Shown piece after piece: positions 1 to 64,000 of a stretch of 64,000 nucleotides of DNA. Source of the DNA: Stylophora pistillata. Its lineage: Eukaryota. Position numbers and translations under genes: made by a program. How positions within the stretch are numbered: the stretch's first letter is position 1; the number at the start of each line of letters is the position of its first letter. The stretch is taken from positions 152,333 through 216,332 of the forward strand of contig NW_019218050.1 in assembly GCF_002571385.2 (NCBI RefSeq), given 5' to 3'. A model generated the notes under the pieces. It saw nothing but the letters and a program-made list of their open reading frames with translations, ran no database searches and was not told where the DNA came from.

Positions 1-60
1 CACACACGAGATTACTGTGTGATGGATGTCCTCCCCTGGGGTGGGATGGGTGGGTTAGGA
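1..60. repeat. Repeat fragment, inverted copy at ~39540-39603
   Basis: GAGATTACTGTGTG.TGGATGTCCTC.CCTGGGGTGGG matches the reverse complement of CCCACCCCAGGAGAGGACATCCACCACACAGTAATCTC. Confidence 0.75.
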
Positions 61-2633
61 CAGCAGGTCCATATCAGCTATTACAGCTGCCAATTAATCA
101 ACCTGCTTAAACAAATAAATGAACTTTAAAATGAAAAAACATGGCGGCGAAAAACAAGAACATGAAATCATGAATGTGGGCGGGTCCGTGAGCGGATGCC
201 CGCCCCACCCCTAGTTGCGGGTTCACTGTAAAAACATATGGCTGGGTTGAAAAAAAAGGAAAAGAAAAAGAAAAAATTGGCGATTCCGTAAAAGCCTTTC
301 CGGCAACCAGTTTGTACTACACGCACCACTCTTTTCATATATTTTACTTTTTTTTTATATCCGTTATTTCATTCTCTGATCGATTAATTCATTGTCACGT
401 ATTTATAATTTATCCATGTTTTTTGTGAACGCGTTCGTCAAATCACGGTATCGTCAATTTCAGTTTTTTTAGTTGTTATTGTTGCGAATTCATATCTAAT
501 CACCATATTTCTGGGTATAACGCTCAAACTTAGATATCGATCAATATTTTTCCTCACAAAATTTATGCACAAAAATGGAATTATTCCAATTCTTAGAATT
601 AGACAAAGTTGACTAGCTGAATTCTCGAGCAGCTGAATGGTTAACAAAGTAGGGTTCTGCTAGCGTGACTTTCCATCTTGTTTTCGTCCTGAATTGATTC
701 ATCGTGGTGAAGACTCGCACAGCATGTATGGGCCATGTGTCTTTGAGAGATCGTTACTGATATCAAAATGGCGCCGATTAATTAATCACCAGACAGTCTA
801 TGTTTGTCAATTTCTTTCACTGACACATTTCCATTATATCATTACAGCTGGTCGATTTAGGGATCTAAATAATCGTAACATAATGATTTCTTGTTAATTT
901 ATGACACGCAAAGACGAACAACTTTATCACTTCTATTGTTTTAGGTCACATTGCGTGTAAATTTTCAAGTATCTAAATTCGTCGCGTGACCTAGCGGAAC
1001 GGCTCAAATTTGTTTGTATGGTGGACAAAACTTTTCGAATTAAGCCGGTCCGACTGAAACTGCAAAAATATTCAAGAACTGGGATTATCGCTTGATTATG
1101 AAGGTCAAAGACAACAAGGACTCGCTGCTGCTCTAGGTCACTCAATAACTAAATAACAAAACAAAACAAACATATTACTAAGCTTTGAAATGTACAAGTC
1201 ATGTCACGGACTGTTGAGTAGGTCACCCGTGCGCAAATGACTTCCGAATCAAAACGACCATTTTCGTTCAGTCGGAAAAGTCTTCGTGATTGTTAACCTT
1301 CAATTCTGTTCGTGATTGACCCTTACCGTTAAAAAACATGCAGCTTCAAATAAAAGAAAGAAGGGACAACAAAGAGAGTAGCATTTCCTGTTTCTTTTTT
1401 GTGATCCGACTTCGGCAACGCCAAAATGACTGAACCCTGAAAAGCCCTTTGCTACCGCAAGATTCTTCTCTGCTTCTCTCCCATAGGTTACCTTCACCGG
1501 CGCGTATCCAACCGGAAGCTTAAGTGTAAACTTGTGAAGAGGTTTTAAAAAGGACTGGAATGTTCAGCTAAAAACAAAATATGCGGTTAACGTTTACAGG
1601 CAACGGACTTGACGCACTTCAGCGATGTGGTCAAAGATCTCATTGACGTTAATTAGAAACTGACCCGTTGACGACAAGAAATAATCCGCTCATTATTTAA
1701 GATTTATTTAAAGTTCCTTTCCCACAGTACTTGGCACAGTAGACTTCCCTGGCTAGAGGGCGAAGTGTTTTGTTTTGAAAGGAATGAGTATTGTTATGTA
1801 AGTTCCCATGTGTCATCGGATGGATCTTTGAGTCCTATTGTTTACGTTTCGAGCAGGAAAACCAGACTTGAAACCAAAACAAAATGATAAATTTACGAGA
1901 CAGACTTTGCCCCTAGTAAGTTTTACACGCTCAATCCGTTAGGCAGAGAGATATTGTGTAAATTTTTCAAGCTTAAAATCACAAAAAACTGAAAGGTCAA
2001 AAAGTAAAACGTTTCAGCTGAGGTTGTTTTGTTAAAATTTAAAAAATGTTATTGTCTGCGGTGGGAGAAAAGAGGCAAAGTGCTAATTTCATAATCATTA
2101 ACGTCATTCCATGGGGACTCGAGTATTTTTATACATTTTGTTATTGCTTTCTAAAAACTTCTCACGTTGATGTTGGTCGAGTTTCCCAAATTCACACGTA
2201 ATCGTCGAGGTTTTTCGCGCATTTTTTGTTCGAACGCAGCCGACTCTCACATGTGATCAAAATCAACCAATTACAAACGTGCGACGGTCTTGAAACAAAC
2301 AACTTGGACAAACAGCATGGTAGTGACTGAAGAATAGTTGAAGTGGAAAGTTCCTTGTTTTTCACAATTTTGCTCAGAACTGCTTTTTTGTTCTTGATGA
2401 TGGGGAATGCACGGAGAATGTGAGGGCACATGTATTTAGCTTAGCACAGCTGAGCGAAGATGTAATTTACATGTATGGGACAACTGGGCTTGACATCTAA
2501 ATCTGTACTTGGGTAATGTTACGTGTAATGGTGGTTGTTTATTTCAGCTGATTTAGCCTAAAGTAATGGAAAGATACGTTTTAAACCTCGGCTCCGCGTA
2601 TGGGGTGCACTGTAGTAAAGAAATAAATGGAAA

Positions 2634-5600
2634 ATGCATTCTCTGAAGAGACGTTTAAGCCAGAGATGGCATCGAACAGACAACGAGGCCGCGGTCGCCG
2701 AATCTTGTCAGAATGAGAATGTCGAAGAAGCCTTACTCACTTCTCAGGCAACTGCGCTTTTACCCCACACAGAAAGTGCTTGTCGAGCGGTGGAGGACTA
2801 CAGTACAGGAGAGCTACATTTTATTGTAGACTATGTCGGCTCTGCACAGATATCTGAGGCGAAATCTGTAACGCGAATGATGGAAACCCTGAAGAGGATT
2901 AAAAAACAACAGATACGAAGTATCAGAGTTAATTTCACAATACGGGACGGGATTCTTTTAGTATCTAGCGTAGATTCTAACTCTCTGATCCTTACAGCGC
3001 CGCTATATGCTATCGCGTTGTGTGTTCAAGAGCAGCTTCGGGGATTCGATAGTACTTTCGGCTTGAATATCACGCGAAAGAAAACCCATATGTGTCACGT
3101 TTTTCAAGCTGGATCACAACTGGAGGTAAGCCGAACACTAGATTGTCAATATATTGAAGTTGTTTACATCAGTTAGTAGAGTGCTGTATTTTGATTTCTC
3201 TCCGGCGAAAGTATTTAGGTGTACTATGTTTATATTCTTTTACGTTTTTGTCAGGAAAGAAAGGGACTTGAATCAGTGAATAACAGCTGTGTTTGTGTGA
3301 GTTTTATTTAGTGGAATGCCCTCATCAATCGCCTTTCCTCCTTACGGAAAGCAGGGGTAAAAGAAACGCGCGTCTGAGAACCAAAGGAATGTCTTCTTTT
3401 AAAATAAAATCACAGAAATCTAGAACGTTCAGGGTTTTGATGTATCTTTTGACGAAGGTGTCGGCTCTATTTATGTTTTGTAGAGGGAAAGGCGAAAACC
3501 CGCCTCTTTGAAATCAACATGTACGCCATGAGAAGTTCTTGTTTGTCACGCTACGAATTAATGCAAACCTGCATTCATTTAATTTTCAAAAATTTTCCAT
3601 TTTCGTGAAACAACGGGGAGATAGAGCGAAATGTTAATTCAGTTGTCACAGCGCAGTATTTTGTTGTTCTGAACATTTGACAAATGATTAAAATTGGCCA
3701 ACTTCTATTATTTTTTTAATGGTAATTGATTACAACAGAAGTGTATGTTACATTTTAAAATCCTTTCGATTCTACCCTAAGGCTTCTCGCAAATTGTTGT
3801 TTTGGAAATTCTGTCATCGGGCGATTGAATTCTTGCCAGATTGTAGCGTTTAGTGTTCTTTTCCCGTCTGAAACCTAAATATGCTTCTCTTTGTACTGCT
3901 TTGTATTATGAGTGGAACTTTGGACAGTGAAAATTTTAAAAGAATGTATTTCAACTTGTTTACGTACTGTTATTTGGCTTACGGGCTGTTTATGCTAATA
4001 ATATACGTGGTTATTATTCCGCTTCTACTTTTAGCTCGGAACGCCACTTTCGTTTCGTAATGACTTACAGATCTTTTTAAAGTCATACTTCAGGGTAGTA
4101 TGTAAGATGGCTTTCTGTGCTCTGATTTAGTTTTAATATGTACAATAGTAAGAATGTTTTGGTTTTGCACATGAGCGATTTCATCCAATTTAAAGCAGAA
4201 AAAATTTGGACTAAGAAAATGATGATAGCTGGTTTGTTCCATGAGAAAGATTAAGCTTTCATTTTTTCGACCTAGATGAATGAATTTTAATTCATTTTAC
4301 ACAGCCAAAGAAAAGAACAAGTTTGATCGGAAGAATTGCCCCTTTCAGCGGTAGCTACCCTTTTGTAACCTTTTCAAAATTATGTAAGAGTGGCCTGCGG
4401 AATCCAAGCTGATGTGTTTGACAATCATACATTACATACTCGTGTTATGTAACTTGATAGAGAAGTGATTGACTGGCCTCTGACCTGTTACATAACTGAA
4501 AATTAGTTGTTATGATTTACAAACTAAGAGGTGAGAATTCTCCCGGTGCCAAAAATCATGGATTAATGACGCATCTCTTTGCCTTAATTTAGATTTCTTT
4601 AACATGTTTGGAAATATTGAGTTAATTTCATGTTCTTTGGTTAAAAAATGCAAAGATGAAACCTTATTTCAAACTTGTTCACTTGTCAATAACTGATATT
4701 TGTTGATAACTCTTTGTGATCCTGTGTGGATAAAATTTCACTTTATGTTTATTTTTCTCATTAGTCATCCAAAATATCATCAGTTTGACAGATCTCCAGT
4801 TAAAGGGGTCACTTGTATTGTTCTTGTATAGGTCTTGCTTTTTGTCCAGCATTGTTTCTTGTGCAAAACAATAGGGCATCTTAAGTTTCAGATCGAGTCA
4901 GAGCATTAGTTAATTTATAGGAAAATTCAAAAAGTTTAATGGGCCGGTATAATTTTTCATTTTGTTCCACTTGATTAGGAAGAAAAAAGAACTCTTGTTT
5001 GTCATCTTAATACTGTGTTGAGATGTGTTTTTTCTGGGGCTTTCCCCGATTGACAAGAAAACAAGAAATATTGCTCTCTTAATGAGAAATATGCTGAGGG
5101 CAGACAAGGGAATAATTAATCCAGGACTCTTCATTAATATTTTCTATTTTCTTTATTTTGTATCATTGAAACTGGTGGAATCATCTGAAGCATGGTATTT
5201 TAAAACTTTAGGATATTTATCTATTATAATCATATGTCAGAGTTCAATCCTTTTGATTTTGTGTTATTAGACAATGTTCTCCAGAAGCACAGGCTACCAG
5301 CATTTTTGCTGACTGCTTCTTTCTGAAGGGCTGGCTTCTTTGATTAGAGAAAGCAATGAAGTACCAGTCTTGATCTGAAATAGATTTCATCCTTCGGCGG
5401 CCAGAGTCTTTTTATGATAAGTTACCAAAAATTCCATGGAATTGAACACTGGATTCTGTTGCTACTCACGGTGTTCATGAACAGCTACAGGGTGGGGAAA
5501 AATCTTATTTAATTATTGGTATAGTTGTTCAGGTGGTTGTGGAGTTTCATGCACTCTGATTCTTCGAGGAAGATGTTATTTCTAGCAATCTGGCTATATT

Positions 5601-8600
5601 TCAAAATAGCTCTCTTTTTTTTTTTGTCAGAGTTGTAGATAAAGAGAAAAATACCCATATATTAGTTATTTAACTTCCAAAGAGCATAAAAGGTGCTTGT
5701 TAGTTTGTTGTTACACTTTTAAGAGGTAGGATACAAAATTTTGCAGATAAAGTTAGAAATATTCCAAAAACTTTTCCATCAGATTGTGTATCTGTTCTCT
5801 GCTGATTTATAGTTTAGAAGGGAAAAAAAATATGAAATGAGATTTACATTTGTGTTCTGAAAATCACCTGAACAGCCACTAGAACAATAATTTACTCTGG
5901 GCACATTGGACATTGTTGAATAATCCGCTAGACCTCATCCAAGGGATTATATTCACTTTCAACAAATTTTCAAGTATTGTAAGCATCCAATGGTCTTTTG
6001 TTCTTATTTCAGGCAGCTAGTATTGTGAGAACTGTGGCTCTAGCCTTCAAAGCCATTGGCAAACTAACCAGAGAAAAAGTGGAAAGGGAATCACGTAGGG
6101 CTAGAAGAACTTACTCTGTCAGTAGTTCTGAGCGTACTCGCACTAACTCTGAAGTCTCAACAACTTCTACAATTGGCAGTTCATCTCTAGAACATAGACA
6201 TCCTCATGTAAAGTGGAAACATGGCATTGAAAGTTCATCTGGTCGGAGATCTCCTCATGGGAAGAAATATACCAAAAGTTCCACCAGTCCCTCTATTCTT
6301 CGTCATCCCACCAGTACACACACTTCCGGACGGCATGTTGAATTTTCTGCATTGTCACCTGTGCCTTCTGATGGTAGTGACAGCGATGGCAAGGAGGCAT
6401 CTGCTCTGCAGTTAAAACAACCTCTTCTCAATTGCCAAATCTCTGTTCAAGCTGATATACATACATACCCATCCACTGAGGACGAACCTCCCATATGGGT
6501 GAAAAGAGCAGAGCCAATGAGAAGGACTGGTTTGTCAGATGTGGAAAATGATGCAACTAAGGCTAGTTCTTCAAAACATGAACCATCTATGAGATTTAAC
6601 CACACAGAAGAAATGCAACCTCAGTTTTCAGAGCCTATCATTGCAACAGAAAATTCACCCCCTACGCTTTCTCCTCCAATAAAACAAAAGAATAATTTTT
6701 CAGGTGATTTTTCTGGGGACAGAAAAATTAGAAAAAGTAGGAAGCTGGAGCTGCAGGAGGTCCCAGAGAAAAATTTGAGAGAATATGACACCTCAGTTTG
6801 CATTGAGAAGGAAGTTGCCACAGAAAACTTTGTCGTGCCTTGGACAACTGCTCTCCTTCCCAATGAGACCTTTCAAAAAGACACTGTTAACTCCCCCGAT
6901 AGTCTATCATCAAATTTTGCCAAGTACAGAGGAAATCAACCTCAAGACATGTCCTTACCTTTGTCTGACAGTGAAGGACCAGAAGATCTTGATGCAATCC
7001 ATGATACAGTAGCTGCTGTGCAAAAAGGGGAAAAGACAGTTGTTGAGAAGTTTATTGACAGTGGCATATCTGTAGATTCCCATGACTCGGCTAGGAGAAG
7101 TTTATTATACTATGCTGTGTCGCTAGGTGATGTAGAGATGTCACAGTTTCTGTTGAAGAGGTGAGAGCATATAATTATGTTTTCTCTTGTAGTCAATAGT
7201 AATTATGGTTGTTGACAGAGGATTGGCATTTCCTTCAGACCTCTACAAATCAAACACTTCAATCATAGATCTACAGCTGATATGTTTCTCTCAGAAATCA
7301 CTTCTTTGTTCTAGTTTTTGCAACTGTTTCTTTATATTTAATTGGATATTTTAGAATGCCCCTTGATTAATTAAGTGTCATAAAACTGCAACCAAAGGAA
7401 TGACTGGTTAGATCACAACAACCTAAAATATCAAAACGTACCAATGGAAACTTGCAACAAACCCAAAAAACTGTGTCAAATGCAGGAAATTGCTCATGAC
7501 CAAGTTGCAGTTAGTTTTGGTTAAATTGCATTTGGTAGGTTATTGTCGGAGAGAACAGCAAATTTGTGGACTAGTAATATACAATGGTGAAGCAATCCCA
7601 GAGTACTACCTACACTCAAATAAAAAAATGCTCTGTTTGTTGTAAAAATAAAATCTTAACCAAGTCTCGAAAATTTAAAAATGGGTTACCAATTTTTCTG
7701 TTGCATCTGCCAGAGAAACAACCCCCATCTCTTGTGTTGATTTGAACTAAAACACTTGTGATTTTGCAGTAGCAAGCTTTGCCATGGGTTAAAGAGTCAA
7801 AACTGTTGAATATACACATATCTTATTAGACGTTTTGTTGTGTAGTATCGCTTAGTATTTTTAATAACAGGTTGTTGTACTTTGACGAGCCCGTAGGGCT
7901 AGTCAAAATACAAATAATGAGCAAAAGTACTCGATGATACTACACAACAAAATGTCTAATAAGAGATAGAGATTTATTATCCAAACATGACAGGACGGAA
8001 AACGCGTGCTCTGTAAGTACCTCCGGTTGTCCCATACAAAGCCTTGGAAAACTTTTCTAAGGCTTTGTATGGGACAACAGGAGGTACTTACAGAGCACAT
8101 GTTTTCCATCCTGTCATGACACCAAATTGTTATTTCAGTGTGGGCAAATTTCGTGGATATTTCTGTAGTACAAATATCGCGTGATATTTGTACTCGTCTC
8201 GTGCATTATTTGTACTCTCTGAAGCACAATTAAATACTAGTGTTTCATATTTATTAATTTAAATTTGTATTCTCATTGTTATTTCCCTAGGGGTGCAGAT
8301 ATAAACTGGGAAGGACCAGATGATAAGTCTCCTCTGCACGTTGCAGCATCAGCAGGAAACAGAGCTGTTACTCAGTTACTTCTTGGTTATGGAGCAAATG
8401 TTAGAGCTAAAGACAACAACTTGTATGTATTTACTAGATTTTTAACATCTGATTTTAATTTGCAAATTGGAGTATGAACTGCAGTAAACTACTTAGTAAT
8501 TCTTTTTGTGACCTCTTAAATTTGACAAACATATTGCTTTGTATTTTAAGTTTTTTTCCCCATTGGTTTATATATGGTTAGTTTTAAATTATGATTTATA

Positions 8601-10187
8601 GACATTTCTTGAATTTCCCTTTGATTTTCTTTATACTTCTGTTCTTTTCACAATACACTGAAATTTTTATAATCTCTTGAAATCTAAGGAAAAAGTGAAC
8701 AACAGAGGAAAAATTTGTGAAGCATTGATGGTTATTATTTATTGATGGAATTATTTTTTTATTGAATACTCTCCTCAAGATTCTTTGGTCAGAAGTTCTG
8801 TGTAATTCATGTCTTTACCTTGGTCTTGTAGTTGTACACCACTTCATATGTCAGCTGAACACAGGAGCAAGTTGGAAGTGTCCATCCTTCTGGTAGAACA
8901 TGGAGCAAGAATCTATGAGAACAATATCCATGGGGTGCGACCAGTTGACCTAGAACCGGTATGATTCTCTTCATTTCTTGACTGTGCTTATGTGGATGTG
9001 AAATTTTCAAGTGAAATTTGTGAGTGAGATGGTGAGGAATCCACCATGGGAGAGTGTTTACAGTCTTACTGAGCTCTACTTTGTAGCCATCAGCTACCAA
9101 CTTTAGTCTTTGGGAAACTTGTGTAAGTTTTGCCTTTAGAAATTCTTGTAAGAACTGGGCAAGCTAGATTTCTTAGACAAGGTACCGCCAATGAATTTAC
9201 CAGGAGTATGGTCTTGTTTTGTCATGAAATTGTTGCTCGTGAAGATGGGGATAATTACTTTCAGCTCACTTTTTTCACTGGTGGCAGGAATCTTAGAGAA
9301 ACACCCAAAAAATGACCTCCTAGAAATCAGATGAATAAATTTTTTCATTTGCCTTGTGCATTCAATTAATTTTGTATTTATTAGTTAGAGTTATGTTGCT
9401 CCACAGTCGTATGATGAGCTTGAAATTGAATACAGTCAGGGCCGTAGCCAGACTTAAGAATAAGACGAGGCAAGTTTCGGGTCTGGCATGCCTCCCCCAG
9501 AAAATTTTGAAATATAGAGGCTCAGAAATGCTCTTTCAAGCATTTTCTGTGGCACTTTTCTTTAGAAAAGTCCATCTTGGGCAAGTGTGGAAGTTCACTT
9601 TTTTATTGCCGAGCGATACTGGTGCAAAAAAAAAAGGGAAAAGGCCAAAATCAAGACGAGGCAATTGCCTTGTCTTGCCTCATGCTAGCTACGGCCCTGA
9701 CAGTCTGTGACCTGGTTTTGATAGTAGTTTGAGATGCCCTCTTTTTCCTTTTCAAACTGAATTTCCCCCCTCCCCCCCACAGGAGCTTAAAGAGATGCAG
9801 AGACTCCTTGTACAGTCAGCCTGTGAAGCTTTTGCTGCAGCAGACATTACCAAATCGCGATCAAATTCAGGAGCTTCATCAATCAACCAGGGTTCAGTCA
9901 GTTCAAATGTTAAATCTAAGGCTGGTGTGCAGTCACCTGCAACCGAGCGGGTATCTGCTTTACGAAGAGGACTGTTCCAACACAGAAGATCTTCAAGTTT
10001 GTGCTCCATATCGGGTGGGCATGGAAGTCCAGAGACTGGGAGAAGAAAGCACTGTATCAAGAGATCAGAAAGCATTCATATTGCCCGAACGCTGAGTCCT
10101 CTGCTTGGTAATAACCTGTCTTCTTTGTGTATTTTAGAAAGAATTCCAAAATACCTGAGCAGGGGTTGAACTGGGCTATAATTGAAA

Positions 10188-10220
<33 letters not shown>

Positions 10221-10231
10221 TAAGACTTTTC

Positions 10232-10272
<41 letters not shown>

Positions 10273-10371
10273 TCTCATATCTGTACATGGAAACATCTGG
10301 TTTCTTCATACAAAATAAAGTCAAGAAGATTTCTCTAATATCTTGGGAGCCTTTTTTTAATATAACAATTT

Positions 10372-10402
<31 letters not shown>

Positions 10403-13400
10403 TATAGCCAACTCGGCACTACGTGGCTCGTTGGCTATCTATCATCTCATATGCAAAGCCCTCATGGAATAATTGCTAATTAGCTAATCAACTGATTGAC
10501 TAGCATATGATTTGGTTAACCAGATTAACAAGTATTAAAAAACCAGTTTGTGTACCTTGAAACCCTGAGTTAGCACTTTAGAATTGCTTATAAATTGCTG
10601 GAATACAAGAGCACTTTTTTTCAGCCCATGATACTAATGCCAGGCAATTTCTTTACTGAGAGTAGTGCTTGATAATTATATACATAACAGTTATAAGTTA
10701 GACTGGCTAGAACACTTGCTAACAAATTATTGGTATTTATTTATGTGATTTTCTTGTTCTGACAGGGCTAATGCTTGAATGGTCAGCTTTACAAATTCTT
10801 CACTTTGTAGTAAATATACATGTTGTATTGATCACAGAATTAATTTTTGCTTCTTTTACAGCCAATTCTAGAAGAGGGGGCCTTATGCGCATGCATAGTT
10901 TTCACAGAACAACTCAGGATCAAACACAGACTGCTGACATACATGCAGATCAGACAGATCAGAAAAATTCTGCAGACCAGCAGCTTTCTGTTGTTAAACT
11001 AACTGACTCTCTGTTAGAAGGAGTAAACCTCAAAAAAGATTTTTCACGCAACAAAACAGCTATGGAATCAACAGTCGAGCCAAAGGAGACATGCATCTCA
11101 TCTGTAAACACAATAGATACACACACTGCAAATGCAGAAGAACAGAGAATGGATTCTGCTTTGAAGCTCGATCCTCCTGTTGAAACACTTGAGCAGAACA
11201 CAGCTGTAGTAACAATGCACCAATTTCCAAATGATGTTTTAAGTTCTGATTTTCAAACAAGTCCCTTAAAGCAATCATCAGACATGACTGGATCAAGTGA
11301 GCCCTTGCATGCTTCACCTGAAGCCAGTCTTCTCTCTCCTTTCATTCCAAAGAAACGTTCCATTGAAAAACAAAGACCTGTATCAGATCTCATTCAATTA
11401 GGGGAAAACCCAGAGGCTATTGAAGATAAAATAGGTTCAGTGGAAATGAATAAAGATGTTGTTGCTAATAATCTGCCTTCTGAAAAAGTTCAGCCCATAG
11501 AGGAAACCAGTGAAGCAAAAGGATTAGAAAGACAGCTGTCAAATCCTAGGCAGCCTAGTTTGGAGTCAGATCAGTCTGTGGTATGTATGAAATGTAACAA
11601 GTTATTTCAGTGCTTTAAGTAATAAAAATTATGCAAATTACAATGCAAAATCAATCTTAAATACTAATACTCCTGAAAGGATTAAATGTAAGTGACCTTT
11701 ACCCTTTGACCCCCGAAGTGACCTTTACCCTTTCACCCCGAAGTGGCCTTTACCCCTTAACCCCAAAGTGGCCTTTACCTTTTGACCCCGAAGTGACCTT
11801 TACCCTTTGACCACTAAAAAAGTTTACTATCTTATTCCTCCCTATATTACCACCCTGAATCAAGCATGTAGGTCACAGGAATAGCGAAAACAATCATCAA
11901 GTTAAGCTGTTCTTGATTGTTAAACAAATTCTCCTTGTCAGCACCTTAGGAAATTTATGGAGAACAGTATTGAGAATATGCATACTGATATTAGGATGTA
12001 AGAGGTAAAGTGTGGCAGTTGATGTAGACTTTTCTGAAAATTGAAACTGATGCATTTGCCTTTTTGTTTTTTTGTTTTTTTTCTTGTCTGTCAACTGACA
12101 GAGCTGTCGGAGAAGCACATCTGAATGTGAGGATAGCTCCTTTATAAGCACTGGCTCCAACTACATCAGAGATGTTGATCCTTTGATTGACGCTCTTCAA
12201 CCAGTGGTTCATCTGTCAGGCAATCCTGAATGCCACTCCAGTTTACTGGCTTATTTATGTCTTCCTAAAGCATCTGGTCAGCTCATTACCCTATCACACA
12301 TGGACTCTGGCTCATCTCTGATTAACAACCACATTGCAGTGCTGATTGGTAATCTTTTCAATGTGAGTAAAATGTTACTATTTAGGTGTGGATATGCCTT
12401 GTTTAATAGTGGGAGCAGAAGCTAAGATTTTATTTAACTTAATGCAGTTAAAGCATATTGCTAAAAATACACGAAAATAAATGGTTTAAGGGATTTAGAG
12501 AGTGATCTAAAGTAACAGGACAATGTTCTTTGTGTCTGAACAAGAAAGGACACTGGCCATCAAAATTTAGTCAGTGGATTGTCCTCAGTACAGCTAGTGG
12601 AATCTGGTCCCTATACTTTATGAAGGCCTTGTCCCTCAAAAAATTATTGTTTTATTTCAGAAAATCCTATTGAAAACCAGAATAAAGTTAAACTGATGGG
12701 TTACTTTCATTATTTTCATTTCCAGTTTAGTATTGTGAGAGCATGCATGTACTTTTATGAGAACGTTTTGTGCTCCCTCGTCAAATTTAGTGTGCCATAA
12801 TTTGGGAATTTTGCTTCTGATCAACAGCTGGAAGGGGCAGACAGCCGCAAGAGATCAGTTGAAGCTGGCCTCATTGAAACAGTTTTGAAACTTGTGGACA
12901 GTCCTGAACCTATTCAGGTGTGGAATCTTTATTAATGATTACTGGCACTTTGTTTCTATTGGCTCTCAAATTGGCGGATCACTGGGATCTCATGTCAAGC
13001 TTGCATCCACTTTTTGATTTAGACATGCTTTTGATTTCAAGAGGAATATTTACACTGTCATTTTTATTGATTTCATTGTAGCTTTCATTTGTTGTTCAAT
13101 AGGACAAGATCTTCATTTGGTTAGCAACTGCATTTAATTATCTTTGAAATTAAATCATAGAAAGACACTGATTTTGAACACCTTTATCACCTAACACAAG
13201 AACAAGAACACAAATGTGGCTACTTTGAAACAATAGCCAAACAAGATCTCAAAGAGAGGTTGTTTGTTGACAAGTGTTTTATTTTTTTTTACTTTAAATA
13301 GTTGTTGGCTTTAAAACTTTTTGTCCAGGATGCCTACTGTACTTCTAGAATTTTGAAGGATCTAGATCAAAATTAGAGAACCTTGGGCATTCTATGTTAA

Positions 13401-16400
13401 ATTTAGTTGTATTTTGCTCCCCTTATCTTTATGTATGTTATTGTTATTTCTGTACCCATTTTTTGTTTGTGTGGCTCTTAAAACTGAAACACTTGTCTTG
13501 TAACTGAAATGGTTTTGTCTTTTCAGAGCACATGTTTGTCAATTTTACAAAGTATCCTTGACTTCAACAACGATCAAGAATTCTCCACAGCCTTGAAGAC
13601 TATTCCCCTGGAGCCTTTGTTAAGCTTATTGCAGATCAGTGATGTTGACAGTGGTGCATTTGACCTGCGACAGACAGACTCACCCCCTCCTTATCCCTCA
13701 GCCAGTCATGACAGGCAAAGATATCGCAAGAGAAGCACTTGTAGTCAGAGTTCTTGTGATGAGCGGGCGAGAGAAATGTCCCCAATAGTCCAAAGAGGCT
13801 CTGTACAGAGAAATAACTCTGGAGCATCAGATGCGCGATCTGACTTCTGGCCACAACATGGCTGTTATGTGCTGCAGAAAAAGAACAGCATATGCAGTGT
13901 GGGAAGTTCAGCGGATGGGGATCATTCATTCCCTCTCTACAGGTATTCATTCTGTCTTTCTTTTGCAAGACTGAACCAAAATTATTTTCACTGCCATGTT
14001 CAGTGTTCTCCTTTTCAACCTGTAACCAACAGTTCCTCTTATTACCACGTGACATCTTTGGGAATTCTTGAAAATTTAACAGGTGAAAGCATTGCTCTAC
14101 CAGTTTGAAAATTTATTTTACCTGACGTGCTTAAGATTAGGGAGAGCACCACTTGTTGGCCATCTACCATCCCATTATCAGCATATGTATATTGAATAAT
14201 TGTCTAATGAGCTGATGATGATGATGATGATGATTTTTATTTAACTCAGCTCGGTTTTACAGGATATATACGTAATTTCCGGCCGTTTACGCGCGCGGGT
14301 AATCTGTTGATTTTGCCTTAAACACGCGCCACTGCGGGTAATAGGGAGTGCGGGTTATGTGACAATTTTGAAATCTACTGGCGGTTGAATTGAAGAAAAT
14401 TCTCATCTACCTGCGTTTCCACCTCTCAGATGAATTTTATTGTATTAAGAGTGCCACAAAGCGGCACGAAAACTTGATGCCGACTCGAGTTTATTTCACG
14501 CACAGTTAGACTAGGTTTACACTAGAGGAGAGTTTTCCGGATTCGTAAATGTTTCCGGATTCATCAATTTTGGAGTATTCGGATTCGTAGGCGTTTACAC
14601 TGAAAGGATATTCGGATTCCTGACCGTTTACACACAACGACAACTCTGGGAACATTCGAAATGAAATGGTTACCAAGCCCAGTGTTGTTTCGTCGTTCGA
14701 TCGTCAAAGTTNNNNNNNNNNNGTGCGGGTAAACGGCCGGAAGTTACGGTAGGTTAAATTTACATAGCAACTAAACACATTACAGCAAAGGAATAAGCAG
14801 AAAAAAATTAGCAATAGAGGAGGTAGCTTGTTAGGATCATTCAAATAGCAAAGGCTAATCTAGGTATGTCTCTGCAGCCCTGGATTTGGTCATAACCACC
14901 TTCCATTAATGGATCTGCACTCCAAAACAATGCCTAGAGTAGTTGCCACAAAAATGCTGTCAGCCAGCAGTATTCATCCAAAGATGCAGATGGAACTTGG
15001 CAAGACAAGGTACAATAATCTCTTCATTGTAGCTTGATATCTTTATTCCTGTGTGGAATACTTTTTTTTAAAATAAAGGTTCCAAATTGTCTATCAAACG
15101 TTAGCCCACTGAAAAGATGAGTTGTGTTTTATAGGCCACTTTCCTTACTTCTGGACACACTGACAGACGGTAACCCGGAAATTGTGATATACTGTGTTGC
15201 AACTATAGCAAACATTGCAATGAATGTGGACAATCATATGCAGGTAAATGTAAACTGGTTTAATTGGTATTTAAGAATAGGTCCTGTCAGCTAACTGGCG
15301 GTGACTTTATATTCTCATGTATTTTGTAGATTGATTTGGCTGGAGGTGTTGATGGCCTTAAACAAATGCTGAGCTATGGAGATGCAAGGTATCTGTTAAT
15401 GATAATTGTCTTAACTTCAAAAAGGAGCTATACTTTTTTTAAGGATAAAAAACAAAACAAAATACAGTACATATGAAAGATTAATTTGTATAGACTACGA
15501 TTGTCTTGAAGTGTTTTGTTCATTGCACGGGTCTTTTTCAATTTGTTTCTCTCATTCACAACCTTTTATTTTTTCTTCTGTTGACCAGCTTTCTTTAATT
15601 GTGTTGCAGAGTACGATACCATGCCGCTCGTGGCTTAATTTATCTTGGTTACATTGATGTCGGAGGAGTTTATCTCTTTAAACGTGTTCCAGGTAAGTTA
15701 AAGAAATATGTTCCAGTGGTATGCATGGACTCTGAACATTTTTTGGCAGTGTAAATATATGCTAGGTGTTGTAATGAAGGACTCACGCCCTAACCAGGCA
15801 GATAGCAATACACTATACTTCTAGTTGCATCGTGCCTTAGAAACGCAAAGAGTCTTCGGGGCACCTGGCTCGAAAGATTTTAACTTCACTGGTTTGTCTG
15901 CAAACTTCAGGTGATGAAAAGCTTGACGTTTTGTTCTCAGAGTCAACCACTGGAGAGGAACACCTCTATGTCAGGTTAGATAAATAGCAACTGTTACGAA
16001 CGGAAGTGCCAGTACAGTCACGTGGAAGACCAAATTTTCTCTCCTTGATGAGTTACAAAATTTTATAGGTATGGGGCTTCGCTGCGCGCGCGTTGTGAGC
16101 TCCGCTGCGCGCGCGTTGTGAGCTCCGCTGCTATTAATTTCCTGAACTTAAGCTGCTTTTTGCGAACGTTTTTTCTCCCAGGCACAATAAAGGAAGCAAA
16201 GGATTGTAACTCAGATTGCGGAAACATATAACATGATTTTGTTTTGCGTACCTTTTTAGTGTTGGAATCAAATTTGTTCAATGTTGATCAATAGAAGTTG
16301 AATGGTTATGAAGTACATTGGATTTGTAGAGAAATTTTTAGTAAATTTTATTGTTTGACCTGAAGTTTCTATTATTCATCCGTAGAGGGGCTACAGTGGA

Positions 16401-19400
16401 GAAAATCGTTGAGATCATCACTAATAACCCGTCCCTTTTGTGGGGTGGTTTGACTCTACCACCTTGGTCTGGACGCTCAAAGAAACATTCCTGGTACAAA
16501 TCCAGCAGCTCTGGAAACAAACACATGCCTAGTGATGACCACATTGTGGATTTTTTGCTGACAACTTACAAGAGCTATGTACATCCCTCCATCCTTATGA
16601 GATTGCTGCTTCATAGGTAAGCGGGCCGGATAAATCCTGAAATCAACGTTGTAGTATATTATTTTATTACACCACTCGGGCAGTCAGAGGGCCAATAACT
16701 AAAATCAACCAATCAAAATGCTCTATTGCCGGTCCATTATTCTCTAAGTATTGGACCGGGCACTGTCCCGAATGGTCCCGAATGATACCGCACTTGTGTC
16801 CCTTTGAACTTCAGTCGTATAATAAATCTCTTATTAACCAAGCTTGCTCGGGACCGTACTGGAAGAATATCGGCCCTAGGTCTTTTTTGTACGGACCTCG
16901 CTGCGCTCGGTCTGTGCTGTCAAGACCTCGCTGCGCTCGGTCCGTACTGTCAAGACCTCGGGCCGATATTCTCCCAGTACGACCCTCGCGCTGGGTTAAT
17001 AAGATATATATACCACACAGATACCAAAAACGAAGTTTATTTCTCTCAATTTTCCGAAAAGTGGTCGGAAATTATTGTCTCATCGGCTGCTCGGAGGCAA
17101 ATGATTGTAGCTATTCACTTCCGAACTAACCATTCGGTGCGCGCTAAAAGCGCTATTCTCTTGCGTGGTATAAACTAAATTAAGATATTTGACATAGCTC
17201 CCTGAAACGTACTTACATGGTATCGCCAGATTGCTTTTACACCTTATTCCCCTTCAACTTATCTTCGGTCTTTCACTTGTAGATTTCATGACCCCTGGTT
17301 TGGCAAGTACTTTGATGGAGACCCGTCCACTGGGCAGATGCAAGACTACAGTCCACTTCCTGTATTGCACATTCATTTGATGAGATTATGGACAGCCTGG
17401 CTTGAAAAATGTCCTGAAGAGTTTGTTAGTAACCCTGTAATAGCAGTAAGTATCTTTGGTAGTTCGTTTGTAGTTTATTCTAAAGTGATCCTCTCTACTT
17501 TCAACAATTTACTGTTGAAACCTGGTAGTGTTATACATAATTCTTCAGCTCAAGAGAGCGTGTGTTTTTGTTTTTTTTGTTTTTTTTTTTTTTGCGACCA
17601 AATCTCTACAGAGGTCCTACTTGAAAATTAATGCCAGTCACTTTATTTTTCAACTTGGGGCAAAAGCCTTGATTATTGAATGTTGAGATGATTGCGAATA
17701 ATTCGATTAAGACTGGTGCCCCTTGAACACCCCACAAAGAAGTAGTTGTATTTATGAGTTAAGTTATGAAAAGGCATTTTTTTTACCTCAAAAAAAAAAA
17801 AAAAATCTTTATGTAAACATCAATACTGACACGTTTTTCTCACTGCCTAGTCCGAGCTGAACGAAGTTATACATCCTCTAAGAAAGGCTGGTGGTCCCTA
17901 CCTTCCGTGTGCAGAAATCTTGGCAGATCTCATCCAGACCCTGATAGTAAGCCTCACTCACAACAGTTTAATGTCATTTTTCTTGCCAACTGTACGTGCT
18001 TTTTGTTGTTGTTTTTCTTTCTTTTGTGTGCTAAATTTTAAGTTCTAACGGTGTAGACAAGGTATACCTACCAAAGAGTACGGATAGTAGCTCCCGGTGT
18101 TGTGGTCTCGCCTTGTTCCCGAGAAAAATCCAAACTTGGGGGCACTTGCAAAATTCTAAACTACTCACTGCAATCCGGCCAAAGTCCCCCTCAAAGTGTT
18201 GTGAAGCGTAATATAGAATAGTAATATGGAGAATGTGCCATATAAATTTATCATCATCGCCGTCAAACCTTAACGGTTAAAACATCCTTGATTTCAGGAA
18301 AGGGAACGAAAGAAGCACCACCGGGACAGATTCCAGGCAAACCATTGTCACCATGCCATTCTTTATGAACAGGTGAGGAATGAGTCTCAAGCGGTCTTCT
18401 TGGTGAAGAAATGACGAAGAACAATTTAAATAGAGAGTGTAGCAGAAAAAAGTAGTTTTGAAGTGGTGTATCCAGCAAGATGAGTCAACCTCGAGTGAGG
18501 ATTATACAGACCACTCATGTTGATGCTCTCTTTCTGCAGTGTCAAAAAGCAGTCGTAAGCGGAAGCTTGCCTTGTGCGGTTGAGGATTCTATTTACCTGA
18601 GTGCACTACAACTATATATTGAGGTAAGTGGACTAAACTTCGAGCATCTACAAAATAAACATTTGTACTCCGCTTTCAGAGCAGTCTTCAATTGAGTGTG
18701 AAAAAAAAACAAAACTAAACTAATCCCCGCAACCAATCGGAGCAAAGGCTTACATTATCATTAACCAATGAGAACTTAAGGGAAAACAAGCACACTGCTT
18801 AAAGCGCGGGAAAATTAAAGTGCGGGAAGACGCGGGTGGCAGTCGCGATTGTTTTTAGTTTTGAGCAGAGTTTCCCTCGTAGTTTTTGGAAGGTGTGAAA
18901 CAAGGAAATATGGCTTAGTGCGGGTGCGAAGACCTTTGACAAAATAATTCAGACTGGACTGCAGACGATTTCATTACAACGCTATAGAGCGCTTGAGATT
19001 GAGCACCGTAGAAAAAAAGAACAGTTTTAAATTACCTCAGCCAGTCGCAACAAACTGAGGTGTTTGTTTGATTATCGCAAAAATAATCGAGAAGTCGATG
19101 TTACCAAATTTAACCAGAAAGTAACGATTGGTTTAAGTTTGGCATTTGATTGGTAAAGACGGTGGTGGTGCGAGTTTTCTGGACCAATCGAGGGACGAAA
19201 GGCGAAAAACGAAGGTCGACAGTCTGAAACAACAACAACAGAAAAACCACCAATTTAATCTCGTAACATATTTAAGACTAATCTAACAAGTGTTTATAAA
19301 TCTGCACAGGATCTTCTCCCAGTGGAGGTGCGGGGAAAGCAACGTCTCTTTCAACCCTCCAGTAGAGAGAAGTAAGACCTTTTTTACAACATACCGAACG

Positions 19401-22400
19401 CTCTGAAGACACTTTTATTCATTCATTTATCTATTTATTTCGGTTATTTTATTCACTTTTGAACTCTTCTTACCCAGAGATGTTATTTGCGGAAATTGTG
19501 TTTTAGACTCGTCTGTCCTTGATGAAAGTTCATCGTGTTTTGAAGATGTTTTAATTATTCATGCGAATTTTTTTCTAGGTTATCAGTTTCTCGTATCAAG
19601 TTGAGTTTGCATCCATCTATGTAGAAAGTAAAGAATATGGGAAAAAGGTCAGACACATTGTAGTTTTAGATTCACCGTGACTTGTTTGCTTGTTTGGGTG
19701 TTTTCTATGTTAAATTAAATAAAATTAGTGACAGGAGGGGAAGAAAAAAAATCTTGTTGTCAGCGTAAAATTCTGTAATATTTGATTTTCTCTTGTACAG
19801 AATCAAGGCTCAGTACGAACAGTTTGTGACCAGCGGTATGTCGGAGAGGAATGGTAAACACAACTACATCGACTACTGTCAGGCTATGCCAGGATACGGC
19901 TGCCAGTTTTACAAGCTGAAGGTAAGCTTCTGAAACTTGGAAAAACAAATTTACAGGATGTATGTGTACCTTTTTGTTGTTATCTCTTTTTAATCTCTTT
20001 CCGCTGAAATTGCTTGAAATAGAAACGAAGCTGCCAAATTGTTGTTTACCATTCAAGTAGATAATTCTTGTCCGTATTTTATGAGGCTAGTTCACCAGGA
20101 AGTTTGCCACTGTGTGGTAATAAAAGAAAAGTTATGTTCGCTTGCATAAATATGTTTTGGGTTCAACTCAGAGTCACTTTAGCACGAACCGTTACGCGAG
20201 AGTTAAATTGAGTTCTGAGAAGGGCTAAACATATTCATGCCCAAGAATTTAAGTTATATTACTATTATTATCACTTTGAGGGCATGGAGAAAATAAGAAC
20301 TGAAAAAAAAAAATGACAACCAAACAGTCTGAAAATTTTTGCGAACGAGCGAGCGGGCTAGCCCGCCAAAATCTCTATTTCAGCCCTACAAAGTGATAAA
20401 ATGTTTTTTTTTTTTGTTCGTGTATTGCAAATGTCATAGGCGCCAATGAGGTTGAAAGGTTATTTTGAATAGTATTCAGTGGTTTAATTTTGTTATCATT
20501 CGCATTGGAGTGAAGATCTTGCCCACTGCAGCCATATTTATCGTTACTATTTCGAAGAAAAGTTTCTTATTTGTTTATTATATTAATTATTTTACCACGA
20601 GTAAGGGAACAAGAAAAGATCCAATTCTAGGCCACCCTTCTTAATCTATAACTGATTGCTACACGTTTTTGTTGTGTCCTAAGGAATGTTTGGGAACTGA
20701 CAACCCCAGGGGTGGTCCCCTAAGATGTTACTTTGGGGTCAGTCCTCGGAAGATCACAATTTTGGACGAGAAAACAAAGGTAAGAGAAATATGTTATTTT
20801 TTAATTTGGACTTAAAAAAATTGTGTTCAGATGAAGCTACGATACTACGGATAAGGTCTGCAGTGCATAATTCTAGGTCAATATTTCTTTTGTATTGTTT
20901 AAAGAAGAAAATGGAGTGGTATTGTTTCAATTTATTGCACTATTGACTTTTATTAGGCTGTTATTGGAACGTGGCAGTCCAAGGAACTGAAAAGGTGGCG
21001 GTCTTTAGCAGAAGACACCCGACTCCGCTTAGAATTCATTAACAAGACGTTCGAATTTGTGTTAGAAAACAAAGGGTAAGCACCCTTAGTGAGCCTCACT
21101 TAGTTTTTCTCTGTAGGAACTGATTATGTAGTTCTCGAAGTTTTGAGATAATCAGATAATCGATGTGCACTCAGTTGACACTGATGGATTTTGGTTTTCT
21201 TGGTTAGTAATAATTTCCTATTCATTTCAGTGTGTTCAAAGAAATCAATGATGCGCTTCTGCTGTGCACTAAAGTTGAGTTACAGGTGAGTTGACCCTTT
21301 CGGTCGCATTTTTAAGATCACACTCTCGTTCTCCTCTCTTCTTGTCGAAACATGTCCTTTCCTTTCCAAGGAAATATCTCTGAAATGTCCTTAAATTTAT
21401 CCCCAAAGGATGAAGAAGTTCAAATTGTCACCGGGTTTCATGTCTGGTTATTTCAGATTCTTGCGGGGCAGGATTTTTCTCCATGGAGTAAATACGCTGA
21501 GGAAACTGAAATGTGGGGACAACAGGCCTTGGAAGCTGTTGCTCGAAAACCTGCGTTTTACTCTGATAAGTATGAAAGCGACTCAGGGGTTTCCAGATTA
21601 AGGGCTATCTCCTTAGCTTCTTCTGTTCCTGATCAGTATGCAGCTAAAGTGAGAAGGCATCTGTCCACTCTAGCAAAGCTGTCTTCTTCCGCGCCGTATC
21701 AGCAAGGAGCATTACAGCAGAAATGTGACCGAGATGATGTCATGGCTCTAAAGACTAGTGCAGAGGCTGTTTTGCCTGCCACAGGTTTGTTAACAGCGCG
21801 TATGACAATTGCAATAGTGTTGTGTGAACTAATGGATCCTCATTTTAAACTCACAATTAAAAGTCTTGTATTGAAAACTAAGTGAACAAGGAGGTGTTTT
21901 CGAGGTTCATGATTTATAAGCTTTCCTCTTGTTCTCCTGCATCCCCCTTAGTTTCATCACTTCATAGAGCCCGGAAAATGTGTTCTATTGCTGAAATAAT
22001 TTTTTTTTTTGACGTTTCAGGAGCAGCTATCTCAGTTGCTGGCAGTCCTGGCAACGTATCAGTGGCGTCCCATGCATCCGGAGACCTTCTTTTGGGCTCC
22101 TTACAGAGCACTTTAGACCCAAATAAGGGCTCTTGGGAGCCAGGGTCACTTCCGACAAGCGATCAGAGGAGACCATCGAGTAAGGAACTTGACGCGTGTT
22201 TAGGTAAAACTTTGGACGCAATGGCAGAGGGAAGAAAGAGAGAAATGAATAAATAAATAAATAAATAGATAAATAAATAAATGAATAAGCAATTGCAGCA
22301 GAAGTAATAGTGTTGTTTTAAAGCTAAAACAGGCCATGTACCCTATGAGTTTTTCTTCAGCTCTGTTGCTTCACTTGATTTGATGGGTTTCTTAAATTCT

Positions 22401-25400
22401 TTTACGGACAAACTGTTGTTTCATGGATCATCATCTAAATGCCTCATCATTGTTGCAAGATAATTTTGTTCGATGTCTTGAGCCAAAATAATTGAATTTG
22501 GACGGAAGAGGTATCTAGACATTTCTTTCATCGAGTCATCTTCGATAGCGTCATCTAAAAGCTAGCCACTACTACTGAGGGGTTAATCAAGACGTAGTTC
22601 CAAAGTGTTAATTAACTTTCATATGACGAATAGACGAACAGATGGTTGATTAATCTTGTAGGAAGCAGTGAAGCAAGCGCTGATGACTCCAATTCGCCAA
22701 CAGAGCGCCACGCTCTCGACCCTTCGGGCTCTTTCCCTGTGGGACAGGACTTGAGGAATTTGGCATCCAGCGATCGCCGCCCCAAGTATTCAGCAAATAG
22801 TAACGCTTCTTCATTGGGGAGTGATACGCCCAGTTCAGGACAAACCACGCCCACGTACAAGGGACCGTTTAGTTCGACGCTACGCGACGATGACGATTTT
22901 GAAAGTGTAAATCGGTCTTTCGGTCAGAGCTCTAATGGACTGTTGTTAATTTGTCAATGCCCCCCAGACGCTGAGTTGCCGGGATTCGATCGGCGAGACT
23001 TCTCGTAAGTACATCTTGAGTATCGTTAGTAGATAATGTAGAAATAAAAAAAAAGGATGGGTGGGGCGGAGATATAAAGAGGGAAGAAAGAAAGGAAGGG
23101 GCAGTGTCTTTGTGGGTTGCAAGGAAGCTAGCAGCAGAGCGTTTGGGACGAGTTGTGAGAGGGAAGGTGGAAGAGTATTGTGGATCTTAATAGATGAAAA
23201 AGTATTAGAAAAGTTTGGGTTCTATGCTTATTACCTTTCTTATTTCGATGCAGGCCTTTTGACTTGCTTCAACATCCCAAGGAGTTGGCACGACAGATCA
23301 CACTTATTGACCACGGTAAGTACAAAGTACTAGTTTCACACAATGGCCTGCATTCAATTGGTCATATTTTATTGTTTATTTCAACTGAAATCAGCCTGAA
23401 TGATAATTTGACAGATTGTTCTATCTGGTCAAATGAATATCATTGCAAGATGTAGTTCACGAATATGTAGCCCTTCTCGATCTGGTTTGCGAGTTGTCCA
23501 CCAGGAGCTTAGCAATCATTCTCTGTCAGCGGTCATTGTCACCAGTAGAGGCTCGAACGGAACGTCAGCGTTCAGAGCAGTCTGCGTAACACAGCGGTCA
23601 GACGTAAGGCATGCGCAAGAAGCTCAATCTGGGTCGCCCACGCGCCAATTTCCCACTTAAAATTTCTAAAGAAAACATAAACAATCGCTGTCACGCCATT
23701 TTTTTCGGCTTTCTTTTTCAGAGTGTTTCTGTGCAGTGTCGTCAGCTGACATCCAGAAGAAGATTGCCATGGGAACGGGCAAGAAACGGAAGGTGCCACC
23801 TGAAGAAAGACTGTCTGTGGAGAAAGTTGCTGACAGATTCAATCAGGTAATTTAATTAACAAATTTAGCTGTAACTTCTCTACGTGGAGGGCTCTTCGCT
23901 TTGTTTTCCAGGTCCATATTAGAATCTTAAGGCTTTTGGTTTTTGGAAGAGAGGAAAACCGAAGAAATCCGGGGAAAAACCCTTAGAGCAAGAACGGGAA
24001 CCAACACAAACTTGCCCCTCATGTAATGCTGGGAGTCGAACCCAGGCCACAGCGGTGGAGATGAGCACTCTCCCCATAGCACCATCCTTACCTCTCCCGG
24101 CATTCCCCGAACAGCTTGGCGACCACCTTGTCTCTGTGTTTGCTAGTAATTCTACCCTGAAAATAAACGTGGTTTGACTGCAGTATCCAACATTGATATT
24201 CAAAGCTGAAGGAACTTACGGCTTACTGTTCTTTGCATTTTTTTTAGCTGAGTACCTGGGTAGCAGCCACGATTGTTACAGAAAAATCAGTGGAGAAGCG
24301 TGCCACAATGTTCATTAACTTCATCGAAACAGCCAAGGTAATGTCAAACATCCCATGAGCCACCAGGGCTTCACCTCATCCCTCCGCTACTTTTTGGAAT
24401 CCCGAAGTGGATCAATTTGTGACCATTCACCTCGCAAGCCATGTGAGATTAGCACCAATGCCTTATTAGACTCGGCACTACGTGCAGCTGCGGGTGTGGT
24501 TTCTTCTTATCGTTTTACTTTTCTTACTCTCCCAGATGTCTTTTGACATTGTGATGTCTTTTGACATTGTGTTGTCTTCTGAATTTTCAGCTGTGTTTAG
24601 AGTTGAGAAACTTTAACGCTGTAATGGCTATTGTTGTGGCGGCTCTGGGCAGTGCACCTGTGAGACGACTTCACAAAACAAAAGAGGTGAGGCTCCAAGG
24701 CTTGTCCATCGCTGCCTTCCAGAACCAACCTTTCTGTTTCGTCAACCGGTTCACTTCCATTCTAAGTCTGTTCTTAGGCCTTCTGTTTTCATTGAGATCA
24801 TCATTCAGAGCGCGAGCGAAATAAACATCGCAAGGATTTCACAAACGTGAACAGATGGCGATGGAGATGGAGAACGACAAAAGAAGTTTTCGTTCTCCGC
24901 GTTCATTCATGCGCGCATGCCTTACAGGCTTCTTTGCTTAACTCAAAGAAAGGGAACAGCTGGAAACAGACCATTCCTTCCCGCATGGCAAATACTTCAT
25001 TTCTTTTTCTTTGTCAGACGGCCAGGGAAACCATACTATTAGTGCTGACTAGAAGTGTATTTCTATTTTTGTTTTTAGTCAACTTTTCTCAATTTTCAAG
25101 CACTTAGTTTTGCTTAGTTCTTGGTCTAGTCGAATGTTGGCTTCCTAGTTCACGGATGGAGTCACATTCAAACAAGCCGGATAGGTTTTCAGTCTTGTTA
25201 TCTTATACTTGCAGCTCGTTCCCAAAGAAGTCCTAGAGCAGTACGCCAAGATGGAAATACTTATGGATACAAAAGTAAGTCTTGGTTGAGGTAAAACCAT
25301 TATAGCTTAATCGTTTTCCGTTTTGATGATTTGCACCATTTTTGTCTCCTGTGCCTGACTTGGTATTACATTTAAGGAGAAACGACAATCCGCGGCAAAA

Positions 25401-36014: not shown

Positions 36015-38181
36015 ATTTTAATGATGTAATAAGAAAAATCCTTGCATCCCAAGGATACAGACTAATTATAGGTAAGTTTTTAATCAGGTCATCCCCATGA
36101 AATGTTGTTTCTTATTGCCCAATGGCTACCTACCCAATTTTTTTGACAATTATTTTTGAAAATCTTTGATACACTATACATGAAGTAAACTTTTACTGTG
36201 GATGATACCAGGAGAAAAATTATCTTGAATCAACCTGGAGTTAAGTCACGTATTTATTCCAAAAACTATCATCATGGTAAAAGCAAATCACAGGCAAAAG
36301 TTCTCTTCTAACAAAAATCACTCCCTTGTTCAATCAGCTCCTTTGGTTGATTTTCTTTTCTTTTTTAGCCACTATCTCCATAGAGAAGGAGATAGGGCAA
36401 GAAACTTCTTATAATGGTGACGACCTCAATGATAATAGATACTTGGGATATCCAAGTGAAAAACACGTGATACCTCTTAACTCTAGTATTTTGGGGTGAT
36501 ATTAAATTTTTATTAAATGTGAATTTGAATGCATTTCTTTTGATTTTTTCCTCTCAGTCTTTTTGTAAAAATTCTTTTACCAGGAGCCTAGAATAGGCAT
36601 TTTGGACTGGATATGTCTTGGTCAGTCAAATGTTCCCAAAGTGTTAGTCTCTCCTAAAATAGACTTCCCATAAAAAGCTACACCAAACGAAATATTAATA
36701 ATTGTGCAAGTACAGCAACTTTAGTTTACAATTTGAAAAGATGTGAAGCATAATTTGGGGAAAACATAACCCTTGATTCTCTGATAGCCATATTGTTCTG
36801 TTAAGACTGAAAATAGATAATTAATCTATGAAAACTATCTTCTTTATAACTTTATCTGTTGTATGTAATAATGGTAAGAAATGACTGTAAGTAAATGGTA
36901 TTATGAACGATATTTTTCTTTAGGCAATAGTCTTACAATAAAGTTATTAATTCTAATTTGATGAGGACTAAAACTTAACAACAGTAAACTGTGGACTTGC
37001 AACCTTTATTTGATAGTCCCATATTTGCTCCAGGTAGTAGTAATATTTTATCTGGTTTTTGACAACCTCATTGGGAATAATTATTAAAAAATTCTATAAT
37101 AAATTTTCCAAAGAATAAATTAATTACTTACAATATTTTGATTTTTTTAGTTTTTTTCAGTTTTTTTTTTTCAAGTGTTCCCAAAATCCAAGGAACACTT
37201 TTCAAATTAGACAGAACTTTGATTATTATTATAATATCTGTATAATTGCTGAGATGATTGTGGAGATGCTATTCACATGTTCTGATTGGTTGGGCTTAAC
37301 ATTTCACAGCAGTTTTCAAAGTAATCTCAGCAACCAGTGAGAACAAAGGTTTACCTTATCATTAGCCAATGAGAGCTGAAAGTAAAAAACAAGCAAACCA
37401 CTGGAAGCATAAAAAAACTCTAATGACCAAGGAGATATACATTTTACTGTTGCATCTGATTGGTTTAAATGGTGATGTAAATTTTCTAGACCAAATACAG
37501 AGTAAGTTAAGTAAAACCAAAGAATTGGGGATTACTTTCAACTCTCACTTTAAAATTGCTCTGACTATAATATTATAATTATCAGTCACAGATCTAGAGT
37601 ACAAGTGTGACATTTAAGAACTCATTTTCAAAATTTTCACTGTGCAATCTTCTGAATCTCTGAAGAAGAAAATGAAGGAAAATCAAGTTTTGACTGGTAT
37701 TCCTTCATATTTAATGGTTCTAAAATATTAACTGGAGGTATTTACTGAGGTATATTTTGTGAAAATAGTAATACATAATGCACTGTAAAGAACAGTTGGA
37801 TATAATATTAAAGTTGGTTTGAATGGTACAGTTGTCAAAGTATTTTCTTTCTATTATTATTATAATTTTTTTTTTTTGGAGGAAAACTCTCGAGTGTTGT
37901 TTTTAGTTATCATATAATTTTTTTCTATGACCAACCCAGCCCAAAATCTCTGGAAAATACCCATCCTTGAATAAAATAATACATATGTAACAAAATCCTC
38001 ACAATTTTCATTTAATACAAATGTAATATCAAGCATTTCTACAATTCAAGAAATAATTTGTTAGCTTAAATTTAATTTTCAAAATATCCCTATAATAACT
38101 ATAATAATTGTCATAAGGAAAGTCTTAATAGAAATTTTACAGATAAATAACTTGATTTCCTGTCCGAGGTCCTAGCCTCTT

Positions 38182-40707
38182 CTATCTCTGTTCATGAATA
38201 TTCAGTTCATACTCTTCATTATCATCATCACTTCCATGTTTATCTTGATCTGTGAGTAGCAGGCCTTTTAGTTCAATATCACCATTCAACTTGAGTTCCT
38301 CTATCTTGTGTTTCCCTAACTTTAAACTCTCTGTATCTGAAAAGAAAAATTATTTAGAAGTTTTAATTTTATATTTTGAACAAGGAAAGTTGCAGCATAC
38401 TGTAAGGTATTTGAGTCAATCATTGACTATGCAATTATCCAGGAAGGTATAATCACTTGAGAAGTGCTTGCTTGCATTGCCCACAGATTGAGTTCCCACT
38501 ACAAGTCATCTCACAACAGTGATTTCCACTACCATGCTGGTTATACGAATGTGTTTGATGGTTTGCTGTTAATAAGAGTCCAAAAGTGTCTTTGTGTTCT
38601 GTGACACCTACCTCTTGTTGCCTTTGCCACAACATGGACACTAATTCCAATTAGACACAAGACAAGTCCAAAAAAGTTGACAGTAGTCATTCTATCCCCT
38701 GCAAACTCAGTGGCTAGAGACAATGTACAGATTTCCTTTAAAAAAAAAAGGAAGGGTTCATGTGAAAAACAAATAAAGCAACTAGGCTTACATGTTACAC
38801 AAGAATTAACCTTATCATAGAGTAAAGGAACTGGAGTGAGCAGTAGGACAAAAGTATCCACAGCCACCCTAAAAAACAGTCACTATTAAAAGCACTACCA
38901 CACTGAATTACTCCATTGATTACAATTCCCTTGCCAAACCCAAACCTTGTCAGAGAGACAGAGAATGAGAAAGAAAAGACTTGCTAAATGAGCAAGACTA
39001 GTGACCTAACATAATGCAAAAGTCGTCAACCCTGAAATTCACAGGCGGATCCCTGCTTACTGTCTTGAAACAAAACTTTGATAAATTTCTGACATCAAGC
39101 CACATCACATCTACTGGTGGTACATTGCACTGATATTAGGACATAAACCGTTAGGTTTTTAGCTTGTACAATCATGTAACTGCACAGTAACTGATCCTTA
39201 CTTGTGCTGACACCTTTCAGTTTACCTTAAATATTCCTGATATGGACAGCGTTAAGCTTGATGTATGAGAGAGAAGAAGAAACTCAGAAACGCTGATCAT
39301 GAAGGCTAAGAAACACCCAAACATCACCATGGCAATGGTCACCCATAAGGTATAACTGTCTGAAGCCCTGAAGAGCTTTGGTGACATGGCTAAGTTTTGT
39401 CCTACAGAATTACACATAGTAAGTAAGTCTTGAGCACTCTAACCAACAAACGTTTCTAGTTACAATGATAAGGTTGAGATCGGACGTCAGAATTATCAAG
39501 CGCCTCTGGCAGCCACTTCAGTCCATGTAACGATCTCACCTTCCTTCCCATCCCACCCCACCCCAGGAGAGGACATCCACCACACAGTAATCTCATGCGT
39601 GGGAAATTAACGTCTCCTACCCCCTAACCTTGCAGGAGAGGGGGCCTACAGTCTATTCATCCTTATCCGAGAAGACTAGAATATCTATTCATTTCTTGAT
39701 ATTATAGAAAGGTAGCAAATTCTCCTCACTTATTTTAAGACCATGAGTATTGGTCCGGCCAGGGCTCGAACCCTCGACCTCCTGCACAACATAATCTGGC
39801 CCTCTAACCAATTGAGCTAACCGGGAGGCGGATAAACAAACATAACAAACCTTTAAAAAATTAAACCTTAAACACTCTGACATCTGTATGCATTTACCCT
39901 TGGTTATCAGGGGTTTCATTAAGGGCGGGATACCGGGCAAATTGATCGGTAGTGAGGACAGTTTTGCCCACCTGGTTTGACAATTTGGAGGAAAATTTAT
40001 CTTATACATGTAAAGAAGTTCAGTTCAAAAAGTTTTGCCAGCCTGTGAAAACCAGTTTCCCTCCTGCTGAAAACATTAATGAAACCCCAGGGTTATTGAT
40101 CATTTCTTTATTCTTAGTGGGTGATTCAAGGATGATACTGTATGGAGAGATTACACGTAGACACTAGTCACTCTTGGGGTCAAAGAGTTAAACCAGGGCT
40201 TGACACTAACTTTTCAACTTACTAGCCAAGTGGCTAGTGACATCTTAGATGTTTTTAGATGTTACGACAATTTCAGTCTGTTTACTAGCCAAAACTGGCT
40301 TGTGGAAATTGAAAACCACTAGCCAAAACTGAATTTCTACTAGTCTGTGGCTAGTGGGCTACCGTTAGTGTCAAGCCCTGTTAAACATTAATTAAGCACT
40401 TGTCGACTTTGTAAAAACAATTTTGCAGAAGAGTAAAAACCAAAAAATTGTAGAGTAGTTCTGTAGTAACTACATATGTCAATAAGTGTTACCAAAAACT
40501 CCTTGATTTGCTAACTTATTACAAATATCAATTCATAATTCAGCAATAGACAACATATTTTCTGTTGATTTACCTACCCTCTATGTAAAATGCCAGGGGA
40601 ATCATGGTTAATGTCATAAAAGGTTGTAGATGATAAAGCGTATCAAGGGGGTTGTGAAGACCTACAAAAGGATAAAAATAACTACAGTAATTTAGTAAGA
40701 CCCTAAC

Positions 40708-40739
<32 letters not shown>

Positions 40740-42738
40740 TAAATAATTTTGCAATGGACATCCACTGGGTGGCTATCCTTGTCCACTGTTCCAGATCGAA
40801 TTAGAATTTGGAAAGTTGGTTTTTGAGGAGGGAGAAAAACTGGAGGACCCGGAGAAAAACCCTCCGAGCAAGGATGAGAACCAACAACAAACTCAACCCA
40901 CATGAGATGCCAGGTCCGGGAATCGAACCCAGGCCACAGTGGTGGGAGGTGAGTGCTCTCACTCCTTTGCCATCCCTGCTCCCAAGTAGAGTACAGTCGA
41001 ACCTGTATTAAGGGTCACTGTACTAAACAGTCACGCTCTACTAAGCAGTCAGTTGTCAGAGTCTCAAATTTGTTTCCCCTTAATCACTGCAATTTTCACC
41101 TCTACTTCCCAGTCACCTCTATCAAGTGATTGTGGACACCTTTGAGTGGGTACCAATGGCCTGTTTGTATCAATTGTCTTCTACCTGTATTAAATGGTCA
41201 CTAATAGCTGAACCACTCAAATAAAATTAATAATCTTTCAAGTAAAATTTAATCCATGTTTCTCTGCCAAAATCAAAGTTAGTAGTCTTTTTGAACAAGT
41301 TTTTTAACATTGAGCTATAGCATAAAATGGCACTTTATTTGTATTCATGATATTACTCCTATTCTGTGGAACCTATTTTAAGTGGTCAACCTGAACTGAG
41401 CAGTCATCCCACCATTCTCCACAGGTGACTACTTCATACAGGTTTGACTTTATTTGTTTTATGTACAGTGAATACTGTTTTGAATGCACCAGTTAATTGA
41501 AGATAATATTTCTTAAATTGCTACCTTTTAAAATGTTGGTAATCTCTACTAATCATGTTAACAAGACCCACACCTAAATCTTCTTTCTGTGTTAAAATCT
41601 GTGCAAGCGTCCACCGTAAGCCGCTCAGTCCTGATGCAGTTAACACCTTGAAGATGAAATACACCATAATGAAAAATTAGAATCATCTTGTACGCTAACC
41701 TTTTGTGTCAGTGTCATTTAGCTAAAAATTGAAAACAATGACGGACAACTACACCCTCCTGATAATCATAGACAAACTAAACAATTTCCATCACTGGAGA
41801 GTAGAAAAACAGAGCACTTCAAATAAAAAATATTTTTGCTATTATTATTAACTTACCAAGAGAAATCCCTCAGTATTGAATTCAGTAGCCTCATAAGTGA
41901 ATAAAAACAAGCCACTAGCAATTAACAGGATCACAGCCACTAATGAGAAGTTCTGTCAAACACACAAAGAAGAATAAAGTAGTAGTTACTGACAGAGGTA
42001 CAGATTATCCTGTGAACATCTCCATACTCAGTACATATATCTTATTAACCAAGCGTGAGGGCCGTATTGGGAGAATATCGGCCCGAGGTCTTGACAGTAC
42101 AGACCTAGTGCAGTGAGGTCCATTCAAAAAAGAACGAGGGCTGATATTCTTCCATTACGGTCCCGAGCAAGCTTGGTTAATAAGAGATTTGTTATACGAC
42201 TGAAGTTCAAAGGGACACAAGTGCGGTATCATTTGGGACCATTCGGGACAGTGCCTGGTCCAATAATGAGAGAATATTGACTGGCAATAGAGCATTTTGA
42301 TTGGTTGATTTTAGTTATTGGCCCTCTGACTGCCTGAGTCGTGTAATAATGTTTTTTACGCGATTGACTGCACTTCCTATCAGTTCACTGGGTGGGTAAT
42401 AACCCATGTTGGGATACTAGGAGAACATGAGAAAGGTTCAACTTTGTAAAACATGAGCCAGAGGTAACGTACAAGATAAACTTTAATTTCAAGTGGTGAC
42501 AGCCGGGTGATCATGATAGTGAATCCTCCTCAATTTTTTTTTGCCTGAAAATAGATAGTATTGTTAAAAAAAAATTGAAGCAAAAGAATCTGCATCACAG
42601 ATTTTTTTTTAATCTGAATCTTGGCTAACTAAACTGGGGTACATTTTTTTATTACTTACCCAATGCTCTAGTCTGAGAACAAGAGCAAACATGAGAATGA
42701 AGACAACGCTTGTAGATTTAGTCATGGTATATCTGAAA

Positions 42739-42826
<88 letters not shown>

Positions 42827-42872
42827 ATATCTGTACACTGTAACATCCGGTTTCTTCTTACAAAATAAAGTT

Positions 42873-42906
<34 letters not shown>

Positions 42907-45364
42907 TTTTTATAAAACAATTATTCCACTCGCACATGTTGGATATGAGATGAGTATAGCCAACTCAGCGCTACGTGCCTCGTTGGCTATCTGTCATCTC
43001 ATATCCAACACACGCTCGTGGAATAATTGTTAATTAATAAGGTACCTAACATTACTTAATATTAAGGTGATCTCTTTTTATCCAAATCATGCTGATTAGA
43101 GGCTTTATCTGAATCATTACAGTTATGTACTACATCTCAATCTGTCAAATTAACAAAAGCAGGGATTTGAACCGAATTGTTTAAGAGCAAAAACCTGTCT
43201 TCTTTATAACACTCATTTCATAAAACATTTATAGAGGGTGCCAGAATCTCAATTATAACTCTTCACACAATATAAATCATGGTTTTCATGCTCTTTATTA
43301 AAAAAAAAAAAAAAAAAAAAGAAAGAAAAACTCAGTAATTCTAATCAGCAGTATCAGGTAAATCCACATGGCATTTGTACTTTACCAAAGGGCCAAGAGT
43401 AATGGAGATAAATTCTTCTGTGTTATAACAAAACTATTTTTTTTTTTCTAAAAGAGAAAGAACTTTGCTCTTATTATCAAATTGACATAAAATTTCTGCT
43501 AGGCAGGTGGTCACTGCATGTAATTAGAACCTGAAATGAGATATCGATGATGCCTTTAGTTCAAATATTATGTTTACATCTTTAGTTAGTCAATAAGTTA
43601 CAAAACACTTCAAACTGATCACTTGGGAAAAAAGTTAATCATTGTGCGCTAAAGGTATCTTAATCAGTCCCTCATTCTTTCCACTCACTCAAGTAAAAGA
43701 TACCAGTGGAACCTGAAAAAATAAAATGTTTTTTTTGTATAACATTTTAAATTAATATCCTCTAATTAATGAAAGATTCATTCTGCCAGAAAATACTTAC
43801 AATGACACTGTGATGAACATCAAGCTCCAGTTAGAAAACCCAATATCCAAAGCACAAGCTATTGCTAGAAAAAGGAATGAAACAAATCAGTCTTCACCAT
43901 GAGTACTAATATCCTTTTCACCTACATGTACAGTGTAACTGTAATATATGGCAAAGTTTAGACACACTTAGTATACTCATATTATAACTGGAAAAAATGT
44001 ATTTTGCTCATGATAGGATCTGCTGCAAAATGTTTTCTCCATAGGGGTTATATTAAATATCAAGTATTTGAACGACAGCATTACATTTACAGAGCTGCTT
44101 TAATTCCTTGAGAGATCTTTGAATGTCCTGTGAGGTGAGTCATCCCCAAATACGAAAGAAAAACCATTTTTTAGAAGATGAGAGGCAAACGCTTACAGCT
44201 GTGAGCTGATTATACATATAATTAAGAGGATTTTTCCACCCACTCACCTGTAGGTAGAACTCTTTTTATGTACACAGACCAAGGTAAAATAACTCTTTTC
44301 TTCCCTGTCTTAAATTCCCAAAGGAATCTCAAAATTGCTGCAATGACAAATACCATTGCATAGTGTACCACTGAGACAGATAAAGGAAAGTGAAACCGCT
44401 GAAATAAAGAATGAGAGCATATCAAGTTATCAATAGACATAAGTCATGAAACACAAAATTAATCACACACATTCCATTTGCTAGAGATAAGCATAATTAT
44501 CACATGATGTCTATAGCCCGGAGTGTGCAATCTCATAGAAAACTGTAGTGAAAGCTGACATGTGTCCGGCCAACTTGATGTTGATGAGAGCCAGTCTAAA
44601 GAAAGCTGCAGGGCCTTCAGCAATCACATGGTTTTGTTGCAAAAAATTAATGGAAAAGAGAGAAGAGTAAAAAAAAAAATTGTGAGTTTCTAGACTCTCT
44701 GCACTCCAAAAAAAAAAAAGAAAAGTTTTTATGGCAGAAACTATTTTGTGGTTGTCCCAAATGCACTCATTTATCACATCCTTTATTAAGGTTGAAACAA
44801 AATTTTCTAGATTTTCGATACATAGAGATTACATATTAATAACAATAAGTTTGGTCGGGCCAAATGGGAAAACATTTGGTGCTCCATCATGATGTAAGGA
44901 CGTTGCTGTGCTCAGTCTGTATGTCACATCCTCAAGCCAAATATTTTCCTGTGTGGCCCTCCCACTCAGTCAATGTAGATTATATCATAACTTAACCCTT
45001 TCACACCGCACTATAATCAGGAAGTAAAATTTTCTTACCATTTTCAAACACTATGATACAGATAGGTAATGAGAACCAAGAAAATTCTTCAACAAGGCAG
45101 ATAATTGTCCTGATATTAGAACACATTTCTTAACAATAGCCAACAATGAAATGTATTGTCCCATGTTACGAGAATTTGCTCTCTGATCTTGAAAATGAAA
45201 GGTTCAAGTCAAATAATTTACATCTGCAAGAAAAAACTACCAACCTTCAGTAGCCATTTGTTATAAAATGTTAAGCTGATGGAGGATATATACATCAGAA
45301 TAATGTAGCTAAGAGTTTTGAGAGCTCGCGCCAACTGCTGGAAACCAAACAGCTTTTTGGCCAT
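38182..45364 (-). CDS. SLC35C2: Solute carrier family 35 member C2-like nucleotide-sugar transporter (TPT/EamA fold), 10 exons, ~371 aa
   Basis: Minus-strand exons 45364-45245, 44398-44248, 43864-43801, 42732-42660, 41952-41857, 41646-41574, 40661-40578, 39401-39226, 38735-38612, 38336-38182 (1116 nt, open frame). Motifs [88 protein letters not shown]. Confidence 0.92.
39640..39832 (-). mobile_element. Second tRNA-derived SINE family (head and partial body)
   Basis: Minus strand CCGCCTCCCGGTTAGCTCAATTGGTTAGAG...GGTCGAGGGTTCGAGCCCTGGCCGGACC has clear A and B boxes but no valid anticodon arm or acceptor stem. Confidence 0.65.
40194..40380. mobile_element. hAT-like MITE, 187 bp, with 6-bp target site duplication TTAAAC
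   Basis: Perfect 17-bp TIR CAGGGCTTGACACTAAC...GTTAGTGTCAAGCCCTG; TTAAAC at 40188-40193 and 40381-40386; internal repeated ACTAGCCA/TGGCTAGT motifs. Confidence 0.85.
40709..40984 (-). mobile_element. tRNA-derived SINE with (TAT)n tail
   Basis: Minus strand begins GGGAGCAGGGATGGCA...GAGAGCACTCACCTCCCACC...GGGTTCGATTCCCGG (A/B-box-like head) and ends in a TATTAT simple repeat at 40709-40748. A related copy lies at ~23930-24095. Confidence 0.8.
40994..41450. mobile_element. Tc1/mariner (pogo/Tigger-type) MITE
   Basis: Imperfect TIR CAGTCGAACCTGTATTAAG...CTTCATACAGGTTTGACTT flanked by TA on both sides. Confidence 0.7.
42036..42349 (-). repeat. Family B repeat, inverted copy of 16664-17008
   Basis: Direct reverse-complement comparison with 16664-17008 shows high similarity over the full length. 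Confidence 0.9.
42735..43030 (+). repeat. Family A repeat, copy of 10184-10475
   Basis: Direct comparison with 10184-10475. Confidence 0.9.
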
Positions 45365-45887
45365 AGAAGAAACCACCGTGTGTACTGTGATATTTAAACA
45401 GTTGGTGACGTGGATGAACTTTTAGATCGATATTATCGCTCTTTCTTGCCATGAAGCACCAACAGGAGAGGAAGACGAACTCATTTCTTTCATTTATAAG
45501 AATTTCTAAACAATATGTTTTTTAGAGGCACAGGAATGTTTATGTTATCTCAATTCAGCATGTAACGAAAACTCGTGATAAATTTTGTACACCTCAGCCT
45601 CCATATTGCTTAGTAACCAATCCAGTTACATCAAATGCCTGGCTACCAAGAAGAAAGAAAAGGTAGGCCCGTATATCGTCCACAGCACAAACGGGAATGT
45701 GTGCTCAAGAGCACGTCTTCGCGCTAGCTGAAGAAGAACTGAATCTCCCCTATGATGGAAGTGAAAGTGCTTAATCAGAAATTAAACAAGAAGTTCTTAT
45801 CGTAAAAATAGGGAATTTAACAGGTGTCTCTTGGTCTTGGTGACAATTTGGTGGGACATATACGGCTGGAGTTTAAGTTTGTAGGGA

Positions 45888-45968
45888 ACGAAAAGGGCTG
45901 ACGCACGAAACGTCAGTTTTGGAAACTCTTTACAGTGGCCAATTTACATCATCAACTCAGTTGATGAA
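45888..45968 (+). repeat. Short repeat resembling degenerate Penelope/retrozyme hammerhead-associated sequence; second copy 46436-46515
   Basis: AAGGGCT....C..AAACGTC.G.TTT...GGCCA.TTTACAT.ATCAA.TCAGTTGAT is shared between the two copies. Confidence 0.6.
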
Positions 45969-46701
45969 GCCGTAAAATTAACCATCAGAAAGTCTCGTTG
46001 AAAGGTCTAACCAAATGACAAAGGAATGTGCAGTTAGTGTGATAAAGCCTTCAAAAAGACTCATTACTTTTCTCTGAATTTGCTACCAAGTCTCGGGCAT
46101 TTAATGGTTTCACTCTTCCATCAAGTGTCTAAAACCGATTCTAATTCTCTTGTTCTTCACGTCAACCGTAACTTTTGTCCTGGCCACACCCTAATTCATA
46201 GAAAACTGAAGTTTAAGAATGACGTTCGATATGAAAGCTTTTACGACATTTTCGCTTTCATTAAAGCAAGACTTGCATGACGCAAGTCTTAAAAGAAATG
46301 TCTTTTAATAAAAAAAAAAAACAAAAAACATGATGCCATCGCAGATTGCAAGTTTTTATTTTCGAGGCTATTGCCTGGTAACTTAATCAAACCTAAACAG
46401 TTTTTCTCGCGAAAACAAAACGAGACAGACATCCTATCCGAAGGGCTACAGCTGAAAACGTCTGCTTTGAAACGCTTTACAGAGGCCAGTTTACATTATC
46501 AAGTCAGTTGATAACATTCAATTATCGTCTTGAATGAATACCTTCATCTTATAAATCATCGATATATTTCCAATTGGGTAAACATCAGTCACCTTACTGA
46601 TCAGAATTATGATTTATAGAAGAAAAAACGGAGATTGATAAATTTTATTCTGCTCAGCGCTACCGTCATCGTAAAAGAAATTTCTAATGTGATTAGTTAT
46701 G

Positions 46702-46704
<3 letters not shown>

Positions 46705-46745
<41 letters not shown>

Positions 46746-46748
46746 CTC
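46705..46748. repeat. (CT)n microsatellite
   Basis: Direct observation; explains the spurious SLSLSL ORF at 46699. Confidence 0.95.
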
Positions 46749-49700
46749 TTTGAGAGCGGAACACGCAAAATTTCGTGCAATCAGGCACAATACGTGTCAA
46801 AACTTTGAATTTCTTTTTTTTATTGCCGCAACTTCTCGGCATAAAAAGGCTAACACGTTAAAACAGCAAACTGACGTCAATGATAGCATTTTTTTCCAAT
46901 ACAAGTAAGTTTAAACTACCACCAAAGTACATATATGATTTCATTCTACCTTATGATATGTATAGCACGTTGCTGATAATTAAATTTCAATGAGCGTGAA
47001 TTTCTGAATCTTTATGAAAATGAAAACGCCAGGTTTTGCGGAGAATACAACTAATAGAAAAATTACCTACCATACGATAAATTTAAAAACGTCTTGTCCA
47101 ACTGAAGCAAAATTGTGTGAAAAGCAAAAAAGAAAAGAAAAGAAAACAGCTGAAGTCCTAAAGAAAACGTTGAGCACGTGAAAGCATTATTGGGCTCGAA
47201 ATGAAAAGCTTGAGTTTTCACCCTTAATTTGCGCGCAACTTGTTTGAAGAACAAGCCCGAATTGTCTTTTGTGCGATCGGTATAGGACACAAAAGGCCGG
47301 ATTTTAAAAGGCAGATTCAGCTGGCACTGGTATAATACATATGCCGCCTGCGTTGGGCAAACTGCACGTAGTCTCTTTCACCAAATAGAACTAAACCGAG
47401 TCGAGAAAGAATTGACTCAGCTTCAACTCCAGGTTAGTCAGGTAAGACTTATTTTTTTTACTCATAAACTCTTTAGAAGTTACCTTTAGACAAATTAATT
47501 GATTACACATGAGCCGTATATATAAAAGCAACAAACAAACAAACAGAAAAATAAAACAACGATAACAATAGTAGGAGTTTCATTCTGCATTTGAACAGCA
47601 TTTTGGCAAAAGAGTTTATTGGCCTGTTTATCGAAGGAAAAAATTACATTTTAAAATTTACATTTTATGATCTGTAGGGGATATTTCAGAAATTGTACGT
47701 TCAGACTCACCTAAACAGTACGGAAAAGATTGATCAAATTTGAAGTTTCTGAATCGCCATGGAGCTTGTCCGTCTACATGTAAATTCATTTTAGACCCAT
47801 TTGAATGCCGTGAATTAGTGACATTTGGCAAGCCTGTAGTGCCTCGTCAGCTAGGAAAACCTTAGTGACTCAAGTAAGTCCTTGACACGAAAATAAAAAG
47901 ATTAGACAGATAAGCGCAATTCCATTTACCTATCTCGTCCAGCTAATATATGGCCTGCTAATTTCATCGCGAGGCGAATAATTCAGTGTCGCCTTGAAAA
48001 TATCTGTAACTTTCTTAGCCCTTGCTGGAATTACAGTTCATGGAAGAAGAAAACTAGTAATACGTTTAAGCTCGGAAAAACATAAAAGAGACTTTACCAT
48101 CTTGTAATCTACAATGAAGATTTGAAAAGATAGCAGTTTTACACAGATGATTTAGTTTGATTACCTGCGGTGGCAATTCATTTTCATATTTCCTATTCTT
48201 ATCCTAAATCACCACTTGAACATAGGCCCATTATTAATAAAAAGAGTAATTGACAACAAACCTCACCTAGATTAACCTAGGTAGATAAAACATGACCACC
48301 TTTTTTCAATCTCAATAGTTTGACTTACTGCTCGTAATGATACAGCATTTTTGTTAAGTAAAAAAGGAGCTTTTCTGATGATGAAAACTTTGATTTTATG
48401 CAAGCCAAGTTATCGCTTTAACAGTCCATTCGCGACTGTTAAGTGCGCGCATGCGCTATCACTCATCTTGAGTCGAGGTAGACTACGAGGCAGCGGTTCA
48501 TCCTAAATCTATATAGATCAAAGCAGAGCGTAGAAATGCTATTTTGATTGAAATACCTCTAATCTCGAGCCCAGGGTCATTTAAGCTCCTTGTCGGTATG
48601 GTAAGAAGGACCCTGAGCTCGAGATTTAAATACATCTGCATTACCAAAGAAATTCAAGAAACTGGATGAATTTGAAACCTGAGTCTAGAATAATTTGCCA
48701 AATTCACACGGGTTGTGGCAAAGTGACATTACCTTAGAAGAACTACTATGTTTAATAGAATACCGATCTCTTTTCCGCCAGTTCTTGGATCGACGCACTG
48801 TATTCAGTTCTGAATAAATTAATTCAAAATAATATAACGAACATTCAGCTTTGTGAAGGCGTTGCTACAAACTATGTTAATGAGAAATGATACGGTACAA
48901 TAGAAATGCCTAATGCCTTGGTGATATTGTTAAAGGAGAGGACAGTTACAAACAACAAAAAAATTCGAGGTCAAAATTCACTCAACGGCGCGCTCTTCCT
49001 CGATTTACCATTCCTCAAAAGGTCATCGTTCACTGGATGTGCAATAATTCAGTTTATGCCTGCTCGTGGGTTGACCTTGAACCTAACAAAGTAAGGATGT
49101 TTTTTTTTTTTTATAACTGACGCTTGTCGCTAGAAACTTCCTTTAACACTCACTGTAAATTCTGGACAGTCAATTAATCCCTTAGATGTTCAGAAGAGGT
49201 CTGTTAGAGTTGCTGCACATGTCCTCCTAAAACCAGTTGCTTGAAATGACCGCTTTATAAGTCCAAACTCGACATACATTTTTTCTTATTATAACTACTT
49301 CTGGTCCGCAAAAATGATGATGAATTGAACAGTGAGACGGAACTTAGCCTGTATGCATGCAGAGAAATACAGTGAAGGACTTAGAGAGGGAAATGATAAA
49401 TGAAGACGGTTAGCCCCGAGTAATGACCCATTTTCTGATCCACAAGCAGTTCTAAATGTATTTATCAAAAACCCATATTGTTTTTAAAGTAATACTATTG
49501 TGTTGTCGTCTTGGGTTATATTTCGGTGCTTGTTAACTCAGTTCTTTCTCTCGAAAGACCTTTTCATTTGAAACACTGAGCTACAACTTGCTAAGTTCGA
49601 AATTTAGCGACAAGGTGCAAGGCTATTGATGAAATAAGCGAAGCTAGAACAAGGATTGCTTAAAAGGATAAGACGATTTGTGACGCGGATTGCAAACTTC

Positions 49701-50145
49701 TTGATGTCGAAACTGAATTAAAAGAACCAGGACAAAGGATTTGTTTTGTCATCTGCCTGGGTTTGACAAGCTAAACAAACAAATGGAGGGAAAATATAAT
49801 GTGAAACTTAAAAAGCTGACCATCATACAAGAAACTGGCGACATTTGGCCCATCGCTGGGACAAAGGTTGTCATGGAAATATTAATGAACGAGGATATGA
49901 TTTTTGTGGGCGATCTTCCGATATTTCTTCATTCGTTTTTTGACATAAATTAAGGACGCCAAAGGCAAAGTCAGGGAGAAAAGGCCAAACAAACGACCGA
50001 CCAAATAAAATCCAATCGCAGGTACTTTTTTAAGCAAACTTTAAATCAAAACATTGACCTCAAATTTTGCCATTTGAGGGTATCCAATTACTAATACATT
50101 GTTATTAAATTATTTTACAGCAGTCGGACTCTTGTCGAAATCATC

Positions 50146-51453
50146 ATGGTGAGGACATTCGACTTAATGATAACTACGTCATTGCTTTTAATAATTATCT
50201 GCAACGAGCAATCAATTACTGTTTGTCTGCGGCAGAGTTCTCTAACTGGCCGTGCGTCGCAAACCCCGGCGAAGCTACTTAAAAAATATCTTTGGCCTCG
50301 ACGTAAACCTCTACGAACGAGACAAAACAATGAAGATTCTGAGTTTCCCTCTGAAGTTTCGAATGGAGAAAACGACTTTAGAACGTTCACCATCATCACA
50401 ACAAGAAGTGCCAGATTTGATATTGTGCGAAGTCTTGAAAAATCTCTTAGAATTCGGCGTCAGATAATCACTCGCGCAATAACTGAGCCCTCAGTCGCGT
50501 CCTCCGTTGAGCCCTTTGGGGAAGACTTGATCGGGCTGGAACTGGAAATGATCCAAAAGGGTAACCCAGAGCCTGGGCCTGACTGGGCCACCGCGATTCA
50601 GGCCTGGGGAAAAGCCTGGGACCTTCATGTATACGTGTTTGCAATTCTTTTCATCTTGATAGCGATAGCTTCTGGTTTTGGACTCGCTGATGATCTCATC
50701 AAAAATCACGGAATCAAGGGACTAAAATTGACTTTGTATTTGACATTTTTATTACTGGGTTGCTCACGTGGTATCATGTTGTTCGTCGATCCTTACAACT
50801 CGCGGGGAATCTTGGACCTTTACAGTTCGTATGTCGCGTGGTCATTAGGCATCCCGTGTGTCCTCACGGCCCTTGGTCTCTTGCTCTTGGTATTTGGGGA
50901 GGCAATCAGTATGGAGATAACCCCTCCTCGATTTCAGAAATTATCCACAGCGCTAGGAATCATGGCTTGCAATGTGATTGTAGTAGTGGGAACAGACATC
51001 GTCTTCTTACTCGCCGAGAAGTTCCTCGCGCTCCTAATAATATGCCAAATTTATTTTGTACTTTTTGGCATCATTTTGACCGTTGGTTACTACTACATAG
51101 GGTGTAAATTATCCTGCAACTCGGCAGCAAGTGTGTATGGAGACACAAGCCTTATAAGGCTAAGAATGTTTGTGTTCGCAATAGCAATGCTCAATGTACT
51201 TTTCATGGGAATTCAGGTTTACTCAGCTTTTGACTTCGTCTTTCACCCTGGGGTTCCCAGAGCGGCTTGGCCGTGGTACGCTGTCCAAACCTCCCTACGG
51301 GCGCTAGAGGTGAGCATGTGTATTGTGATGCTATTAATAGCATTTAACAACAGAGTGAGATCATCACCATCTCAGGTCAGAACTTCTTTTCGCTTCCGCA
51401 ATACCGTTTCCCCGTTCCATGCGTGGGAAGCTGCGAATGGCCGGAAAAGTTAA
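50146..51453 (+). CDS. Signal-peptide-bearing 7-transmembrane protein, PRRT3/PRRT4-like, single coding exon, 435 aa
   Basis: Uninterrupted 435-aa ORF preceded by a splice acceptor (ttttacag at ~50120). Hydrophobic N-terminus (LMITTSLLLIIIC) and seven hydrophobic segments. WGKAWDLHVYVFAILF and RGIMLFVDPY resemble PRRT3/4 family motifs (recognised from memory, not searched). Confidence 0.8.
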   Translation: MVRTFDLMITTSLLLIIICNEQSITVCLRQSSLTGRASQTPAKLLKKYLWPRRKPLRTRQNNEDSEFPSEVSNGENDFRTFTIITTRSARFDIVRSLEKSLRIRRQIITRAITEPSVASSVEPFGEDLIGLELEMIQKGNPEPGPDWATAIQAWGKAWDLHVYVFAILFILIAIASGFGLADDLIKNHGIKGLKLTLYLTFLLLGCSRGIMLFVDPYNSRGILDLYSSYVAWSLGIPCVLTALGLLLLVFGEAISMEITPPRFQKLSTALGIMACNVIVVVGTDIVFLLAEKFLALLIICQIYFVLFGIILTVGYYYIGCKLSCNSAASVYGDTSLIRLRMFVFAIAMLNVLFMGIQVYSAFDFVFHPGVPRAAWPWYAVQTSLRALEVSMCIVMLLIAFNNRVRSSPSQVRTSFRFRNTVSPFHAWEAANGRKS

Positions 51454-52268
51454 TGAGACATTTTAGAAGATATTGGAACTTCAGCCCGAGATGATGCTAA
51501 GAGCAAAACTTCAATCGCACGAGCATGCTCATAACAATATTATACTTGTTTTACATTCATGATAAACTCACCTGTGAGCTATTAAATTGCGAGTAAGTCA
51601 TGTTAATTGTTCATGTCGTTCATCCAGGTTATTATGCTCGGTATACAAAAGAGTAACCTGCACATCTTTCAAAGCCAAATTTTATTCTGAGACTAAGTTA
51701 TGAGCGAGGAGTTTTGCACTTCAAAGTGTAGAGACATCTTTTTTGAATGCGTAAAAAGTCGTAGTGCATGAGTGAAAAAAGTCCATGAATAGCTTATCAT
51801 TTATCAAAGGTAATGCTTGACCCGCCGAAGTAAACATTTCTCATTACAGTGATTTTATATCGTTGGGTAAGGTGCAGTTTTTTTCTTGCATAATCACGGC
51901 GTTAAACTTTTGAAGTTTTCACTGAAACCTGGCCCTTAAAAAATCAACCGGACGTCTTAACGAGCTTCAGAATCAAGCTGTGGGAGCTCAGATAAAACTG
52001 TTCCATACTCAAACCTCAATTATTCACCAAGCTGTCCAAAAAGGACTAAATTTGATGGAAATATTTTCCTTTTGTGGTTTCGCAGTGGGTGATACCACAA
52101 GCATTGCTCGTTTAAAAAATCAGTACCCGTAACTGAAAAATATAAACAGAAATCCTCAGTCGATACAAAGCAGAACTGACTTGTAAAACGCTTCGTCATC
52201 AGGATTTTTTTTTTCCTCGCCGTTGAGCCCTTTTGTTAGTATGTCGTTATCTTTTTTCATGAAAGACA

Positions 52269-55200
52269 ATGGGAATCATTCGGGATAGCCGTTTTAAGCC
52301 TCGAACAGTTGTGTCGTTGGTGCTTCAGGTAAGCTATTTGCATCTATACATCATGAATTTGCGCTAACAAAATGGCTCTGCTGTTGTTTTGAATACCATT
52401 TCATTTGTACTTCAGGTCTGGTTTCAAATATCGAATCTGCGACGAGTCATTTCTCAAGAGAATCAAGGTGAATACACAAAGCCTTGCCCATTTAATTAAA
52501 AAATCCCATTCGAGTATAGTGTACTACTTCTTAAGCTGTTTTCTAATAGTTAAATGCCGAGAAGAAAAAAAGAGAAAATAACCATCACCAAGGTGTTGTC
52601 AACTTGTTCGAAGGTTAGTTAGCATTCCAACTTATTTTGATCTGAACAAAATCTAAAAGGAAAGGGACGAAGTGAATTTGGAAAACTTTAACAAAATAAA
52701 CACCCCACGGCGTCATGATTTGAACTGTTTCCGCCCCATAGCGAGATCATCTGAAAAATAATGAAAAAATATTTGCTTTCCGAAAATGCAATTCACGGTT
52801 ACATCACGCGAGAGAAAATTCTCTAAGGAAAGGCTTTGGAAGGCGGGAACGTTCCGTTACTCTTTAATAAATCTTATTATGTACTTATTTCAGACTGCGA
52901 GTTTTCGATTAGATTTCAATTTTGTCGCATGGAAATGAACACTTGTTTTTCCACTCTACGTTTTGCTGTAGCTCTCCACAAAGGCCAGTTTAACTTTTCT
53001 AGAACTAACATCTCCTGGAACATCTCCAAAATAAACATTTTGCATTAATTTGTAATAAACGTGCGAGTTGTAACTTTTCCAGACAATGTGAGGAATACGT
53101 CAATCAGCCAAAGTGGGAAATTATAACATAACCAAAGTAAAGCGCGTGCTCTGATTGGTCAATTTAGCGTCCCCCATTTGCCCATGGGTGTACGCTGCTG
53201 ACGTGAGCAAATGCAAAGACTATTTTTCCGCGCGCGCTTGTTTTTTTCTGGTCGCGTAAGATTTGTCAAATAAAAGGGAACTCTTTAGCTACAATGTATC
53301 AACGTTATGTTATAAAACAAATGGCAAACACCACAGTGTACACTATTGAGTTGTGGATACACTTGGGAGGTTTGCTAAGCACTCAAGAAGCTAGAGTCGC
53401 TCTCGGCTATCGCCTCGAGCGACTCTTACGCTTCTTTCGTGCTTGGAAACCTCCCGCGTGCATCCATAAGTCAATAGTGTACGCTGTGGTGTTTACCATT
53501 TGTTAATTATCACACGTGGAACATAAATGCACGATTTCTGAAAGAATTTTTTCCCGTTCATTAAACTTATTGTTTATTGAATTCGTGTACAAATGCATTC
53601 CATTATGAAAGTGGTTAAGACAGCATAATTCTTTATGCACGAATTTCCCCTCCATCCCTTTAGAATTGTTTTTGAATTTCATCCAAGTTGCCGGCTTATT
53701 TTGAATTCTTACCAGCAAATTCGATAATCAATCAAGTATACCGTCTCTGACTTGCAAAACAAGTGAAGCGGTAAACCACCATACTGGCAATATCCGAAAA
53801 CCTGAAGCTCGAGCCATCATACGCAGCTCGGATTTTTTTCTTTTTCTAATGCTCGTGAGAAGACGCATAAGTTTCTTTCAGTTAACCCTTTCAATCCCAA
53901 AATCTCATTTTTAATTCTCTTTACAGTGTGTCATGCGATTCTTATGATGTTAGTATGGAGAGTTCGGTATCGGATCAACTGATAATTCCCCAATAAACAC
54001 TTCTCTTTATTCCCATCAATCTTCTGCTTTATATTGTATTTGTACTGTAAGGAGAATTTCTCCCTTGGTCACTCATATGAATTCAAGAGTTCAGTTTGAT
54101 AATTCACTTTGATTCTTATACCAGTTCTGCAACATTGTAACCTGTCAACAAAAGCCGCAGTCCTCTTGCCTTTTAATGAACACTACAGAGACAAAGAAGC
54201 CCTAAATGGTACCTTGAAAGTGCACATGTCTAACACTGAATTTGTTTCCGGAATCGATGGCGAGCCAGGCGGGGCCATTCTCTTTAAAGGAATCCAAGAC
54301 TCTTACGTGGAGATTGAGGCCGACAAGCAGATCGATTTCGGTTATTCCATGACGATTCTGTCTCATATTTTACCATCCGTGAGTCACACTGGGCCAATTG
54401 TTCATTACAAATCCGATCAGCACGGAGTACAGATGTGGGTCCAGGGAACTGTGGCGGAGAAAGGACAGTTGTCTGCGCGATTCAACCGAAGAAACCTTTC
54501 CCATTCTAAATGGTTAAAGGCTGATGTAATCAATGTGGGGCAGTGGAATTATATTGGTGCTTCCTACGATCACGTGACGGGTGAGGCCTCTTTGTATCAC
54601 GATGGAGTCCATGTCTACAGTGCTTTTATAGGAAAGAATATCTATTTGGCGACGCAATACGAGATCAGGATTGGTGCCATGTTATTATCATCTTTGGGGA
54701 AATACAAAGGCAAAGTCGCTTGTATTCAGTTTTATTCTAAAGCACTTCAGGAACAGGAAGTTGCGGCGGCGAGGCGCGCTTGTATACCAGGTATGTTCAC
54801 CATAACTGTGACAACTGTAACTGTGTACAAGACGGCGCCTTTTACTCGATGAAGAGTAAATTCGACTGATATCCAATTGATGAACAAGTTCCTGTGATAA
54901 AAATACGCCTACGCTGACGTATATAGTGCTGACAGCGTTTGATTAAAGTTTTGATCGAGTGTAGAAAGCTATGCGGGATTACCATGGGCTCGCTTTAATT
55001 CACTCTGTGATTGGTCCTGAAAACTCGAGCCACCCTCTCGACCAATCACGTGCAAAAAAATGAGTAAATAAATAAAAAGTGACTCCATCGCTCTTTTTTC
55101 TATGAGCTCTCTTTGTTTTAGGTTTGACAACACTCGATCAAAAAACTCATGCGTTGCCTGGCTGTGATGATCTAGGTCAAACGACATACCACGTTATCAG

Positions 55201-58200
55201 CTTAGAGAGTTTTGGCTCAAATTTTAGAGCTACTTAGATAGCTTTTCATTCACTGGGAATAAGTTACTGCTCATCTCCTTACATAGGAACATGAAACGGA
55301 ATTTTGTGCATAGTGTTTGTTAGAAAAAAATTGTCTTTATATCATAGACTTTGTTGGGAAATAACTGTCTGTTATGATAGCAGTACTAATCTAATAGTTA
55401 GTTTTCTTAGTTATGGATAATGTAAAACAGTTCATGATTTCAAATCCTATCGAGAAATGTCGTTTCTATTTCTTAGAACGATTCATTTGGTTTAGGAACG
55501 AAGATAGGGGAGGTAATTATAAACTTAAACATTCAACAATCGCTGGGTAGAATTAAGAAACTTTTTTCTACAAATTTTACCCTATTTTCAGTCGTGCCTT
55601 TGCAGTATCTTTCTCTCAACCTGACCTCACCTTTACACGTGGCGGAAGTGAATGAAACGAAGTTAATAGTCAAGGCAAGTGCAAACATGAATACCACGAA
55701 CCCTACCTTCCAGTTTGACTGGGGTGACGGCACAGAAACATGTAGGAGAGTCTCAGACACAGGTGATCACATGTACCGCTTCATCGGTAACTATACATTG
55801 CATGTGCAAGCTTGGACTATGTGCAACACAAGTACATTGTCTGCAAAGGCGAACATATCTGTTCCTACGCCAGTACTTGTTCTCAGAAATGTAGCCCTGC
55901 AAAGTAACGCAACGGTCTTTGGAGAAGCAACTCAATTTCGTCTTTTTGTGGGAAGAGGGTCTGACTTTGAATGTCTTTGGTCACTAGGCGATCATGCCAA
56001 TGTCACTGCTTATATCTCTCGAGCTAATTCGAGCGCCTTTGTTAGGAATCATACCTACTCAGTCCCTGCTGATTACAAGGTTCTGGTCACTTGTAGAAAC
56101 AGAAGAAGCAAGTTAACCGCTAGTACTATTGTTCTTGTTCAAAATCGTATCAAGGGCCTTACTGTCTATCCAATACCTCCTATACTGTTTGGAACTGAGT
56201 TCAAAGTACGATGGAGAATAGACAACGGCACAGGTGTCACGTACAAAGTAACTTTTTCTGCCATCCCTTTGCAAGTTGCTGCAACTACAGAGTGGGATTT
56301 GTATGGACAAACTTCTGTAACATTGCAGGAATACAAAACTCCGGGAGAATTTCTTGTTCACGTCTCTGCTTCCAATGCAGTTACGAATTGGATCTCTGCA
56401 TGGACAAAATGCAACATTTTCCGACCAGTTTTGCCCTTTACACCCATCGTTCTCGACAGTTCCAGGGATCTAGAAGTTAATCAGACTATCACCATCTTGA
56501 TCACAAATGTCTCCTCCGTCTCTGGAACAAATGTGTCGTACCTTGTAAACTTTGGAGACAACAGTAAAGCAATAGTCACCCATAGATCGTATGTTAATTA
56601 CTCGTATGATCTGCATGGTCTTTACACAGTCAGTATCACAGCAATGAATGAAGTATCCACCTTTAATACCAGCATTACCATCAAGGTTCACAAACCAGTC
56701 TTGAAATTAGAAGGGGCCAGTATTCCATTCCTCGTTGCAAAGGTGCACCAAAGTGTTCATATTCCAATATTCTTTCTGAAGGGGTCTGATTTTCACTGCC
56801 ACTGGGAGTTTGGAGACGGACAGGAAATAAAGAAAAACTCCACTGAGGAACTAGTGTATTTCAAGGATCTAAATGATAACCTCGAACTCTTCACCAATGT
56901 AAGCATGTCCGTAAAACATGTTTTTAAGAGAGTGGGTGTTTATCAAGTTATCGTGAATTGTCAAAACCGTTTGAGTGAAATGATAACAATCGCGTATGCC
57001 ATGGTTCAATTAGAAATACAATCCTTCCAAGTTTCAACTGTCAGTCCAGTTAGGTTTGGGGACACTTTCTCCATTAATTGTACCATTGACGCCGGAACGA
57101 ATGTGAGTTTCAAGATGTACCTAAATAATCAAGAACTCGATATAAAAAATCAAGGTTTTTTTAGTGTGGCGCATGTTACCCCAAGCATTTACAAACAGGC
57201 GAAGAAGCACAACATAACTGTCACAGCAACAAATCTCGTCACCCCTTTACTGAGTCACACGCAAGTAGTCACCATAGAGGTTCCAGTTTCTGAAGTCAAT
57301 ATTTCGATGAATTATTTTGAGGGAAGCAGATTGCATGCTGGACATGGTGCAAGCATGGATATTTTCCCTGAAGGAGTTCCAGTCGTATTTAATGCCAACG
57401 TTGACAAAGGTTCCAGTTTGGAGTACACGTGGTCGATAAGCAAAGCTACCATATACATTGAACAGAACAGACTCAAGATTCAGCATATATTCAACGCTCG
57501 TGGAATATACATAGTATCAATAAGTGTTAGAAATCAAGTGAGTGAGGCAGTTTCTATTGCAGTTATTGCAATTCAAAAACGTGCAAAATTCTTGTATAGG
57601 TATCTCGAATGCTCTTCACCAAAGGTTAGGAATGAAACTGTTACCATACGAGCTACTTTGGAGGCTCTTGGAACAAACTCAACTCTTCTCGTGGAACTAG
57701 ACAACATCACGAGATATTGGTACGGAGAAGCCGATGCAAGAAATAATCTCAACGCAGCAGCGAATGAAATAAATACGCAGTATCAGGGAAATCTTGGAAG
57801 GACAACCACAATCCATTATGTCTTTGAAACTCCAGGAGTATACAACATAACGGCAATCCTAAAAAATGATGTCTCTAGATCCTCAGTAACCTGTAAAGTT
57901 GAAATTCTTCCCAGGCCCTGTAAAAGACCTGAAGTGAAGTTAAAACATGTCGGCAGCAGTCAAATAGATGCAAGATATCTCTTTAAAGCCGATAACATCA
58001 TTATTGAGGCTGATGTTGACATCTTCTGTCCCGAGTCTGAAGAAACCCAGTACAAATGGAAGATCTTTGAATACAATCAAGAGGCTAGAAGCTTTGTGCC
58101 ATTTACTGATGTAGATTCTTACGCAGAGGCTTCCATGCGAGAATTGCGGCTCCAAAAGAGGGCTTTGCCATTAGGATTATTCAGACTGAGTTTGAGCGTG

Positions 58201-61200
58201 AACATGATCGGAGAGGGCCTGGATGATTTCTTTGCAGTTGTCGAGGGGTACATCAAAACAAAGCAATCTCCTTTGACTGCTGAAATCAGTGGAGGAAGCG
58301 AGATAAGAAGGACTTCCGGATCAACGGTATCTTTAGACGCCTTGGGCTCCCATGACCCAGACATTGGACCTGGGGATCATTCAGGTATTTGCATTCAGTA
58401 GCCTACACAAAGGACTGTGCTTTTCTATCGCCTTAATCAAACCGAACTTAAAAATTTCACCGGTTGGTAAAAACGCAAACCCACTACTACTGTGGGGTCC
58501 ACAGGGAGCTTGAGGGAAATAAAGCATTTAGGCTCTCTGAAATTAGAGTGATTTGACAGCCTTGGATCAGAATAAGAGTAAAAAAACTGACAATGGACTA
58601 ACAATTATGTCTTCCTTTTCTCAGGAATGCGTTTCTTCTGGCTCTGTAGAAATATCTCTGAAAGATTTCCAGACCTGCTGGAAGATTTTATTAATGGTTT
58701 CAATGGTACTGCAGAATATCCGATTTCAAACCGTTCCTCTAGATCTTCCGTCAGTTCTGAGCAAGGTTGTTATCGAAATGGAGAGTACGTCATTTCAAAT
58801 AGATCACACCTTAACCTAACGACAGTTCTAATGGCAACTAATGAGACATACAAGATTGTGCTGGTAGTGAGAAAGGACAGTAGAACTAGTTCAACAAGTC
58901 AGTTATTGGAGTTGAGTGTAGAGGACATTCCAGAACTCACCATAAGGTAAGAGCGTTTGGATCGCAGTTTAACGCGAACTAAACTGAACTGGAAATATCG
59001 AAGTTAAAGTTGGTAACCATTTTTTGTATCACTTGTACCTATACCATCGTTCCAAATTAAAGCAAACTAGAGTGATTCATGGTGTAGATATTACATTTCA
59101 CGTTTTCGATTCTGCAGGTGTGTGGTTAATTGTCACAAAAAAGTCAACCCGTCGGAAAAGCTTACTGTGTCATCTGAGTGCTCGGGAAACGCCTGTAACG
59201 CTAAACTGACTTACTCTTGGTCTTTGCTGTATATGGAATCTGACGAGGACACAAACTCAACTTGGAAAACCAACAATTCGCTAATGAAGTCTCGCCACAT
59301 CTCACCACATGGAAGCTTTCCAATCATTGTCATAAAGAAAAACGTTCTACAAGGAAACAGACGTTACAAACTTACTGTGAAAGGGAATCTGCCATCTGGT
59401 AGTTATGGACTTGCTTCTCATGTTTTTGAAGTCAATGCTCCTCCGAGGGACGGGACATGTGACGTTGAGCCTCGTGTCGGTCACGTGCTGACTACGCGGT
59501 ACAGGCTCTGGTGCACTGGCTGGCATGATCCTGATGGTCCCCTCAAGTATGAGATTTACCACGTTCGAGGAAAAGAGGAATCACCCTTACAATACGGAGG
59601 AAACGCAGCGACAATCATTACACTTCCGCTGGGAGACGGAGATAATTACACTATTAATATTACAGTTCGTATCTCCGACAGACTAGGCGCAGCATCCTCT
59701 GTGAGGCTTCAACTTCAGGTGACTGTGCAAAAAAATCCATGCTATCCATATTAAACATTCCTCTAGGGTCGTGCAAGAGAAGCATTGTGATTATAACCCC
59801 TAGGTCTTCTTCCCGAAATGCGCCAAAATATTGTTGTGCCTTTTTTTCAGCCTCTTACCTTTGTAAAACATCATGGGTTGTTTTAAAATTCCCTTGATTT
59901 AGGAATGGAACTTTAAATTGACATCGCAGGAAAAATCAGCCTTTTGCATGCAGAAGGTTGGCAAAAGCGAGTGTTTCGTTTCATTTTCTACAGCAAAACA
60001 CCGTCACCTGTGCAAGTTACTAAATATCTTCTTTCTTGCAGTCTCTTCCTCCACTCCTTAAAGGCGCCCAGCTTATGAATCAGTTGTCTGACCTTATATT
60101 GGATACCAACCAGGACATGCTGCGCAATGCTATGAGCATTAGCTCTGTTTTAAACCACCAAGCAGGAAAGGACACTCCCGAGCTTTCAAAACAACGAAAG
60201 AAGGTTTGAACCATTGATAATACCAGAATTCTCTCCCAGAAGGCCCGTTTCTTCTCGAGGTTGTCCTAATGTTTCCACCACCATTACTGCCCAGATAAAC
60301 CATCAGATTTCGTCCACTCGTCAAAGATTTGCCCATTTTTCAATGGTTCTTGCAGCTTCCTTTTGTTCAATGAGGCTAAAAGTATTGATATTAAATAAAA
60401 ACACTCTTACCAATTCACAGATACGCGAGTTGCTTATATTTGCATTGGTAAAGGAAACGACTCCTTCTAAGCAAGCCGTTCAGCTTTTATCAGCATCTCT
60501 TCAAGAAGCCACTCAAGTAACCAGTGAAGTATCGTATGAAGCACAGGTAGATAGCAGTTAAACATGTCTGCTCTTTCAAGTCGCAAAATAACAAGGTCTG
60601 ATGTAGGTGTTTCCGGTGACTATCCCTGGAACTGCACTGTACACGTTACCTTACTACCTGAGAGGGTCTCGTCGACTCGCACCCTTCGCGACAGTCTCAA
60701 TAATAGATAAATTTAAAAAAATGATTCAATGTCCTTCCATTAGTGCTGGCTGTCAAAATAACTTACTCTTGTTGGTTCCTTACATTTACGTACGAGTAAT
60801 TGTGTGACTGTCGCTGCTTTTCAGGAAGCAGTTACCTCAGCGCTGGACAAAATGGCCACTGTGTTTGAAAGTGAGTCCCTTGAAACAGACTCTAATTCAC
60901 TGGAAACAACTGCTGCTGGAATGACTGGAACTATCGGAAATTTGCTTGACGTCGCTTCAGAAAATGCAGCTGTTCATCAGCCTAACAGCACGATTCAGAC
61001 GTCATCAGAAAATGTTGAAGAACCGGCTGACAATGAAACTGTGCCTTCTAAGGTAGGGGTTCTAGTTTTCTATTTGACCCATGTTTACCTTATCCAGGAG
61101 AAGGTCCGCAAGAAAAAGCCATCTTAATATAAAATTTTTGACGTTTCTCTAGGTAGTGATGATTTACTTTATAGATTTTCAGTAGTATTAAGATTACGCC

Positions 61201-63666
61201 AGCATTCTTGTTCAGCTCTTTACTGCATAAATGCTTCATTCTTTTCAGAGTGAGGTTTTGGTGAATAAATTATTCAACGTTGTGGATTCGTTGTCAACAT
61301 CAGTTCTTAGAACAAAGGTATCCTATGAAGAAGCTACAGAGATTATTTCTCCTCGACTAGCTCTAAACCTGAAGAGTACTTCTCCCTCTGACACCGGAGG
61401 GAACGTAAACACAGGATTTGCAAGCTTTAATGTGCCAAAAGGGAAAGACTTGCTCCGAAATGCAAGGCCAGGTTTGACATCTGTGAATCAAAAGGTATGT
61501 TTCTAAGTGATCGGATGTATGTTACAGCTGGTATTTAACTGTGTCATCAGAAATTACACCTTCAGCAAACGACACAGCTCTATGATTGGTTCACTAAATA
61601 CTTGAGATCCAATGGCCTCAGCAGCCATATTTTCCAGTCCTTTAAGTATTTTAGCTTGTTTTAATGTGGGAGACTCTTATTCCTATTTCCGAGAACAGTC
61701 TTACTTTCACCAAAGTAAGACGACTACCCCGCTTTAGCGTCTACTATCCGCGAGCTCAGACCTTTTACCGTGGTAGAGAAGTATTGCACCTTATTGTCCT
61801 TTATTTTCAGGTAATGTATACGCCGAAAAATTATCATACCTACCATAACTCATCGAGGGACATTAGTACCCCAGTTGTCAGCCTTTCGTACGAGGACAAG
61901 GAGAAGAAAGAGTTAATTACAGTTTCCAATCTAAAAAAATACATCGAATATTTTTTGCCTGCTCCAGATGTCCTGCCAGGGCCGAATACATACAGCGTCA
62001 ATGTCAAAGCGCAAGACACCTGGGCGTATCACAAGCTAGTAGTTTCCTCCAAAGACGAAGCAGTTAGTATCGAAGTGACGCCATTCAACTGCAGTCACAA
62101 ACTTCAACTTCACGTCCAAGAAAACCGTCATCCAACCAAGGATAAATTTTCGTGGAGAAAGGAAATCTGGCTGTCTGCTACCGACGTTCCGTCAAACACC
62201 TCCTACTCAGCATGTTTTAAGGATTATTCTGATTACACACTTTTCATACCGAACGCAAGACTGAAACAGTCTACCTATTTTGTTGGTGTTTTGTATTCAA
62301 ATGGGAAAGAGGACATCAGAAGTTCTAACGAGACTGCTGTGATGAAGTACTCCATTAGAGTTTACAAATCAAAATGCCTCTATTGGAACCAGCGACAACT
62401 GGCATGGATGGGCGACGGCTGTTTCGTGAGTCTTCAAGTAGTGTTTGTTTCAGTCTTTAGTTTCCATCTGATCTGGATAAGTCGAAACTATATTAAGCTG
62501 TCACCCACGAGCAATGGGGGGAGGGGTGAGGGGGGTGACCGCTTAATACAGGTTCCACAGAAGATAAGGGGTATTACAAAAAGCGACACTCAATGCTACT
62601 TAAACAGAATCTCGCGTAAAAAAACTACTTACCAGCGACCATTTTTTGGAACTCAATTATTTTTTTACAATTATTCGTAGGTTGGACCATTTACAAGTCC
62701 AAAGCAAATTCACTGCATGACAAATCATCTGACATCATTTGGATCTGGAATGTTCGTGGCACCAAATCCGATCGATTTCAGAAAAGCTTTGGCAGGGTTT
62801 GCTGACGCCTTTCAAAGTGGTAATGTAGTAGTAATGTTCACCATCATTACCTTGTTGATGCTGTACCTGGTGCTGGCTATATGGGCTTGGAGGGTCGACA
62901 GGAAAGACGCTATGCAGGTGAGAAAAACCAGCATTTACAGGTTGCAATTGGCTTTGGCCCAATCGCCAGAACTTTAAAATTAGACCACGCAACAAACGAT
63001 CAGGATCAGGAGAGGACACATCCATGTGAGGCAGACATGAACAGCCCTGAAATTTCGATTTGACTCCGATGCATTTCAATTGCTTTTTATCCGTATAATG
63101 ATTTGCGATTTACCCGTTTGATATAATCTTCACAAACCGGAAATAAAAGAGCACTGGGATGCTCTTTCGATCCAACCAAACACATTACAGTCAGGGAGTG
63201 GAAAAGGGTTATCCAATTTTCATATATTTCAGAGATCTAGTAGCATGTACCTTGAAACGTTTTGTTTGCGCACATACCAGCACTTTACTGTCATAATTCC
63301 ATGATTCATTGCCTCGTCAACAGATCGGTGCCACCATTCTTCCACCCAGTCGACCAAACAGCCATTACCTGTACGAGGTATACGTTGTTACAGGAAGCCG
63401 TAACGGCTCTGGTACGACAGCACATGTTGGCTGTGAGATTTTTGGAGAGGATGACGACAGTGGCCCTTGCTACCTGCTAGATGCCAATAGACCACTTTTT
63501 AGAAGAGGGGATCTAAATGTCTTTATTTTATCCGTGCCGAGTAGTTTTGGGGTCATTCGAGGAATCAGGATTTGGCATGATAACGGCGGCTACAGCCCGT
63601 CGTGGTTCTTGTGTAGAGCAATGCTTAGAGACTGTCAGACCGACGAGAAGTGGGTTTTTCTTGCTG
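52269..63666 (+). CDS. Polycystin-1/REJ-family receptor (PKD1-like): LamG/ConA-like domain, PKD repeats, REJ, GAIN/GPS, TM1, PLAT; 3' part continues beyond the window
   Basis: Exons 52269-52328 and 52416-52467 (5' exons inferred from phase fit, less certain), 54125-54790, 55592-58384, 58625-58946, 59118-59718, 60042-60203, 60421-60546, 60825-61052, 61249-61494, 61811-62425, 62681-62917, 63324-63666. PKD motifs FDWGDG, WSLGD, VNFGD, WEFGDG; REJ motifs LDALGSHDPD, NAPPRDGTCDVEP...CTGWHDPDGPLKY; GPS CLYWN...WMGDGC...HCMTNHLTSF; TM1 VVVMFTIITLLMLYLVLAIWAW; PLAT YEVYVVTGSRNGSGTTAHV...IRIWHDNGGYSPSWFL. Confidence 0.92.
53316..53504. repeat. ~190-bp imperfect palindrome at the 3' end of an interspersed repeat beginning near 53120
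   Basis: AACAAATGGCAAACACCACAGTGTACACTATTGA...TCAATAGTGTACGCTGTGGTGTTTACCATTTGTT. Confidence 0.85.
53882..54092. repeat. Copy of the TTAACCCTTT MITE-like family
   Basis: Similar to 26519-26744 over its length. Confidence 0.7.
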
Positions 63667-64000
63667 GTAAGAATTTTCTAATTTTTTTCTTTTATAAGCA
63701 GCCCTTTTTACACCACGAAATTTTTCAAAGTACGAAAGAGTGGTCGCTGAGTTATTAATACTCTCTGGGTTAGTGGTGATATCTTGACATGTCTGGTGTG
63801 AATCCTGTTTAACGTTATATCACACCATGTGATATGTTCAGCTAGAATACAGCTCCAGTCAGGTTCCTTGTAACACTCTCGTAGACCATCCCAACGGTAA
63901 TCTATAGGGTCGTGCGCTCAAATCATTATTGGCGTATACTTTGTGGTTTGATAAAAATCATGGTCTTTACTTCTCGAAATGAATGTATCCTTCTTTATCA

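What the first reader, a model, noticed from the sequence alone, without database searches (positions are those of the whole stretch)
18298..21285. Talin-like FERM F2-F3 module without an F1 lobe, inserted between REM and CDC25
Seen: the REM domain ends (...LADLIQTLI) and after about 20 residues FERM F2 begins (ILYEQCQKAVVSGSLPCAVEDSIYLSALQLYIE), leaving no room for the ubiquitin-like F1 lobe. F3 reads KHNYIDYCQAMPGYGCQFYKLKE...RCYFGVSPRKITILDEKTKAVIGTWQSKELKRW. Established (from recall): the talin F2/F3 region reads approximately YVKLARSLKTYGVSFFLVKE...RLLGITKE.VMRVDEKTKEVIQEW.L..IKRW, so DEKTK, W and KRW are shared. Inference: a talin/kindlin-type integrin-binding lobe sits inside the GEF regulatory core, where RA or PDZ domains sit in RAPGEFs. 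It could gate catalysis on receptor-tail or PIP2 binding.
Basis: partly seen in the sequence, partly recalled or inferred. Interest (0 to 1): 0.75.

Follow-up and report, generated by a model that had tools for sequence, protein, structure and literature searches.

The report
Talin-type two-lobe FERM inside a RasGEF
A coral gene for a Ras-family activator carries, between its two catalytic-core domains, a talin-like membrane and receptor-tail docking module that lacks the usual first lobe, and the same cassette occurs from a single-celled relative of animals up to the front half of invertebrate phospholipase C epsilon.

Summary
Window 18298-21285 holds eight spliced exons. They encode a FERM F2 lobe and a PTB-like F3 lobe, and they follow the last REM exon directly. 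RNA from three runs joins 17946 to 18298 with no exon between, so there is no F1 lobe. Orthologues and an AlphaFold2 model agree.

The module is talin-type. A 10-orthologue profile hits talin F2F3 at E 2e-18, kindlin-2 at 7e-13, and myosin VII and KRIT1 at about 3e-5. The structural match to talin F2F3 is Z 18.0-19.8 at 2.3-2.9 Å for most top rows.

The in-frame TAG at 19622-19624 reads TAC (Tyr) in all four RNA runs, so the module is intact in transcripts.

The cassette is not coral-specific. ANK–REM–F2F3–CDC25 occurs in cnidarians, sponges and Capsaspora, and it forms the N-terminal half of protostome "PLC epsilon-like" proteins. My literature searches found no description of it.

Function is inferred, not shown. 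I read it as a docking and orientation unit for PIP2 membranes and NPxY-type receptor tails. Integrin binding and gating of catalysis are untested.

The scan had noted this gene only on this same window (s1-788356, s1-788464).

The parts
2634..28035 (+). Whole gene: PID-type PTB, ankyrin repeats, ARM-like region, REM, F2-F3, long linker, CDC25. Only the part from 17851 to 21785 was checked by reads.
   Evidence: tblastn of P0016 is colinear from 6013 to 28035. Pfam on orthologues. First exon read. Extent agrees with note s1-788356.
16384..17946 (+). REM (RasGEF_N) exons. The last one is 17851-17946 and ends ...LADLIQTLI in phase 0.
   Evidence: Pfam RasGEF_N in 10 of 10 orthologue stretches, best E 5.7e-9. 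SOS2 REM matches at E 2e-4. tblastn. RNA contigs cover 17851-17946.
18298..18372 (+). Exon B: 25 residues, a short basic linker plus the start of the first F2 helix (AILYEQ).
   Evidence: Joint 17946>18298 in X3, X8 and X21 (12 reads).
18540..18623 (+). Exon C: F2 helices (CQKAVVSGSLPC...LQLYIE).
   Evidence: Pfam FERM_M E 1e-6, profile 7-49. Joints seen.
19310..19371 (+). Exon D: variable F2 loop, 62 nt, shifts the phase.
   Evidence: Joints 18623>19310 and 19371>19579. pLDDT is low for this loop.
19579..19647 (+). 69-nt F2 exon with the basic cluster KVKNMGKR. It holds an in-frame TAG at 19622-19624 in the window.
   Evidence: Orthologues have Tyr at that place. G19624 reads C in 4 of 4 RNA runs, 20 of 20 reads in X21.
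19801..19921 (+). Exon E: last F2 helices and the first F3 strand (..GYGCQFYKLK).
   Evidence: Pfam FERM_M E 8.4e-5, profile 77-112..
20684..20779 (+). Exon F: F3 strands (ECLGT...CYFGVSPRKITILDEKTK).
20957..21075 (+). Exon G: F3 strands with the ELKRW motif.
21231..21285 (+). Exon H: C-terminal helix of F3 (VFKEINDALLLCTKVELQ).
   Evidence: (helix 379-400).
21457..23005 (+). Linker exons between F3 and CDC25. They start with the conserved DFSPWSKYAEE..WG motif (21472-21519) and are otherwise Ser/Pro-rich.
   Evidence: Joint 21285>21457. tblastn. Motif count.
23255..28035 (+). CDC25 (RasGEF) catalytic domain exons and the C-terminus.
   Evidence: tblastn of P0016. Pfam RasGEF E 8.8e-56 on P0016. 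PDB RasGRF1 6e-33 and SOS1 3e-27.

Best explanation
Shown:
- Window 18298-21285 encodes a talin-type FERM F2-F3 pair with no F1 lobe.
- It is spliced directly behind the REM domain of an expressed multi-domain RasGEF with the order PTB, ANK, ARM-like, REM, F2F3, linker, CDC25.
- The REM-F2F3-CDC25 cassette predates animals and is also the front half of protostome PLC epsilon.

Inferred: the pair works as a docking and orienting unit.
- The conserved basic cluster of F2 would hold the GEF on acidic (PIP2-type) membrane. That cluster aligns with talin's membrane-orientation patch.
- The PTB-like groove of F3, with KRW kept, would bind a short NPxY-type or similar tail motif of a receptor.
- The neighbouring REM-CDC25 core would then meet its lipid-anchored Ras-family substrate there.

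Which GTPase it acts on is open. The CDC25 scores best with Ras-type GEFs, while the homologous mammalian PLC epsilon CDC25 is reported to be Rap1A-specific.
For: Exon chain and expression:
- Nine joints in X3, X8 and X21, no extra exon, and TAG read as TAC.

No F1:
- P0016 aligns without a gap from the REM end to F2.
- Pfam finds FERM_M in 10/10, RasGEF_N in 10/10 and IRS in 8/10. FERM_N and RA are not among the families listed.
- AlphaFold2 shows only helices up to residue 296, then 7 strands and a helix. Mean pLDDT is 71.3, and most 10-residue blocks of F2 and F3 read 80-92.

Talin type:
- The first 19 PDB rows are talin, E 2.4e-18 to 1.4e-16. Kindlin-2 follows at 7e-13, then myosin VIIb and KRIT1 at 3e-5.
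- Every Foldseek row printed down to rank 23 is talin.
- VIA-align gives Z 19.8 at rmsd 2.6 Å over 194 residues, against KRIT1 14.4 and ERM about 13.

Conserved ligand-side residues:
- K263 and K267 in 10/10, R/K268 in 10/10.
- W354 in 9/10, K-R-W in 7/10.

Antiquity:
-.
- hhalign probability 100 to Capsaspora and 99 to a mollusc PLC epsilon-like protein.

Compactness:
- In Capsaspora about 40 residues separate the end of the F3 alignment (1550) from the RasGEF hit (1591).
- In Mercenaria about 60 residues separate them (1790 to 1850).
Against: No binding or activity was tested.

In the four anthozoan rows, the columns that HMMER aligns with talin K324/L325 hold G/S/A and P/H/Y/V. The numbering is recalled. 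An integrin-activating contact of the talin kind is therefore unlikely to be kept.

The F3 exons alone give no Pfam or PDB hit.

In cnidarians the F3-CDC25 linker is about 270 residues and looks disordered. That weakens any fixed geometry between the module and the catalytic site.

CDC25 similarity is higher to RasGRF1, yeast Cdc25 and SOS than to the mollusc PLC epsilon CDC25 (116 bits against 72 bits). Substrate inference from PLC epsilon is therefore weak.

The model has pTM 0.45, so domain packing is not known.
Confidence: 0.6

Rival explanations
1. Autoinhibitory gate. F2F3 packs on the REM-CDC25 core and blocks the GTPase site until PIP2 or a receptor tail pulls it off.
For: The module lies in the REM-CDC25 connector, where RA or PDZ domains of Epac and RAPGEF2/6 sit (recalled). 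The connector to CDC25 is short in Capsaspora and in the mollusc PLC epsilon-like protein. The cassette is conserved as a unit.
Against: Cnidarians have a linker of about 270 residues after F3. No inter-domain contact could be read from the model, whose pTM is 0.45 and which did not include CDC25. No conserved internal NPxY ligand exists outside the CDC25 NPDF/Y motif.
Confidence: 0.2
2. Structural relic. The lobes are kept only as a folded spacer or scaffold and no longer bind membrane or tails.
For: The talin K324/L325 equivalents are not kept in corals. Identity to talin is only 20-24%. Vertebrate PLC epsilon was not among the hits for this region, and a review says its N-terminus has no homology to other proteins (PMC13022664, passages).
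Against: Invariant surface-type residues (K263, K267, T339, K340, W354 in 9/10) persist from sponge to coral. The module has been retained since before the split of Capsaspora and animals.
Confidence: 0.12
3. Broken gene or assembly artefact. The in-frame TAG at 19622-19624 means the FERM part is a pseudogene remnant or is skipped.
For: The window reads TAG. The exon is 69 nt, so skipping it would keep the frame (note s1-788464).
Against: All four RNA runs read C at 19624, giving TAC (Tyr): X21 20 of 20 reads, X3 and X8 at full contig depth, X1 in one low-depth unspliced contig. Both flanking joints of the exon are used in X3, X8 and X21, and no skipping joint 19371>19801 is listed, though 6 joints were not shown. 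Orthologues have Tyr there.
Confidence: 0.04
4. An ordinary three-lobed FERM whose F1 was missed, either through a divergent ubiquitin-like lobe or an unannotated exon.
For: F1 lobes are often missed by Pfam (recalled). I did not fold the region upstream of REM.
Against: Only 17-25 residues lie between the REM end and the first F2 helix, both in the window and in all 10 aligned orthologues. RNA joins the two exons directly. The model has no strand before residue 303. Capsaspora and the PLC epsilon-like proteins show the same direct REM-to-F2 junction.
Confidence: 0.04

Closest known systems
Talin head F2-F3 (PDB 3g9w, 1mk7, 1y19, 3ivf)
   Same: The two-lobe unit has the same fold and the same lobe arrangement: Z 18.0-19.8, mostly 2.3-2.9 Å over 182-194 residues, and profile E 2e-18. 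The DE-x-TK and KRW motifs and the F2 basic cluster align.
   Different: There is no F0, F1 or rod. Identity is 20-24%. The module is embedded in a GEF. The coral rows lack the K324/L325-type residues (numbering recalled). Binding to integrin, PIPKI-gamma or PIP2 is untested.
Protostome phospholipase C epsilon-like proteins (e.g. P0027 Mercenaria, P0028 Mya, P0046 Limulus)
   Same: The match to ANK, REM, F2-F3 and CDC25 is colinear. hhalign probability is 99, E 4e-18. FERM_M is present in 25 of 26 and PLC-X in 26 of 26. There is no F1 here either.
   Different: Those proteins continue into EF-hand, PLC X/Y, C2 and RA domains. The coral gene stops after CDC25, and nothing in the window matches the PLC half. 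Their REM carries a large insert.
Mammalian PLC epsilon (PLCE1)
   Same: It has a CDC25 domain N-terminal to the lipase, reported to be Rap1A-specific (PMC13022664, passages).
   Different: The two PLC epsilon papers I searched hold no 'FERM' or 'ankyrin'. The review says the N-terminus has no homology to other proteins. No vertebrate protein was among the 26 hits, a search whose reach is limited by shared words.
Epac and RAPGEF2/6
   Same: Extra domains are inserted between REM and CDC25 (recalled).
   Different: Their inserts are RA and PDZ, not F2-F3. Pfam found no cNMP, PDZ or RA domain in this family. Epac was not among the best 60 PDB rows.
KRIT1 (ANK + FERM)
   Same: Ankyrin repeats plus a FERM with a PTB-like F3. 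Weak Ank_KRIT1 and KRIT1_FRMD8_FERM_C hits.
   Different: Those hits lie far under the cut-offs (18 bits against 80). KRIT1 has an F1 that binds Rap1 and has no GEF. The structural Z is 14.1-14.4 at 4.2-4.7 Å, well below talin.

Membership tests
Canonical FERM domain (three-lobed) | F1 ubiquitin-like lobe directly N-terminal to F2 | tested here: not met
   RNA joins the REM exon directly to exon B. FERM_N and RA are not among the families Pfam listed for the 10 orthologue stretches. The model has no strand before residue 303.
Canonical FERM domain (three-lobed) | F2 helical lobe (FERM_M) | tested here: met
   FERM_M in 10 of 10 orthologues, best E 3.3e-18, and on two window exon pieces.
Canonical FERM domain (three-lobed) | F3 PH/PTB-like lobe | tested here: met
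   IRS-type PTB in 8 of 10. Seven strands plus a C-terminal helix in the model. IRS-1 PTB matches at Z 13.2, 2.4 Å over 98 residues.
Talin (protein family) | F0-F1 lobes and a helical-bundle rod with vinculin- and actin-binding sites | tested here: not met
   Pfam on five full-length orthologues shows ANK, RasGEF_N, FERM_M, IRS and RasGEF, plus PID in two, and no talin rod families.
Talin-type F2-F3 module | Nearest sequence and fold neighbours are talin F2F3 | tested here: met
   talin leads in all three.
Talin-type F2-F3 module | Residues of the NPxY pocket (R358/W359, recalled numbering) and of the F2 membrane patch | tested here: met
   The window reads ELKRW. K-R-W in 7 of 10 and W in 9 of 10. 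K263 and K267 are invariant.
Talin-type F2-F3 module | Residues for the integrin membrane-proximal contact (K324/L325, recalled numbering) | tested here: not met
   The aligned columns hold G/S/A and P/H/Y/V in the four anthozoan rows.
Talin-type F2-F3 module | Binding of integrin beta tails or PIP2 | not testable with these tools
   No complex prediction or binding assay was available.
CDC25-family RasGEF | REM plus CDC25 homology domain | tested here: met
   RasGEF E 8.8e-56 and RasGEF_N E 4.7e-7 on P0016. RasGRF1, Cdc25 and SOS are the top GEF rows in PDB.
CDC25-family RasGEF | Exchange activity and substrate (Ras, Rap or Ral) | not testable with these tools
   Catalytic residues were not examined.
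Phospholipase C epsilon | PLC X/Y catalytic core, C2 and RA domains after the CDC25 | tested here: not met
   No PLC or RA family was found on five cnidarian or sponge orthologues. tblastn of P0027 against the window gave nothing. No RA match lies on C266.
Phospholipase C epsilon | Homology of the ANK-REM-F2F3-CDC25 half | tested here: met

The most novel reading that the evidence does not exclude
This gene would be the free-standing form of an ancient, pre-metazoan, adhesion-linked GEF: ANK-REM-talin-type F2F3-CDC25. Bilaterians fused that GEF to a PLC core to make PLC epsilon. The talin-like lobes would place a Rap/Ras exchange factor on receptor tails and PIP2. On this reading PLC epsilon began as a receptor-tail-docked GEF-lipase, and the unexplained mammalian N-terminus would be what is left of the module.
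Probability: 0.25. Interest if true: 0.8.

Novelty: new variant of a known kind. Interest (0 to 1): 0.58.

Why it matters
FERM domains are taught as three-lobed units, and talin-type F3 lobes as the switch for integrins. Here a two-lobe talin-type unit is built into the core of a Ras-family exchange factor. It has been kept since before animals arose, and it is carried by invertebrate PLC epsilon.

If the lobes bind membrane or receptor tails, three things follow:
- There is a direct, single-protein route from an adhesion or NPxY receptor to Ras/Rap activation.
- There is a concrete hypothesis for the origin and for the uncharacterised N-terminus of PLC epsilon.
- There is a tractable experimental system (Nematostella, Hydra, Capsaspora).

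My literature searches found nothing describing this. They cover open-access papers and bioRxiv only.

Tried and rejected
Single-exon searches:
- Pfam on the two F3 exon pieces gave nothing.
- phmmer of three exon pieces against PDB gave only chance-level hits: chorismate mutase, an antibody and a viral glycoprotein, all at E above 1.
- This shows that exon-by-exon searching is too weak for F3. I therefore turned to full-length database orthologues.

A Pfam PH_8 hit (E 0.033) in the open frame 21316-21456 was dropped, because RNA shows the next exon starts at 21457.

I first read the 69-nt exon in frame 0 (VISFSYQ...). I rejected that reading once exon phases, orthologues and reads fixed the frame.

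KRIT1 kinship was considered because of ANK plus FERM. I rejected it on scores.

A conserved internal NPxY ligand was sought and not found, apart from the CDC25 NPDF/Y motif.

A PLC epsilon lipase half in the same genome stays open:
- The best PLC-X match lies on contig C237.
- No RA or RasGEF match lies on that contig.
- tblastn over 90 kb found only parts matching the X-box to C2 span.

The own-genome search with the family profile found only this gene: 8 of 8 matches fall at window 16384-21525. I therefore had no paralogue, and no coral talin, to compare with.

No phylogeny of F3 was made.

P0017 and P0018 were left out of alignment A1 because their gene models have an insertion and a missing REM part.

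The spliced model of the window was never joined. All window searches were exon by exon, and the fold and profile work used stretches of database orthologues.

Supplements of papers were not opened. They might hold domain tables for PLC epsilon or for GEF families that bear on the claim that this is not in print.

Full report
**What is in the window**

The window is eukaryotic, about 39% G+C, with short exons. On the + strand lies one long gene. I worked out the exons of the flagged stretch from the DNA. I checked them one by one without joining them.

- The last REM exon is 17851-17946. It ends ...LADLIQTLI in phase 0.
- Exon B is 18298-18372 (ERERKKHHRDRFQANHCHHAILYEQ).
- Exon C is 18540-18623.
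- Exon D is 19310-19371.
- A 69-nt exon is 19579-19647.
- Exon E is 19801-19921.
- Exon F is 20684-20779.
- Exon G is 20957-21075.
- Exon H is 21231-21285.
- The next exon starts at 21457.

All borders are AG/GT. The finding's coordinates are exactly the first base of exon B and the last base of exon H.

Window sequence was searched exon by exon. Everything that needs a continuous protein was done with database orthologues.

**Transcript evidence**

I laid three RNA contig sets (X1, X3, X8) and one raw-read RNA run (X21) on 17800-21900. The runs are filed under four different study codes.

- X3, X8 and X21 show all nine joints. Adjusted by the offsets the tool gives, they are 17946>18298, 18372>18540, 18623>19310, 19371>19579, 19647>19801, 19921>20684, 20779>20957, 21075>21231 and 21285>21457. 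X21 has 12 to 23 reads per joint.
- In X21 the first mates lie almost only on the minus strand over the exons. That fits a + strand RNA in a stranded library.
- No listed joint places an exon between 17946 and 18298.
- Six joints were not shown by the tool. The other listed joints (18776-18815 to 19165-19167) are non-canonical, lie in high-depth repeats inside an intron, and occur on both strands.
- X1 covers the region only with low-depth unspliced pieces.

**The stop codon**

The window has TAG at 19622-19624 inside the 69-nt F2 exon. Orthologues have Tyr there (HPSMYKV in P0003 and P0016).

All four runs read C instead of G at 19624, which gives TAC:
- X21, 20 of 20 reads
- X3, 173.3 of 173.3 contig depth
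- X8, 84.1 of 84.1
- X1, one contig at depth 4

The module is therefore intact in the transcripts. The G is either an assembly error or a private allele. I could not tell which, because no DNA run of the assembled individual was laid.

**Domain identity from the window alone**

- Pfam FERM_M hits the piece with exon C (E 1e-6, profile 7-49 of 112).
- It also hits the piece with exon E (E 8.4e-5, profile 77-112, 23.3 bits, just under the 23.8 cut-off).
- RasGEF_N hits 16345-16617 weakly (E 0.0019).
- The two F3 pieces hit nothing.
- That is 10 pieces scanned in all.
- Single exons against PDB gave only chance-level rows.

F2 is thus visible in the window itself. F3 needs help from relatives.

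**Orthologues**

A search of 1.84 billion representatives with the 189-residue open frame 21316-21882 found 13 proteins at E up to 0.001. Among them were P0009 (2199 aa, named by its source as Nematostella) and the fragment P0003.

A region search with P0009 found 12 proteins among 1671 candidates:
- Anthozoans: Nematostella, Actinia, Actinostola, Oculina and Acropora.
- A scyphozoan (Rhopilema) and Hydra.
- Unnamed transcriptome entries. One of them, P0024, carries an automatic 'Talin-1' label.

The sources name these proteins only 'uncharacterized' or 'hypothetical', or give no name.

P0016 (Oculina) is the closest, with a mean of 72% identity over 34 HSPs. It aligns colinearly with the window from 6013 to 28035. 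Residues 1389-1642 map without a gap onto the REM-last exon and exons B-H. No orthologue residues are left over for an F1 lobe.

Pfam on full-length orthologues gives ankyrin repeats, RasGEF_N, FERM_M, IRS-type PTB and RasGEF (E about 1e-55). Two orthologues also have an N-terminal PID. Note s1-788356 describes the same architecture for 2634-28038.

**No F1**

Alignment A1 holds the REM-to-F3 stretch of 10 orthologues. P0017 and P0018 were left out for gene-model faults.

- Scanned singly, FERM_M and RasGEF_N are found in 10 of 10, IRS in 8 of 10, PH_SLA1 in 4 and KRIT1_FRMD8_FERM_C in 2.
- FERM_N, FERM_C and RA are not among the five families listed.
- The AlphaFold2 model of the P0016 stretch has mean pLDDT 71.3 and pTM 0.45. 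Most 10-residue blocks of F2 and F3 read 80-92.
- The model is all helix to residue 182 (REM).
- A low-confidence linker follows at 177-187.
- Helices 189-296 are F2.
- Seven strands 303-375 and helix 379-400 are F3.
- There is no beta-grasp anywhere in the model.

**Talin type**

- The A1 profile against PDB sequences gives 68 matches at E up to 10. Of the 60 shown, the first 19 are talin-1 or talin-2 F2F3 (E 2.4e-18 to 1.4e-16).
- Below them come kindlin-2 (7e-13), talin F3-only chains, kindlin-3 (1e-7), myosin VIIb (3e-5) and KRIT1 (3.5e-5). SOS REM domains follow (2e-4 and 0.012).
- No ERM or merlin is among the 60.
- The HMMER alignment shows 'ildektkaviekwnfkdlkrw' against talin 'RVDEKTKEVIQEWSLTNIKRW'.
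- In Foldseek, every row printed down to rank 23 is talin (best E 3.9e-10, TM 0.78-0.80 on the F2F3 constructs). KRIT1, kindlin and merlin follow.
- VIA-align gives Z 19.8 for talin-2 F2F3 (rmsd 2.6 Å, 194 residues).
- It gives Z 18.0-19.2 for most other talin rows, mostly at 2.3-2.9 Å.
- KRIT1 scores 14.1-14.4 at 4.2-4.7 Å, ERM and merlin about 13, and kindlin-2 13.1-13.2 at 6.4-6.9 Å.
- The myosin MyTH4-FERM rows with Z 15-17 have rmsd above 10 Å, because they also drag in the REM helices.

I built no tree.

**Conserved residues**

- In the row-1 numbering of A1, K263 and K267 are invariant, R/K268 is in 10/10 and K/R270 in 9/10.
- HMMER aligns this cluster with talin 'YVKQKGERKIF', which I recall as the F2 membrane-orientation patch.
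- T339 and K340 are invariant.
- W354 is in 9/10 and K-R-W in 7/10. I recall these as R358/W359 of the NPxY pocket.
- The columns aligned with K324/L325 hold G/S/A and P/H/Y/V in the four anthozoan rows. I recall K324/L325 as the integrin membrane-proximal contact.

**Wider distribution**

A region search with P0024 found six proteins. Three were new: a demosponge protein (Dysidea, P0025), Capsaspora CAOG_03360 (P0026), and a 3685-residue bivalve protein (P0027).

- Pfam on P0027 gives Ank 164-375, FERM_M 1535-1707 and RasGEF 1850-2059. EF-hand-like, PLC-X, PLC-Y, C2 and RA follow. That is a PLC epsilon with this cassette in front.
- blastp shows colinear matches of ANK, REM end plus F2, F2 end plus F3, and CDC25.
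- hhalign of A1 gives probability 100 and E 1.4e-42 to Capsaspora, over REM to F3 (columns 5-406 against residues 1165-1550).
- It gives probability 99 and E 4e-18 to P0027. Both show a direct REM-to-F2 junction.
- A region search with P0027 found 26 proteins among 2317 candidates. The named ones come from molluscs, an annelid, a nemertean, chelicerates, a pycnogonid, a springtail and insects.
- PLC-X is present in 26 of 26, FERM_M in 25 of 26, RasGEF in 25 of 26 and ankyrin families in 13 of 26. Several are named 'PLC epsilon-1-like'.
- P0050 sits on a 7232-base contig. That fits one transcript carrying FERM_M, RasGEF and the lipase.
- No vertebrate protein appeared. This search finds only relatives that share exact words with the query.

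**Literature**

- Searches for RasGEF+FERM+talin+ankyrin found 2 irrelevant papers.
- PLC epsilon+FERM+CDC25+evolution found 0.
- Capsaspora+RasGEF+FERM found 2, on other topics by title and abstract.
- CAOG_03360 found 0.
- talin-like+RasGEF found 0.
- In PMC12501065 and PMC13022664 I saw only passages returned by 'find'. Both have no occurrence of 'FERM' or 'ankyrin'.
- The second paper states that the mammalian N-terminus shares no homology with other proteins. It also states that the CDC25 is specific for Rap1A.

**The catalytic end and the rest of the genome**

- P0016's CDC25 scores best with RasGRF1 (6e-33), yeast Cdc25 (6.7e-33), SOS1 (3e-27), RalGPS1 (1.6e-26) and RasGRP1 (5.9e-23). 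The substrate cannot be read from this.
- The coral gene ends after CDC25, and the window holds no match to the PLC half of P0027.
- The best PLC-X match in the genome is on contig C237.
- No RA or RasGEF match lies on that contig.
- Only parts matching the X-box to C2 span appear in 90 kb of it.
- Whether this coral has a separate PLC epsilon lipase remains open.
- The family profile finds only this one gene in the genome.

**Reading**

Shown: this is an expressed, intact, single-copy RasGEF gene. Its REM and CDC25 domains are separated by a talin-type F2-F3 pair without F1, and the arrangement has been conserved since before animals.

Inferred: the pair docks and orients the exchange factor on acidic membrane and on a short receptor-tail motif.

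Gating of catalysis is possible but less supported. Integrin specificity is not supported by the residues kept in corals.

The link to PLC epsilon is the most interesting by-product. It is homology of architecture, not proof of a fusion history.

Noticed in passing
window 19622-19624: In-frame TAG in the 69-nt F2 exon. All four RNA runs read C at 19624 (TAC, Tyr), so the stop is an assembly error or a private allele, not a feature of the gene.
   Followed up: yes
P0027-P0052; P0027 residues 164-2059: Protostome PLC epsilon-like proteins carry ANK, a split REM, a talin-type F2-F3 and CDC25 in front of the lipase. The two PLC epsilon papers I searched do not mention a FERM.
   Followed up: partly
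window 21472-21519: A D[FT]SPWS..AE...WG motif lies directly after the F3 helix. It is kept in all 12 cnidarian and P0024 proteins and is absent in Dysidea, Capsaspora and the three PLC epsilon-like proteins checked. It could be a ligand or docking motif. Nothing was tested.
   Followed up: partly
window 18074-18210 and 18759-18895 / 19165-19189: Intron stretches with very high RNA depth on both strands, many mismatches and loose ends, and non-canonical 'joints'. They look like copies of an expressed repeat from elsewhere, not exons of this gene.
   Followed up: no
G000:C237:80749-91325 (minus strand; L011, L015): A PLC gene whose X-box is the genome's best match to mollusc PLC epsilon (57% over 110 residues). 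No RA or RasGEF match lies on that contig, so its subtype is undecided.
   Followed up: partly
window 2619-3173: The first coding exon has a PTB/PID-like domain. Pfam does not see it in the window piece but does in orthologues P0014 and P0020 (E 2e-7 and 3.5e-7). The protein thus has two PTB-type folds.
   Followed up: partly
window 14712-14722: An 11-base N run inside an intron of the gene. I left it as it is.
   Followed up: no
P0003 residues about 390-528: This fragmentary database model of a close relative runs from the linker into a long tandem repeat (VKSSEEGC units). It is probably a gene-model read-through, not part of the protein.
   Followed up: no
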